NCBI GenBank assembly: GCA_903916555.1
Contig: CAIWXG010000365.1
Span: 1 to 56,886, forward strand
DNA from: an uncultured Bacteroidota bacterium
GTDB taxonomy: Bacteria > Bacteroidota > Bacteroidia > Chitinophagales > Chitinophagaceae
Length of the DNA stretch: 56,886 nucleotides
Reading direction: 5' to 3'
Shown: positions 1-56,886 of the stretch, piece by piece
Layout: every line of letters begins with the position of its first letter
How positions within the stretch are numbered: position 1 is the stretch's first letter
Position numbers and translations under genes: made by a program
The notes under the pieces: generated by a model
The model's input: the letters and a program-made list of their open reading frames with translations, nothing else
Told to the model about the DNA's origin: nothing
Databases searched by the model: none

Positions 1-199
1 CCGATCTTGTTTTTTTTGTCTTCGGATAGTATGCAAAACGCTATACATATATGTAATTGTTATTTATTTTGTGCTATTATTACAGGATGTTTGATCCCAT
101 CTTACTAAGAATAATAAATAACTATAAGTATATTTTGCAACATAATACAATATTAAAATGCTTTCCTTTGCAATTATATATAGCAGATGATAATAGGCA

Positions 200-526
200 A
201 CCCTATATCCGACCTCGTTTTAAGTGGCTTATGAGTAATGACCGTATTGCCCGTTTCTTTTTAGAAACCCTACTGGAGCAAGATATATTGGAAGTACATT
301 TAAAACCGCAGGAGCTTCCATATTTTAATAAAGAAGATGATGCAAGTCTTTCTGCTGCCCTAACAGTAATGCGTCTTGGTTTTGTGGCTACTATAAAAAC
401 AGCGATGGAGAACATGAAAAAGTTTTAATTGAGATACAGAAGGCATTAGAAGAAAATAATATATATTTGCAAAAAGCATTATATATGATAAAATTATTAC
501 AGAAAAAACAAAAAGATAGTAATTAG
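200..526 (+). pseudogene. Eroded PD-(D/E)XK-nuclease-type (Rpn / transposase_31-like) gene remnant
   Basis: ORF 57..428 reads ...PYIRPRFKWLMSNDRIARFFLETLLEQ...RLGFVATIKT and then stops. Shifting frame at about 404 gives SDGEHEKVLIEIQKA, the hallmark IEIQKA block of this family, followed by a short tail to TAG at 524-526. The usual Asp (RLDF) is Gly here and most of the C-terminal half is missing. Confidence 0.45.
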
Positions 527-629
527 TCTATTGTTTTTTCTAATCTATCCAATACTTGGTAAAATAGTTGCTCAATAATTCGTAATATTGTAAAGACCAA
601 AAGTGATTTGATTTTTTAAAAATAGATGT

Positions 630-1991
630 ATGACAAATAGATTATTTACAAAATCTTTTTTTGTATTGCTTTTTATCATTTTCAGTACTTTCCTTTGTAA
701 TGCACAAAGCACCATCACTACCATAGCCGGTGATGGTATTACACAGTATATAGGAGATGGATATCCGGCTACAATTTTTTCGTTAGCCCAACCTTATGGT
801 ATTTGTGAAGATAAAAACGGGACTATTTATGTAGCAGATTTTGCAGACCACAGAATACGTAAAATTAATATTCAAGATACCCTATTTACTTTTTGTGGTA
901 CCGGTACATCGGGTTATTCCGGTGATGGTGGTTTAATTGATACTGCAAAAATTAGAAATCCATCGGGTATTTGTATAGATACTGCAGGCAATCTTTATAT
1001 TACTGAATGGTATAATAATGTAGTAAGAAAAGTTGATAAATCAACACATATTGTTACAACAGTTTGCGGCACAGGTGCTTATGGTTTTTCAGGCGATAAT
1101 GGACCCGCTACAAATGCTCATTTGGCTGATCCGTATGCATCTTGTATTGATAATGAAGGCAATATCTATATTCCGGATGCTGGTAATAACCGAATACGCA
1201 AAGTTGATATGCATACTGGTACAATTACTACTGTAGCCGGTTCGGGTGTTATGGGTTTTTCGGGAGACAATATGCCTGCTACAAATGCAAAATTATCTAA
1301 TCCTATGGGTGTTTGTGTAGATAGTTTAGGTAATATATATATTGCTGATAATGGTAATCACCGCATACGTAAAGTTGATGCTATTACAGGTATCATAACT
1401 ACAATTGCAGGCAATGGTGTTCAAGGTTATTTTGGAGATGGTGGCTTGGCTATCAATTCCCTAATAGCACAACCTAATGCAATATGCAACGATAGGTTCG
1501 GGAATATTTATTTCTCGGACTTCGGAAATAATGTAATTAGAACAATTTATACTAATGGAACTATAAAGACAATTGCCGGAAATGGTCATTATGGTTTTAG
1601 TGGCGATAATGGACCTGCTGCCAATGCTACTTTTAATGGTGCAACCGGTATTATAGTAAACGATTCAGGATATATATATATATCAGATGGTGGTAATTCT
1701 GCTATTAGAAAAGTATCTCCTTTAAATTTAGGCATATATGATGAAAATAATAACGGAAATCCCATTCAAATTTTTCCTAACCCTACACATAGTATAATTA
1801 CATTAAGCATAATCAATATATCTGAATTGCAATTTTTTGAAATTGTAAACCCAATAGGGCAAGTAATTTATTCTGCAAAAATTGCTGCAGGCAATACTGT
1901 ACTTAATTTATCTGCATGGAGTGCAGGCATTTACTTTATTCATTTATACGGGCAAAAGGAATACATGCAAAAAATATTGTTATTAAAATAA
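630..1991 (+). CDS. Secreted six-bladed NHL-repeat beta-propeller protein with T9SS C-terminal sorting domain
   Basis: N-terminal signal peptide (LFIIFSTFLCNAQS). Six repeats of G(I/V)C.D..GN(I/L)Y(I/V)AD..N..IRK(I/V). C-terminus IFPNPTHSIITLS...GIYFIHLYG is typical of Por secretion tails. Confidence 0.85.
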   Translation: MTNRLFTKSFFVLLFIIFSTFLCNAQSTITTIAGDGITQYIGDGYPATIFSLAQPYGICEDKNGTIYVADFADHRIRKINIQDTLFTFCGTGTSGYSGDGGLIDTAKIRNPSGICIDTAGNLYITEWYNNVVRKVDKSTHIVTTVCGTGAYGFSGDNGPATNAHLADPYASCIDNEGNIYIPDAGNNRIRKVDMHTGTITTVAGSGVMGFSGDNMPATNAKLSNPMGVCVDSLGNIYIADNGNHRIRKVDAITGIITTIAGNGVQGYFGDGGLAINSLIAQPNAICNDRFGNIYFSDFGNNVIRTIYTNGTIKTIAGNGHYGFSGDNGPAANATFNGATGIIVNDSGYIYISDGGNSAIRKVSPLNLGIYDENNNGNPIQIFPNPTHSIITLSIINISELQFFEIVNPIGQVIYSAKIAAGNTVLNLSAWSAGIYFIHLYGQKEYMQKILLLK

Positions 1992-2123
1992 TAGATTGAG
2001 CAAAATACAACATTATTTCTCTGATAATTTTTCCTTTTTAAGCACTTTAGACTCGTGTAGCTTTTTTAGGTAATCATCTTATCAGGATATTTACCTACTT
2101 TTACTATACAAAAATTTTCTTAA

Positions 2124-3599
2124 ATGCTACATAAAACAAAAATTATCGCTACAGTTGGGCCTGCATGCAATACGTATGATAAACTTTTAGCTTTAGTAAA
2201 TGAGGGGGTTAACGTTTTCAGACTTAATTTTTCGCATGGTACACACGAGCAGCATTTACAAGTTATACAGCATATAAAAAAAATAAATGCCACTCATAAT
2301 TCAAATATTGCAATTCTAACTGATTTACAAGGTCCAAAGTTGAGAGTAGGAGATATTAAAAACGGCTCATTGGATTTAAATAAAGGCGATGAATTTTTCT
2401 TTACAAATATAAAATGCGAAGGCACATTAGAAAACATATATATATCCTATCCCAACTTTCATAACGATGTAAGGGTAGGTGAAAAAATACTGCTCGATGA
2501 CGGAAAAATTGAAGTGATGGTAAAGCAAATAGAACCCGACAACAGGGTTAGAGTTGAGGTATTGACAAACGGTACTTTGCTTTCAAAGAAAGGTGTTAAT
2601 TTGCCGGATACTGCTATTTCATTACCATCGTTATCAGAAAAAGACTTAAACGACCTTGATTTTATTATTAGTCAGGATATTGACTGGGTTGCATTATCTT
2701 TTGTACGAACCCCTAAAGATGTTACTGATTTACGTGAAATATTAAAAAGGAAACACAGCCGTGCTAAAATTGTTTCAAAAATTGAAAAACCTGAAGCCTT
2801 AAAACATCTGCGTGAAATTATTTTGGCTTCGGATGCCGTAATGGTTGCCCGCGGCGATTTAGGTGTAGAATTACCTTTAGAACAAGTACCCATGATACAA
2901 CGTACTATTGTTAGTAAATGTATTCATAGAGCAAAACCTGTTATTATAGCTACCCAAATGATGGAGAGCATGATAGACAGAACCAGACCTAACAGAAGTG
3001 AAATTACAGATGTGGCAAATGCGGTATTAGAAGGTGCCGATGCAGTAATGCTTAGTGGCGAAACCGCGATGGGTCAATATCCCGAACTTGTTGTTAGAAC
3101 AATGGTTAGTATTATTAATGAAGTAGAAAAAGAAGAAATTGTTTATAATAGAAATTTAGTACCTCAACCACATTCACCTTCATTTTTAAGTGATGCCCTA
3201 TGTTATAACGCTTGCGAAATAGCAAAAAATGTGAAAGCAAATGCATTAATCGGCATGACACAGTCCGGATATACCGGTTTTATGTTGTCAAGTTTCAGAC
3301 CACAATCACCATTATTCGTATTTACTAAAACACAGACTTTAGTAAATCAGTTGAGTTTGAGTTGGGGAGTAAAAGCATTTTATTATGATAAGGAAGAAAG
3401 TATGGATGCTATTATAGCCGACCAAATTGAATTTCTTACGGAAAAAGGCTACTTAAAAGATGGCGATGTAGTTGTAAATACCGGCAGCACACCCGTAGAA
3501 AAGCATTTGCCTACCAATATGATTAAAATATCTAAAGTAGGTAAAATACAACATGATGCCGAATTAGTGAAAAAGTGGATGGGAGATGATTTTATTTAA
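2124..3599 (+). CDS. pyk: Pyruvate kinase
   Basis: KTKIIATVGPA, FRLNFSHG, DLQGPKLR, MVARGDLGVE and SGETA motifs; 491 aa with a C-terminal regulatory domain. Confidence 0.97.
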   Translation: MLHKTKIIATVGPACNTYDKLLALVNEGVNVFRLNFSHGTHEQHLQVIQHIKKINATHNSNIAILTDLQGPKLRVGDIKNGSLDLNKGDEFFFTNIKCEGTLENIYISYPNFHNDVRVGEKILLDDGKIEVMVKQIEPDNRVRVEVLTNGTLLSKKGVNLPDTAISLPSLSEKDLNDLDFIISQDIDWVALSFVRTPKDVTDLREILKRKHSRAKIVSKIEKPEALKHLREIILASDAVMVARGDLGVELPLEQVPMIQRTIVSKCIHRAKPVIIATQMMESMIDRTRPNRSEITDVANAVLEGADAVMLSGETAMGQYPELVVRTMVSIINEVEKEEIVYNRNLVPQPHSPSFLSDALCYNACEIAKNVKANALIGMTQSGYTGFMLSSFRPQSPLFVFTKTQTLVNQLSLSWGVKAFYYDKEESMDAIIADQIEFLTEKGYLKDGDVVVNTGSTPVEKHLPTNMIKISKVGKIQHDAELVKKWMGDDFI

Positions 3600-3639
3600 T
3601 GTGAAAAGAAAAATCAGTATTTTTATAAAAAAGATTTTT

Positions 3640-3859
3640 ATGCAGACACAAAATAAATATGTGGTTATTGACAAGGAAATTGCAGCCGGAATACCGGTTT
3701 TTAAGGGTACACGAGTTGCGGTTTATACACTGTTTGATTCTCTTGAAGACAGTTCTTTGGAAGATTTTTTATTAGGTTTTCCCTCTTGTAAGTAGGGAAC
3801 AAGCAGAAGGCGTAATTGAAGAGGCAGCTTCCAAATTTTTAAAAGAAATCACAGCATGA
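3640..3859 (+). pseudogene. DUF433-type antitoxin-like gene, frameshifted
   Basis: MQTQNKYVVIDKEIAAGIPVFKGTRVAVYTLFDSLEDSSLEDFLLGFPS matches the DUF433 pattern. The frame hits TAG at 3793-3795. A +1 shift at about 3788 restores VSREQAEGVIEEAASKFLKEITA, ending at TGA 3857-3859, which overlaps the next ATG (ATGA). Confidence 0.6.
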
Positions 3860-4209
3860 AAATTTTGCTTGATGAAAATATAGATGTTAGGTTTTAAACC
3901 TATTTTCCTGTTGATAATTACGAAGTATATACCATACCTGATATGCATTGGGTGAGTATTAAAAATGGTACATTACTAATATTATTAAAAGAGTATCCTT
4001 TTGATTATTAGATTGTAGTAGATAAAAACTTACCTTATCAGCAAAATATAAATACTTTACTGTGTGCTATTATCATTCTTGATGTATTGCGAAATACCTT
4101 AAAGTATATTACGCTATTAATTCCAAAAATAGTTGCGTGTTTAGAATGCATTACTGAAAAGAACGTGATTGTAATAACTCCTGATGTCGTTTTAAACGAC
4201 ATGAAGTAA
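3856..4209 (+). pseudogene. DUF5615-type PIN-like toxin gene with two in-frame stops
   Basis: MKILLDENIDVRF then TAA (3895-3897), then ...VSIKNGTLLILLKEYPFDY then TAG (4009-4011), then IVVDKNLPYQQNINTLLCAIIILDV... all in one frame to TAA 4207-4209. The MK.LLDEN start and DKNL.YQQN block are as I recall for partners of DUF433 genes (family name from memory). Confidence 0.6.
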
Positions 4210-4245
4210 AAAATAATTCTTAATTTTACGTTTTTTATAAATATT

Positions 4246-4653
4246 ATGCATTTTTCTACAGATAAAGCACCTAAGCCTGTTGGCTTATATCCACATGCTA
4301 AGCGTGTAGGTAATCTTTTATTTCTTTCGGGAGTGGGGCCGCGAAAAGCAGGTACCGATGAAATACCGGGATTGAAGACAGATAAACATGGTAATTATAT
4401 AGAATTTGACTTTGAAGCACAATGTAGAAGTGTATTTGAGAATGTGCGTACAATATTAGAAGAAAGCGGCAGCAGTTGGAATAAATTGATAGATGTTACT
4501 GTTTATTTAGTAAATATGAAAAGAGATTTCCAAACCTATAATAAAGTATATGCAGAATATTTTAAAGATAATCAGCCCTGCCGCACTACAATAGGTATAG
4601 AATCTTTACCCACTGCAATAGCAATAGAATTAAAATGTATTGCTGAAATATAA
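4246..4653 (+). CDS. RidA / YjgF / UK114 family protein
   Basis: 135 aa; APKPVGLYPHAKRVGNLLFLSGVGPR... and C-terminal PCRTTIGIESLPTAIAIELKCIA are typical RidA-family blocks. Confidence 0.85.
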   Translation: MHFSTDKAPKPVGLYPHAKRVGNLLFLSGVGPRKAGTDEIPGLKTDKHGNYIEFDFEAQCRSVFENVRTILEESGSSWNKLIDVTVYLVNMKRDFQTYNKVYAEYFKDNQPCRTTIGIESLPTAIAIELKCIAEI

Positions 4654-4719
4654 TTATGGAAATATTGTATTTTAAATTTGCATGTTTCTGAATAAATAAA
4701 ATTTGAGCCGATTATATTA

Positions 4720-5799
4720 ATGGAAAATACCTATACATACCATCGTTTATCTATTTTTGTAAATGCTGTTTTTTCTTCAATGGGTTGCAGTGCAAAAGAT
4801 GCAGAAATAGCTACAAAAGTATTGCTGTCTGCTGATTTAAGAGGTATCGACAGCCATGGTATTGCAAGATTAAATGGATATTTACGCTTATGGGAGGCAA
4901 AAAGAGTGAATGCAAAGCCTGAAATTAAAATTATACATGAAACACCCTCTACAGCAGTAGTTGACGGAGATGCAGGCTTAGGGCTTGTAGTAGCTCCTTA
5001 TGCAATGAAAATTGCCATTGAGAAGGCTGAAAAAGTTGGTACCGGTTGGGTAAGTGTAAATAACAGTAATCATTTTGGTATTGCCGGTACTCATGCTATG
5101 ATGGCATTAGAGAAAGATATGATAGGCATTGCCATGACGAATGCAAGTGCATTAGTTGCACCCACTTTTTCAACTGAACGTATGCTGGGTACTAATCCGA
5201 TTGCAGTAGCGATACCAGCCGGTAAGCAGCCGCCCTTTGTTGCCGATTTTGCAACAACAACCGCTGCAAACGGCAAATTAGAACTTCTGCAACGCGAAGG
5301 TAAAGAAGCTCCATTAGGTTGGGTGCAAGATGAATATGGTAATAATGTGAGTGATGCTACTATATTAAAAAACAATGGTTCCTTACTGCCTCTTGGCAGC
5401 GACAGACAACACGGCAGCCATAAAGGATATGCATTAGGCAGCATTGTAGATATTTTTTCGGCAGTATTAAGCGGGGCAAGTTATGGGCCGTGGGCACCAC
5501 CGTTTCCTGCTTATGTACCTATGCCTGTGGATATGCCCGGTAAAGGTTTGGGGCATTTTTTCGGCGCTATGAGAATAGATGCTTTTAGGCCCGCAGAAGA
5601 ATTTAAGCAAAATATGGATAATTGGATAGGGCGTTTCAGAAATGCAAAACCAATAGTAGGGCAAGAAAAGGTTTTAATACCGGGAGACCCTGAACGAGAA
5701 ATTGAAAAAAATAGGATGAAAGAGGGCATACCTATACCACATAGTTTAATTCTTGAATTAAATAATATAGCACAAAAAATGGGTGTTTTCTTGCTATAA
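4720..5799 (+). CDS. Ldh_2-family (malate/L-lactate/sulfolactate dehydrogenase type 2) oxidoreductase
   Basis: ADLRGIDSHGIARL, SNHFGIAG, NPIAVAIPA and HKGYALG blocks; 359 aa. Confidence 0.8.
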   Translation: MENTYTYHRLSIFVNAVFSSMGCSAKDAEIATKVLLSADLRGIDSHGIARLNGYLRLWEAKRVNAKPEIKIIHETPSTAVVDGDAGLGLVVAPYAMKIAIEKAEKVGTGWVSVNNSNHFGIAGTHAMMALEKDMIGIAMTNASALVAPTFSTERMLGTNPIAVAIPAGKQPPFVADFATTTAANGKLELLQREGKEAPLGWVQDEYGNNVSDATILKNNGSLLPLGSDRQHGSHKGYALGSIVDIFSAVLSGASYGPWAPPFPAYVPMPVDMPGKGLGHFFGAMRIDAFRPAEEFKQNMDNWIGRFRNAKPIVGQEKVLIPGDPEREIEKNRMKEGIPIPHSLILELNNIAQKMGVFLL

Positions 5800-5990
5800 T
5801 TAGGTGTTTTGTAACAATATTTAAGAGAACAAAAGTTTATTTTCTTATTCTAAAATATAAACTGTTAAACAATAAAAAAGTATTATTTTTGACCCAACTA
5901 AAAGATAGTTTCTAATTGTCTTGTATCTAAAGAGATTTTGCTTTATTTTGCTGTCTCAATTTTTAAATTTCTTTTAATAAAGAAAATAGG

Positions 5991-7034
5991 ATGAAAAAAA
6001 ATGTATTTGGAGTACTTATTGCAATAATGTTAAGTGGGTCGTTAATGGCACAGGATGTACATTTTACACAATATTTTACCTCACCTCTTACGCTTAATCC
6101 TGCATTAACAGGGTTAGTACCCGATGATTTACGTTGGGCTGCAAACTACCGCACACAATGGTCTGCGGTTTCAAGTACTCCTTATGTTACAGGTACATTG
6201 TCTTACGACATGGCGATGCTTAAAGGTAAATTACCTGAAGGTGATGCATTAGGTATCGGAATACTGGGTCTATACGACAAATCGGGTACGGGAGCATTAA
6301 CCAATACAACTGTAGGCTTATCAATGGCTTACCACAAAGGTATCGGTAGAGATAAAAATCAACATATTTCTATTGGTATTCAAGGGTTTTTAGTACAAAA
6401 ACATATTGATTTCCAAAAACTAACTTTTGAAGATCAATTTGATAATTCTACCGGCGGCACACCCTACCCAACAAATGAACATTTTACAAATGCCGACCTT
6501 ACCTATCCTGATTTTAATGTTGGTGTAATGTATTCAGGTAAAGTATCAGACCATGCTTTGTTGTATGTTGGTTATTCTTATTATCACATGACACAGCCTA
6601 TTGAAACATTTCTGAATGATAATAGCCACCAAATACATACACGCTCTACAGGTTATGTAGGTGGTTCGTTCGATATGAATGAATATACCGTATTGTATGC
6701 AAGTGTTTTATATCAAAGTCAGGCGTCAGCATCCGAAATATTATTAGGTACAGCTATAGGGTTTATTTTAAATCCGGGTCATGATGAAGATTTCCAAAAA
6801 AATACAGTCCTTTATTTAGGTGGTTGGTATCGCTACGAAGATGCATTAGCGCCTTATGTAGCTATTGAATGGTCTCACATGCGTATCGGTTTAAGTTACG
6901 ATGTAAATGTTTCAAGCTTTATGCCAGCTACTCACGGTAATGGTGCTATGGAAATATCCTTGTTATATTTTGGTAGAATAAATAAGCACGACAAAAACCC
7001 TGTTTATAATTGGAATTGCCCTAAATTATATTAA
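5991..7034 (+). CDS. PorP/SprF-family type IX secretion system membrane protein
   Basis: Signal peptide then QDVHFTQYFTSPLTLNPALTG, the canonical PorP/SprF N-terminus; about 330-aa beta-barrel-like body. Confidence 0.8.
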   Translation: MKKNVFGVLIAIMLSGSLMAQDVHFTQYFTSPLTLNPALTGLVPDDLRWAANYRTQWSAVSSTPYVTGTLSYDMAMLKGKLPEGDALGIGILGLYDKSGTGALTNTTVGLSMAYHKGIGRDKNQHISIGIQGFLVQKHIDFQKLTFEDQFDNSTGGTPYPTNEHFTNADLTYPDFNVGVMYSGKVSDHALLYVGYSYYHMTQPIETFLNDNSHQIHTRSTGYVGGSFDMNEYTVLYASVLYQSQASASEILLGTAIGFILNPGHDEDFQKNTVLYLGGWYRYEDALAPYVAIEWSHMRIGLSYDVNVSSFMPATHGNGAMEISLLYFGRINKHDKNPVYNWNCPKLY

Positions 7035-7058
7035 TAAAAATATTCTAAAAATAAATAG

Positions 7059-7095
7059 CCCTCAAATACTTGCGATTTGAGGGTTTGTTATTTTT
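7059..7095 (+). terminator. Rho-independent terminator after the PorP/SprF gene
   Basis: CCCTCAAAT (7059-7067) / 7-nt loop / ATTTGAGGG (7075-7083), followed by TTTGTTATTTTT. Confidence 0.6.
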
Positions 7096-7446
7096 AGTAA
7101 AAAGAATAGAGGAGTGTATATTCTAATAATACCCAGTATCAGGCAAGATTAGTCCAAAAAAAATTTCAAATAATTTTTTTGATGCCATTGTAGTTGTACT
7201 GTATAACACTAACATAGGAGGCACAAAACTTTGAAAAAGTCAGAAATTTTAGCAATTTTCTCAAACATATCTTTATTATGGATTTTATGCTTTTGAACGT
7301 TCTGAAATAAAATGTGTGAATTATGTAACTTTTTACTAAAATTATAAAACAAATATTCAACACAATTCTATCAACTTTGCGAACATCTGTATAATGAAAA
7401 ATTTGTTCGATTAATATTTCAAATAACAGTGAGTATATACTTTAAA

Positions 7447-8271
7447 ATGAAATATAACGACACGTCTGAACTGGAAATTTCATTATTATTAGAAGCTGTT
7501 TTTCAGAAATATGGTTATGATTTCAGGCAGTATTCCGAAGCGCACATTAGGCGTAGAGTCATCAACAGGATGGCGATGGCGGGATTAGAGGATATTTCTC
7601 AAATGCAATCTAAAGTTCTGAAGGATGAGTTATTTGCTTCCGAATTTTTACAGGATCTATCAATAACCGTTACCGAAATGTTTCGCGACTCTGGTTTTTA
7701 CAGGTCATTACGAGAAAATGTACTTCCTATTTTAAAAACCTATCCTTTTATAAAAATATGGCATGCCGGCTGTGCTTCCGGAGAAGAGGCCTATTCTATG
7801 GCAATAATTATGCAGGAAGAAGGCTTGTATGACAGGACTACAATTTATGCCACAGATTTTAATCAGCAAGCTTTGAACAAAGCAAAAGAAGGTATTTTTT
7901 CTAATTCAATGATGAAAGAATACACCTCCAATTATCAACTGTCTGGAGGAAAAGAATCTTTTTCGAGTTATTATACATCCAATTATGATAACGTAATCAT
8001 GAATCAATCTTTGAAAAAAAATATTGTTTGGGCTAACCATAATTTAGTTACTGATAGCGTTTTTGCAGAAGTACACTTGATATTATGCAGAAATGTACTT
8101 ATTTATTTCAATAGAAATTTACAAAATAAAGTGCAGAAGCTTTTTTATAATAGTCTTATTAATGGCGGCATTTTATGTTTGGGTTCAAAAGAAGGCTTAC
8201 GCTTTACAGATTTTTACGAAGCATATACTGAATTAGACAAAAAACAAAGAATATTTAAAAAGAAATATTAA
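7447..8271 (+). CDS. cheR: CheR-type protein-glutamate O-methyltransferase
   Basis: IWHAGCASGEEAYSMAI SAM-binding block and ILCRNVLIYF. The tracked ORF starts at GTG 7429; ATG at 7447 (MKYND...) is the more likely start. Confidence 0.85.
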   Translation: MKYNDTSELEISLLLEAVFQKYGYDFRQYSEAHIRRRVINRMAMAGLEDISQMQSKVLKDELFASEFLQDLSITVTEMFRDSGFYRSLRENVLPILKTYPFIKIWHAGCASGEEAYSMAIIMQEEGLYDRTTIYATDFNQQALNKAKEGIFSNSMMKEYTSNYQLSGGKESFSSYYTSNYDNVIMNQSLKKNIVWANHNLVTDSVFAEVHLILCRNVLIYFNRNLQNKVQKLFYNSLINGGILCLGSKEGLRFTDFYEAYTELDKKQRIFKKKY

Positions 8272-8298
8272 TTAGTTAATAGTTAAAATTGGAGAGTT

Positions 8299-8874
8299 AT
8301 GAGTTATGAAGCAATTGTAATAGGGGTTTCTTTGGGAGGAATGAATGCGTTGAAAATTATGTTTTCACTTTTGCCTAAGAACTTCAACACCCCAATAATA
8401 ATTGTACAACACTTAAGTCCGCGATCTGATAACCAATGGATAAAAATTTTAAATGAAAAAAGTAATCTTCATATAAAAGAAGCAGATGAAAAAGAAAAAA
8501 TTGAAAAAGGTAATGTATATATCGCTCCAGCTAATTATCATTTGCCGATTGAAAAAAATAAAACATTTTCTTTGACAATTAACGAACGTGTAAATTTTGC
8601 AAGACCATCAATAGATGTTCTATTTGAATCGGCTGCTGAAGCTTATAAAAATAAATTGATTGGGATAGTACTCACTGGCTCTAATAAAGACGGTACAAAT
8701 GGTATTAAACGAATACAAGAATTTGGAGGCTTAACGATTATTCAAAATCCGGAAACAACTGAATCATCTTATATGCCAATATCAGCTTTATCCGCCATTC
8801 GGCCTGATTATATTTTATCTCTTGAGGAAATAATTAAGGTGCTAATTAAAATTGACAAACAAATAATAAGATGA
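8299..8874 (+). CDS. cheB: CheB-type methylesterase/deamidase, catalytic domain only (no receiver)
   Basis: 191 aa. Triad positions present: GVSLGG (Ser), VQHL (His), TGSNKDG (Asp). The stop overlaps the next start (ATGA at 8871-8874). Confidence 0.85.
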   Translation: MSYEAIVIGVSLGGMNALKIMFSLLPKNFNTPIIIVQHLSPRSDNQWIKILNEKSNLHIKEADEKEKIEKGNVYIAPANYHLPIEKNKTFSLTINERVNFARPSIDVLFESAAEAYKNKLIGIVLTGSNKDGTNGIKRIQEFGGLTIIQNPETTESSYMPISALSAIRPDYILSLEEIIKVLIKIDKQIIR

Positions 8875-11800
8875 AAATGACACTTGATAAAAAAATAGTA
8901 ATAGGATTTATTGCTTGTGCCTTAATACTTTTGGGGATTGCAATTTTTTCTTTTAAAAACAGTGAAAAGTTTATCACCTCAAATGCCTGGGTAGATCATA
9001 CCAATCAGGTTTTATATGAATTTGAACAAATTCTCGTTTCTTCCATTGATGCCGAAACAGGCGTAAGGGGTTTTGTCATTTCAGATGATGAAAATTCGCT
9101 GCAACCTTTTTCAAATGCCAATACCAGAGCTGTTGAGCATCTTGATAAGGTGAGGGAATTAACCAAGGATAATCCCAATCAGCAAAGGAACATTGAGGAA
9201 CTTGATGAGAAAATAAAAATGCGTTTTAATAATTTAAACAAAGTTATAGATATTCGCAAAAAGGATTTTGAAAAAGCCCGAGTGCTAGTTGGTTCAGGAG
9301 AAGGAAAACGAATTGAAGACGAAATAAGAAAAATAATTGAGAGAGCCCAAGCAATTGAGCATATTCTACTTGCAGAAAGAAAACAAGCAAGTGAAGATGA
9401 TGCTAAAAATTTCAATAATGTTTTTGTTATTTTATTGCTGATTATAATTGCCATACTTATTATTGTTTATATTATAGTTACTTCAAATTTACGAGCATTA
9501 AAAAGAGCGGAAGCGGAAACTGCCGGTAAAAACTGGCTGCTTACAGGTAGCACCGAACTCAATGAAATATTAAAAGGAGACCAAAGTTTAGAAGATTTGG
9601 CAAACAATACAATAAGTTTTTTATGCAATTACCTGAAAGCATGCATTGGTGCAATTTATCAGATGAATGAAAATGACAAAACGTTATTTCTCAGCGGACA
9701 ATATGCTTTTACATCTACTAAAGACATTAAAGAAAAATTCTCTTTAAACGAAGGATTGATTGGCCAGGCAGCACGCGAAAAAAAACAAATTTCATTAACA
9801 GATATAACCGAAGAACACATTCTCATTACTTCTTCCATAATGAATGCGAAACCAAAGCATTTACTTGTTACACCTTTTTTGTTTGAAGGGAAAACTTTGG
9901 GCGTAATAGAAATAGGCAGCCTAACTAATTTCAACAAAACAGAAAAAGAATTCATTACTACTTCAATGGTCAGTATTGCTATATGTATAAATTCAGCCAT
10001 TGCCCGAAAGCGGATACAGGAATTGCTGATAGAAGCACAAGTTCAGAGTGAAGAGCTTCAAGCACAGCAGGAAGAGCTGAAACAAATGAATGAAGAGTTG
10101 GAAGAGCAGGCGCAACATCTAAAACAGCAGCAGGAGGAATTAGAAATGACCAATGAAGAACTAGAAGAACAAACCCAATCGTTGGAAGAAAAAAACAAAG
10201 AAGTTGAAGCTTCAAAAAATGATATTGAACAAAAAACAAAACAACTTGAAATAAGCAGTAAATATAAATCGGAATTCCTTGCAAACATGTCGCATGAGCT
10301 AAGAACACCGCTTAATAGCTTGCTTATACTGTCAAAAGATTTAGCCGAAAATAGAAAAAAAAATCTGGATAAAATTCAGGTTGAAAGTGCAGAAATAATT
10401 TATAAGAGTGGTCATGATCTGCTTGTATTGATTAATGAAGTGCTTGACCTCTCTAAGATTGAAGCAGGAAAAATGTCGATAAATATTGAAAATGTTTCAC
10501 TGAAAAATTTTACAGATGACCTGATGCGCGATTTCAAACATCAAGCTGAACAAAAAGGATTAAGACTTACATGCAAATTGAATAGAGGGTTACCCGAATT
10601 TATCCGAACTGATTCGCAGCGTTTGATTCAGGTATTGAAAAATCTTTTATCCAACGCAATAAAATTTACTGAAAAAGGAAGTGTAGGTATAAGTATTGAT
10701 AACTTTAATGAAAGTTCAATAATTATTACTGTTACTGATACAGGTATTGGTATTGTGGAAGACAAACAAATGGCCATATTTGAGGCTTTTCAGCAGGCTG
10801 AAGGAGGTACATCAAGAAAATTTGGTGGTACAGGTTTAGGACTTTCTATTTCACGCGAGCTCGCAAAATTACTAGGAGCCGAAATTAAGTTGAGCAGTAA
10901 ATTAAATGAAGGATCTGTTTTTTCTCTAATTATTCCGCTGAAAATAATTAATGTACAGGAAACTAATGAAATAAATGCATTGGAAGAATCTGTTGCTTAT
11001 AAACCAAGTTCTGAAAAGGATATAAAATATCTTAATTACCCTGGCATAGTTGATGATAGGATTACAATTAATAATGATGACAAAGTAGTTCTTGTTATTG
11101 AAGACGATTTGAAATTTGCTTCTATTCTCTTAAAACAAGCCAACAATAAGGGATTTAAATGTTTGGCTGCTTCAAGCGGGGAAGATGGTTTATTGCTTGC
11201 CACAAAATATAAACCTAAGGCAATTATTCTTGATATGGGGTTGCCCGGCATAAACGGACATAGTGTATTGCATGAATTAAAAGCAAATCCATTACTAAGG
11301 CATATCCCTGTGCATATTATTTCGGCAAATGAACGTTCGCTGGAACCGATCAAAGAAGGTGCAGTAGAGTTCCTCATGAAACCCATAGACAAAAAAGATA
11401 TGGAAGAAACATTTACACGAATTGAAAATTTTATAAGCAGAAAAATAAAGAATCTGTTGATCATTGAAGACAGTGAAAACTCCAGAAAAGCAATGCGCAT
11501 TCTTATTGGGAACGGTGATGTAAAATGTTTTGAAGCATGTACCGGCAAAGATGCTTTGATAATTTACCAACAGAATCATATTGATTGTATTATAATTGAT
11601 ATTGGTTTGCCCGACATGAACGGGTTTGAGCTTATTCATAAACTGGAAAATATAAAAAGCAACAATATTCCTCCAATAATTGTTTACACAGGTAAGGAGC
11701 TTACAAAAGAAGAAAACAATGAACTTCAGAAATATGCAGAGAGTATTATAATTAAAGGGGTAAAATCCGAAGAGCGATTACTGGATGAAACAGCACTTTT

Positions 11801-12251
11801 CTTACACAGAACGATAAGTAATTTGCCTAAATCCAAACAATTGATCATAAATAATTTGCATGACAAAGAAATAGTATTTCATTCTAAAAAAATATTATTG
11901 GTTGATGATGATATGCGAAATGTATTTGCATTGTCAAAAATTTTAAAAGAACGCGGAATGGAAGTAATAAAAGCAGACAATGGGAAAAATGCATTGGATT
12001 TGTTGAATATACATTCTGATATTGATCTGGTATTAATGGATATAATGATGCCTGAAATGGACGGTTATGAGGCTATGCGGTGCATACGATTACAAGCAAA
12101 GTTTAAGAGTTTACCTGTAATTGCGCTTACAGCAAAAGCTATGAAAGATGATAAGCAAAAATGCATTGATGCGGGTGCTAATGATTATATCACAAAACCA
12201 ATTGATATAGAACGGCTTCTATCATTGATGCGAGTATGGTTGAGTAAATAG
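8871..12251 (+). CDS. Hybrid sensor histidine kinase: TM-CHASE3-TM, GAF, Q/E-rich coiled coil, HisKA, HATPase_c and three receiver domains
   Basis: TM helices at about aa 8-28 and 184-205 flank a CHASE3-like segment. H-box FLANMSHELRTPLNS; G-boxes DTGIGI and GGTGLGLSI. Three receivers carry ILDMGLPGING, IIDIGLPDMNG and LMDIMMPEMDG. Confidence 0.9.
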   Translation: MKMTLDKKIVIGFIACALILLGIAIFSFKNSEKFITSNAWVDHTNQVLYEFEQILVSSIDAETGVRGFVISDDENSLQPFSNANTRAVEHLDKVRELTKDNPNQQRNIEELDEKIKMRFNNLNKVIDIRKKDFEKARVLVGSGEGKRIEDEIRKIIERAQAIEHILLAERKQASEDDAKNFNNVFVILLLIIIAILIIVYIIVTSNLRALKRAEAETAGKNWLLTGSTELNEILKGDQSLEDLANNTISFLCNYLKACIGAIYQMNENDKTLFLSGQYAFTSTKDIKEKFSLNEGLIGQAAREKKQISLTDITEEHILITSSIMNAKPKHLLVTPFLFEGKTLGVIEIGSLTNFNKTEKEFITTSMVSIAICINSAIARKRIQELLIEAQVQSEELQAQQEELKQMNEELEEQAQHLKQQQEELEMTNEELEEQTQSLEEKNKEVEASKNDIEQKTKQLEISSKYKSEFLANMSHELRTPLNSLLILSKDLAENRKKNLDKIQVESAEIIYKSGHDLLVLINEVLDLSKIEAGKMSINIENVSLKNFTDDLMRDFKHQAEQKGLRLTCKLNRGLPEFIRTDSQRLIQVLKNLLSNAIKFTEKGSVGISIDNFNESSIIITVTDTGIGIVEDKQMAIFEAFQQAEGGTSRKFGGTGLGLSISRELAKLLGAEIKLSSKLNEGSVFSLIIPLKIINVQETNEINALEESVAYKPSSEKDIKYLNYPGIVDDRITINNDDKVVLVIEDDLKFASILLKQANNKGFKCLAASSGEDGLLLATKYKPKAIILDMGLPGINGHSVLHELKANPLLRHIPVHIISANERSLEPIKEGAVEFLMKPIDKKDMEETFTRIENFISRKIKNLLIIEDSENSRKAMRILIGNGDVKCFEACTGKDALIIYQQNHIDCIIIDIGLPDMNGFELIHKLENIKSNNIPPIIVYTGKELTKEENNELQKYAESIIIKGVKSEERLLDETALFLHRTISNLPKSKQLIINNLHDKEIVFHSKKILLVDDDMRNVFALSKILKERGMEVIKADNGKNALDLLNIHSDIDLVLMDIMMPEMDGYEAMRCIRLQAKFKSLPVIALTAKAMKDDKQKCIDAGANDYITKPIDIERLLSLMRVWLSK

Positions 12252-12325
12252 AAGGTGTGGTAATAAAGTTATAACTTATAAAGCTTAAAGTTGATTAACT
12301 TTTGCCAATTATACCATTTTTTATT

Positions 12326-12364
12326 ACAAATACTAATACCAAAACATAGTATTTGTTTTATTTT
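12326..12364 (+). terminator. Putative intrinsic terminator between the two kinase genes
   Basis: ACAAATACT (12326-12334) / 13-nt loop / AGTATTTGT (12348-12356), then TTTATTTT. The stem is AT-rich, so this is only moderately convincing. Confidence 0.45.
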
Positions 12365-12393
12365 CAAATTTTAAACTTTATAATTTAATTATA

Positions 12394-14070
12394 ATGAAAT
12401 CAATTAGCCAGGTTAAAATTTTAATGGTAGACGATAGAGCAGAAAATTTATTTGCTTTAGAAGTAATTCTTTCCAATCAAGATTATCTATGTGTGAAAGC
12501 ATGTTCAGGCAATGAAGCATTGAAAATTCTTCTGCACCAACAAGATTTTGCTATCATTTTAATGGACGTGCAAATGCCTGAAATGGATGGATTTGAAACA
12601 GCTGAATTAATTCGCGAAATAGACAAACTTAAACTTGTGCCGATTATATTTTTAACTGCCAGCATGGATAGTTCTGTGCATATTTTCAAGGGATATAGGG
12701 CTGGAGCAGTTGATTATATGATTAAACCATTTTCTACGGAAATATTAAAAGCAAAAGTTGCTGTTTTTGTAGATCTCTATAAAAAAAATCATGAATTATT
12801 AGTTCAGGCAGAACAAATGAGATCGCTTAACAGCAATATTACCGAGCGTATAAGATATGAAAATGAATTGATTGAAGCAAAAAGTAAGGCAGAATGCGCA
12901 ACAAAAATAGCTGAAGATGCGGTGAAAGCGAAACAACAATTTTTGAGTAACATGAGCCATGAAATCCGCACACCAATGAATGCTATTATCGGATTTACAA
13001 AAGTGGTGCTAAAAACAGAGCTATCTGCAAAACAAACAGAATATTTAACAGCTATAAAAATAAGCGGTGATACGTTAATTGTGCTTATTAACGACATTCT
13101 TGATCTTGCAAAAGTAGATGCAGGGAAAATGACATTTGAGAAGACGCCCTTTAAAATGGCTTTATCCATATCTGCAATGCTTCATTTGTTTGAAACAAAA
13201 ATTCAGGAAAAGAATTTAGAGTTGGTGAAAAATTACGACAACAACATTCCTGAAGTGCTGATTGGCGACCCTGTGCGTTTACACCAGATTATTTTAAATT
13301 TGGTAAGTAATGCTGTAAAATTTACTGCAAAAGGAAAAATTACAGTAAGTGTTAGATTACTGAATGAAGACAAAGAGAAGGCAACCATTGAATTTGCAGT
13401 TTCGGATACCGGAATTGGAATACCGGAAAATAGAATAGGCAATATTTTCGAAAACTTTCAACAGGCAACAAGCGGCACTGCGAGGCTGTTTGGTGGAACA
13501 GGATTAGGACTTGCCATTGCTAAACAATTAGTTGAACCGCAGGGTGGAAGCATTAGTGTGCAAAGTAAAATTGAAGTAGGTTCAACTTTTAGTTTCCAAT
13601 TAAGTTTCCAAAAAACAAATGATGAAACTGAATTAGAAACAAGAATAGTTGAACTGGATACGGAAATTAATAACATAAAAGTATTAGTGGTTGAAGATAT
13701 TGCGATCAATCAATTGTTGATGAAAACACTATTGGACGATTTCGGATTTGAATTTGATATTGCCGACAATGGAGAAATAGCCATAGAAAAACTCCAAACT
13801 AAATTGTATGATATTATTTTGATGGACTTGCAGATGCCCGTAATGAATGGGTTTGAAGCTACCGAATACATTCGTTATACCATGAATTCTAAAATCCCTA
13901 TCATCGCATTAACTGCTGATGTAACAACAGTTGATTTAGCAAAATGCAAAGCTGTTGGTATGAATGATTATATCGCAAAACCAATTGATGAAAGAGTATT
14001 GTACAGTAAAATAGCCGGATTAGTGAAGAAACCTGTACTTATAAAAGATAATGAAATTAATATTCTATAA
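12394..14070 (+). CDS. Hybrid histidine kinase with REC-coil-HisKA-HATPase_c-REC architecture
   Basis: N-terminal receiver (ILMDVQMPEMDG); H-box FLSNMSHEIRTPMNAI; DTGIGI and GGTGLGLAI boxes; C-terminal receiver (ILMDLQMPVMNG). Confidence 0.9.
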   Translation: MKSISQVKILMVDDRAENLFALEVILSNQDYLCVKACSGNEALKILLHQQDFAIILMDVQMPEMDGFETAELIREIDKLKLVPIIFLTASMDSSVHIFKGYRAGAVDYMIKPFSTEILKAKVAVFVDLYKKNHELLVQAEQMRSLNSNITERIRYENELIEAKSKAECATKIAEDAVKAKQQFLSNMSHEIRTPMNAIIGFTKVVLKTELSAKQTEYLTAIKISGDTLIVLINDILDLAKVDAGKMTFEKTPFKMALSISAMLHLFETKIQEKNLELVKNYDNNIPEVLIGDPVRLHQIILNLVSNAVKFTAKGKITVSVRLLNEDKEKATIEFAVSDTGIGIPENRIGNIFENFQQATSGTARLFGGTGLGLAIAKQLVEPQGGSISVQSKIEVGSTFSFQLSFQKTNDETELETRIVELDTEINNIKVLVVEDIAINQLLMKTLLDDFGFEFDIADNGEIAIEKLQTKLYDIILMDLQMPVMNGFEATEYIRYTMNSKIPIIALTADVTTVDLAKCKAVGMNDYIAKPIDERVLYSKIAGLVKKPVLIKDNEINIL

Positions 14071-14433
14071 CCTCCGAGATTCTATGTTAACCACCACAAA
14101 CAATTAGTTCTACCAGAGTAAGAAAAAGATTTATTTATTCGTGGTATACAACCTCGACCGAAAAAGCTATTTGTTGGTAAATAGAGCAACCCGGAAGGTT
14201 GGTTGAGTTTGAAAACCTGGTTTTGACTACTTATTGTATGGTTGTACAGTAATACCAATTAGAAATTAAAATTGGTTTGAAAAATTTATATTAGATAGCC
14301 CTCATATGCTCGTACAGGAGAGGGCTTAATATTATAGCATAGTGCATTCCCCTATGTCAGCAGAGATTACATACTATTTTTAATATCTAAATGGTATAAA
14401 TACCTACAATGAAAAAGAATAATTTTTATAAAC

Positions 14434-14460
14434 TAAAAAAGCAATCTCATAGAGATTGCT
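14434..14460 (-). terminator. Rho-independent terminator of rpsT
   Basis: On the minus strand: AGCAATCT / CTATG / AGATTGCT, followed by TTTTTT. It lies 35 nt downstream of the rpsT stop. Confidence 0.6.
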
Positions 14461-14494
14461 CAAATAAATAGTATATAATTATATAAAGAAAATA

Positions 14495-14749
14495 TTATAC
14501 TAAAGCATTAATCTTTTTTACGATACCTGATTTTAAATTACCGGCTTTATTTTTATGTATTACATTTCTTTTAGCCAATTTATCTATCATTGATATAACA
14601 TTATCTAATTTCTCTTGTGCTTCAGCTTTATTTTCAATAGCTAATAATGTACGAATTGCGTTACGTGTTGTTCTGCCATAATAACGGTTTCGCTCACGGC
14701 GTGTTTCGCTCTGACGGACATCTTTTTTGGTAGCTTTATGATTTGCCAT
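14495..14749 (-). CDS. rpsT: 30S ribosomal protein S20
   Basis: MANHKATKKDVRQSETRRERNRYYGRTTRNAIR... The tracked ORF extends upstream from a TTG; the ATG at 14749 gives the canonical 84-aa protein. Confidence 0.95.
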   Translation of the reverse strand: MANHKATKKDVRQSETRRERNRYYGRTTRNAIRTLLAIENKAEAQEKLDNVISMIDKLAKRNVIHKNKAGNLKSGIVKKINALV

Positions 14750-14772
14750 TAATTTACTTTTTTTAAGGACTG

Positions 14773-14803
14773 CAAAGGTATATAAATATTTCCATCCAAC
14801 AAA
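14773..14803 (-). promoter_or_regulatory. Bacteroidota-type promoter for rpsT (-33 TTTG / -7 TAnnTTTG)
   Basis: The minus strand reads TTTG, a 19-nt spacer, then TAccTTTG, ending 23 nt before the ATG. This matches the published Bacteroides -33/-7 consensus. Confidence 0.5.
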
Positions 14804-15021
14804 AATATTTTTTTTTATTGGATTCTGTTGCAAAGTTATATTTTATTGATATAAAAACGACAAATTTATTTTTTACAATACTGTGTTTGACCAATTTTTT
14901 TGTTTCTGTAATAAATTTTGATTAAATACTTTATTTAACAACAAAGAACATGAAGTAAATGACAAAGAACATTACTTTTGCTTATTACTTTTACTAATAA
15001 ATTACATAAAAAATAATTAAT

Positions 15022-16032
15022 ATGGAATTATATCTTGATTCAGCAAATATTAAAGAAATAGAAGAAGGCTTTAAATTAGGTTTTCTTACAGGTTTAACTA
15101 CCACACCTACCTTTATGCAACGCGAAGGCATAACAGACATAGACGGTATGATAGTAAGGCTATCTAAAATAGCACCTATTTTACAAATTGAAGCTCTTGG
15201 CAATACTGCAGAAGATGTTGTAAAAGAAGCACGCCGTCAATTAGATTTAGGTCTTGACCCTAAGTGTACTGTTTTTAAAATTCCGGTTTCTTTAGAAGGT
15301 GTGCGTGCTTGTAATTTATTACGCAAAGAAGGCTTGTTGGTAAATGTACATTTAGTATATACACTGCAACAGGCTTATATGGCTATGCAAGCAGGTGCTA
15401 CTTATGTTTGTCCATTGGTAGGGCGTTTGCAAGACCAAGGGCATGATGCATTAGCATTAGTAGAGCAATGTGTTAATGCAGTAAATTATTATGGTTATAA
15501 CACAAAAATTATGTTTAGCTCTGTACGTAATTCCGAACATGTGCGTAATGCTATTAATTTAGGTGTGCATACCATTACTGTACCTCTTAAAATACTAAAA
15601 GGCTTAACAGACAATAATTTTACAACTTTAGGCACAGAACAATTCTTGAGCGATACCCGCTTAATGACTGTTAGAGTAAAGGATGCAATTAATAATATTA
15701 ATCCTATTGTAAATGCAGCAACTAATATTAAAGATGCTATTGTAAAAATGACAGAGTATGGTTTTGGTTCTATTACTGTAATTAATACTGACGGCAGCCT
15801 AAAGGGAGTATTTACAGATGGTGATTTGCGTAGGTTAATACAAAAAGGCGGCGATATATTGAATTCTAATCTTAATGACCATGAATTTAAAACACCTGTA
15901 AGTATTGATGCCAATGCATTATTAAATGAGGCATCGGTTATATTTAAGAAAACAAATGTAGATACTATATTAGTAACCGAGAATGGATTACCTGTTGGTA
16001 TGTTAGATATTCAAGATTTAAAAAATGATTAG
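15022..16032 (+). CDS. Transaldolase / fructose-6-phosphate aldolase (Fsa/TalC-type) domain fused to a C-terminal CBS pair
   Basis: MELYLDSANIKEIEE...GLTTTP...TVFKIPVS (Schiff-base Lys context) over about aa 1-215. Then GSITVINTDGSLKGVFTDGDLRRLI...VDTILVTENGLPVGMLDIQDL, a CBS pair like that of KpsF/GutQ. Confidence 0.8.
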   Translation: MELYLDSANIKEIEEGFKLGFLTGLTTTPTFMQREGITDIDGMIVRLSKIAPILQIEALGNTAEDVVKEARRQLDLGLDPKCTVFKIPVSLEGVRACNLLRKEGLLVNVHLVYTLQQAYMAMQAGATYVCPLVGRLQDQGHDALALVEQCVNAVNYYGYNTKIMFSSVRNSEHVRNAINLGVHTITVPLKILKGLTDNNFTTLGTEQFLSDTRLMTVRVKDAINNINPIVNAATNIKDAIVKMTEYGFGSITVINTDGSLKGVFTDGDLRRLIQKGGDILNSNLNDHEFKTPVSIDANALLNEASVIFKKTNVDTILVTENGLPVGMLDIQDLKND

Positions 16033-16089
16033 TATAGATTGTTTATTGATGTTTTGAATAGTCCTGAAATAGGTTGACAGTTTTAAATG

Positions 16090-16125
16090 ATCCCGGTTGC
16101 CTCCATTAGCCGGGATTTTTGTTTG
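16090..16125 (+). terminator. Rho-independent terminator of the transaldolase-CBS gene
   Basis: ATCCCGG (16090-16096) / 13-nt loop / CCGGGAT (16110-16116), followed by TTTTTGTTTG. Confidence 0.65.
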
Positions 16126-16171
16126 TGTACTTGCTGAGGTATTTTCATTTGCAAAAATAAATGTGGTCGTC

Positions 16172-16231
16172 TATTATTGTTGAAATAATAAAAGCCTCCA
16201 ATTGGAGGCTTTTATTATTTCAACAATAATA
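16172..16231. repeat. Perfect 60-bp palindrome (28-bp arms around AATT) with a GC-rich terminator-like core
   Basis: TATTATTGTTGAAATAATAAAAGCCTCC AATT GGAGGCTTTTATTATTTCAACAATAATA. I checked the reverse complement base by base with no mismatch. It ends 7 nt from the stop of the Cys/His-rich gene. Confidence 0.95.
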
Positions 16232-16238
16232 ATAATAT

Positions 16239-16919
16239 TTATTTGCTATAGCAATAGTTGTTAGTACCTGTACCTTCGCATTTAGGGCATACTATATACC
16301 ATTTGCCGTTTCCGCTGCAAATATTACAATCTGCATACTTTAAAACACGACCTTCGCCCATACATTTTTTACAAACAATTTCTTCTTTGTAGTGGCAAGT
16401 ACCGCAATTGTCGTGATGACTGTCGCAAGAATAATGAGTGCCACATGCATGATGACTACCGCAGCTTTCAAAATGATTACCGCAATCAGAATGATGGTCG
16501 CAGTCATTATGTTTATGAGCTACTCCTGCACCTTTTACTTTTACTTTTATATGGTTAGTTACATACTTTACTTTGCAATCATTGCAACGTTTTACATAAG
16601 TAACAGCATGCTCTTCGCAACATCTTGAATGCCAACCATCAAAATCGCAATCATCATGCCAATAATGGTCGCAATGTTCTGCCCAACCATGATGGTTGTA
16701 AGAAGAATAGTAATAGCAATCAGCATCACTACACATCATTCTGTGCTCTTCATCTGCTATAGAGCAAGAATTACCACAATGTTTCTTTTCGTTACAACTA
16801 GAATTTGAATGACATTTAACTGCTTTTTTGCATTGGGCAAAAGTACTGTTAAATAAGCCTGATACCATTGTGAACAAGAAAATGGCAATCAGTGATAAAA
16901 TTTTTACATTTTGCTTCAT
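16239..16919 (-). CDS. Secreted Cys/His-rich protein with a C-terminal DnaJ-type (CxxCxGxG) zinc-finger module
   Basis: Signal peptide (IAIFLFTMVSGLFNSTFAQ). 27 Cys and 22 His in 226 aa. Repeated C(G/D)xH(H) units (DCGNHFESCGSHHACGTHYSCDSHHDNCGTCH). C-terminus CKKCMGEG...CNICSGNG...CPKCEGTG. Confidence 0.75.
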   Translation of the reverse strand: MKQNVKILSLIAIFLFTMVSGLFNSTFAQCKKAVKCHSNSSCNEKKHCGNSCSIADEEHRMMCSDADCYYYSSYNHHGWAEHCDHYWHDDCDFDGWHSRCCEEHAVTYVKRCNDCKVKYVTNHIKVKVKGAGVAHKHNDCDHHSDCGNHFESCGSHHACGTHYSCDSHHDNCGTCHYKEEIVCKKCMGEGRVLKYADCNICSGNGKWYIVCPKCEGTGTNNYCYSK

Positions 16920-17308
16920 AAGTTTAATATTTAGTTTTATATTTTGAGATTAAAAATAGACAGAATTTTTATTGTTACAAAGGTTTTTTATAAGTATTAA
17001 TTTAAAATATATAAAAATAATTTAATGCTATCAAAAATAATTATAAAATACTATTGATTTTTTTTAAAAAATAATAAATCAATAGTATATATCTAATTGA
17101 TTATTAATTATTTAACCCAGATAGCAATTTTAATATGATTAATATTTGAATGTTTTATTCTTTTGGAGTTTTTTTTGAATTTCAGAATGTATTCGGTCGT
17201 CATTTAGCTTTATTGGGTACGGGTTGTTAATTTTTGTTTCATGTATATTAAGTACAACAGGTAGTGTATAATAAAATAAAGGCAAAAATTTATTATATAA
17301 AATAAGTA

Positions 17309-17335
17309 AGGGACTGTCTTTTTAAAACAGTCCCT
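17309..17335 (-). terminator. Rho-independent terminator of the 17360..18562 gene
   Basis: AGGGACTGT / 9-nt loop / ACAGTCCCT, 25 nt downstream of the stop, followed by a T-rich tract on the minus strand. Confidence 0.6.
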
Positions 17336-17359
17336 TTATTTATATTAAAAAAATATAAG

Positions 17360-18562
17360 TTATTTTTTCTTTTCTTCCCTATGCCCTTGTGCCGGTTGTT
17401 GGTGTTGTGGTGCCGGTTGGCTACGCTGTTGTGGTTGACGCTGCGGCATTGGCTGTTGTTGATGTTGTTGCGGCATTGGCTGTGGTTGTTGACGTTGTGG
17501 TGGCTCCGGTTGACGCTGCGGCTGCGGCTGCTGGCGTTGTGGCGGTTCCGGCTGACGTTGCTGCTGCGGCATTGGTTGTTGCTGATGCTGCTGTGGCACT
17601 GGTTGTTGTTGATGTTGCTGCGGTTCCGGCTGACGCTGCTGCTGTGGCATTGGTTGTTGCTGATGCTGTTGAGGAGCAGGTTGTTGCGGATTGTTGTTTT
17701 GACCGCTTGGTCTTGGATTTTCTTGATGGAAAGCAGGTACATTAGTATTTCCATGAGACTCTGGTCTGCCAATTGCATGAGGTGCCTGAATTACATTTGC
17801 AGGACGAGCATTTCCATTATTTTGTTGTACGTTGGGACGATAAATATTTACATTTCTATTATTTACCTCAGTAACACCCGGACGGTTACTACTTGAAGTG
17901 CGAAATACCTGTATCGGTTGATGTGTAGTGCGTTCTATAACTTCTGCTCTTGGGCCGTAATTATAATATACATGACCTCCTTCGTATTCATTATAATTAT
18001 TCATAAAAGAAGTTCTGCGTATGTAGAAAGAATTACGTCCGTACCCTTCATAATAATCATGCCAACGCTCATGGTATAGATAATTTGGAGCTAAAAATAC
18101 CCACCAATTTTCAGGACAATTATAATAACCGTTTACATCATAGTCCGGTCCTAATGGAGCCCATCCTGCGTAACCGTTGCCATAACGCCAGCTAACCCAA
18201 GCAGGTGCCCATTGATAACCGGGTATCCAAACCCAGCCATAATAGTTGTTATAAGTCCAACGTCCATAGTGGTAACAAGCCCATCCCCATGGGTCGTCAG
18301 ATACCCAAGTATTACCGTATTCAGTCATTAACCAATGACCTCTGGTAAAATAGGGTCTGAAGTTAGGGTCGGAATCTTCATAAGGAACAAATACATTTCC
18401 CCATCTTGAATCATAAACCCATTGTCCGTAAGGGGCAAGATTGTCATAAAAGTTCTGATAAGAAACAGTTACATCTTGTGCATAAGTTTTGTTTACTTTA
18501 CATACTAAAAGTAAAATACCTAAAAAAGGGACACAAATCAACCAATTGAAATTCTTTTTCAT
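17360..18562 (-). CDS. Secreted protein with a W/Y/G-rich DUF6600-like domain and a Gln/Pro-rich repetitive C-terminal tail
   Basis: Signal peptide. DPWGWACYHYGRWTYNNYYGWVWIPGYQWAPAWVSWRYGNGYAGWAPLGP matches the WGW..HYGRW..APAWVSWR pattern I associate with DUF6600 (name from memory). The last roughly 108 aa are Q/P repeats. Confidence 0.8.
   Translation of the reverse strand: MKKNFNWLICVPFLGILLLVCKVNKTYAQDVTVSYQNFYDNLAPYGQWVYDSRWGNVFVPYEDSDPNFRPYFTRGHWLMTEYGNTWVSDDPWGWACYHYGRWTYNNYYGWVWIPGYQWAPAWVSWRYGNGYAGWAPLGPDYDVNGYYNCPENWWVFLAPNYLYHERWHDYYEGYGRNSFYIRRTSFMNNYNEYEGGHVYYNYGPRAEVIERTTHQPIQVFRTSSSNRPGVTEVNNRNVNIYRPNVQQNNGNARPANVIQAPHAIGRPESHGNTNVPAFHQENPRPSGQNNNPQQPAPQQHQQQPMPQQQRQPEPQQHQQQPVPQQHQQQPMPQQQRQPEPPQRQQPQPQRQPEPPQRQQPQPMPQQHQQQPMPQRQPQQRSQPAPQHQQPAQGHREEKKK
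17363..17690 (-). repeat. Imperfect tandem coding repeat (about 51-nt unit encoding QQHQQQPMPQQQRQPEP variants)
   Basis: The protein tail reads PQQHQQQPMPQQQRQPEPQQHQQQPVPQQHQQQPMPQQQRQPEPPQRQQPQPQRQPEPPQRQQPQPMPQQHQQQPMPQRQPQQ. The DNA is a locally GC-rich CAG/CAA/CCG patch. Confidence 0.8.
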
Positions 18563-18749
18563 TTCTTTAGTTTTTTATTGTTTAAAAAAAATCTTTACAT
18601 TAAAGTGTATATCTAATATCAGACCAAAATAAACTAATGCAATGTTAATGTCGTATTTTGTTCTAAAAAAGAAAGCTATATATTCTATTCAGATAAGAGG
18701 AATAGAGATACTTACTTTAATTTAGTAACAAACAAAGAAGCTCTTTTTT

Positions 18750-18797
18750 TAAAAAAAATGTACCTATATTATACTTAAAAAGCAGCATATAGGTACA
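18750..18797 (-). terminator. Rho-independent terminator of sucD
   Basis: 11-bp stem TGTACCTATAT (18759-18769) / ATATAGGTACA (18787-18797), followed on the minus strand by T8 (A-run 18751-18758 on plus). Confidence 0.7.
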
Positions 18798-18808
18798 ATA
18801 ATTTTATA

Positions 18809-19696
18809 CTAAGCTAATACTTGAGCTTTTTGTAATACTTCAGCCATTGTTTTACCAATATTTGCAGGGCTATCTACCACATAAATGCCACATTCACGCA
18901 TTGTTTTCATTTTTGCAGCAGCAGTATCGTCTGCACCACCAATAATTGCACCTGCATGACCCATTCTACGACCTGCAGGGGCTGTTTGACCGGCAATAAA
19001 TCCAACTACAGGTTTACGCATATTATGTTTTAACCAATTAGCAGCTTCTGCCTCCATATTACCGCCTATCTCCCCTATCATTATAATACCATCAGTTTCA
19101 GGGTCATTCATTAATAATTCTACTGCTTCTTTAGTAGTAGTACCAATAATTGGGTCGCCACCTATACCTATAGCTGTAGAAATACCCATACCTGCTTTAA
19201 CGGTTTGGTCAGCAGCTTCATAAGTTAATGTTCCTGATTTAGAAACAATACCTATTCTACCCGGAACAAATACAAAACCCGGCATAATACCAACCTTAGC
19301 TTCTCCGGCAGTAATTACACCCGGGCAGTTAGGACCTATTAATCTGCAATCTTTTCCTTTTATATATTCACGAGCTTTTACCATGTCTTGCACAGGTATA
19401 CCTTCGGTAATACAAATAATAACTTTTATACCTGCATCGGCAGCTTCCATAATGGCATCGGCAGCAAAAGCCGGTGGAACAAAGATTATGGATGTATCAG
19501 CTTCTGCTTGGTCAACTGCATCTTTAACTGTATTAAAAACGGGTAAATCAAGATGTGTAGTACCACCTTTTGCCGGTGTTACACCACCTACAACATTAGT
19601 ACCGTATTCTATCATTTGTGAGGCATGAAAAGTACCTTCCGTACCTGTAAAGCCTTGTACTATTACTTTTGAATGTTTATTTACTAATACCGACAT
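18809..19696 (-). CDS. sucD: Succinate--CoA ligase (ADP-forming) subunit alpha
   Basis: [55 protein letters not shown] and the phospho-His block MGHAGAII. Confidence 0.97.
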
Positions 19697-19989
19697 GAGC
19701 TAAGATTTTATGAAATTGACTACAAAATTAATCTTTATAGACAGAAATGCAAATTATTAAAATTATTATTTAATAACAATTGTCGTTTATCTATACTCGC
19801 TAAGGTTTATAAGAAAATGATTAATAAATTGGTGCTGCCATAAATATTCTTTTTTAAGGACAAATAGGCAGGAAATGAAATTATTAATATCGTAAAAATT
19901 AGTATAATTGAAAAAATAATGAAATATGCTGTTGGTTATGAACTAAATTATAAAACTATCAACCTCTTCTAAATAGTAAAAGAAAATAC

Positions 19990-20220
19990 CTATAACCATT
20001 TAAGTGGATTCCTTTTTTGTAACAATACATACCTTTTTAAATTCATAAAAAAGGCTAGTATCATATATAGAATGATTGGAGAACCTAATGTTAGAAATGA
20101 AATATAAATAAACCATAAACGAATACTTGAGGTAGCTAAACCCAATTTTTCACCAATTGAAGAACAAACTCCAAAAGCCTTCCATTCAATAAAACCTTTT
20201 ATGTTATTCAATATTCGCAT
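19990..20220 (-). CDS. PspC-domain membrane protein
   Basis: 76 aa; FGVCSSIGEKLGLATSSIRLWFIYISFLTLGSPIILYMILAFFM fits the PspC domain pattern (GVcgGla...vRl.f..........ilYlil). Confidence 0.7.
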   Translation of the reverse strand: MRILNNIKGFIEWKAFGVCSSIGEKLGLATSSIRLWFIYISFLTLGSPIILYMILAFFMNLKRYVLLQKRNPLKWL

Positions 20221-20352
20221 ATAAAACAGCTATTAAAAACTATATACATAATAGTTTCAAAACTACAAATTTAAATCATTTCAATTACAATTACGTTAAA
20301 GTGTATCACAAAGCACAAAATAAATGTTAAAATATACTTTTGGGCATGTTTA

Positions 20353-20366
20353 ATGACAACGATCAT
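20353..20366. promoter_or_regulatory. Candidate Crp/Fnr-family operator (ATGAC-AACG-ATCAT)
   Basis: TGA-N6-TCA core with 5-4-5 geometry, 58 nt upstream of the 20425 ATG. It has the same form as the sites at 40631, 47324 and 47346. A TAgtTTTG -7-like box lies at 20412-20419. Confidence 0.35.
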
Positions 20367-20424
20367 TTGAAAATATAAAAATTGATTTTTTTGTACCTTC
20401 ATAAAAGACAGTAGTTTTGCCTTA

Positions 20425-21051
20425 ATGAAACAAGAAAATAAATTCAGCAATATAGTGGAAATGATTGTGCTGTCTGATATTATGCACTCGAAATGGTTGA
20501 ATAGTCTTTCTATGATGGAAAACAGCGGGGCAAGAAAAATATCTAAATATGAGCATCCGGTACATACAAATTTAATAGAACTTAAACATGCTGCCGAAGA
20601 AGCAAGACATGCTTATTATTTAAAAAAACAAATTGGCAAATTTAAAGGTGCTAATTGTCCCGATTACTCTTTTCCTTTTTTATTAGCTCCTATAGAAAGC
20701 CATCATTACCTTAATAGGTTAGATATTGAAGCTTGTCGCTATCTTAAAAATAAACTGAGCCTTGAGGGAAGAGCATTAAAACACGGTGCTTACCTATTAG
20801 TTACCTATTCTATTGAAGTACGTGCTGATATGCTTTATGGTGTATATCAAAAAGCACTTACAAAACATGGCTCTAAAGTTAATGTGAAGTCAATAATAGC
20901 AGAAGAAGAAGGTCATTTGGCAGAGATGCAAAAAATGTTGATTGCTTTTCATCCCGAATGGCAGCAATTAGCAAATGATATGTGCAAAGTAGAAAATGAA
21001 CTTTTTGAAAACTGGATAAATGCTATTGAAAGCAAAGAGTTCGGCAATTAA
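20425..21051 (+). CDS. Ferritin-like diiron-carboxylate protein of unknown function
   Basis: Four-helix ligand pattern E / ExxH / E / ExxH: LSMMENSGARK, AAEEARHAYY, YSIEVRAD, AEEEGHLAEM. I did not recognise a closer family. Confidence 0.6.
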   Translation: MKQENKFSNIVEMIVLSDIMHSKWLNSLSMMENSGARKISKYEHPVHTNLIELKHAAEEARHAYYLKKQIGKFKGANCPDYSFPFLLAPIESHHYLNRLDIEACRYLKNKLSLEGRALKHGAYLLVTYSIEVRADMLYGVYQKALTKHGSKVNVKSIIAEEEGHLAEMQKMLIAFHPEWQQLANDMCKVENELFENWINAIESKEFGN

Positions 21052-22616
21052 TTCTTGCCCTTTTCGTAAGTATCTACTTTATCTTTTGTAACAACTGAAA
21101 TTTTATGAGTAGATACTGCAGGGCAAGGGCCATCACCCAAAGAATAACTAATTGTTGCTTCGCCCTCAGTTAAGCCAAATACGACACCGGTGCTAGATAT
21201 TGCTGCGGCATCACTATTACTACTCCAAATACCACCGGGTGTATTATTTTGTAATGTAACAGATTTCCCTAATTTAACTCCCCAAGGTCCTGATATTACC
21301 CCAGCTTGTGTTTTCGGGAAGAATGTTAGCGTTTTTTGCGTACTTGCTGCACATAATCCGTCTTTAACAGTATATACAACAGTATCTATACCAGGTCTTA
21401 AACCTACTACTTTACCGGTACCTGTTACTGCAGCAATTTCATTTGTAGTACTCCAAATTCCGCCTGGTTCCGTATTACTTAATGTAACTGCAGTACCAAT
21501 GCATAAATCGGTTGCAGGTGCTTTTATAACACCCGCATAAGGTCGTCTTTTTACTTTAATTAATTTAGTTTTAAAATCTGTACCACAGGCATTTGTCATT
21601 ATATAATATACAGTGGTATTACCTTCGTCTATACCGGTTAGCTCTCCATTTTCGGTAATAGTTGCAATATCTGTATTTGTACTGCTCCATTTACCCCCTT
21701 GTGCTGCATCTGTTAGCATAATAGCAGAACCTACACAAACGTTTTCCAAACCATTAATATGCTCTGCTACAGGTGTACCATTTATTGTAATCGTTTTAGA
21801 TACCTCTTCTGAGCCTAATTTATAAATTATTCTGGTAGTTCCTTCATTTTTTGGAGTTATTGTACCTGTGGTTGCATTTATTGTTGCAACATTTGTATTA
21901 CTACTACGCCATATTCCACCTTCTTTAGTGCTTGCCAAAGTAGTAGTTTTATCAAGACATATTTGAGTATTGCCTGTTATTTGGGCTGGTGGTTCGGGCT
22001 TAGGTTGTTCTGCACCTTCCGGAATTAGCACACTTATTTTATTCCATTTATCACCTTTTACCGTTTTATCTCCATTTATGGCAAGTAATACACCAAATAA
22101 TTTTATAGAACCCGAACCTGCATCGGGAGCCAACCAAGGTATAGACTCCTCATAAATTGTACCTTGTTCTCCTTCTCCGTTCGTTGCCGGTATTTGAATG
22201 TTATGTTCTATTATATGAAAAGACTTAACGTTTGTATTTTGGCAAAACTCAGGCAAACCGCTTGCTGCTAATGTACCGCCATTTACAGCAGCATTTGAGC
22301 CTGAACCGGCAGCAAAAACAGACGTTAATCTAAAACCGAATTTTGGCAATGTATAGGTTGTATTGTTTACCCCTTTAATTTTAATTGTATAAGCCTTGCC
22401 ACCTACGTAGCTGCTAACAGGTTGCCCGTCTGTAAACAGTTGCATTGTTAAATTTAAGTCTGCCGACGCCGTAGTGCTGTGGCAACTGCAACCACCTGCA
22501 CCTTTAGCCCCTGTGCCATCAGAATCTAAAAGTGCTTTACCACCCTTACTGTAGCTTGATGAAATAATATATATAATACAGAAAAATAGTGGTAAAAATA
22601 GTTTTTTCTTGTTCAT
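21048..22616 (-). CDS. Secreted protein: unknown N-terminal domain plus four Big_2-like (bacterial Ig-like) repeats
   Basis: Signal peptide. Four repeats of the form GGIWSSSNT.(V/I)A(T/A)I...G.(V/I)TG...G.T.(I/V).Y. No T9SS tail. Confidence 0.75.
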   Translation of the reverse strand: MNKKKLFLPLFFCIIYIISSSYSKGGKALLDSDGTGAKGAGGCSCHSTTASADLNLTMQLFTDGQPVSSYVGGKAYTIKIKGVNNTTYTLPKFGFRLTSVFAAGSGSNAAVNGGTLAASGLPEFCQNTNVKSFHIIEHNIQIPATNGEGEQGTIYEESIPWLAPDAGSGSIKLFGVLLAINGDKTVKGDKWNKISVLIPEGAEQPKPEPPAQITGNTQICLDKTTTLASTKEGGIWRSSNTNVATINATTGTITPKNEGTTRIIYKLGSEEVSKTITINGTPVAEHINGLENVCVGSAIMLTDAAQGGKWSSTNTDIATITENGELTGIDEGNTTVYYIMTNACGTDFKTKLIKVKRRPYAGVIKAPATDLCIGTAVTLSNTEPGGIWSTTNEIAAVTGTGKVVGLRPGIDTVVYTVKDGLCAASTQKTLTFFPKTQAGVISGPWGVKLGKSVTLQNNTPGGIWSSNSDAAAISSTGVVFGLTEGEATISYSLGDGPCPAVSTHKISVVTKDKVDTYEKGKN

Positions 22617-22886
22617 AATATTAATATATACTCTGTCTTTTTTATATTGACTTAAAGGGCAACAAAATTAATGAAATATTGTAAAGAAAATAAAAAAATA
22701 TCTACTATTTTACAAAAAATAAGAAATACTTACATAATGAAATAGATTTAACGCTACAGTATGTCTATCAAGCAATTTCACATGTATAATAAATTCCGCA
22801 GGTTTTTTATTAAAAACAGCGAGCGATATCTACAAGTGATTTTGTTATTGACAGGAAAGAGAAAGAAGAAGCGATATGTCTATCAA

Positions 22887-25800
22887 CTATTCTTTAATCA
22901 ATTTCTCCACTTTTATTTTCTGATTATCTTCATTGTAAATGGAAATTACATATAGTCCTTTTGATAAGGAGCTAATATTTATTTCATCAGTATCTGTATT
23001 GCCAATTAAAGTCTTTCCATCAATAGCAGTAATTATTGTATAATATTTTACCGGACAGCTAATATGTATTGTATTTGTCGCAGGATTAGGATAAATACTA
23101 ATATCAGAACTATTAATAGTATTATTTACAGATAGATTATATAATAAATAGGCAGTAGAATAAGCTTCGCAGCCATTTGTATCTGTTACTTTTACTCTAT
23201 AACTGCCATTAATGCCCGGTACTACATTGTTTGTAGTTGCACCCGGTATGCTTATTGCATTATTATACCATTGGTAGCTTACATAATAGTTTTCGGTATA
23301 AAAAGTATGCCCGTTCCAATAAACCATTGGGTGCAATGGCGGGTAAACAATTACATTCATAACCGGTGTTGTAGTGGTACAGCTACCCGGAATACTTACA
23401 ACGCAGGTAAAATTACCACCCATACTGGTTACGTAAGTACTGTTTGTTGCACCAGTAATAGCTACACCGTTAAGCATCCATTGGAAATTTAAACCGGTTG
23501 TAGAACCACCAACATCAACTTTTAATAATAAAGAATAACCGGAGCATAATTTGGTATCGCCCACAGCAACAATAATAGGAGAAGAAATAATTGTAACATT
23601 TGTGGTTGCAGATGTTGCAGTGCAGCCACTACTACTAATTACCGTAACATTATAAAGCCCACTGGCTATTGCTATATAAGAATTGGTAATAGCACCTGTA
23701 ATAACAGCCCCGTTAAAGAACCATTGGTAAGTAGTACCGCCAACAGTAGGTACACTTAATGTTACAGTGCCACCCGGACAAAGTATTGTAGAACCTGATG
23801 TAGAAATTACTGTATTAGGCAAGGGATTAACTACAACAGTAGTGCTACTTGATGTATTACTGCAACCGAAACTATTCGTTTCCGTAATATTATAATTACC
23901 GCTAGTTACTGCCCCGTAAGTAGCATTTGTAGCGCCAGCAATTAAGGTAGTACCATTATACCATTGATAAGAACTTGCAGTACTTGCTGTTAGATTTACA
24001 AAACCACCTGCACAAAATGTCAATGTACCTGAAGCCGTTACTGTAATAGTTGGTATCGGATTTACGGTTACCGTGATTCCGGTAGTGGTAGTAGAACTGC
24101 AACCTGCTAAATTTATTATTCTAACTGTATAAGTACCGGGAACTGTTGCCGTATAACTTGGGGAATTTGCACCAGGTATAGCAAAACCGGTATTATACCA
24201 TTGATACGTAAACCCTGCACCCGGTGTGCAGCTTAAAACTACACTTGAGCCACTACAAAAGGTTGTTGGACCTGTTGCTGTAATAACAGATGATGGTATA
24301 GGTATTACTGTAACAAGTGTAGAAACAGATGTAGCTGTGCAACCGAAACTATTGCTTAAAATAACCTTATAATTACCATTTGTTGTGGCTGTGTAAGAAA
24401 CATTGGTAGCACCAATAATTAAGGTTACTCCGATATACCACTGGTAGGTATAGCCTGCACCTGCACTTGTAGTAAAAGTAACACTATTGCCAGCACAAAA
24501 TGTAGTTACTCCCGAAGCTGTTATTGTTGCAGTAGGTAAAGGGTTTACTGTTACCGTTGTTGCTAAAGAAGTATCGGTGCAACCACCTGTACCTGTAATA
24601 ACTACTACATAATTGCCTGTAGTTGTTGCAGTATAAGATGCAGTTGCTGCACCTATAATGACAATACCACTATTTAACCATACATAAGAATACCCTGCAC
24701 CTGCTGTTGCATTAAGTACTACACTACCACCTGAGCAAAATGTTGTTGCACCTGCCGGTGTTATTACCGCTATCGGTACGGCGTTTACTGTTACAGTAGT
24801 AATAGAAGACGTGGCACTACAACCAAAAGTATTAGTAACTATAACTTTGTAATTGCCTGAAACCAATGCACTATAAGAATTATTAGTTGCTCCGGTAATA
24901 GCAGTTACCCCATTATACCACTGATAAGAATAACCGAATCCGCCGATTGTTGACAATACTACACTGTCGCCTGAACAAAATGTAATAGCACCTGATGTGG
25001 TTACAATTGTTGAAGGCAGAGGATTGACTGTTACACTGATACCTGTAGAAGTATCTGTGCAGCCACTAGCACTTGTAACAACAATATTATAATTACCGGT
25101 TGTAGTAGCAGTATAAGAAGATGAAACAGCCCCACTTATTACAACACCGCTATTAAACCATTGATAAGTATATCCTGCACCTGTTGTTGCATTAAGCACT
25201 ACACTACTGCCTGTACAAAAAGTTGTAGGCCCGGCAGCAGTAATGCTTGCTGTTGGTAATGCACTAACTGTTACTGTATAAGTAATAGAAGTGGCACTGC
25301 AACCTGCACCTGATGTAACTATTACTTTATAATTGCCGGTTGTTGTAGCAGTATAAGAAATAGTTGTAGCACCGGCTATTGCTGTTACACCACGATACCA
25401 TTGAAAACTGTAACCTGCACCGCTTGTAGCAGTTAATGTAACGCTGCCGCCTGCACAAAATGTTAAAGAGCTTGATAATGATATGGTAGTTGTAGGTAAT
25501 GGATTCACAGTAACAATAACGCCCGTAGAAGTATCGGTGCAACCGCTAGTATTAGTAATAACTACTTGATAAGTGCCACTTGTTGTTGCTGTATATGAAG
25601 AGGTAGCAGCACCAGTAATTAATGTACCGCTATTAAACCATTGAAACGTATAGCCGGCACCTGTTGTAGCATGTAAAACAACACTGCCGCCTGCACAAAA
25701 TGTGGTTGGACCGGCAGGGGTAATTACTGCTGTAGGTAGCGGATTAACGGTTACTACTGTTGATGTAGATGTAGCTGAGCAACCAAAACTACTTGTTACC

Positions 25801-26774
25801 AAAACAGAATAAGTTCCGTTTGTAGTTGTTGTATAAGAAATATTCGTTGCACCGGCAATTGCAGAAGCACCATTATACCACTGATAACTATAACCACTGC
25901 CTGCTGTAGCTGTAAGGGTTACGCTGTCGCCGGCACAAAAGGTTATAGAGCCGGAAGCTGTAACCGTTGTAACAGGTAATGGATTTACAATTACAGAATC
26001 TATTGCTCTTGAAGAGCAACCTAAAGAAGTTGTACCAGTAACCGTATATATTGTTGTGCTGCCGGGTGTTGCTGTAACTGTTGCTCCTGTTGTTGCAGAA
26101 AGCCCTGTTGCCGGCAACCAAGTATAAGTACCACCCGTGCCAGCTCCTGTAGCTGTTAATGACACGCCGCTACCACCACTGCAAAAACTTGTGGGTGAGG
26201 GGCTGGCAGTTATTGTGGGTGTAGTACAGGTAACATTGATGTAATATTCACATGCTTCGCCATAATTACCGGTACAAGGTTGCCCGCTTGATAACTCAGA
26301 TATAAAGACACGCGTATGTAAATTAACACCTGTTACAACACCGGTTGTAGGTATGGTGAAATTATAGGTAGTTGCCGTTACATGCGAGCCCAATGTAATC
26401 ATGGTACCTGCTAACTCTCCCGGAGAGTAAATACCATCATTGTTCCAATCTACATATACAGTAAGGTAAGCAGTATAGGTACAATATACTCTGTTTATAC
26501 TCATGTTAACTGTAGTGCCTGCGGGTGCAGTAATACCTTGGGTAGCAAAATAATTAAAGTAAGAACCCGAGCAAGATGAACCTGAGTATGCTATTGTTGA
26601 GCTTACAGAAGTACCTGATGCAGTTATTGAAGTATAATATTCGGCAGTACAGCCGGAAGAAAAAGTGGGTGCTGCGGTGGTGGCACATGTTGCAGTTGCT
26701 TTATCTATTGTAGCTAAGAAAAGTAAAGTTACAATTAACGGTAAAAATTTTGTAGAAATAGAATTGTTTTTCAT
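22887..26774 (-). CDS. Giant T9SS-secreted adhesin-like protein: GEVED-like N-terminal domain, about 13 tandem Ig-like repeats, Por secretion tail
   Basis: Signal peptide. CTGNYGEACEYYINV (GEVED-type motif). Repeats of about 76-80 aa of form TFC.G.SV.L.A..G.GY.YQW(Y/F)..G..I.GAT..SY.A...G.Y.V.V....GC...S....V.VNPLP. C-terminus ISIYPNPATNTIHIS...GLYVISIYN. Confidence 0.9.
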   Translation of the reverse strand: MKNNSISTKFLPLIVTLLFLATIDKATATCATTAAPTFSSGCTAEYYTSITASGTSVSSTIAYSGSSCSGSYFNYFATQGITAPAGTTVNMSINRVYCTYTAYLTVYVDWNNDGIYSPGELAGTMITLGSHVTATTYNFTIPTTGVVTGVNLHTRVFISELSSGQPCTGNYGEACEYYINVTCTTPTITASPSPTSFCSGGSGVSLTATGAGTGGTYTWLPATGLSATTGATVTATPGSTTIYTVTGTTSLGCSSRAIDSVIVNPLPVTTVTASGSITFCAGDSVTLTATAGSGYSYQWYNGASAIAGATNISYTTTTNGTYSVLVTSSFGCSATSTSTVVTVNPLPTAVITPAGPTTFCAGGSVVLHATTGAGYTFQWFNSGTLITGAATSSYTATTSGTYQVVITNTSGCTDTSTGVIVTVNPLPTTTISLSSSLTFCAGGSVTLTATSGAGYSFQWYRGVTAIAGATTISYTATTTGNYKVIVTSGAGCSATSITYTVTVSALPTASITAAGPTTFCTGSSVVLNATTGAGYTYQWFNSGVVISGAVSSSYTATTTGNYNIVVTSASGCTDTSTGISVTVNPLPSTIVTTSGAITFCSGDSVVLSTIGGFGYSYQWYNGVTAITGATNNSYSALVSGNYKVIVTNTFGCSATSSITTVTVNAVPIAVITPAGATTFCSGGSVVLNATAGAGYSYVWLNSGIVIIGAATASYTATTTGNYVVVITGTGGCTDTSLATTVTVNPLPTATITASGVTTFCAGNSVTFTTSAGAGYTYQWYIGVTLIIGATNVSYTATTNGNYKVILSNSFGCTATSVSTLVTVIPIPSSVITATGPTTFCSGSSVVLSCTPGAGFTYQWYNTGFAIPGANSPSYTATVPGTYTVRIINLAGCSSTTTTGITVTVNPIPTITVTASGTLTFCAGGFVNLTASTASSYQWYNGTTLIAGATNATYGAVTSGNYNITETNSFGCSNTSSSTTVVVNPLPNTVISTSGSTILCPGGTVTLSVPTVGGTTYQWFFNGAVITGAITNSYIAIASGLYNVTVISSSGCTATSATTNVTIISSPIIVAVGDTKLCSGYSLLLKVDVGGSTTGLNFQWMLNGVAITGATNSTYVTSMGGNFTCVVSIPGSCTTTTPVMNVIVYPPLHPMVYWNGHTFYTENYYVSYQWYNNAISIPGATTNNVVPGINGSYRVKVTDTNGCEAYSTAYLLYNLSVNNTINSSDISIYPNPATNTIHISCPVKYYTIITAIDGKTLIGNTDTDEINISSLSKGLYVISIYNEDNQKIKVEKLIKE
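23136..26228 (-). repeat. Tandem coding repeat array (about 230-nt units, about 13 copies) inside the adhesin gene
   Basis: Boundaries are derived from protein aa 183-1213. Repeats 2-8 alternate between two subtypes (see findings). Confidence 0.85.
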
Positions 26775-27041
26775 TATACGAATAATATTAACTCAAATAC
26801 TTATTAAAAAAATAATTGTTGTATTTTTTGTAAAAGTAGGGGTATAATGTTGCTACAAATAACTTTTTAGATTAAGTAATTATTATGTTATTGTTACTAT
26901 GTGATTGATAAGTTTTTATCTATGAAATAAACGTACTATTAGCTGTTTATAAAGATAGAATTGTTACATTTAGCAAAAAAAGAAATTAAAAATTACATAA
27001 TATTTAGGTTTTACCTATCTTAATTCTGCAAATCCAAACAT

Positions 27042-28268
27042 TTATCTGAATCTAACTTTTAAGTATCTGATTGCAGCACGAAATTTTGATAACACGATTG
27101 CTTTTGTAGAAATTGCTATATTTGTTTTTTGAAATATGCGAGTGGGTATTGAATTGCAAACTTCCATATATTTATTGACACATATTTCCATACTGAAATC
27201 TTTTTCAGCAATAGTACGGGCTGCATTTTTTCTAATAACGTAAGGAATAGATGCTAACTTTTTAATATTATATACAGCATCATTTATATTGCCAACAATA
27301 TATACTTGTAAACAGTTTTCAGCTTCCGGTACATTTTCATAGTCTTCCATGCCGCTAACTCTTGTACCCACAACACCGCAACCTGCCGATAGAGCTTCCA
27401 TCATGGCAACAGGCATCCCTTCAAAGTCTGATGTAAGTACTAAAATATCTGATACAGCTAAATAATCGCTAACCTCATTTTGGGATAGCCAACCTGTAAA
27501 TGTTGCTAATTTTTCCATATTGGCAACCCGGAATTGCTCTATTAATTTATTTTTAGCTTCACCTTCGCCAATTATTGTAATATGAAATTGGAGATTATCA
27601 GCATAAAGCCTCTCGCATATTTTAAAAATATCACTAACTCTTTTTTGATACTCCGTTAATCTTCCTACATATATTAATTGTAGCGTATTATCGTCTTTTT
27701 CTTTATATACAATTTCGGGTAAGTGAATACCACAAGGAATTACTTTTACATTATTTGCTGATATAAGGTTGCTCTTTTCTAATAAATTTTTTAAAATTCT
27801 ATTAGAAACACATACGAATGCATCAGTTGACTGATAATAATTTTGTGCCAGTTTATAATAATATTCTTCATCGGCATGCAAAACACCAATTATAGGATAA
27901 GATGCATGTAAATAGGTTGCAGCCATCCACACGTATAAATCATCAGACAATATTATGGGTGTACCTAAAGGTAAGCCTGATTCTGTTACTTGTTTGTAGA
28001 TAATTGCACAATAGTAGGGTGTACCAAACTCAAAAGACCTGCCTACTTTAGTTTTAATAATTTTTATTGATGTCCCTGCTTTTTCTATTAATTGTATCAG
28101 TGTTTCCCTTCCTTGTCCTGAAAAAAAATCTTTTTTAGGTTCTAATGTTATAAAAAAAACCTCAACACCTTTATTTGATAAAAAAATAGCTGCATCTGCC
28201 ATCCAGCGGGTTACTCCGCCTCTGTGATAGGGATGACAAAGAAATGAAATTCTTTTAGGGTAATCCAT
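27042..28268 (-). CDS. Glycosyltransferase, GT4 family (GT-B fold, Glycos_transf_1)
   Basis: C-terminal half has LTSDFEGMPVAMMEALSAGCGVVGTRVSG (the E-x7-E region typical of GT4). Confidence 0.85.
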   Translation of the reverse strand: MDYPKRISFLCHPYHRGGVTRWMADAAIFLSNKGVEVFFITLEPKKDFFSGQGRETLIQLIEKAGTSIKIIKTKVGRSFEFGTPYYCAIIYKQVTESGLPLGTPIILSDDLYVWMAATYLHASYPIIGVLHADEEYYYKLAQNYYQSTDAFVCVSNRILKNLLEKSNLISANNVKVIPCGIHLPEIVYKEKDDNTLQLIYVGRLTEYQKRVSDIFKICERLYADNLQFHITIIGEGEAKNKLIEQFRVANMEKLATFTGWLSQNEVSDYLAVSDILVLTSDFEGMPVAMMEALSAGCGVVGTRVSGMEDYENVPEAENCLQVYIVGNINDAVYNIKKLASIPYVIRKNAARTIAEKDFSMEICVNKYMEVCNSIPTRIFQKTNIAISTKAIVLSKFRAAIRYLKVRFR

Positions 28269-28309
28269 TAAAATAATGATTGAAAAACAATATATATTTT
28301 TATTAGAAC

Positions 28310-29779
28310 TTATTCTTTTATTATATTTTGTTTAAGTAAATAGTTTCCATTCATATCTTGCAACAATAAAGAATAAATACCGGGTACTAAATCTTGTATA
28401 TTAACGTTACTTGTATTATCTAATTTCTCTCTTCTAACCAATTGCCCTTGCGAATTAATTAATGTTATAAAAGCACTGTTTATACTATTTTGTGTATTTA
28501 TTGTAATACTATTTTTAGCTGGATTAGGATAAATAGTAATTGTATTAAATTTATTATTTGTATTTGTATTTGAAATTGCTAAAGTACTTGTGAACAAATT
28601 GTAATAATATACAGTTGTGTAATTAGGAGTAGAAGGGAAATATGTGAAATTATAGTCATATTCATACATAGTATCGGGATTAAAATAACTGTCATAAACA
28701 AATTTTTCCATTGTTTGCGGTACCCAAGAATTAAGTAAACTATCAAATCCTTTTATGTTTACGGTATCCGGCAAACCGGCACCGTTTAAAACTTTGGTCA
28801 TGTTAAATATAGGAGCCCAATAATGATTAATATTATCATATTGGTAATCACGCCAAGAAGTATTAAAATTATGTCCTATTGAAACACCTGTATATGCAAA
28901 TGTATCTTTAGCAGATTGGGCTAAAGTAGTACCGTCATAAATATTTGTAAGTACTGTTAATAATCTATTGCTACCATCATAAGTGTTTATATACTGTAAT
29001 TGTTCTTGTAATACAGATAAGAAAGTAGTATCGGTAGTATTGCCATAGCAATCTATTTGAATTAAGTTATTACTGCCATCGTAGATGTAAAAAGATTTTG
29101 CAGCCAAATGCCAGCTACCTAAGTGATATTCATAAATACTGTCTTTAATTAATTTATTGGCTGTATTATACGAAAAATATTGTTTAAATGCACTATCAGC
29201 TATACCCGAAACCCATGCATTTGTTTCTCCTTTAGTAATATTATTATATATGTCGAAGGTATTATAATCAGTAGTATTTCTATTTGTTATAGAGTCTACA
29301 AAAACATCGTGAAAAGAAATTAGATTATTGCTAATATCATAACCACCATAAGCAGATTCATAATAACCATATACAAGGGTATTAGGGTTGATAGTCCAGT
29401 GTGCATAAGTATCAAATAATACCTTTGGTTGTGTAAACAAACCTGAAAAATTAAATAAAGGAGTAGCATTATAAGGATAATTATAGGCATAAAGCATATA
29501 ATTAAAATCGAAAGTAGAACCGCGCGAAGCACTATAGCTTAAATATACTGAATCGCTTAGTGTATGCAGCGTATTATCGGTAGTACTTTGTGCCACAATT
29601 CTTTCTAACGCAATACCTAATGTCGTTCTTTGTTCTTGTTTTATGCTATTGCTATTTTGCATTATATAAGATAAAATATGTAAACGATTTTTAGCCGATG
29701 CAAATTTTAATGTTTGTGTTTGCGCAAAAGCACTATTGAGAATAAAAATAGTAAGGATGAAAGAATATATTTGCTTCAT
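28310..29779 (-). CDS. T9SS-secreted protein of unknown function
   Basis: Signal peptide (FILNSAFAQ), N/Y/T-rich body, C-terminal ITIYPNPAKNSITIN...GIYSLLLQD sorting domain. Confidence 0.75.
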   Translation of the reverse strand: MKQIYSFILTIFILNSAFAQTQTLKFASAKNRLHILSYIMQNSNSIKQEQRTTLGIALERIVAQSTTDNTLHTLSDSVYLSYSASRGSTFDFNYMLYAYNYPYNATPLFNFSGLFTQPKVLFDTYAHWTINPNTLVYGYYESAYGGYDISNNLISFHDVFVDSITNRNTTDYNTFDIYNNITKGETNAWVSGIADSAFKQYFSYNTANKLIKDSIYEYHLGSWHLAAKSFYIYDGSNNLIQIDCYGNTTDTTFLSVLQEQLQYINTYDGSNRLLTVLTNIYDGTTLAQSAKDTFAYTGVSIGHNFNTSWRDYQYDNINHYWAPIFNMTKVLNGAGLPDTVNIKGFDSLLNSWVPQTMEKFVYDSYFNPDTMYEYDYNFTYFPSTPNYTTVYYYNLFTSTLAISNTNTNNKFNTITIYPNPAKNSITINTQNSINSAFITLINSQGQLVRREKLDNTSNVNIQDLVPGIYSLLLQDMNGNYLLKQNIIKE

Positions 29780-29937
29780 TATATAGTTTTAAAGAATTCA
29801 GCGTATAAATTGCGAAAGTTAGGTATATTTTTAAATAAATAATAATAATTCTATTAATAAATATATTTTGAAACCATTCTTGATAAATGAAAAATAGTAA
29901 CTATATTGTGCTGAAAAATTTAATAAAATAGTTTATT

Positions 29938-31035
29938 ATGAAGAATACTACCTTTAAAAATAGGATAAAAATTACTGCGGTGTTAGCCTTACTAGCCTTC
30001 GCCGGAGGTTTGGTATTTATAAATGCGTGTAATAAAAAGAAAGAATGTTGTAAACCAAAAGAAAAAACAACGGAAATTGCAAATGCACCAACTCCAACAC
30101 CAATAGCACAAAATATGCCTATGACAGACATTGTAACTATTGCTGCTATTCGGAAATCTACTGATGGTACACCATCAGTAGTATTATTAAATAAGCATGA
30201 AAGAGTATATAATGTTGCCGATATTACCTTACTTAATTTTCTGGATATTGCTCAAAAAGCAAATACGCCCATTAAAATTACCTACGACCCATGGCAAGGT
30301 ATTATTACTAAAGCCGAGAATGTAACAAGCGAAGACCAAAAAAGATATGCACAAAAACATGTAATGAATAATGCAGCATCTGCAATATTTTCTACAGAAC
30401 AAATAAATGCTAACCCGGCTATAACAGAAAATTTGGAAGCTATGGGCATTATAAATACTACAACACCAGGTCTTACTAATATGATACCCGATATGGCAAC
30501 AGCTCAACTTATGTTTAATTTTTTAACTAAACAATGTTGTGCTTTATCTGGTCCTTATGCCATTGATTATTGCATTTCGTTTCAATATTGCGAAGACGGT
30601 TGCTATGCAAGGGCACATAAAATGTGTTATGTTATAAATAACAAATACCATTATGCAACACAGAAGATTTTTAGTTTTGCCAATTCAGGGTCAGATGAGC
30701 TTTGTGTAAAAGGTGAAAAATGGGGTGGTTGTTGCATTAATTGGTGGTATCACGTAGCACCTTTAGTAACCATAAAAACACCAACAGGCCCTAAAGCGTT
30801 TGTTTTTGACCCTGCAATGTTCGACCAACCTGTTTTATTAACTACTTGGTTACATGCACAACAAAATCCTGCATGTGCCGGTGGTCATACTCCGCATGTA
30901 AGTATGATAAATGTACAACCAACTACTTCTTACAGCCCTGCAAGCTATTCAGGAACAACATTTGATACGGACCCATTTTATGCAGATACAGATACTACTA
31001 TGGTACATTATAGTACTTTGCTTTCTTGTCCTTAG
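29938..31035 (+). CDS. Protein-glutamine glutaminase (protein-glutaminase family) homologue, predicted lipoprotein with a long pro/N-terminal region
   Basis: Lipobox FINAC. The C-terminal domain contains EDGCYARAHKM, WWYHVAPLV and VFDPAMF, matching the Cys/His/Asp triad blocks (DGCYARAHKM, YHVAILV, IDPSLF) of the Chryseobacterium proteolyticum enzyme as I remember it. Confidence 0.85.
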   Translation: MKNTTFKNRIKITAVLALLAFAGGLVFINACNKKKECCKPKEKTTEIANAPTPTPIAQNMPMTDIVTIAAIRKSTDGTPSVVLLNKHERVYNVADITLLNFLDIAQKANTPIKITYDPWQGIITKAENVTSEDQKRYAQKHVMNNAASAIFSTEQINANPAITENLEAMGIINTTTPGLTNMIPDMATAQLMFNFLTKQCCALSGPYAIDYCISFQYCEDGCYARAHKMCYVINNKYHYATQKIFSFANSGSDELCVKGEKWGGCCINWWYHVAPLVTIKTPTGPKAFVFDPAMFDQPVLLTTWLHAQQNPACAGGHTPHVSMINVQPTTSYSPASYSGTTFDTDPFYADTDTTMVHYSTLLSCP

Positions 31036-31061
31036 TATTGCTTTGTTTTAGTTTATATATG

Positions 31062-31097
31062 AAAGCTATTTACAGTTTATGTAGATAGCTTTTTTAT
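31062..31097 (+). terminator. Rho-independent terminator of the protein-glutaminase gene
   Basis: AAAGCTATTTACA / loop / TGTAGATAGCTTT (one mismatch), followed by TTTATTT. Confidence 0.6.
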
Positions 31098-31557
31098 TTA
31101 AAAATGTATGGTAATAAAATAAGCTGTAACTATTCAGCCTATAAGTTGTAGTTTTTTGCACGAAACGGTAAGGTTTACTAACGAACTTGAATTGAAAGGT
31201 AAACTCATAATATAGAATATACCAAGGTAATAAAGTTTATTCAGCAAAACGATGAATATACTGAATCGCATTAGCAATAATAGGTAGTGTAATTGCTCAT
31301 GGACAGTTTGTGGTAAAAAAATAATGATGTAATCTCATTTTCCCTGTTCTCATTTCCCAAAGGAACAAGTCGGCTATAAACAAGGCTATACTACTTACAG
31401 ATAGATGGAATAAATCGTAGGTAAGTAGAAATAATTAGAATATATAATTACGGAAAAAATCGATAAACTTTAATGATAAAAAATTTTATATTGTGTCAAT
31501 CTGACGCAGGTCTGTAGTATAATCGTGGTAATAGCAGGCTTTCACTATATTGTAATT

Positions 31558-31830
31558 TTAAAAAAGATCGCTATGTGAGCCTGTTCTTGTTAATGTAATT
31601 GTTTGTTTTTCATCATCAGTTGCCCATACCAATAACCAATCGTTTTGAATATGTCATTCAAAAAAGCCGGAATAATTGCCACTTAATTTATGAGGTTTAT
31701 ATTTTAGCGGTAAATTTCCGTTTTCCTCCAAAAAGTCGAATACCAAATTGAGCAAATCCAAATTTAAACCACGCTTTTTGCACAATTTATAATCTCTCTC
31801 GAATTGCTTTGTTGTATTTAAGTGATACAC
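31558..31830 (-). pseudogene. yafQ: YafQ/RelE-family mRNA-interferase toxin gene interrupted by one in-frame TGA
   Basis: My own translation from GTG (31830): VYHLNTTKQFERDYKLCKKRGLNLDLLNLVFDFLEENGNLPLKYKPHKLSGNYSGFFE, TGA at 31654-31656, then HIQNDWLLVWATDDEKQTITLTRTGSHSDLF and a stop. It is absent from the ORF track because each piece is under 60 aa. Confidence 0.75.
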
Positions 31831-31835
31831 ATATA

Positions 31836-32027
31836 CTATTTATTCAAAAATGAGATTAGTTCTTTAGCGTTTTTATGTTTAGTTGTTTTGCCTTTTTTTG
31901 CTGAATCCATTGCTTTTAAAGTAGTCGAATTTAATTCGGTTTCAATTTTAGCAAACGACAAAGTTTTTACATACTCTAAAAAACTTTCTGCTTGCTTATT
32001 ACTTGTATCTATTACTATATAAGTCAT
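31836..32027 (-). CDS. Small antitoxin-like protein upstream of the yafQ pseudogene
   Basis: MTYIVIDTSNKQAESFLEYVKTLSFAKIETELNSTTLKAMDSAKKGKTTKHKNAKELISFLNK (63 aa from the internal ATG at 32027). Its stop is 5 nt before the toxin GTG. The C-terminal ...KAM..A..GK..K.KN..EL motif resembles RelB/DinJ-associated antitoxins. Confidence 0.6.
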   Translation of the reverse strand: MTYIVIDTSNKQAESFLEYVKTLSFAKIETELNSTTLKAMDSAKKGKTTKHKNAKELISFLNK

Positions 32028-32285
32028 AAAACCAAAATTAATAACAAAGCTAAGATATTTAAGATAAATAAGTTCTATACGTTTAATTAATTTTTTAATT
32101 CTTAGAAGCCACGCCAGTAGATATACCATTGAGAGGAGTTTGGTACATTAGGTTTATTAAATAATAAATGATTTACATGTATTGTTCAAAGAATTTAATG
32201 TCAACTTCATAAACAGTTTTTGGTCTAACTTGAAAATGCAATGCTCTCATTCCTCATATTCTGAATTGCATCACATCCACCCTTT

Positions 32286-33989
32286 CTACTCCTGCAACCT
32301 ATCCCCAACACTCCAATCTACTTTTTTCCAACTATCGCCTACCTGGTAGAGCAGTACATAATTGTTTGCGGGCTTTTTTAAGGTAAGTTCATAGAAATGC
32401 CCTACATCTTTTACGTTTAATTTGTAATCGGTGTTCTCGTAGCTAATACCGCCTTGTGTGGCAAACCACCACCAAGTACCCCACTGGTTTAGTGTTACCC
32501 TTATGGTGCTGTCGTTCATTACTATTACATTGGCGCCATCGGTGGGGCTTGTCATGTTATAAGCCATGCAATCGTATAAGGGAGTACTTATTTTGTTATC
32601 AGGGAATAGCAAATTATGTATTAATTTAAATTCGCTTTCTTTTTCTGCCCCCAGCATGGGTACGCCATTCAAGCATTCGGGTATGTTTAATAACAAAATC
32701 TTTTTTGTTTTCTCTTCAGGCAGTGTGGTGTGCAATCCTGCAATCACCCTTTCTGCTTTACCCCAATACCTGCTTACTTGTATTGCAAAACGCAGATTTA
32801 CAATTGCAAATAAAGATATAAGTACTGTTTTTATAAGTTTTACACTTATTAAACTGAAAAGTATAGCTACAAAAACATAAAAAAACGGTTCTGTAAAGTA
32901 TAAATATCTATCGCAATAAACAAGTAAAATAGTACTAAACCATAAGGGTATTAAAATAAAAGTGGTAATTAGCATTAATGAAAACAGAAGGCTTAAAATT
33001 TGACATTTGGCATTCATTTTATTAAAATAGATTACAACTAAAGTCATTATAGTAGCAAGGAAGGTGTAGAAAGCTATCATACCCAAATTACTATCGCAAA
33101 ATGCATAAACATTGTTTTTGTATTCGGTTGGGAAGAATCTGCCAACAAAAAGTAAATGAAATAGATATTTTGCAGGTTTACCTAAGCCGGTAAAGGGTGC
33201 AGTTACAACTGCATTTGAGCCTATATGTGCTACCCAGCCACCATACACCCATTTTATGGCTACAATATGTACTGCAAACAGCAGCAATTGAGGCAAAAAG
33301 AACAACAAAAGTATGTTTTTAGCATTTTGCCGCTCTGCACTTTTATTAAAACGTAAGTAAAAATAGATTACTAAAACTAACCAAGGTGTTATATAAAAAA
33401 TTTCTAAACTAAATGTGGAAAGAAAATAGACAATAAATGCCCATATAGCATATTTTTTATTGCCATTGTGCCCATATTTAAACAACCAATTTAATATAAG
33501 TAATATAAAAAATAAACCCTGCAAAAAATGAAACGAAGGTTCCCATATCACAACCTCCGACAGATAAGGGGAAACATTAAATAAAAGTATGGCTATAAAT
33601 GCAATCGCATTGGCTTCTTTTATACCTGTATAATAGAATAGATGCTTACATAACTTAAATAGCAGTACTGTATTTATACTATGTATCATTAGAAACAAAA
33701 CATGCCAGTACCATGTATTTACACCCAATAGTTTATAAAACAGATAAGTATTAAATTGTGTTACCTGATAGAAGCTTTGCCCATGGTAATAGGTGCGATT
33801 AATAATATCTAAAAACGAATGTGTTTTTTCATCCTCAAGCCAACCGGTAAAATCTGTTACAAAACCTGCTTTTGCCGCCGGCAGATACAAAATAAATAAG
33901 GTACAGAACGAAAAAATGAAAATACCAAAGTCTGTAAATAGACTATTTATTAATTTAGGAAGTAATGTGTTGAGCCTATTTTCTTTCAA
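32286..33989 (-). CDS. Polytopic membrane protein, GT-C-like (ArnT/PMT/DUF2723-type) glycosyltransferase candidate with a C-terminal soluble domain
   Basis: About 11-13 hydrophobic helices over aa 15-400, an acidic loop after TM1 (FVTDFTGWLEDE), and a roughly 150-aa non-membrane tail. The assignment rests on architecture only. Confidence 0.5.
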   Translation of the reverse strand: MKENRLNTLLPKLINSLFTDFGIFIFSFCTLFILYLPAAKAGFVTDFTGWLEDEKTHSFLDIINRTYYHGQSFYQVTQFNTYLFYKLLGVNTWYWHVLFLMIHSINTVLLFKLCKHLFYYTGIKEANAIAFIAILLFNVSPYLSEVVIWEPSFHFLQGLFFILLILNWLFKYGHNGNKKYAIWAFIVYFLSTFSLEIFYITPWLVLVIYFYLRFNKSAERQNAKNILLLFFLPQLLLFAVHIVAIKWVYGGWVAHIGSNAVVTAPFTGLGKPAKYLFHLLFVGRFFPTEYKNNVYAFCDSNLGMIAFYTFLATIMTLVVIYFNKMNAKCQILSLLFSLMLITTFILIPLWFSTILLVYCDRYLYFTEPFFYVFVAILFSLISVKLIKTVLISLFAIVNLRFAIQVSRYWGKAERVIAGLHTTLPEEKTKKILLLNIPECLNGVPMLGAEKESEFKLIHNLLFPDNKISTPLYDCMAYNMTSPTDGANVIVMNDSTIRVTLNQWGTWWWFATQGGISYENTDYKLNVKDVGHFYELTLKKPANNYVLLYQVGDSWKKVDWSVGDRLQE

Positions 33990-34096
33990 AACCTATTAAT
34001 AAGCAACAAATATACTCTATATAGCAACATTATAATACAAACCTAATTATGTAATAAACAATGGTTGTATCTTGCAGCCTCAATTATAATCGTTCT

Positions 34097-34387
34097 ATGA
34101 GAAAAAATATTCCCGTTTTGGGCTTTATAATAGGGATGGTATTACCCTTTGCCGGTTTGTTTATTATGTATTTGCTTTGGTTTAAACATGCACCTTTCAA
34201 TGTGTTTTTATATAACTTAACACACGACCACGATACCGCATCTAAAGTTTTTACATTAGGTTTACTGGTTAATATTATTCCTTTTATCTACTATACCGGC
34301 AAGCGGCTCGACCTAACAGCGAGGGGTATCTTTATAGCTACTGTTTTATATGCTTTGGTTATTGTAACTATAAAATACATTTTGTAA
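34097..34387 (+). CDS. Small three-TM membrane protein, unknown function
   Basis: MRKNIPVLGFIIGMVLPFAGLFIMYLLWF... The longer ORF from 34061 adds 12 non-hydrophobic residues, so the start is uncertain. Confidence 0.4.
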   Translation: MRKNIPVLGFIIGMVLPFAGLFIMYLLWFKHAPFNVFLYNLTHDHDTASKVFTLGLLVNIIPFIYYTGKRLDLTARGIFIATVLYALVIVTIKYIL

Positions 34388-34401
34388 ATAGTACTTTTAA
34401 A

Positions 34402-35502
34402 ATGAACTATTATATAATAGCAGGCGAAGCCAGTGGCGATTTACACGGGGCTAATCTTATTAAAGCTTTACATAAGCAAGATGCAAAGGCAACTATTAGA
34501 TGCTGGGGTGGCGATAAAATGGAAGCTGCCGGTGCAAGCTTAGTACGCCATTATCGCAATCTTGCTTTTATGGGCTTTGTAGAGGTAATTAAACATTTAG
34601 GAACCATATTAAAAAATATAGAATTTTGCAAAAGCGATATTTTGGAGTTTAAGCCCGATGTACTTGTACTAATAGATTATCCGGGCTTTAATATGCGTAT
34701 TGCGGAATGGGCTAAAAAAAATGGAATACGAGTTGTTTACTATATATCGCCACAGGTATGGGCTTGGAAGGAAAACAGAGTACATAAACTGAAAAGAGAT
34801 GTAGATAAAATGCTTGTTATACTACCCTTTGAAAAATCTTTTTACAGTAAATGGAATTACAATGTTACCTACGTTGGGCATCCTTTAGTGGAAGTGATAC
34901 GTAATGAAAAAGAAAATATACCGATACATAAAATTAGTGATAAGCCAATAATAGCTATTTTGCCGGGTAGTCGTGAACAAGAAATTAAATTAAAATTACC
35001 AATAATGCTTAAAATGGTTCAATATTTTCCACAATATTGTTTCGTTGTAGCACAAGCACCATCGCAACCCGATAGCTTATATAATGAAATTATTGGTAAT
35101 TTGCCTGTTGTATTAATTAAAAACGATACCTATAATTTATTAAAGCAAGCTGAAGCAGCCTTAGTAACAAGTGGTACTGCTACTTTAGAAACCGCCCTAT
35201 TTGCTGTGCCACAGGTAGTATGTTATAAAGGCAACCCAATATCTTTTTGGCTGGCTAAGAAATTAGTGAAGGTAAAATATATATCGCTCGTTAATTTAAT
35301 AATGGACAAATTAGTAGTAACAGAGTTAATACAAAACGATCTAAATGAAACCAATTTAAAAACCGCCCTTAATCGCATGCTTAACGATGCCGACTATAAA
35401 AAAGCACTTAAGCAAGATTACGAAGCCCTTTGGCACAGCTTAGGCAATAAACAAGCATCTTTAATTGCAGCCACAGAAATTATAGATATAATGCATGGGT
35501 AA
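34402..35502 (+). CDS. lpxB: Lipid-A-disaccharide synthase
   Basis: MNYYIIAGEASGDLHGANLIKAL, IDYPGFNMR, YYISPQVWAWK, VTSGTATLETAL. Confidence 0.95.
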   Translation: MNYYIIAGEASGDLHGANLIKALHKQDAKATIRCWGGDKMEAAGASLVRHYRNLAFMGFVEVIKHLGTILKNIEFCKSDILEFKPDVLVLIDYPGFNMRIAEWAKKNGIRVVYYISPQVWAWKENRVHKLKRDVDKMLVILPFEKSFYSKWNYNVTYVGHPLVEVIRNEKENIPIHKISDKPIIAILPGSREQEIKLKLPIMLKMVQYFPQYCFVVAQAPSQPDSLYNEIIGNLPVVLIKNDTYNLLKQAEAALVTSGTATLETALFAVPQVVCYKGNPISFWLAKKLVKVKYISLVNLIMDKLVVTELIQNDLNETNLKTALNRMLNDADYKKALKQDYEALWHSLGNKQASLIAATEIIDIMHG

Positions 35503-35535
35503 GAGGTGGAATTAAGTTTTGTTTATTTGTTAAAA

Positions 35536-36609
35536 TTACTTACCCGTTGTCATTAAGTAAATCAATTGCATATCAAAATGAATGTCTTTACTTGCTTTTG
35601 AGTTGGGCTTTTTTACTTCTACAATTTCGGACATCAGATTAGCACAGCTACCCATAGAATGAAATTCAGTAGGTTCATATCCCAAATAAGTAAGAAAACT
35701 ATACTCTTCCTTAGCCCAAAGTGTAATATAAGGTCTTTTGCAAGTGCCATCAGCACCATACATCATGCCATTAAAATATTGATGTACTCTGTTTAAAAAT
35801 TTATTAGCCATTGCATCGTCCTTTTTTAGTCTGTAGAAATACATCATTTCTTTATTAAGACTGGGATTTAATGGATTTGTATTAATAATTAAATTACCCT
35901 TACTTATTGCCGTATCTAAATCTGATTGCATTCTTAATTCAGAAATAGCATTATAATCAAACGAATTATATGTTTTCTGTCTGGAGTACCCTACAATTAA
36001 CATATACATTTCGGCAGGAGTTAAACTATTATCATCTTTTAAGAACCTGCTTAATAATTTTTTATAGCTATTATAATTATTTGAATCCGCAAGAATAAAA
36101 AATAATGAATCAAATTTTGTTATAGTTGCAAAGTTTACTGTTGTATCTATAATAGTACTATTAGATATACCAATATCTCTAAGTTTATTTTCTCTATTAC
36201 GATTATCAAAAATTATTTTTAAATTATCTTGATATTTAACTATTTCTGCATCTGTAGGAAGATACTTTTTTGCTTTTATAAAAACCTCATTGGCATCATC
36301 GTATTCACGCAATTTATCATACAAATATTTACCATAATCTTTTTGCAACAATCCATTTGTTGAATCAATTTTAATAGCTTTTATATAAAAATCTTTTGCT
36401 GTAATACATTCTGATTTTATTTCAGCTAAATTAATTGCATGATGCCAATAGGGTAGGGAACTACCAGCATTTTTTCTTAATTCCTTTTGATAATGTTGCT
36501 CTTCTTTTTCTATTCTTTTTTTATTTTCTTTTTCGGCTTTTTCATCTTTAGCAAATGTAGCTGTTGAAAATAAAGTAAGTGAGAAAAGAATAATTAAGTA
36601 ATTTTTCAT
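35536..36609 (-). CDS. Secreted hypothetical protein (helical-repeat N-terminal half, DUF4919-like C-terminal half), 30 nt downstream of ccsBA
   Basis: Signal peptide (LFSTATFAKDE). The C-terminal GADGTCKRPYITLWAKEEYSFLTYLGY pattern is what I loosely associate with DUF4919 (weak recall). Confidence 0.55.
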   Translation of the reverse strand: MKNYLIILFSLTLFSTATFAKDEKAEKENKKRIEKEEQHYQKELRKNAGSSLPYWHHAINLAEIKSECITAKDFYIKAIKIDSTNGLLQKDYGKYLYDKLREYDDANEVFIKAKKYLPTDAEIVKYQDNLKIIFDNRNRENKLRDIGISNSTIIDTTVNFATITKFDSLFFILADSNNYNSYKKLLSRFLKDDNSLTPAEMYMLIVGYSRQKTYNSFDYNAISELRMQSDLDTAISKGNLIINTNPLNPSLNKEMMYFYRLKKDDAMANKFLNRVHQYFNGMMYGADGTCKRPYITLWAKEEYSFLTYLGYEPTEFHSMGSCANLMSEIVEVKKPNSKASKDIHFDMQLIYLMTTGK

Positions 36610-36639
36610 AACACAATAAATTAAAATGAAATAATATAA

Positions 36640-39600
36640 TTAGTCATCTGTATTTTTTCGTATAGACCTTTGTTTTATACCTGCGGCAATAATGAGAACA
36701 AAAACGGAGAAAATACTAATCCATGCCCACATTGGGAATACAGGTGTATCGCCGGCAGCATAACTATGTAAGCCCTTTGATAAATAATAATTTACCCCAA
36801 AAAAGGTCATTAGTACACTACTATAGCCTAATACTGCACTAATATTAAATACATATTCGCTTTTTAATTTTGGTACAAAACGCAAGTGTAGTACAATAGT
36901 ATAGGTAATAACTATTACTAATGCCCATGTTTCTTTAGCATCCCAGCCCCAATATTTACCCCATGATTCATTAGCCCATATACCACCTAAAAAGGTGCCT
37001 ACCGTTGCCAAAAACAAACCAATTGTAAGGTTCATTTCATTTATGTGCGACAGTTCGTTGGTAACAACATCTAAACGCTGGTGATTCTTTTTGTTTTTAA
37101 ATAAGTAAATAAACAGATTTATAAGACCTAAAATAAAACCTAAACCCAAGAAACCATAACTTATAGTAAGAGTAGCCACATGTATTACTAACCAATACGA
37201 CTTTAATACAGGTTGCAAATTGGTAAGTTGGGGGTCGTAGCTGCTATGGCTGGCTGTCATAAGTACAAAAAATGCTAGTAAAGTTGTTGCTGCAAGGGTA
37301 ATTTTAGAGTTTCTGATAAAAAAGAAACCAGCCAATAAACCACCCCAGGCTATTAATAATAACGCTTCATAACCTGTACTCCAAGGTGCATGACCTGTTA
37401 AATACCATCTTAAAATTAAACCATAAGTATGGTAAAGGAATGCACATATTAATAAGAATATAAAAATATTTAAAAGCCATTTTAAAATTATATTCTTTTT
37501 AGTATTTAGAATATCTATAAAAGCAAGTAACAATAATATAATACTTAACATTGCATAACAGCCATAGCAAAGAAAAATAAATATTTGAGATTTATTATAA
37601 TGTATTTCAAGATTTACTTTGCCTTCACTTGGTAAAAGATTAGCAGCAGAACTTTGCCTTTGCATACTAGCTATATAGCTTAATATCTTTTCAGGTCTTT
37701 CGTAATTTCCTGTTTTGGTGCCCTTATACAATTCTTGCAAGTATAAGCCCATAATGTTTCTATAGGTAAGTTCTCTTAGTTGCAAATCATCATTAAGTAT
37801 TTTTATACTGCCGGTTAGTAGTACAGTAGCCATAGAATCGTCCCAGCTTGTCCATGTATTATTTGGCGAACCTTGAATAGGGAATAATTTAAGCATACTA
37901 CCATTAAAAGTCATCATACAAATATTGGCACGCTCATCAACTTTAATAATTTCTTTGTCGAAAATATTTTGTTCAGATTGTTTTTTTCTAAATGAAGTTT
38001 CCGCAAAAGTTTTAAGTTTATAATTACCGCTTGCATCAAAGAAATTATTATAAGAAGCATATTTGCCATTTATACCCAAAATATCTTGTACAGATTTTTC
38101 TTTAATATAAATTATTTTTTGATCTTTCCAAAATTCTGCATTCAAAATCATATCCATAAATACTTGCATGGCATTCATTTTCCCTACACCTTCTATATCA
38201 AATTTGTCTTTGCGTGCTAATTTGTGCATAACATCGTAAGCCATTGTGTGTGCAGGTTCAAAACGACCATCATAAGTTTGTACTATTAAATGTGCAAATT
38301 TATCAGCTTGTGCTTCATTAATATGGCTTGTTGTTGTTTGTGCAAAGCTTAGGCTGCTAAGCCCTAATAATACTATTATGATTGCTGCTGTTTTTCTTGC
38401 TTGCCTTATATAGCGAATGCTCTTACTTAACAATATATATCTTGAATTACGATTAAACAGAGTTAGGAAAAAGCCTAATGCCATAAGAAAATAGCCTATA
38501 TATGAAACCCAAGTACCATAAAAATCATGGTTTACAGATAAAATTGTGCCTTGTTCGTCAGGGTCGTAAGAAGATTGAAAGAATCTGAAACCTTCATAAT
38601 CCAATACATTATTCATAAATATCTTTGTTTGTTTAGTTAAATTATTTCTTGTATCATTTAATGTAACATCGCTGGTAAAAGAAGAAGGACTCATAGAACC
38701 TGCATACCTATCTAAAATAAAACGGTTTAATGTTATTGAAAACGGTAAATCTCTCTCTTTAAGTCCATAAGCTATTTTAAATTTATAGCCATCTAAGTCC
38801 AAATCTTGGTATCTGGCTAAATAGCTGGAACCGCCTAATATTTGCACATCATGATTTTTGCCATTTATAGTTATTACAACACCAAGCGCATCTACACCCT
38901 TCTCATCGTCTTTGCTTGAAACAAGTTTTATTTTTGCTTTTTTATATAATTTTTTAAATACAAACACGCCTGCCGGTGTTTCGTGTAATGTTTTCTCTTT
39001 AAATTCTGTTTGAATATCCTTTTTTATTGTATCATTAAACATTTCAGGCATCTTTGTTCTTTTAATATCAAATGGAGATGTAATAAACGTTTTACCTTCT
39101 TTCTCTACAATATTAATTGCATCTGCTTTGCTTGGGTTATTAAAAGATATAGAAATGGGTCCCATATCATTTACCTCACCGTCTTTAAGATAAACAGATT
39201 CTCTTCCGTTTTTGCCCGGTAATACAAGTTCTATAATATCTATGCCATCAGCTACATTTTCCTCCATGCTATCTACAGCATTTTTAATATAGTTTTTAAA
39301 ATCTATATCAATTACTTTCTTGTCTGATGTTTCAATTTTATGGTGAAAATCATTTTTTGTAAACTGTCCCAAATGCACTAATAAATCAGATTGTTTATTA
39401 TCGGGTGTTAAAATTCTTAAATAAGTTTCTGAAGAGAAAAACGTTGTAGCCTTCTCACCTTGTCTTATATGCATGGTACCTGTATAACCATAATAACGGG
39501 TAATAGCAGAGCCTAAAATAATAATTATAAATGCAAAATGGAATAAAAAACCGGGGGCTTTCTTTTTGCTGAATAAATTATATTTAGGTAATTGCCCTAT

Positions 39601-39783
39601 AAAGTTTATGACTAACAATAGAAAAATAAATTCGAACCAGCGAGTATTATAAATTAATTCTCTTGCTGTATCAGTGTCAAATTTTTCTTCTACAAAAGTT
39701 GCCGAACCTATAACAATAGCAAGAATCAACAACAAAATCAATGTCATTCTTGATGAGAATAAAGTGTCTAATATCTTTTTCAT
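36640..39783 (-). CDS. ccsBA: System II cytochrome c biogenesis fusion protein (ResB/Ccs1 plus CcsA)
   Basis: N-terminal ResB-like TM plus a large periplasmic domain. The C-terminal CcsA has the WWD motif GGIWANESWGKYWGWDAKETWALV. ATG at 39783 (MKKILDTLFSSRM...) is preferred; the tracked ORF extends to 39813 and would overlap the fnr-like stop. Confidence 0.9.
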   Translation of the reverse strand: MKKILDTLFSSRMTLILLLILAIVIGSATFVEEKFDTDTARELIYNTRWFEFIFLLLVINFIGQLPKYNLFSKKKAPGFLFHFAFIIIILGSAITRYYGYTGTMHIRQGEKATTFFSSETYLRILTPDNKQSDLLVHLGQFTKNDFHHKIETSDKKVIDIDFKNYIKNAVDSMEENVADGIDIIELVLPGKNGRESVYLKDGEVNDMGPISISFNNPSKADAINIVEKEGKTFITSPFDIKRTKMPEMFNDTIKKDIQTEFKEKTLHETPAGVFVFKKLYKKAKIKLVSSKDDEKGVDALGVVITINGKNHDVQILGGSSYLARYQDLDLDGYKFKIAYGLKERDLPFSITLNRFILDRYAGSMSPSSFTSDVTLNDTRNNLTKQTKIFMNNVLDYEGFRFFQSSYDPDEQGTILSVNHDFYGTWVSYIGYFLMALGFFLTLFNRNSRYILLSKSIRYIRQARKTAAIIIVLLGLSSLSFAQTTTSHINEAQADKFAHLIVQTYDGRFEPAHTMAYDVMHKLARKDKFDIEGVGKMNAMQVFMDMILNAEFWKDQKIIYIKEKSVQDILGINGKYASYNNFFDASGNYKLKTFAETSFRKKQSEQNIFDKEIIKVDERANICMMTFNGSMLKLFPIQGSPNNTWTSWDDSMATVLLTGSIKILNDDLQLRELTYRNIMGLYLQELYKGTKTGNYERPEKILSYIASMQRQSSAANLLPSEGKVNLEIHYNKSQIFIFLCYGCYAMLSIILLLLAFIDILNTKKNIILKWLLNIFIFLLICAFLYHTYGLILRWYLTGHAPWSTGYEALLLIAWGGLLAGFFFIRNSKITLAATTLLAFFVLMTASHSSYDPQLTNLQPVLKSYWLVIHVATLTISYGFLGLGFILGLINLFIYLFKNKKNHQRLDVVTNELSHINEMNLTIGLFLATVGTFLGGIWANESWGKYWGWDAKETWALVIVITYTIVLHLRFVPKLKSEYVFNISAVLGYSSVLMTFFGVNYYLSKGLHSYAAGDTPVFPMWAWISIFSVFVLIIAAGIKQRSIRKNTDD

Positions 39784-39805
39784 ATATTTATAATTTTGTA
39801 CAAAT

Positions 39806-40501
39806 TTATACAAGATAATCTTGTATAATATGTTTTAATTTATCTAATTGTAAGATTGCTATTTTTTTATTTCGTTTTTCTATAAGTTTATCATTTTCAA
39901 AATCAGATAGTTGTCTTGATACTTGCTCTGCTGTTGTGCTTGTTAAATTGGCAATATCTTTTCTTGAAAAACAATCTTTTAGTTCGTTTTCAGCAGTAAT
40001 ACCAAAATTATCAACTAAATATATTAAAGCAGCTGCAATTTTCTCTCTTAAATTCATTGCAGAATTAGTAAGTAAGCGAGTTCCTGTTTTGCAATAAAGA
40101 TGTGAGTAATAATGCATTAAATCAAATACTATTATCGGATTTGTTCTAATCATATCATACAAAAGTATATTTTCAAAAAAGCAAACCAAAGTATCTTCTT
40201 TTGCAAATGCACCAATTGTATATACTTCATTTTCCATACTTATTGTTCCAAATGTCTGTCCATTTCCTATATATCTTATTGTTCTTCTTTTCTCATCGGG
40301 TAAAACTATATATTCTTCAACCATACCGTCTTGTATAAAGTAGATTCCCAATATGGAACTACCTGTCTCAAAAATTGGTTCTCCTTTATGATACAAATTT
40401 TGATACTTTTCTTTCTCCCAAATATCAATCATATCAGGGTAGTAATTCTTTTTAATGTAACACGAATTATTGGGGCAAAATTTGCATTCAACTTTTTTCA
40501 T
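39806..40501 (-). CDS. Crp/Fnr-family transcription factor with an FNR-type N-terminal cysteine cluster
   Basis: Cys6-x2-Cys9-x4-Cys14 plus Cys107 (93 residues after the third Cys, as for C29 to C122 in E. coli FNR). cNMP-like beta-roll. HTH with the E--SR recognition motif (TAEQVSRQL). Confidence 0.85.
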   Translation of the reverse strand: MKKVECKFCPNNSCYIKKNYYPDMIDIWEKEKYQNLYHKGEPIFETGSSILGIYFIQDGMVEEYIVLPDEKRRTIRYIGNGQTFGTISMENEVYTIGAFAKEDTLVCFFENILLYDMIRTNPIIVFDLMHYYSHLYCKTGTRLLTNSAMNLREKIAAALIYLVDNFGITAENELKDCFSRKDIANLTSTTAEQVSRQLSDFENDKLIEKRNKKIAILQLDKLKHIIQDYLV

Positions 40502-40630
40502 ATTAGCTATAAATTCTGTCTATTAGCTTACTATACAATTGGTTTTATGTTACTTATTTATTTAAATTTTTTTGCTCTGCAATATTACCATTTTGTATGT
40601 GCCTCTCTTATGAGTATTATCAGTATAAAC

Positions 40631-40646
40631 TATGATTATAATCATA
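40631..40646. promoter_or_regulatory. Perfect 16-bp palindrome TATGATTATAATCATA, an FNR-box-like site upstream of the fnr-like gene
   Basis: aTGAT-N4-ATCAt versus the FNR consensus TTGAT-N4-ATCAA. The centre is about 137 nt upstream of the fnr-like ATG. Confidence 0.4.
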
Positions 40647-40737
40647 ATTTATTTTATATAATATATAACTCTGGTTTGTATAAATTTAGCGAATTAGAAC
40701 TATGCAATATTTCTACATGCTTATTAAAATACATTAA

Positions 40738-40773
40738 AAATGCCCGTCAAGAGTATGACAAGCATTTTATATA
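40738..40773 (-). terminator. Putative intrinsic terminator after the 13-haem cytochrome gene
   Basis: Interrupted hairpin (7 bp + 2x2 internal loop + 4 bp, 6-nt loop) 13-48 nt downstream of the stop, with a T-run on the minus strand. Confidence 0.45.
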
Positions 40774-40785
40774 ATTGCAGTATGC

Positions 40786-42111
40786 TTATTTATCTTTTAA
40801 AACTGAATTTACTCTATCGTATTTTCTTTCTGTATGGCAACCTGGAGCACAAGAACCTCCGTTTTCTGTTGGTACATACTTCAAAGGCATTTCCCAGCTT
40901 CCAAACGGTGCTTTATCGTTTATAAGATTATCGTTCATTGAACCATGCGGATTATGACATATAGTACAACTTCTACCTTTTTCTCCATTTACATGCACAA
41001 AGTGCAAATTTTTATCGCCATTTCTAAAATTGGTAACAGTAGTTGTTTGTTTTTCCAGCAATTCGCTTTTATGGCAACTAAAACACAAGCCGAAACTTTC
41101 TTTGGTGGCTTGGGCGTAAGAACCAGCCGGAAAGGATTTGGTTAAAAGAAAAGGATTAGATGATGCATGTGGGTCGTGGCAACCAATACAACCTACTTTA
41201 TCTATAGCACCATGTACATCTTTACTTTTTTGTATTATCTGTTTTATATTTCCTATTTTTCTTGTTCCTACTACAATTGTTTTATCATGGCAATTTAGAC
41301 ACAATACATCGGGGTCTGCTATTAAAAACTTCTTTTGGTCGGATGCATGTGGTGAGTGGCAATTTAAACAAGATTTTTTATCGGTAACAGCACCATGCAC
41401 CAAAGTAGCTTTATCAATTTTCTTTTGCATATCATCATGGCAATAGATGCAAAGACTTTGTGGCTGTAAATCGAGCAATTTATTTTCTGTAGAACTATGA
41501 TGACTATGACAGTTTAAACAATTGTTCTGGAATGGAGGATGCACATTTGCCATTTTTATTTCCTCGCTTTGTTTTTTATGACATTTTAAACATAATGCCG
41601 GAGACTCTAAGTTTAAAAGTTTGCTATTGTCGGATTGGTGTGGGTCGTGGCATTTTACACATTCTCCTTTTGTTACCGGTTCGTGTTTTACTCTTTTGGT
41701 AGCAGATTCTAATTGATGACATTGCTTACATAAATCTGCTGGTGGATTCTTTTTCAATAAATTATTTTCAGGAGAGCTATGAGGGGTATGGCAATCTAAG
41801 CATTTACCTTTTTGTACCGGTGGGTGTACACTTTTCATTGTATTGTTTTCGTCATGGCATTTATAACATAGTGCAGGCACATCCAACACTAATTTAAAGC
41901 CTTTCACATCTTTAAGCGGATGTTGAGTACCGGTAGATTGATGACAATTATCGCAACCTTTTTTTACTGCATGGTGCACAACCTCTTGATTTGTTAAATT
42001 ACCATGACAAGAAATATTTGAACATCCTGTTTTAGATGTATCAAGTTGTGCTTTAACTGTAAATGCTATTGAAGAAAATACAGCCAATATGAATATTATT
42101 TTATTTCGCAT
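40786..42111 (-). CDS. Secreted multihaem c-type cytochrome (13 CXXCH plus CX4CH and CX3CH variants)
   Basis: Sec signal peptide (AFTVKAQ). Motifs: CDNCH, CYKCH, CLDCH, CKQCH, CVKCH, CLKCH, CLNCH, CIYCH, CLNCH, CLNCH, CIGCH, CFSCH, CTICH. Also CSNISCH and CAPGCH. Confidence 0.92.
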   Translation of the reverse strand: MRNKIIFILAVFSSIAFTVKAQLDTSKTGCSNISCHGNLTNQEVVHHAVKKGCDNCHQSTGTQHPLKDVKGFKLVLDVPALCYKCHDENNTMKSVHPPVQKGKCLDCHTPHSSPENNLLKKNPPADLCKQCHQLESATKRVKHEPVTKGECVKCHDPHQSDNSKLLNLESPALCLKCHKKQSEEIKMANVHPPFQNNCLNCHSHHSSTENKLLDLQPQSLCIYCHDDMQKKIDKATLVHGAVTDKKSCLNCHSPHASDQKKFLIADPDVLCLNCHDKTIVVGTRKIGNIKQIIQKSKDVHGAIDKVGCIGCHDPHASSNPFLLTKSFPAGSYAQATKESFGLCFSCHKSELLEKQTTTVTNFRNGDKNLHFVHVNGEKGRSCTICHNPHGSMNDNLINDKAPFGSWEMPLKYVPTENGGSCAPGCHTERKYDRVNSVLKDK

Positions 42112-42116
42112 AAGTA

Positions 42117-44096
42117 CTAATATTTAAACTTTTTAATAATTTGAATATAACCACCGGTGTAATTATTCTTTTGTACATCTAAATATACACGAGTATAAGA
42201 CTCTAAACCGGCATTAATTACAAGCTCTCTTAAAATTCTTGTTAGTTTTAGTTTATAAGAAAATAAATCTAAGTTTATTTCCCTTCCATGTTGGTAAGTA
42301 TAAATTACGTTTAAATCTAATTTTGTTCTTTGTGAAAATGAGTAAGATACTAACCCATTTAAATCTTTATAATTTCTATTAATTTCATTATTTGGCAATT
42401 TATTATAAATTCTTAAATTACCATTAATTGAATAGGCTAATCTTCCTCTATATCTACCTTGTAAAGTTGCATAATATCGGGTTAACTGATAAGGGTAAAG
42501 TGAACTTTCATAATCATCAATCTCAATACCGCCACTAATAAATTTATATTCAGACCTGATACCATATATTCTATGCGTTAGGTAATTCAAAAACATATTA
42601 TCTGAATTTTTTAAATTAAAATAATTACTTGTCAAAACCTTATAGTGCAATCCCAATAACCGTCTGAATAATGAAATATCAATTGAAGCATCGCTAATAC
42701 CCGCATCGTATTGATTATTACCCGGTTGTGTAGCTGTATAACTAATATAGACTGTACTATTATTTGAAATTTGTCCTCCGGGTTGCCTTTGTATTTCTAC
42801 ATAATTATTTCTGGAAACCAATATATAATCAAAATTAGGTTGGTAAGTAATAGTGCCTGTTACATCTCTAACAATAATACTTGCTAAATCAATATAAGGT
42901 AATTTCAGCATTGTTATTTGATTGTCATTAATTAGATACGACTCACTAACCACGTGCAATGTAACATCTTGACTTTGTCTATTGTCATGTGTTCTACTAT
43001 AACTGTAAGATAAAGAAAGTAGCCCGTTTTTAGGTAATTTTTTATTATACGAAATATTTGCACCTACGTTATAAAACGACTCTTTATAATCAGTTTCATC
43101 AGCATTGTTGTAATCACCTGTTACACCCAAATATAAACTTTCATAATACTGTCTATTAATTACAAAATTGGCATCGTGTTGGCTAAATTCTTGCGATGGC
43201 CTGTTTACATAATAAAAAGAATAACCACAATTAAAGTTTATTTTATAGGGCAGTTTTAAAAATAAGTTTTCAGCGATTCTAAGTTGCGTAAAGCTATCAA
43301 TTCCACGCTGGTTTATACCTAAAATATTAGAACTAAACCTGCAATTACCGGCTGAATCTAATAGATAACTATTATGTAATTCTACATTATCAGAAATATT
43401 TCTAGATGGACTCACATTATAATCTTGGCGAATATAGTCTCTATGCGAATAAACAAATTCATTTCTATCTCTAAATCTGAAAACTTTAGATACTCGGGCA
43501 TCAAAAGTTTTCTGGTCATATAAGAAATTTCTGCTTGTTTGTATCTCTTTTTGAGTCCAGTTACTCTCATTGTAAGCTAATAAAATTGGTAATACCTTAT
43601 TTGATAGAGAGAGATTACCACCAACAGTTTTACTTTCTGTTTTTATATCAGTTAAATTTTCCCTGCTGTCATAGCTTTGGTCAAAATTAGCAAAGGTAGT
43701 TAAAGTAATAGGTTTACCGGGAAATAAGCTTGTATTTAAATGTAAATTTTTTGCATTAATTACATCATACCTATTAGGAAATACCAAATATTGGTCTTGA
43801 TAAGACTGTGGTAAATAACCACCATCAACACCAATAGTTAGAAAATTGGGACTCCAGATATAACTGTATGTTCTAAGCACAATACCGCCATAATAGTTCT
43901 GTATTTTCGATTTATCAACAATTCCATTAGAAGATACGCCTGCTTGCCCATATAAGGCACCTACTTTTAAATCTCCCGAAACGGAGTTTAGATTCCATAA
44001 ACCCAAAGAAAAGATATTACTTGCATCTTGGGCATATATTTCTTTAGGCAATATTGCCAAAAAACACAATAATATAAATAATTTATTATTACGCAT
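42117..44096 (-). CDS. Large outer-membrane beta-barrel protein (porin-like), unknown family
   Basis: Signal peptide (LAILPKEIYAQD). Pervasive alternating hydrophobic/polar beta-strand pattern rich in Y/N/S/G. C-terminal ...IQIIKKFKY ends in an aromatic residue. Only 5 nt separate it from the next gene. Confidence 0.7.
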   Translation of the reverse strand: MRNNKLFILLCFLAILPKEIYAQDASNIFSLGLWNLNSVSGDLKVGALYGQAGVSSNGIVDKSKIQNYYGGIVLRTYSYIWSPNFLTIGVDGGYLPQSYQDQYLVFPNRYDVINAKNLHLNTSLFPGKPITLTTFANFDQSYDSRENLTDIKTESKTVGGNLSLSNKVLPILLAYNESNWTQKEIQTSRNFLYDQKTFDARVSKVFRFRDRNEFVYSHRDYIRQDYNVSPSRNISDNVELHNSYLLDSAGNCRFSSNILGINQRGIDSFTQLRIAENLFLKLPYKINFNCGYSFYYVNRPSQEFSQHDANFVINRQYYESLYLGVTGDYNNADETDYKESFYNVGANISYNKKLPKNGLLSLSYSYSRTHDNRQSQDVTLHVVSESYLINDNQITMLKLPYIDLASIIVRDVTGTITYQPNFDYILVSRNNYVEIQRQPGGQISNNSTVYISYTATQPGNNQYDAGISDASIDISLFRRLLGLHYKVLTSNYFNLKNSDNMFLNYLTHRIYGIRSEYKFISGGIEIDDYESSLYPYQLTRYYATLQGRYRGRLAYSINGNLRIYNKLPNNEINRNYKDLNGLVSYSFSQRTKLDLNVIYTYQHGREINLDLFSYKLKLTRILRELVINAGLESYTRVYLDVQKNNYTGGYIQIIKKFKY

Positions 44097-44125
44097 TCTC
44101 TATTTTTTTTATCAAATGACAATTA

Positions 44126-46060
44126 TCATTTAATTAATATTGAAATCTCAACTCTACGATTTTCCTGATGTTCTGCCTCTGTACATTCAATTCCGTCAGA
44201 ACACTTATTTTTTAATTTTGATTTTCCGAAACCCTTAATTTTTATCCTTTTCGGTGCTATCCCTTGGCTTAATAAATAATTCATTGCTGCCTGAGCTCTT
44301 TTGTCTGATAATTGTTGATTATAAACAACCGTACCTCTACTATCGGTATGTGCAGCCAAATAGGCATTTACTTCAGGATTCTGTTTAAGATGTTCTGCAA
44401 CTTTCTTTAAAGCAGCCATACCGGCAGAATTAATATCTGATTTTGCATATTCATAATATACAACAGAAAATAACTGAGCTGTTTCTTCATTGCTTAATGT
44501 TATTTGTTTGAAGCCTAATTCTGCCGAAGGAGAAGTAATTACAGTACTACCACCATTCATTTTCTTTTCCTTATAGTTTGGATTCATATTATAATACAAA
44601 ACAACATTCTGTGTATTATCGTTAGTATCTGTAAATGATAAAGTTTCATTTCCTTGTTTCATTTTTTCTAACATAAAATTACCTTTATCATCAACTTTAG
44701 CAATAGCTATAATGTCTCCTGTTTCATTTAATACTCTTACTCCTGTTCCTTTCTTGAAATAATAAACAGTACCTGCTAATTTAATTATAGAAAGATCTTT
44801 TGCAACATTTACATTATTAATAGAATTGCCGTTTAATGCATTTTCAACTGTCAAATTACTATCAATACTATTATTTACTGTTTTATTATTAGGTTTTGTT
44901 GTGTTATTCTCACCATTCACGCTTGCCTTATTGTTTATTGCTATACTATTATTTGAAGTGTCAATGTTTTTATTTATTTTATTTTCTACATTTGATGAAA
45001 TATCAGGATTTGTTTTACCGGAATCAATTAATTTATTTTCAATATTGTTATTGTTGGTTAGGTTGTTCTTGTTAGTCTCCGTTTTTGTATTACTTGCATA
45101 TTCATTTTGCAAACTATCGTCAGAGCCATACTCCCTTACAATAACTTTATTTGCTACTTCGTAAACAGATTTATCAAAATTAAATTTACCCTTACTATTC
45201 TTATTAATCTCATATAATACTTTGTCTTTATAATCTAATATTACCACTTTTGCACTATCCGGTAAATCTACTTTTGTTTTAAAAGTATAATTATCGCCAC
45301 CATGCACATTTGCAATAGAGAATCTACCATTTGCATCTGTAATAGAATTGCCTACTATTTGAAAATTCTGGTCATTATCTTGAATTATTATTTCTGTACC
45401 TGCTTTTATATCTCCGGGTTCTTTTACATATACTTGTGCAAACAAATGTTTTGATGCCAATTCATTTACTTTAGCTAAGCCTCCAAATTTTGAAGCCACA
45501 TTCTCTTTAAGTAAGTTTCTATTATTTCCGCCGTGAGGATTATGGCAAGTTGTACACTCTGCATCACCTATTCTTCTATGGTATTTATTATTAACTGCCA
45601 AAGATGTATTATGGCAATACAGGCATAAACTCTGCCCTGGTCTTATTAACAGTTTAGCATAAGGTGCTGAGTGTTGATTATGACATTTAGTACAATTGCC
45701 CGATGACACAGGCCCATGAACATACTTATAAGTCTCACTAAAATCTTTATGGCATTGATAACAAAGTGAAGGCATTTCCTTTACCAAATGGCGGTCTTCG
45801 GTATGGCATTTTTCACATTTCCGTTCCAGATATGGTTTGTGAATAAATATTTCCGGTACTTTCTTTTTAACATCTGTAGCATTGGTACTTAATTTGTTAT
45901 TTACGTTCTTATTTGTAGTTAATTCAGGGTGCAATGGCGGCACACCATCAAAAAAGATAGTAAGTGCCTTATTCCTTTGTTCTATGGAACATCCCCAAAA
46001 TACTGCCATTATTATAACTAAAATGCAATAAATAGCAGTACTATTTTGCTTCTTATTCAT
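44126..46060 (-). CDS. Pentahaem c-type cytochrome fused to CarboxypepD_reg-like domains, an Asn-rich linker and a C-terminal OmpA peptidoglycan-binding domain
   Basis: Possible lipoprotein signal (MAVFWGCS). CEKCH, CYQCH, CTKCH, CLYCH, CTTCH. DANGRFSIANV-type beta-sandwich. Roughly 100-aa N/K/T-rich low-complexity stretch. OmpA_C block AAHTDSRGTVVYNQQLSDKRAQAAMNYLLSQGI...NRRVEISI. Start is taken at ATG 46060 (MNKKQ...). Confidence 0.88.
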   Translation of the reverse strand: MNKKQNSTAIYCILVIIMAVFWGCSIEQRNKALTIFFDGVPPLHPELTTNKNVNNKLSTNATDVKKKVPEIFIHKPYLERKCEKCHTEDRHLVKEMPSLCYQCHKDFSETYKYVHGPVSSGNCTKCHNQHSAPYAKLLIRPGQSLCLYCHNTSLAVNNKYHRRIGDAECTTCHNPHGGNNRNLLKENVASKFGGLAKVNELASKHLFAQVYVKEPGDIKAGTEIIIQDNDQNFQIVGNSITDANGRFSIANVHGGDNYTFKTKVDLPDSAKVVILDYKDKVLYEINKNSKGKFNFDKSVYEVANKVIVREYGSDDSLQNEYASNTKTETNKNNLTNNNNIENKLIDSGKTNPDISSNVENKINKNIDTSNNSIAINNKASVNGENNTTKPNNKTVNNSIDSNLTVENALNGNSINNVNVAKDLSIIKLAGTVYYFKKGTGVRVLNETGDIIAIAKVDDKGNFMLEKMKQGNETLSFTDTNDNTQNVVLYYNMNPNYKEKKMNGGSTVITSPSAELGFKQITLSNEETAQLFSVVYYEYAKSDINSAGMAALKKVAEHLKQNPEVNAYLAAHTDSRGTVVYNQQLSDKRAQAAMNYLLSQGIAPKRIKIKGFGKSKLKNKCSDGIECTEAEHQENRRVEISILIK

Positions 46061-46064
46061 TGTA

Positions 46065-47138
46065 TTATTTTTTAGGCGTAAGAGCGCCATAAACGTTTAT
46101 TTTATCCGGACCATATTGATTAGATACAATTACCAAATATTTTAAATCAAAAGCCGGATCAACATATTTTTTAAAGTATTTTATGCCATCGTAGTCAATG
46201 GTTACTTTTACGGGTAACCACATATCTCCGGGTCCTTTATAAGAACCACCAAAAAACATAAGTAATTTACCATCTTTATTAAACATTTGTGTGTTCTCGA
46301 AACCTGCATCCACTACAAATAAATTAGATTCACGGTCGCAGGCAATACCTTTAGGGCGAACAAACTGACCTAAACCAACGCCATAAGTACCTACAAAGTT
46401 TAAATATTTGCCCTGGTGGTCAAAAACCTTAATTTTAAAATCTCCAAAATCAGTTATATATACTTTATCGTCTGTAATAAACAAGTTGTATGGCGAATAT
46501 AAGAAGCCATCATCCCCCTGCTCATACTGACCGAAATTGCGTAAGAATTTAAAAGTTTTCTTATCATATATATTAATTGTATGCTTAGACGGATTGGTAA
46601 CCCACAATTCATTACCATAAACCATTAAATCAGTAGGTTTAAAGTCTCCAGTATCATTAATTCTGCTTTTAAAGTTATGTAAACTATCAAAAATAACTAC
46701 TTCGTGTCGCCCTTGGTCGCCTACGTAAATGTATTCATTAGTATCTACAAAGCAACTTAAAGGGTTTTTTAATTGTCCACTACCGGCTGGTGCGAATGTT
46801 GTATATTTTTTCTTAGGAAAATCAATAATTTCCAATGCACCGGCACCAGGGTCGCATACATATAAAATATTATTACGCATTGCGGTTCCATAAGGCTTAT
46901 TTATGTATCTAATCTCTTCTTTACCTAATACAAAAGTTGAAAACTTAGACCTTTTACCTAAAAAATTGGACCCATTTATTGTAGTAAGATATTGTATTCT
47001 TGCCGTATCCGGTGGTGCGGGATACAATATAGATTCCTTTTTAATTTCAGTTGATTTTTTATGAAAAATACTGCAAGAAACCAAATCTATGCTAATAGCA
47101 AAGATTAACACGAAAATCAAATATTTTTTCTTTTTCAT
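46065..47138 (-). CDS. NHL-repeat six-bladed beta-propeller lipoprotein (first gene of the cytochrome operon)
   Basis: Lipobox IDLVSCS. Repeated ..P.G(I/T)A.D....L(Y/F)V.D.G...(I/V).(I/V)(F/Y)D blades. Confidence 0.8.
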   Translation of the reverse strand: MKKKKYLIFVLIFAISIDLVSCSIFHKKSTEIKKESILYPAPPDTARIQYLTTINGSNFLGKRSKFSTFVLGKEEIRYINKPYGTAMRNNILYVCDPGAGALEIIDFPKKKYTTFAPAGSGQLKNPLSCFVDTNEYIYVGDQGRHEVVIFDSLHNFKSRINDTGDFKPTDLMVYGNELWVTNPSKHTINIYDKKTFKFLRNFGQYEQGDDGFLYSPYNLFITDDKVYITDFGDFKIKVFDHQGKYLNFVGTYGVGLGQFVRPKGIACDRESNLFVVDAGFENTQMFNKDGKLLMFFGGSYKGPGDMWLPVKVTIDYDGIKYFKKYVDPAFDLKYLVIVSNQYGPDKINVYGALTPKK

Positions 47139-47293
47139 TTTGAATGTTTTTTATTTTTTCAATTAAACTTCTTCAAAATACGATATAAATCTATATTGTA
47201 TTACAAAAGAATAATTTCAATTTATTTTTATTTTAAAATGTTACAAATAACACAGTATATGTAAAACACTTTGGTATAGTCTATAAACTTCCG

Positions 47294-47301
47294 CAAAATT
47301 A
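47294..47301 (-). promoter_or_regulatory. Candidate -7 box (TAatTTTG) for the cytochrome operon
   Basis: The minus strand reads TAATTTTG. It would place a transcription start near 47289, about 150 nt upstream of the NHL gene ATG. Such octamers are not rare in AT-rich DNA. Confidence 0.3.
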
Positions 47302-47323
47302 TTATTGGACATGATTCTTTTCA

Positions 47324-47337
47324 ATGACTTTAGTCAT
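47324..47337. promoter_or_regulatory. Candidate Crp/Fnr operator ATGAC-TTTA-GTCAT
   Basis: Perfect 5-4-5 inverted repeat. The centre (47330.5) lies roughly 41-43 nt upstream of the start inferred from the TAatTTTG box, which is the classic class II activator position. Confidence 0.4.
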
Positions 47338-47345
47338 CTTTATTT

Positions 47346-47359
47346 ATGACAATATTCAT
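47346..47359. promoter_or_regulatory. Second candidate Crp/Fnr operator ATGAC-AATA-TTCAT
   Basis: ATGA-N6-TCAT core, centred 22 bp (two helical turns) from the 47324 site. Confidence 0.3.
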
Positions 47360-47493
47360 ATAATTTATACTAATTCATGAATAATATTGCATCGTGGAAT
47401 AGAGGCAATCAACACAAAATTTTATTTTATTTTTGTTTATTCAAGCTTAAGTATTCAAACTAAACATTTTATTTCATCTAATAAAACAAAGAA

Positions 47494-48249
47494 ATGAAAA
47501 AGACAACTTTTTTAAAAGCAGTAGTTCTTGCATTATTGATTATTTTAAATATTACATTTTTAAATTCAAAAACATGTTTTGCTTTCTTTGAAGGTAAAAA
47601 AATTGTTTCACATAAAATTCTTGTTCAAGAAGTAGTGCAAACATCTAATTATACTTATCTGCATGGTAAAGTTAATGATTCAACTGATTCTTGGCTTGCA
47701 GTGCCAACAATGGAAGCAAAAGTGGGTGATACTTATTATTATTCCGGTGGCTTACCTATGACAAAATTTGTAAGTAAAGAACTTAACCGAACTTTTGACT
47801 TAGTATTATTTTTAGGTGAAGTAAGTACAGAGCCTATAAGTGATGTGAGTGCGAAACCGGTAAAAGACACTTCTATTTCAGGGCATCATGCCGATGCACA
47901 GGTATATAAAAGAAAAGCTGTTGCTGATACAAAAAAAGATTTGAAGATAGATGTACCTGCTGACTGCATTACGATAGCACAGCTATTATCAAAAAAAGAT
48001 GATTATGCAGGCAAAACAGTGAAAATAAAGGGACAAGTAACTAAATATAATGCTGGTATAATGTATAAAAACTGGATTCATTTGCAAGACGGTACAGACT
48101 TAAATGGAAAATATGATTTGGTTATTACTTCACCATCTGAAGTAAAAGTGGGGGATATTGTAATTTTGGAAGGATTAGTAAGCGTGAATAAAGATTTTGG
48201 ATACGGCTATGCTTTTGATATTATGATTGAAAATGCAATTGTAAAGTAA
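47494..48249 (+). CDS. Secreted two-domain protein with a C-terminal OB-fold-like (BOF/tRNA_anti-like) module, unknown function
   Basis: Signal peptide. The C-terminal GKTVKIKGQVTKYNAGIMYKNWIHLQDGTD...VKVGDIVILEGLVSVNKDFGYGYAFDIMIENA resembles periplasmic OB-fold proteins (weak recall). It is divergent from the cytochrome operon. Confidence 0.5.
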   Translation: MKKTTFLKAVVLALLIILNITFLNSKTCFAFFEGKKIVSHKILVQEVVQTSNYTYLHGKVNDSTDSWLAVPTMEAKVGDTYYYSGGLPMTKFVSKELNRTFDLVLFLGEVSTEPISDVSAKPVKDTSISGHHADAQVYKRKAVADTKKDLKIDVPADCITIAQLLSKKDDYAGKTVKIKGQVTKYNAGIMYKNWIHLQDGTDLNGKYDLVITSPSEVKVGDIVILEGLVSVNKDFGYGYAFDIMIENAIVK

Positions 48250-48328
48250 TGCAACTGCTATTTCCCAACAATATAAATATTTATTTTATTTCGATTCTTT
48301 CTTTAAATCCATAAATAAAATGTATCCA

Positions 48329-50071
48329 TTATTCGTTTTGATGTATGTATAATTTTGCATATTGTCCTTTTAATGCCATAAGTTCATCATGTGTTCCTTT
48401 TTCCACTATTTCGCCTGCATCAAGAACTATAATCTGGTCGAAAACCCAACCGGTAAAAATGCGGTGTGTAATAACAAATGTGGTAATACCATCAAGATAA
48501 TTTTTAAGATTCGATAGTATCGTTTTCTCTGTCTGTGTATCTACTGCCGATAAACATTCATCAAGTATTAGTATTTTATTGTGTTTTAATATTGCCCTTG
48601 CTAGCACCATCCGTTGCTTTTGCCCGCCCGATAACATTACACCCCGTTCGCCAATTATTGTATCGTAACCTTTTTCTAAAGCCAAAATATCCTTATCTAA
48701 ATCAGCCATGCGGGCAGCATCTTTTATTTCGGCATCAGTGGCATTGTCTTTACCGAATTTTATATTATTCGCTATCGTATCAGAAAATAAATAAGCATCT
48801 TGAGAGGCATAACCTATTTGATTTCTTAAATTTTCGAGGTTGAAATCTTTGATATTTTTACTATCAATTTTTATTTCTCCCTTATCTACATCAAACATTC
48901 TTAAAAGTATATGAGCTATAGTAGATTTTCCGGAACCTGTTTTGCCTATAATAGCTATTTTTTGTCCTGAAGCTACCTGTAATGAGAAATTGTTTAATGC
49001 TTTTATGCCTGTGTTCGGATAGGTAAAAGAAATATTATTTATTGAAAGATTTCCGTTTATTTTAGTGTCTATTGCATCAGTAGGGCTTACAATATCCGGT
49101 TTCATCTGTAAAAACTCGTCTATCCGCTTTTGAGATGCCCCTGCACGTTGTGTCATGCTTGCTACCATACCAATGCTGGAAATTGGAAACATAAGAAGGT
49201 TAATATAAATAACAAATTGCGCTATGTTGCCGGTTGTTATATCTCCTTTTATTGCAAAATAGCCACCTATTAATATAGTAGAAAGCATACTTAACCCTAT
49301 AAAAAAGGTCATTGACGGAAAATAAATTGCTTCTGTAAGAGAAAGATTAATGGTACTTTTTCTATACAGTTCAGAATTTTTGTCAAAAAAGCGTATCATA
49401 TTATTTTCTTGTACAAAAGATTTTATGACCCTAATACCGGAATAAGATTCTTGTGCAGTTGTAGTTAGTATGGATAGTTGAGCTTGTATTTCGCTACTTT
49501 TTTTAAAGATGATTTTATTTACATAATAAATAGATAATGCTAATAAAGGCAATGGCGTTATTACACATAAAGTTAACGCAATGCTTACGTTAAGCATATC
49601 CCAAATACATAAAATGGTAAGGGACAGCATAGCAGAAAAATACATTATAGAAGGTCCTGTGTACATTCTTACTCTTGATACATCTTCTGAAATCCGATTC
49701 ATTAAATCACCAATAAAATGGGATTTATAAAACTGGGTATTTAATCGTTGATATTGTTTATAAATTTCATTTTTTTGGTCGTATTCAATATGGCGGCTCA
49801 TTACAATAATTGTTTGTCGCATCATAAACATAAAAAGACCGCGTAATAGTGCATAACCTAAGATAGTTAAACCACCTTTAAGAACGACACTGAAAATTTG
49901 GTCAGATTTTTGTTTAGCAACTATCATCTCTTGCACTTGGTCTAATATATCTTTTATTATATTACCCGGTAATACTGCAAATTTGCTTGATATGGCTACA
50001 AATAATAAACCGAGCAATAAACGCAATCTATATTTTACAAAATATTTGTTTAGCGAACGTAGGTTCTTCAT
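48329..50071 (-). CDS. ABC exporter, fused permease/ATPase (MsbA/ABCB-like)
   Basis: Six-TM N-terminal domain; Walker A GKTGSGKST; signature LSGGQKQR; Walker B ILILDE. Confidence 0.9.
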   Translation of the reverse strand: MKNLRSLNKYFVKYRLRLLLGLLFVAISSKFAVLPGNIIKDILDQVQEMIVAKQKSDQIFSVVLKGGLTILGYALLRGLFMFMMRQTIIVMSRHIEYDQKNEIYKQYQRLNTQFYKSHFIGDLMNRISEDVSRVRMYTGPSIMYFSAMLSLTILCIWDMLNVSIALTLCVITPLPLLALSIYYVNKIIFKKSSEIQAQLSILTTTAQESYSGIRVIKSFVQENNMIRFFDKNSELYRKSTINLSLTEAIYFPSMTFFIGLSMLSTILIGGYFAIKGDITTGNIAQFVIYINLLMFPISSIGMVASMTQRAGASQKRIDEFLQMKPDIVSPTDAIDTKINGNLSINNISFTYPNTGIKALNNFSLQVASGQKIAIIGKTGSGKSTIAHILLRMFDVDKGEIKIDSKNIKDFNLENLRNQIGYASQDAYLFSDTIANNIKFGKDNATDAEIKDAARMADLDKDILALEKGYDTIIGERGVMLSGGQKQRMVLARAILKHNKILILDECLSAVDTQTEKTILSNLKNYLDGITTFVITHRIFTGWVFDQIIVLDAGEIVEKGTHDELMALKGQYAKLYIHQNE

Positions 50072-50299
50072 CTGGCTGTAAAGTTCGCTAAATAAAGACT
50101 AATGAAAAATTTAAAAAAATGATTGTAGTATTTTACAACAAAGCAATAAATATGTTATATATATAAATAAATTTGAAAATATTCATATGTATTTAATTCT
50201 AAAGTATCCCTACGCAATATGGAATAATATAAATTAATTTTATGCTATTAAATAAACTATAATCAACAAACCATACTATTTACCTACCTTTGCTATACA

Positions 50300-53200
50300 A
50301 TGAACCTTGATGTATTACAAGGCTTATACCAAAACGATATCCGTCTAAAACAAATAGCGGCAGGTATTGCTATATCAGACCATAAGATAAGGGTATATTT
50401 AGATAATTTACGTGGCTCTGCTATTGTCTTTATGGCTACCGGTCTTTGGCATCAAATGGATTACAACCATGTTTTTATACTAAACGACAAGGAAGAAGCC
50501 GCTTATTTCCATAATGATATTGAACACCTTACAAAAGCTTTAGATGTTTTCTTCTTTCCCGATTCTTTTAAACGCACAGGTAATTTTCAAGAACTGAACA
50601 GTAGCCATGTAATGTTGCGTACAGAGGCACTCACTAAACTGTCGGGCAAAAAAACAAATAAGAAAATACTGGTTACGTATCCCGAAGCATTATTCGAAAA
50701 AGTAATAAATCCTACATCGCTTAGCAGTAATCTGATAAGCATAAAAGTAGGCGAACAATTAGAGCTTGATAGTCTATTAGAAAAATTTATTACCTTAGGT
50801 TTCCATAGAGAAGATTTTGTTTACGAGCCGGGGCAGTTTGCCATGCGTGGCGGCATATTGGATATTTATTCTTTTGGCAATGAACATCCCTACCGCATAG
50901 AGCTTTTTGATACAGAAGTAGATAGCATAAGAATTTTTAATCCGGAAACACAGTTATCTGAAAGAAAACTTTTACAGGTATCTATAATCCCTAATATAGA
51001 AACGAAATTTGATACTCAGGATAAGATTTCTTTATTAGATTATATGCCCGAGAATACTATATTTTGGGCTAAAGACCTTAATTTTACAATTGGCAAACTT
51101 CAGAAACTGGCTGCAGATTTACCGCCCAAAACTGAAGTAATGCATATTGCAATAGACCATGAAGAACAGTGGCTAAAGGAAATTTCTACTACTGACTTTG
51201 AAACAGGCAATGAATGGCAAGAAAAAATTAAGAATAAACATCTAATAGAATGGTATAATCATTCTCTCGAAAAAATTACAAATGACCCGATTGATGCCAC
51301 ATTTAAATTTGCTACAGATGAACAGCCCGTGTTTAACAGACAGTTTAACATGCTGATTGCTGATTTGCAAAAATGTATAGCCAATAAATATGTACCCTAT
51401 ATTTTTGCAGAAAACCCAAAACAATTAGAACGGTTAAGAAGCATATTTGATGATTTAAATGCAGGTATCAATTTTGTGCCTATAACAACGTCTATAAGCA
51501 AGGGATTTATAGACCACGACAAAAAAGTTATTTGCTATACCGACCACCAAATATTTCAGAGGTACCATAAATATACTGTAAAGCAGGCTTATAGTAAGGG
51601 TAAAGCCTTAACCATGAGGGCATTGCGTGAGTTGCAACCGGGAGATTACGTAACACATATAGACCATGGTGTGGGTGTTTACAGCGGCTTGCAGAAAATA
51701 GAAGTGAATGGAGCAATGCAGGAAGCCATTCGTATAATCTATAAAGATAATGATGTATTGTATGTAAATATAAATTCGTTACACAAAATTACGCGCTTCA
51801 CCGGCAAAGAAGGTGCAGTACCAAGGGTTAATAAATTAGGCAGCGATGCTTGGACAAAGCTCAAAAACAAAACCAAACGACAGGTAAAAGATATTGCATC
51901 TGACCTCATAAAACTGTATGCCAAAAGAAAAGCATCGCAGGGATTTGCTTTTACTCCCGACAGTTATATGCAGACCGAACTGGAGGCGTCTTTCTTTTAT
52001 GAAGATACTCCCGACCAAAGTAAAGCTACAGCAGATGTGAAAAGGGATATGGAATCACCTGCACCTATGGATAGATTGATTTGTGGTGATGTAGGTTTTG
52101 GGAAAACGGAAATAGCTGTACGTGCAGCCTTTAAAGCAGTAGCCGATAGTAAACAAGCAGCTATTTTAGTGCCTACTACCATTTTGGCTTTCCAACATTA
52201 TAATACGTTTAAAGAACGATTAAAGGATTTTCCTTGCACGGTAGATTATGTAAATCGATTTAAATCGGCTAAAGAAAAGAAAGAAACATTTAAACAATTA
52301 GAAGAAGGTAAAATAGATATTATAATAGGTACACATGCCTTATTAGGTAAGGATGCAAAATTTAAAGATTTAGGCATTCTTATTATTGATGAAGAACAAA
52401 AATTTGGCGTGGGTAGCAAAGAGAAATTACGTGAATTAAAAGCCAATGTAGATACCTTAACACTTACGGCAACCCCAATACCCCGCACTCTGCAATTCTC
52501 GCTAATGAATGCCAGGGACTTGAGTATTATAAATACACCACCACCTAATAGGCAACCGGTGCAAACAGAAATCCTTGTATTTGATGAATATGCTATTAGA
52601 GATGCCATTTATTACGAAACAGAAAGAGGCGGACAGGTTTTTTTTATTCATAATAGAGTGCAAAGCCTGCCCGAAATGATGACGATGCTTAAAAGCCTAT
52701 GTCCTGATATTAGTGTTGGTATGGCACACGGACAAATGGAAGGACACTTGCTTGAAGAAGCCCTTTTTAACTTTATTGAAAAGAAATATGATGTGCTTTG
52801 CTGCACTAATATTGTGGAAAGCGGAGTAGATATTGCAAATGTAAATACTATAATTATTAATAATGCACACCAGTTTGGGCTTAGCGATTTGCACCAGCTT
52901 AGAGGGCGTGTGGGACGAAGTAATAAAAAAGCTTTTTGCTATCTTGTAGCTCCCCCTATAAGTTTATTGCCTGGCGATAGCCGTAAAAGACTACAAACAT
53001 TAGAACAGTTTAATGAACTGGGTAGTGGTTTCCAGATTGCAATGCGAGACTTAGATATTAGAGGTGCAGGTAACTTATTGGGCGGGGAACAAAGTGGGTT
53101 TATAACCGAAATAGGCTTTGAAATGTATCAGAAAATTCTTGCCGAAGCCATGCGAGAATTAAGAACAAGTGATTTTAAAGAGGTATTTGCCGAAGAACTT

Positions 53201-53674
53201 GACCGCAAAAAAGAATATGCAACAGATTGCACAATAGATACCGATTTAGAAATTTTGATACCCGACAATTATGTAACTAATATTACCGAAAGACTATCTT
53301 TATACACCCAATTAGACGATTTAGAAACAGATGAAGAAATAGACAAATTTGCTATTGAATTTCAAGACCGTTTTGGCACAATACCAACACAGGTGCAAGA
53401 ATTGTTTACTACAATACGATGTAGGAAAATAGCATGTGAGCTTGGTTTTGAGAAATTAATTCTTAAAAACCAACAAATGCGTTTGTATTTTATAAGTAAT
53501 CCCGAATCACCCTATTTTGAATCAGACACATTTAATCATATTCTTAATTACATACAAACAAAAACAATTTATGCCAAACTAAAACAAGTAGGCAAAAATT
53601 TTATGCTTGTAGTTGACAAAATGAAAAAAATGCAAAATGTACTTGATTTTTTAAGAGGCATGGAAAAGAAATAG
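50300..53674 (+). CDS. mfd: Transcription-repair coupling factor
   Basis: 1124 aa; CarD/TRCF domain (GDYVTHIDHGVG); helicase motifs GDVGFGKTE, IIDEEQKFG, TATPIPRT, QLRGRVGRS; C-terminal TRCF domain. Confidence 0.97.
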   Translation: MNLDVLQGLYQNDIRLKQIAAGIAISDHKIRVYLDNLRGSAIVFMATGLWHQMDYNHVFILNDKEEAAYFHNDIEHLTKALDVFFFPDSFKRTGNFQELNSSHVMLRTEALTKLSGKKTNKKILVTYPEALFEKVINPTSLSSNLISIKVGEQLELDSLLEKFITLGFHREDFVYEPGQFAMRGGILDIYSFGNEHPYRIELFDTEVDSIRIFNPETQLSERKLLQVSIIPNIETKFDTQDKISLLDYMPENTIFWAKDLNFTIGKLQKLAADLPPKTEVMHIAIDHEEQWLKEISTTDFETGNEWQEKIKNKHLIEWYNHSLEKITNDPIDATFKFATDEQPVFNRQFNMLIADLQKCIANKYVPYIFAENPKQLERLRSIFDDLNAGINFVPITTSISKGFIDHDKKVICYTDHQIFQRYHKYTVKQAYSKGKALTMRALRELQPGDYVTHIDHGVGVYSGLQKIEVNGAMQEAIRIIYKDNDVLYVNINSLHKITRFTGKEGAVPRVNKLGSDAWTKLKNKTKRQVKDIASDLIKLYAKRKASQGFAFTPDSYMQTELEASFFYEDTPDQSKATADVKRDMESPAPMDRLICGDVGFGKTEIAVRAAFKAVADSKQAAILVPTTILAFQHYNTFKERLKDFPCTVDYVNRFKSAKEKKETFKQLEEGKIDIIIGTHALLGKDAKFKDLGILIIDEEQKFGVGSKEKLRELKANVDTLTLTATPIPRTLQFSLMNARDLSIINTPPPNRQPVQTEILVFDEYAIRDAIYYETERGGQVFFIHNRVQSLPEMMTMLKSLCPDISVGMAHGQMEGHLLEEALFNFIEKKYDVLCCTNIVESGVDIANVNTIIINNAHQFGLSDLHQLRGRVGRSNKKAFCYLVAPPISLLPGDSRKRLQTLEQFNELGSGFQIAMRDLDIRGAGNLLGGEQSGFITEIGFEMYQKILAEAMRELRTSDFKEVFAEELDRKKEYATDCTIDTDLEILIPDNYVTNITERLSLYTQLDDLETDEEIDKFAIEFQDRFGTIPTQVQELFTTIRCRKIACELGFEKLILKNQQMRLYFISNPESPYFESDTFNHILNYIQTKTIYAKLKQVGKNFMLVVDKMKKMQNVLDFLRGMEKK

Positions 53675-54025
53675 AATACGTGAAGGAAAAGTGTTCTAAA
53701 TTCTAAGAACTATTATGATTGTAATTTAAAATACCATTTTATTTGTACTTAATTTGCCTCATAGGCACATAGATTTTTAAAGACAATATACGAATAAACA
53801 GAAATTATGTTTTTGAAGAGTTGCGGAAGTAGTCTATTGGGATCTATTTGTTTTCTCTTACGTTTTAATTCTGCATTTATTTTTACCGCAATATCAGCAG
53901 AAGTTTCATGAAAAGATTTCCTTCTATTATTTTTAATTGCCGACCTTGAAGAAAACGATTCGCTGAAAATTGATGAAGCAAAAGATTATTATGACAAACT
54001 TAAAAAGAAAATATAAAATTGGATA

Positions 54026-54661
54026 TTAGCTATCAGAAGCAATTTCTTCAATTCCGCCTTTATTTGCATAATCTTCATTCATTTCTTTTATATAAGATAG
54101 TATTTCTTTTCTACCTAGAAACTTAATGGCACTCGTCATAAAGCTGCGGGGTATATATTCCCAGTCTTTTTTCATTTCTTCAATAAACATTTTAGCGTTT
54201 TTTGCAGCTTCACGCTGGGTTGTTTTATCTGCTTTCGTAAAAATAATATTAAAAGGTATTCCCCATTCACCTAACTTTTTTAAGAACTGTAAGTCTATTT
54301 CTTGTGGTTGTATGCGGCAATCTATTAAAACAAAAACAGTTACCAAATTAGTTCTTGTTTTTATGTAATTACTTATCATTTTCTCCCAAGAGGCTCTCTG
54401 GGCAATAGAAACCTTAGCAAATCCATAGCCGGGAAGGTCAACAATATAAAACAAGTTATTGATAATAAAATGATTTATCATTTGGGTTTTACCAGGTGTT
54501 CCTGATGTTTTTGCTAATTTGCTTTGTTTAGTAAGCATATTTATAAGCGAAGACTTGCCTACATTGCTTCTACCTATAAAAGCATATTCAGGTTTGTCTG
54601 GCTTAGGGCAACCCTCTACATTAGGGCTGCTAATCAAATATTTTGCAGTAAGTATTTCCAT
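54026..54661 (-). CDS. engB: Ribosome-biogenesis GTPase YsxC/EngB
   Basis: MEILTAKYLISS...EYAFIGRSNVGKSSLIN (G1), DLPGYG (G3), TKADK (G4). ATG at 54661 is preferred over the longer ORF start at 54694. Confidence 0.9.
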   Translation of the reverse strand: MEILTAKYLISSPNVEGCPKPDKPEYAFIGRSNVGKSSLINMLTKQSKLAKTSGTPGKTQMINHFIINNLFYIVDLPGYGFAKVSIAQRASWEKMISNYIKTRTNLVTVFVLIDCRIQPQEIDLQFLKKLGEWGIPFNIIFTKADKTTQREAAKNAKMFIEEMKKDWEYIPRSFMTSAIKFLGRKEILSYIKEMNEDYANKGGIEEIASDS

Positions 54662-54688
54662 TGGAATTAGATGCGTATTTTTGCATTT

Positions 54689-55441
54689 ATGCAAGACCTA
54701 CATAACAGTAATCCGGCAGCATCTGTTTTGCCCGACAACAGTGCAAATTTAAGTAAGAAAGAGCAAGTAGCAGTCATGTTTAATAATATAGCCGGCAGTT
54801 ACGATTTTTTAAATCATTTTTTGTCTTTAGGTATAGATAAACAGTGGCGTAAAAAGGCAATAAAAGAGGTAGGTATGGTAAATCCTAAAAATATATTAGA
54901 TGTAGCTACAGGTACAGGAGATATGGCAATAACAGCAATGAGCCTCAATCCGGAAACAATTACAGGCTTAGATATTGCTGATGAAATGCTTGCCGTAGGT
55001 CGTAAAAAAATTGCGGCACTCAATCTTACCGAAAAAATAATACTGCTTACAGGCGACAGTGAAGCTATGCCCTTTGGAACTGGAAAGTATGATGCTGTAA
55101 TGTGTGCTTATGGTGTACGCAATTTCGAACATTTAGAAGCAGGTTTAAAAGAAATAAATAGGGTACTAAGACCCGGAGGAAAAGTAGTAATATTAGAATT
55201 CTCTAAGCCGGTTAGCTTCCCAATAAAACAGTTTTACGGTTTTTATTTTAAATTTATTTTACCAACATTAGGTAAGTTAATTTCAAAACACGGGCGAGCT
55301 TACACCTACCTCCCAGAGTCGGTAATGGCTTTTCCGCAGGGTAAAGACTTCTGTACTATTTTGGGCAATTGTGGCTTTAAGAACACAAAAGCACAACCCC
55401 TAACATTTGGCATAACCACATTATATACAGGCATAAAATAG
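54689..55441 (+). CDS. ubiE: Demethylmenaquinone / ubiquinone-family C-methyltransferase
   Basis: KKEQVAVMFNNIAGSYDFLNHFLSLGIDKQWRKKA, SAM motif LDVATGTGD, YGVRNF, LRPGGKVVILEFS. ATG at 54689 is preferred. Confidence 0.9.
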   Translation: MQDLHNSNPAASVLPDNSANLSKKEQVAVMFNNIAGSYDFLNHFLSLGIDKQWRKKAIKEVGMVNPKNILDVATGTGDMAITAMSLNPETITGLDIADEMLAVGRKKIAALNLTEKIILLTGDSEAMPFGTGKYDAVMCAYGVRNFEHLEAGLKEINRVLRPGGKVVILEFSKPVSFPIKQFYGFYFKFILPTLGKLISKHGRAYTYLPESVMAFPQGKDFCTILGNCGFKNTKAQPLTFGITTLYTGIK

Positions 55442-55486
55442 TATTATAATAAGACTTACGAAACGTAAAAGAATGTTTCTATTACC

Positions 55487-56227
55487 CTATTGCTGTGCTT
55501 GCGGTTTTGTTTCCGTAACACTATTTTTATGATGATAGGCACGCATAATACCTAATTGAATACTATAATGCATAGGGTTTATATTTAAAGTAGTACCACC
55601 TATATCCTTAAATCCATCTGAAAAATTGGTGCTTACAGGCATATACCTAATCCCTTCATTCACCAATAAGAACCAATCATTATTTAATTTAAAACTTTCT
55701 TTTAAGCCTAAGTTTAACTGCACTATCGGGTTTCTGTTTATTTCAGCAGATGTGTTACTGTAATTATGCGATTTGCCAACCATTGTCATTACGCTAATAT
55801 AAGTGTTTTCGTAGCCGTTACACATAAAGCCATAAGCAGGTATAAAATAGAAATGTAGTTTTTGAGTAATACCTATACCTAAGTCAAAATACGGAGCGAT
55901 ACATGTATATGCACTATAGTAATTTATGTTTTTTTGGTAATCATAATCAACCCCTTGAAAGCTTGAAAAAGAATACTGTACTGCATATTGTTGAAAATAA
56001 ATATCTAGACCTAATGAAGTTCTTTTAGTAATTTTTTTTTGCAAATAAACACCCAATTCCTGTACTGTATTTGAATTTAATGAGTATCCTGCATCTCCTA
56101 TTAAGCCTCTTCCAGGTAATGGTTGCATTATTGTTTTACCAATACCTGTTTCTATACCTACAAAAGTTTGTGCTTTTGCATTAAACAAGGAAAAACAACA
56201 AATTAAACCCAAAATATTTTTTTTCAT
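55487..56227 (-). CDS. Small outer-membrane beta-barrel candidate, unknown function
   Basis: Signal peptide (CFSLFNAKAQ). Alternating beta-strand pattern rich in Y/G/N. Roughly 20-aa polar tail. Confidence 0.55.
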   Translation of the reverse strand: MKKNILGLICCFSLFNAKAQTFVGIETGIGKTIMQPLPGRGLIGDAGYSLNSNTVQELGVYLQKKITKRTSLGLDIYFQQYAVQYSFSSFQGVDYDYQKNINYYSAYTCIAPYFDLGIGITQKLHFYFIPAYGFMCNGYENTYISVMTMVGKSHNYSNTSAEINRNPIVQLNLGLKESFKLNNDWFLLVNEGIRYMPVSTNFSDGFKDIGGTTLNINPMHYSIQLGIMRAYHHKNSVTETKPQAQQ

Positions 56228-56285
56228 TTTAACAGTATTTTATACTGTTAAAATACTGCAAAAATCATACCAAAAAATAGAATTA

Positions 56286-56756
56286 TTAATTACTTTTAAT
56301 ATCTATATTTCTAGTTTTAATTTCACCTTTTTTGCCAAGATACATTCCCATTTTTTCACCGGTTAAATACCCGCAACCAAAAACGAATAAGAATGCAAAA
56401 ATATACGGTGCAGCAGTACCCCATAAACTACTTATCAATAAACTTAAAATAAGACCAATACCACCTAATATTAGACCAACAATAGCAATTACTGCCCATA
56501 TAGCCATTTTTTCAACCTCTTCATCACTCCCTCTGTTAGAGCTAATTTTAGTGTTTGTTCCATAAGGTTTATCCAAGTTTGGTTGTGCATTTCCAATCGT
56601 TTCATTTTGCATTAAAGCGCCCAAAATTGTATTCTGTTCTGCTACAGCACTAATGTTAGCGTTATTTTTTGTAATAACGAAAGCTGCTTTCGAGCTATTA
56701 GAAAAACTCGAAATTAAAAGAAAAAATGCGATTACTTTTAAAGAAAATTTATTCAT
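56286..56756 (-). CDS. Hypothetical membrane protein
   Basis: Signal peptide (LLISSFSNSSKA) and two C-terminal hydrophobic helices (AIWAVIAIVGLILGGIGLILSLL; APYIFAFLFVFGCGYL). No recognisable family. Confidence 0.5.
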   Translation of the reverse strand: MNKFSLKVIAFFLLISSFSNSSKAAFVITKNNANISAVAEQNTILGALMQNETIGNAQPNLDKPYGTNTKISSNRGSDEEVEKMAIWAVIAIVGLILGGIGLILSLLISSLWGTAAPYIFAFLFVFGCGYLTGEKMGMYLGKKGEIKTRNIDIKSN

Positions 56757-56886
56757 TTTTTTTAGTTTTTTGCGATTAATTATATCTCAAATGTACACTT
56801 ATTATTAACAATAAAAATGCCGAAGGTTAGAAATTGAAAATAAATTTTGTAATGTATCTTTTTTGCAGACACAAATAATATATATA

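What the first reader, a model, noticed from the sequence alone, without database searches (positions are those of the whole stretch)
36640..47493. Candidate oxygen-regulated porin-cytochrome electron conduit in a T9SS Bacteroidota genome
Gene order on the minus strand is: divergent promoter region (47139-47493); NHL-propeller lipoprotein; pentahaem cytochrome fused to an OmpA anchor; 659-aa outer-membrane beta-barrel; 13-haem secreted cytochrome; terminator-like hairpin; FNR-type regulator; CcsBA haem-maturation fusion; a secreted unknown protein. Gaps between the four operon genes are 4, 29 and 5 nt, so they are almost certainly co-translated. Together they carry 18 canonical CXXCH sites. 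The combination of a barrel, a periplasmic multihaem protein and a lipid- or wall-anchored multihaem protein follows the same logic as MtrCAB, PioAB and the Geobacter porin-cytochrome complexes. The parts differ, though: there is an OmpA-anchored cytochrome and an NHL propeller, and I saw no MtrB-like N-terminal CXXC. A dedicated maturation system and an O2-sensing regulator sit immediately downstream, and FNR-like boxes lie in the promoters. I cannot judge novelty without a database search, but I do not recognise this gene combination as a described system.
Basis: partly seen in the sequence, partly recalled or inferred. Interest (0 to 1): 0.85.

Follow-up and report, generated by a model that had tools for sequence, protein, structure and literature searches.

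The report
Uncharacterised outer-membrane porin–cytochrome conduit in Bacteroidota
This operon encodes a very large outer-membrane barrel, two multihaem cytochromes and a propeller lipoprotein that most likely carry respiratory electrons across the outer membrane; the same unnamed cassette is conserved in at least 80 species of Bacteroidota, Ignavibacteriota and Calditrichota.

Summary

The barrel has no Pfam or NCBIfam family. An AlphaFold model (pLDDT 86.8) gives about 30 strands and no plug. Its family is large: 599 clusters at 50% identity reach E≤1e-30.

In 80 species-level genomes the barrel sits in the same cassette. A small lipoprotein cytochrome lies upstream in 59 of 68 loci and an NHL lipoprotein in 53 of 58. 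A 7–20-haem cytochrome lies downstream in 70 of 77.

The only solved-structure relative of the 13-haem protein is MtrA (E 4e-13). Two atypical motifs align with canonical haem sites in homologues, so it probably binds 15 haems.

A porin–cytochrome conduit is therefore well supported, by inference only. It is not a member of the Mtr family.

Three points need correcting:
- Both lipoproteins probably face the periplasm.
- The "FNR boxes" occur at chance level, although the regulator keeps four FNR-type cysteines.
- The window carries a reduced form. It lacks the 11-haem, 4-haem and second NHL genes found in most relatives.

I rate it a new variant of a known kind, interest about 0.6.

The parts
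47139..47493 (.). Divergent intergenic region of 355 bp between the operon and the 251-aa gene; the presumed promoters lie here.
   Evidence: No FNR/CRP-type palindrome better than two mismatches. The sigma-70 scan finds no more sites than shuffled sequence does, and that scan does not model Bacteroidota promoters.
46065..47138 (-). Six-bladed NHL beta-propeller lipoprotein of 357 aa; lipobox LVSC, Cys22.
   Evidence: Pfam DUF5128 and NHL. PDB TRIM71 NHL domain, E 7e-29. Present directly upstream of the small cytochrome in 53 of 58 testable loci. Seventy-two positions are at least 90% conserved in 66 orthologues, and there is no conserved His cluster.
44126..46060 (-). Pentahaem lipoprotein cytochrome of 644 aa. 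In order: lipobox FWGC, conserved FFDGVP motif, five CXXCH sites, beta-sandwich region(s), an Asn-rich linker, and a C-terminal OmpA-like peptidoglycan-binding domain.
   Evidence: HTD and NQQLSDKRA motifs. The haem domain hits MtrA (6r2q_A) at E 5.8e-6. Orthologues in about 80 loci are lipoproteins of 170-330 aa with 5 or 9 haems. The OmpA extension occurs in only 6 loci.
42117..44096 (-). Outer-membrane beta-barrel of 659 aa: signal peptide, about 30 strands, no plug, a conserved 57-residue insert at residues 390-446, and a C-terminal aromatic residue (…KKFKY).
   Evidence: AF2 pLDDT 86.8. No Pfam, NCBIfam or PDB sequence hit. Foldseek returns only generic large barrels; MtrB has TM 0.39. 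The family has 2083 clusters at E<=1e-3 and 599 at E<=1e-30.
40786..42111 (-). Secreted multihaem cytochrome of 441 aa with 13 CXXCH plus one CX4CH and one CX3CH, so probably 15 haems. It is built of paired-CXXCH units related to MtrA/DmsE.
   Evidence: The only PDB sequence hit is 6r2q_A, E 4e-13. The atypical motifs align with canonical CXXCH in homologues. It has 32 His residues, enough for bis-His ligation.
40737..40768 (-). Terminator-like hairpin 18 nt downstream of the cytochrome stop codon.
   Evidence: 13 pairs, 4 of them G-C, followed by a T-rich tail.
39806..40501 (-). Crp/FNR-family regulator of 231 aa with an FNR-type cysteine set (C6, C9, C14, C107).
   Evidence: Pfam cNMP_binding and HTH_Crp_2. 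The four Cys residues are conserved in all five homologues found in related loci. The NCBIfam FNR model scores 54 bits against a cut-off of 228.
36640..39813 (-). CcsBA (ResB-CcsA) fusion, the System II cytochrome c haem lyase. The likely true start is the ATG at 39783.
   Evidence: Pfam ResB and Cytochrom_C_asm. TIGR03144 scores 164 bits. A homologue lies within 8 kb of the barrel in 24 of 80 loci.
35536..36609 (-). Secreted DUF4919 protein. It is linked to the cassette only in the nearest relatives, so it is probably not part of the system.
   Evidence: present in 2 of 80 loci.
47494..48249 (+). Divergently transcribed secreted protein of 251 aa and unknown function, with a weak GW/SH3-like N-terminal domain and an OB-fold-like C-terminal domain. 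It is a recurrent neighbour of the cassette.
   Evidence: Homologues occur in 33 of 80 loci, often in tandem copies. No significant Pfam, NCBIfam or PDB match.

Best explanation
The four co-transcribed genes encode a porin-cytochrome complex that carries electrons across the outer membrane.

Proposed working model (inferred, not shown):
- The barrel of about 30 strands forms a sheath wider than MtrB.
- A haem wire is threaded into the barrel from the periplasm. This is either the 13(+2)-haem MtrA-like cytochrome or the haem domain of the pentahaem lipoprotein.
- The wire's outer haem is exposed at the cell surface, as in MtrAB without MtrC.
- The pentahaem lipoprotein and the NHL propeller lipoprotein sit on the periplasmic face of the outer membrane.
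- Together with the barrel they form the core of the complex, present in nearly every locus where it can be scored. They probably dock on the barrel's conserved 57-residue insert.
- In this lineage the pentahaem protein has gained an OmpA domain that ties the complex to peptidoglycan.
- The long cytochrome bridges the periplasm.

The most likely physiological role is delivery of respiratory electrons to extracellular or insoluble acceptors, such as Fe(III) or humic substances, when oxygen is scarce. Expression would be controlled by the adjacent Fe-S-type FNR homologue. Haem attachment would be carried out by the neighbouring CcsBA.

Shown here: gene content, haem motifs, lipoboxes, the barrel fold prediction, homology to MtrA, and conserved synteny.

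Inferred: complex formation, which cytochrome is threaded, protein orientation, direction of electron flow, the electron acceptor, and regulation.
For: Operon structure: gaps of 4, 29 and 5 nt, followed by a terminator-like hairpin.

Haem content: 18 canonical haem motifs sit in two adjacent ORFs, against one in the rest of the window.

Barrel: about 30 strands at pLDDT 86.8, with a signal peptide, a C-terminal aromatic residue and no plug. By the standard barrel-geometry relation (n=30, S about 32) the C-alpha diameter is about 54 Å. The same formula gives about 47 Å for the 26-strand MtrB, which houses MtrA. This is my calculation, not a tool result.

Long cytochrome: its only relative among solved structures is MtrA of the Mtr complex, E 4e-13. 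It makes partial DmsE-family and MtrC-domain matches.

Synteny: 80 loci from Bacteroidota, Ignavibacteriota and Calditrichota. A small lipoprotein cytochrome lies upstream in 59 of 68, an NHL protein in 53 of 58, and a 7-20-haem cytochrome downstream in 70 of 77.

Long-cytochrome requirement: among 51 loci with full flanks, none lacks both the downstream long cytochrome and the 11-haem module.

Conserved insert: the insert stays invariant even in the loci that lack the downstream cytochrome.

Periplasmic orientation of the lipoproteins: the lipoboxes are followed by no acidic export signal. The peptidoglycan-binding motif is intact. No T9SS C-terminal domain was detected in the cluster proteins, whereas two other proteins in the window have one.

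Regulator: four conserved FNR-type cysteines.
Against: There is no experimental evidence for any member of this family.

No component is demonstrably exposed at the cell surface. If nothing reaches the outside, the complex could be purely periplasmic.

No inner-membrane quinol dehydrogenase is encoded in the window.

The Foldseek match to MtrB is generic (TM 0.39, alongside TonB-dependent receptors and LptD), and there is no sequence similarity to MtrB.

Ignavibacteriaceae loci (L059, L069, L081) and L009 keep the barrel but lack the downstream cytochrome. The identity of the threaded protein is therefore unclear.

The FNR binding sites are not above chance, and the regulator is linked to the cassette in only 5 of 80 loci.

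In Desulfovibrio ferrophilus, deleting cytochrome genes in clusters that pair NHL proteins with multihaem cytochromes gave no Fe(III)-reduction defect (PMC9769857). Those clusters have no porin, and I did not test whether they are homologous to this one.
Confidence: 0.62

Rival explanations
1. The architecture is the same, but electrons flow inward. The complex oxidises extracellular Fe(II), reduced humics or minerals and passes the electrons to periplasmic carriers and a terminal oxidase, as proposed for MtoAB, PioAB and the Uet cluster.
For: Porin-cytochrome conduits work in either direction in known systems. The parts list of the full form of the cassette (tetrahaem cytochrome, large barrel, two NHL proteins, an undecahaem cytochrome, and a haem lyase next door) resembles the Uet cluster, which is proposed for electron uptake (bioRxiv 10.1101/2022.05.06.490989). 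Many carriers are MAGs from stratified lakes, where Fe(II) and reduced humics meet oxygen (record titles).
Against: An FNR-type regulator is more typical of genes induced under oxygen limitation. The carriers are heterotrophic Bacteroidota, and no autotrophy or oxidase genes are linked to the cassette. Homology to the Uet proteins could not be tested.
Confidence: 0.18
2. This is a periplasmic redox module that does not conduct electrons through the membrane. Both cytochromes and the propeller stay in the periplasm, tethered to the outer membrane and peptidoglycan. The barrel is a wide channel that admits a soluble or colloidal acceptor, such as chelated Fe(III), polysulfide or humic quinones, or else it is only an anchor.
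For: Neither lipoprotein has a surface-export signal, and the OmpA domain must reach peptidoglycan. No cytochrome has a T9SS sorting domain. Some lineages lack the downstream cytochrome but keep the barrel.
Against: A 30-strand barrel with no plug and only short loops would be a dangerously large open pore unless a protein fills it. The barrel family was found in every case next to multihaem cytochromes. The long cytochrome is homologous to the barrel-inserted MtrA.
Confidence: 0.15
3. The barrel has nothing to do with the cytochromes. It could serve polysaccharide, LPS or protein export and merely share an operon with them.
For: Foldseek also lists LptD, TonB-dependent receptors and ushers at similar scores.
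Against: There is no sequence match to any such family. The barrel is invariably adjacent to cytochromes across three phyla. It has no plug and no N-terminal jellyroll domain.
Confidence: 0.03

Closest known systems
MtrCAB / MtoAB / PioAB porin-cytochrome complexes (structure 6R2Q)
   Same: A large plug-less barrel is encoded next to a secreted multihaem cytochrome that is a sequence relative of MtrA (E 4e-13). The logic is the same: a haem wire sheathed by a barrel. MtrB is among the top fold matches.
   Different: The barrel shows no sequence similarity to MtrB and has about 30 strands rather than 26. The cytochrome has 13-15 haems rather than 10 and scores below the DmsE-family cut-off, 147 against 192 bits. 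The window encodes no MtrC/OmcA-type surface decahaem lipoprotein. The extra partners, an NHL propeller lipoprotein and a periplasm-facing pentahaem lipoprotein fused to OmpA, have no Mtr counterpart.
Geobacter Pcc (OmbB-OmaB-OmcB) and the Ext clusters; the divergent 'Pcc' of Ignavibacterium album (IALB_1837-1840; Shi et al. 2014, PMC4245776)
   Same: The gene order is porin followed by a periplasmic multihaem cytochrome, with lipoprotein cytochromes nearby. Many relatives of this cassette carry an 8-haem downstream cytochrome of about 293-311 aa, the same haem count as OmaB. I. album is reported to have a 14-haem, 400-aa periplasmic partner. [quoted passage not shown]
   Different: Pcc porins are predicted to have 18-22 strands (PMC4245776), against about 30 here. 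The lipoprotein cytochrome here appears to face the periplasm. The Ignavibacterium locus I could retrieve (L081) has the order NHL, 11-haem, 4-haem, NHL, 5-haem, barrel, with no downstream cytochrome. That does not match the published IALB_1837-1840 layout. Homology to OmbB or IALB_1839 could not be tested because no sequences were available.
Uet (undecahaem electron transfer) cluster of 'Ca. Tenderia electrophaga' (bioRxiv 10.1101/2022.05.06.490989)
   Same: The parts list of the full form of this cassette matches: a tetrahaem cytochrome, a large barrel (UetC is predicted to have 28 strands), two NHL propellers, an undecahaem 'doubled-CXXCH' cytochrome next to an NHL gene, and System II haem-lyase genes alongside.
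   Different: The window lacks the undecahaem and tetrahaem genes that define Uet. No trihaem c7 proteins, cupredoxin or PPIase are present. The hosts are Gammaproteobacteria and the proposed function is electron uptake. Sequence homology was not tested.
Desulfovibrio ferrophilus DFE_0448-0451 / DFE_0461-0465 clusters (PMC9769857; included in FeGenie, PMC7005843)
   Same: [quoted passage not shown]
   Different: According to the authors of PMC9769857, the D. ferrophilus genome encodes no apparent porin-cytochrome conduit. Deletions of the cytochrome genes gave no Fe(III)-reduction phenotype. Here the barrel is the constant centrepiece.

Membership tests
Mtr/Mto/Pio porin-cytochrome family | Periplasmic decahaem cytochrome of the MtrA/DmsE family (TIGR03508) | tested here: not met
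   TIGR03508 scores 147.5 bits against a cut-off of 192.2, in four partial stretches. The protein has 13 canonical and 2 atypical haem motifs rather than 10. It is homologous at superfamily level: PDB 6r2q_A, E 4e-13.
Mtr/Mto/Pio porin-cytochrome family | MtrB/PioB-type 26-strand barrel | tested here: not met
   No Pfam family matched the barrel. A profile of 27 homologues found no MtrB chain in the PDB even at E<=10. Foldseek gives TM 0.39 to 6r2q_B, no better than to unrelated large barrels. The barrel has about 30 strands and no N-terminal CXXC.
Mtr/Mto/Pio porin-cytochrome family | Surface decahaem lipoprotein MtrC/OmcA (optional; absent from MtoAB and PioAB) | tested here: not met
   The window encodes no such protein. 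Only sub-domain matches to PF22113 occur inside the 13-haem protein, at 43 bits. The 11-haem protein with PF22113 matches (54 bits) exists in related loci but not in this window.
Geobacter Pcc (OmbB-OmaB-OmcB) | Porin with 18-22 strands, homologous to OmbB | not testable with these tools
   No OmbB sequence or model was available. On size the barrel differs: 659 aa and about 30 strands, against 18-22 predicted strands (PMC4245776).
Geobacter Pcc (OmbB-OmaB-OmcB) | Octahaem periplasmic OmaB plus a surface lipoprotein cytochrome OmcB | tested here: inconclusive
   The downstream cytochrome has 8 haems in 25 related loci but 13 here. The lipoprotein cytochrome has no surface-export signal and carries a peptidoglycan-binding domain. 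Homology was not tested.
Uet cluster | Undecahaem UetJ and tetrahaem UetA | tested here: not met
   The window has no other multihaem ORF. Proteins of about 11 haems and of 4 haems occur in 54 and 61 of 80 related loci respectively. Their homology to UetJ and UetA was not tested.
Uet cluster | NHL propeller proteins and a large barrel (UetC) in the same cluster | tested here: inconclusive
   Both kinds of protein are present, but no Uet sequences were available for comparison.
FNR subgroup of Crp/FNR regulators | cNMP-binding-type sensor domain plus a Crp-type HTH | tested here: met
   PF00027 at 1e-12 and PF13545 at 2.6e-13.
FNR subgroup of Crp/FNR regulators | Four cysteines for a [4Fe-4S] cluster: an N-terminal CX2CX4-5C plus one in the beta-roll | tested here: met
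   C6, C9, C14 and C107 are conserved in all five homologues. Cluster binding itself was not tested. The NCBIfam FNR model scores 54 bits against a cut-off of 228.
FNR subgroup of Crp/FNR regulators | Cognate TTGAT-N4-ATCAA sites in the target promoters | tested here: not met
   The best matches have two mismatches, a quality that occurs 73 times in the window. The binding site in Bacteroidota may differ from this consensus.
System II cytochrome c synthase (CcsBA) | Fused ResB/CcsB and CcsA domains with a WWD motif | tested here: met
   PF05140 and PF01578. TIGR03144 scores 164 bits, just under its cut-off of 187.6. The sequence contains WGKYWGWD.
OmpA-like peptidoglycan-binding domain (Pal/PorE type) | OmpA_C fold with the HTD…NxxLSxxRA peptidoglycan-binding motif | tested here: met
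   PF00691 at 1e-16. PDB Pal at E 3e-14 and the OmpA-family chain 6top at E 2.8e-13. HTD at residue 571 and NQQLSDKRA at residue 581.

The most novel reading that the evidence does not exclude
This would be the founding example of a porin-cytochrome family found so far in the Bacteroidota, Ignavibacteriota and Calditrichota, with an architecture unlike Mtr or Pcc. The core would be a barrel of about 30 strands, a periplasm-facing pentahaem lipoprotein and an NHL propeller lipoprotein. A haem wire of adjustable length (8 to more than 15 haems) threaded through the barrel would be the only part to reach the cell surface. The system would then need neither T2SS nor T9SS export. It would be the main route for extracellular electron transfer in Bacteroidota, including lake and sediment heterotrophs not regarded as electroactive, and in this lineage it would be switched on by an FNR-type oxygen sensor.
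Probability: 0.35. Interest if true: 0.78.

Novelty: new variant of a known kind. Interest (0 to 1): 0.6.

Why it matters
Bacteroidota are abundant heterotrophs in lakes, sediments, wastewater and guts, and they are not usually counted among electroactive bacteria.

This barrel family is large. It reaches at least 90 species representatives in the genome scan, and 599 clusters at 50% identity reach E≤1e-30. It has no Pfam or NCBIfam model, so annotation based on those libraries returns nothing for it. I found no paper that describes it. If the family really moves electrons across the outer membrane, Fe(III), Mn(IV) and humic respiration (or oxidation) by this superphylum has been underestimated. 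That would affect carbon and greenhouse-gas budgets in humic lakes.

The system also offers a simple natural series for studying how wire length is tuned. Homologues differ by gain or loss of paired-CXXCH units in the middle of the protein. It also raises the question of how a conduit is assembled without a secreted surface cytochrome.

Cultured carriers exist in the genus Aestuariivivens, so the hypothesis can be tested directly.

Tried and rejected
1. FNR boxes. A scan for TTGAT-N4-ATCAA in both intergenic regions found only matches at chance level, so I dropped them as evidence.

2. Sigma-70 promoter scan. It found no more sites than shuffled sequence and is not suited to Bacteroidota.

3. 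Word-indexed protein searches. One search returned only 35 relatives. One search, which used a wider alignment, returned the same set and was effectively wasted. The exhaustive HMM search showed that the family is much larger.

4. Link to the published Ignavibacterium album Pcc cluster. I retrieved an Ignavibacterium family member (P0192, locus L081). It comes from a MAG and its gene layout does not match IALB_1837-1840, so the question stays open.

5. Cluster look-up of ten weaker family members. This gave almost no names, apart from a hypothetical protein of Aestuariivivens sp. NBU2969.

6. Barrel profile against PDB sequences. Nothing relevant was found.

7. The 251-aa neighbour. A profile search of the PDB and Pfam scans of 26 homologues gave only weak GW and OB-fold hints.

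8. A catalytic role for the NHL propeller. Conservation analysis shows structural Gly, Asp and Pro positions and the lipobox, but no His or Cys metal site, so I rejected that reading as unsupported.

9. Correlation between long wire and missing 11-haem module. The idea that 13-14-haem wires occur only where the 11-haem module is absent fails, because several loci have both.

10. Literature searches. None found a paper describing this cassette as a family. Two papers mention unnamed putative PCCs in Bacteroidetes MAGs.

11. Second structure job. I did not use it. Only sequences from the window or from the search for homologous proteins may be submitted, and all three of those searches went on the barrel. 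The cytochromes could therefore only have been folded without an alignment.

Full report

Yes. Mechanical ORF listing gives the following genes on the minus strand:

| Gene product | Coordinates | Length |
|---|---|---|
| NHL protein | 46065-47138 | 357 aa |
| Cytochrome-OmpA protein | 44126-46090 | 654 aa |
| Barrel | 42117-44096 | 659 aa |
| Long cytochrome | 40786-42111 | 441 aa |
| Crp/FNR regulator | 39806-40501 | 231 aa |
| ResB-CcsA fusion | 36640-39813 | 1057 aa |
| DUF4919 protein | 35536-36609 | 357 aa |

A 251-aa gene diverges from the operon at 47494-48249 (+).

The second ATG of the cytochrome-OmpA gene (46060, giving 644 aa) matches the N-termini of homologues.

There are 5 and 13 CXXCH motifs in the two cytochromes. 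All other six-frame ORFs of 60 aa or more in the 56.9-kb window hold a single CXXCH between them. A hairpin with a 13-bp stem and a T-rich tail follows the long cytochrome gene.

Pfam and NCBIfam confirm NHL/DUF5128, Paired_CXXCH plus OmpA, Paired_CXXCH with partial DmsE, Crp/FNR, and ResB plus CcsA. They return nothing for the barrel. Two other window proteins carry T9SS sorting domains, so the host is a T9SS-bearing Bacteroidota.

The one element that does not hold up is the "FNR-like boxes". The best matches in the two intergenic regions have two mismatches. The window contains 73 matches of that quality.

**2. What the parts are**

*Barrel.* AlphaFold2, run on 27 homologues, gives a confident model (mean pLDDT 86.8, pTM 0.66). 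It has 30 long antiparallel strands, very short connections and no plug. A 57-residue insert lies between strands 18 and 19, at residues 390-446.

That insert is the most conserved part of the family. D423, Y424, R437, P439, G440, G441 and I443 are invariant. If the N-terminus is periplasmic, strand parity places the insert on the periplasmic side. This is inference.

The protein starts with a signal peptide and ends in …FKY, and it has no CXXC. Foldseek against the PDB returns only generic large barrels at TM 0.3-0.4: Cir, PirA, MtrB (rank 3, TM 0.39) and LptD. A family profile finds no PDB chain by sequence.

*Long cytochrome.* Its only sequence relative among solved structures is chain A of 6R2Q, which is MtrA, at E 4e-13. 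An alignment with homologues shows that its CX4CH (residue 30) and CX3CH (residue 421) occupy columns that hold canonical CXXCH in other members. It therefore probably binds 15 haems. Its 32 histidines are enough for bis-His ligation. Homologues with 8, 10 or 14 motifs differ by blocks of paired-CXXCH units in the middle of the protein.

*Pentahaem protein.* It is a lipoprotein (…FWGC). After the lipid-anchor Cys come a conserved FFDGVP motif, five haem sites, beta-sandwich region(s), a linker of about 110 residues that is Asn-rich (32 Asn), and an OmpA_C domain. The OmpA_C domain keeps the HTD…NQQLSDKRA peptidoglycan-binding signature.

*NHL protein.* It is also a lipoprotein (…LVSC). Neither lipoprotein has the acidic stretch after the Cys that marks surface-exposed lipoproteins in Bacteroidota (established knowledge; sequences). 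None of the four proteins has a T9SS C-terminal domain. Together with the peptidoglycan-binding domain, this places both lipoproteins on the periplasmic face of the outer membrane. This too is inference.

*Regulator.* Cys6, Cys9, Cys14 and Cys107 are conserved in all five homologues found in related loci. This is the FNR-type layout.

**3. Comparative genomics**

The word-indexed search found 35 barrel homologues, all unannotated. The exhaustive profile search found 2083 clusters at 50% identity with E≤1e-3, and 599 with E≤1e-30.

A scan of one genome per GTDB species found 90 carriers, of which 80 were fetched. They include Flavobacteriaceae, Bacteroidales, Lentimicrobiaceae, Chitinophagaceae, Cyclobacteriaceae, Ignavibacteriaceae and Calditrichia. 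One is an isolate, Aestuariivivens sediminicola MTV5-3. Other Aestuariivivens proteins appear.

I called ORFs in all 80 loci and searched them with the window proteins. Wherever the flanks allow a test, the results are as follows.

| Feature | Loci with the feature |
|---|---|
| Small lipoprotein cytochrome (5 or 9 haems) directly upstream of the barrel | 59 of 68 |
| NHL lipoprotein upstream of that | 53 of 58 |
| Cytochrome with 7-20 CXXCH motifs directly downstream of the barrel | 70 of 77 |
| About 4-haem protein of roughly 210 aa | 61 of 80 |
| Second NHL gene | 49 of 80 |
| About 11-haem protein of roughly 560 aa | 54 of 80 |

The 11-haem protein scores above the Pfam cut-off for MtrC/MtrF domain II/IV.

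Among 51 loci with full flanks, 40 have both the downstream long cytochrome and the 11-haem module. Eight have only the former; this group includes the window's clade. Three have only the latter (two Ignavibacteriaceae loci and L009). None lacks both.

The window and its nearest relatives (L001-L005, L045) therefore carry a reduced cassette. Those relatives also share the OmpA extension, which occurs in 6 loci, and L001-L003 share the FNR gene, which occurs in 5 loci.

A homologue of the divergent 251-aa gene occurs in 33 of 80 loci, and CcsBA in 24 of 80.

**4. Mechanism**

The best explanation is a porin-cytochrome conduit (confidence about 0.6). The barrel, the pentahaem lipoprotein and the NHL lipoprotein form the core, present in nearly every locus where the flanks allow scoring. 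At least one long cytochrome always accompanies them.

Standard barrel geometry for n=30 strands gives a C-alpha diameter of about 54 Å. The same formula gives about 47 Å for the 26-strand MtrB, which encloses MtrA. This is my calculation.

No component shows a recognised route to the cell surface. The simplest model is therefore MtrAB-like: a haem wire threaded from the periplasm exposes its last haem outside. The two lipoproteins dock on the periplasmic side, plausibly on the conserved insert. In this lineage they also staple the complex to peptidoglycan.

Which cytochrome is threaded, the direction of electron flow, the acceptor and the inner-membrane donor are all unknown. No quinol dehydrogenase is encoded in the window.

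The rival explanations are:
- the same structure working in the uptake direction, about 0.18;
- a purely periplasmic redox module with the barrel as a solute channel, about 0.15;
- an unrelated barrel, about 0.03, which the synteny effectively excludes.

**5. Comparison with known systems**

*Mtr/Mto/Pio.* The cassette works like these systems but is not a member of the family. The barrel has no sequence similarity to MtrB. The cytochrome scores below the DmsE-family cut-off and has a different haem count. There is no MtrC.

*Geobacter Pcc.* These porins are predicted to be much smaller, with 18-22 strands (PMC4245776). Shi et al. listed a divergent "Pcc" in Ignavibacterium album with a 14-haem periplasmic partner. 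The Ignavibacterium locus I could fetch (L081) contains a member of the present barrel family, but in a layout that does not match the published one. The link is unresolved.

*Uet.* The Uet cluster of Ca. Tenderia comprises a tetrahaem cytochrome, a 28-strand barrel, two NHL proteins, an undecahaem cytochrome and adjacent ccsAB (bioRxiv 10.1101/2022.05.06.490989). Its parts list resembles the full form of this cassette. This is a lead, not a test, because no Uet sequences were available. The window also lacks the undecahaem and tetrahaem genes.

*D. ferrophilus.* The DFE clusters pair NHL proteins with multihaem cytochromes but have no porin. Deleting the cytochrome genes gave no Fe(III)-reduction phenotype (PMC9769857).

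*Earlier mentions.* Lake-metagenome studies have noted unnamed "other putative PCCs" in Bacteroidetes MAGs (PMC6344600 and its Table S2; bioRxiv 10.1101/2020.04.01.018762). I found no paper that defines or tests this family.

**6. Verdict**

This is a new variant of a known kind of system. The barrel family is uncharacterised, unannotated and widespread, and its partner set is distinctive. The window holds a reduced, OmpA-tethered form of the cassette.

Interest is about 0.6. A specialist would find a conduit family spread across the Bacteroidota, Ignavibacteriota and Calditrichota noteworthy and directly testable in cultured Aestuariivivens. New candidate porin-cytochrome systems are, however, predicted from genomes fairly often, and everything here is inference from sequence.

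Noticed in passing
window 47494-48249 (+): A secreted 251-aa protein of unknown function, divergently transcribed from the operon. It belongs to a family that recurs within 8 kb of the barrel in 33 of 80 related loci, often as 2-3 tandem copies. It shows only weak hints of a GW/SH3-like N-terminal domain and an OB-fold C-terminal domain, and has no Pfam, NCBIfam or PDB match.
   Followed up: partly
window 40786-42111 (-) and homologues in L001-L080: Haem-wire length in this family changes by gain or loss of paired-CXXCH units in the middle of the protein (8, 10, 13 or 14 canonical motifs). The atypical CX4CH and CX3CH sites align with canonical sites in homologues, so the window protein probably binds 15 haems.
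   Followed up: yes
window 42117-44096 (-), protein residues 390-446: The most conserved stretch of the barrel is a 57-residue insert between strands 18 and 19 (…DY…EIQRxPGGxI…). It is invariant even in the Ignavibacteriaceae loci that lack the downstream cytochrome, which makes it a candidate docking site for one of the two core lipoproteins.
   Followed up: partly
L059, L069, L081 (Ignavibacteriaceae) and L009: These loci keep NHL, 9-11-haem, 4-haem, NHL, 5-haem and barrel genes but have no cytochrome gene after the barrel. No locus with full flanks lacks both the downstream cytochrome and the 11-haem module (0 of 51).
   Followed up: partly
window 16239-16919 (-): A secreted 226-aa protein that is very rich in Cys and His. 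It ends in DnaJ-type CXXCXGXG zinc-finger repeats and has no Pfam family. It holds the only other CXXCH in the window, which probably does not bind haem.
   Followed up: no
window 22887-26774 (-) and 28310-29779 (-): Two T9SS cargo proteins with Por_Secre_tail sorting domains. The larger one also has seven CHU_C-associated Ig-like repeats and a GEVED domain.
   Followed up: no
window 8871-12251 (+) and 12394-14070 (+): Two adjacent hybrid histidine kinases. The first combines CHASE3, GAF, HisKA, HATPase and three receiver domains. The second has HisKA, HATPase and two receiver domains. I looked for no link to the cytochrome operon.
   Followed up: no
window 32286-33989 (-): A 567-aa ORF with a hydrophobic, aromatic-rich N-terminal region and no Pfam match.
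   Followed up: no
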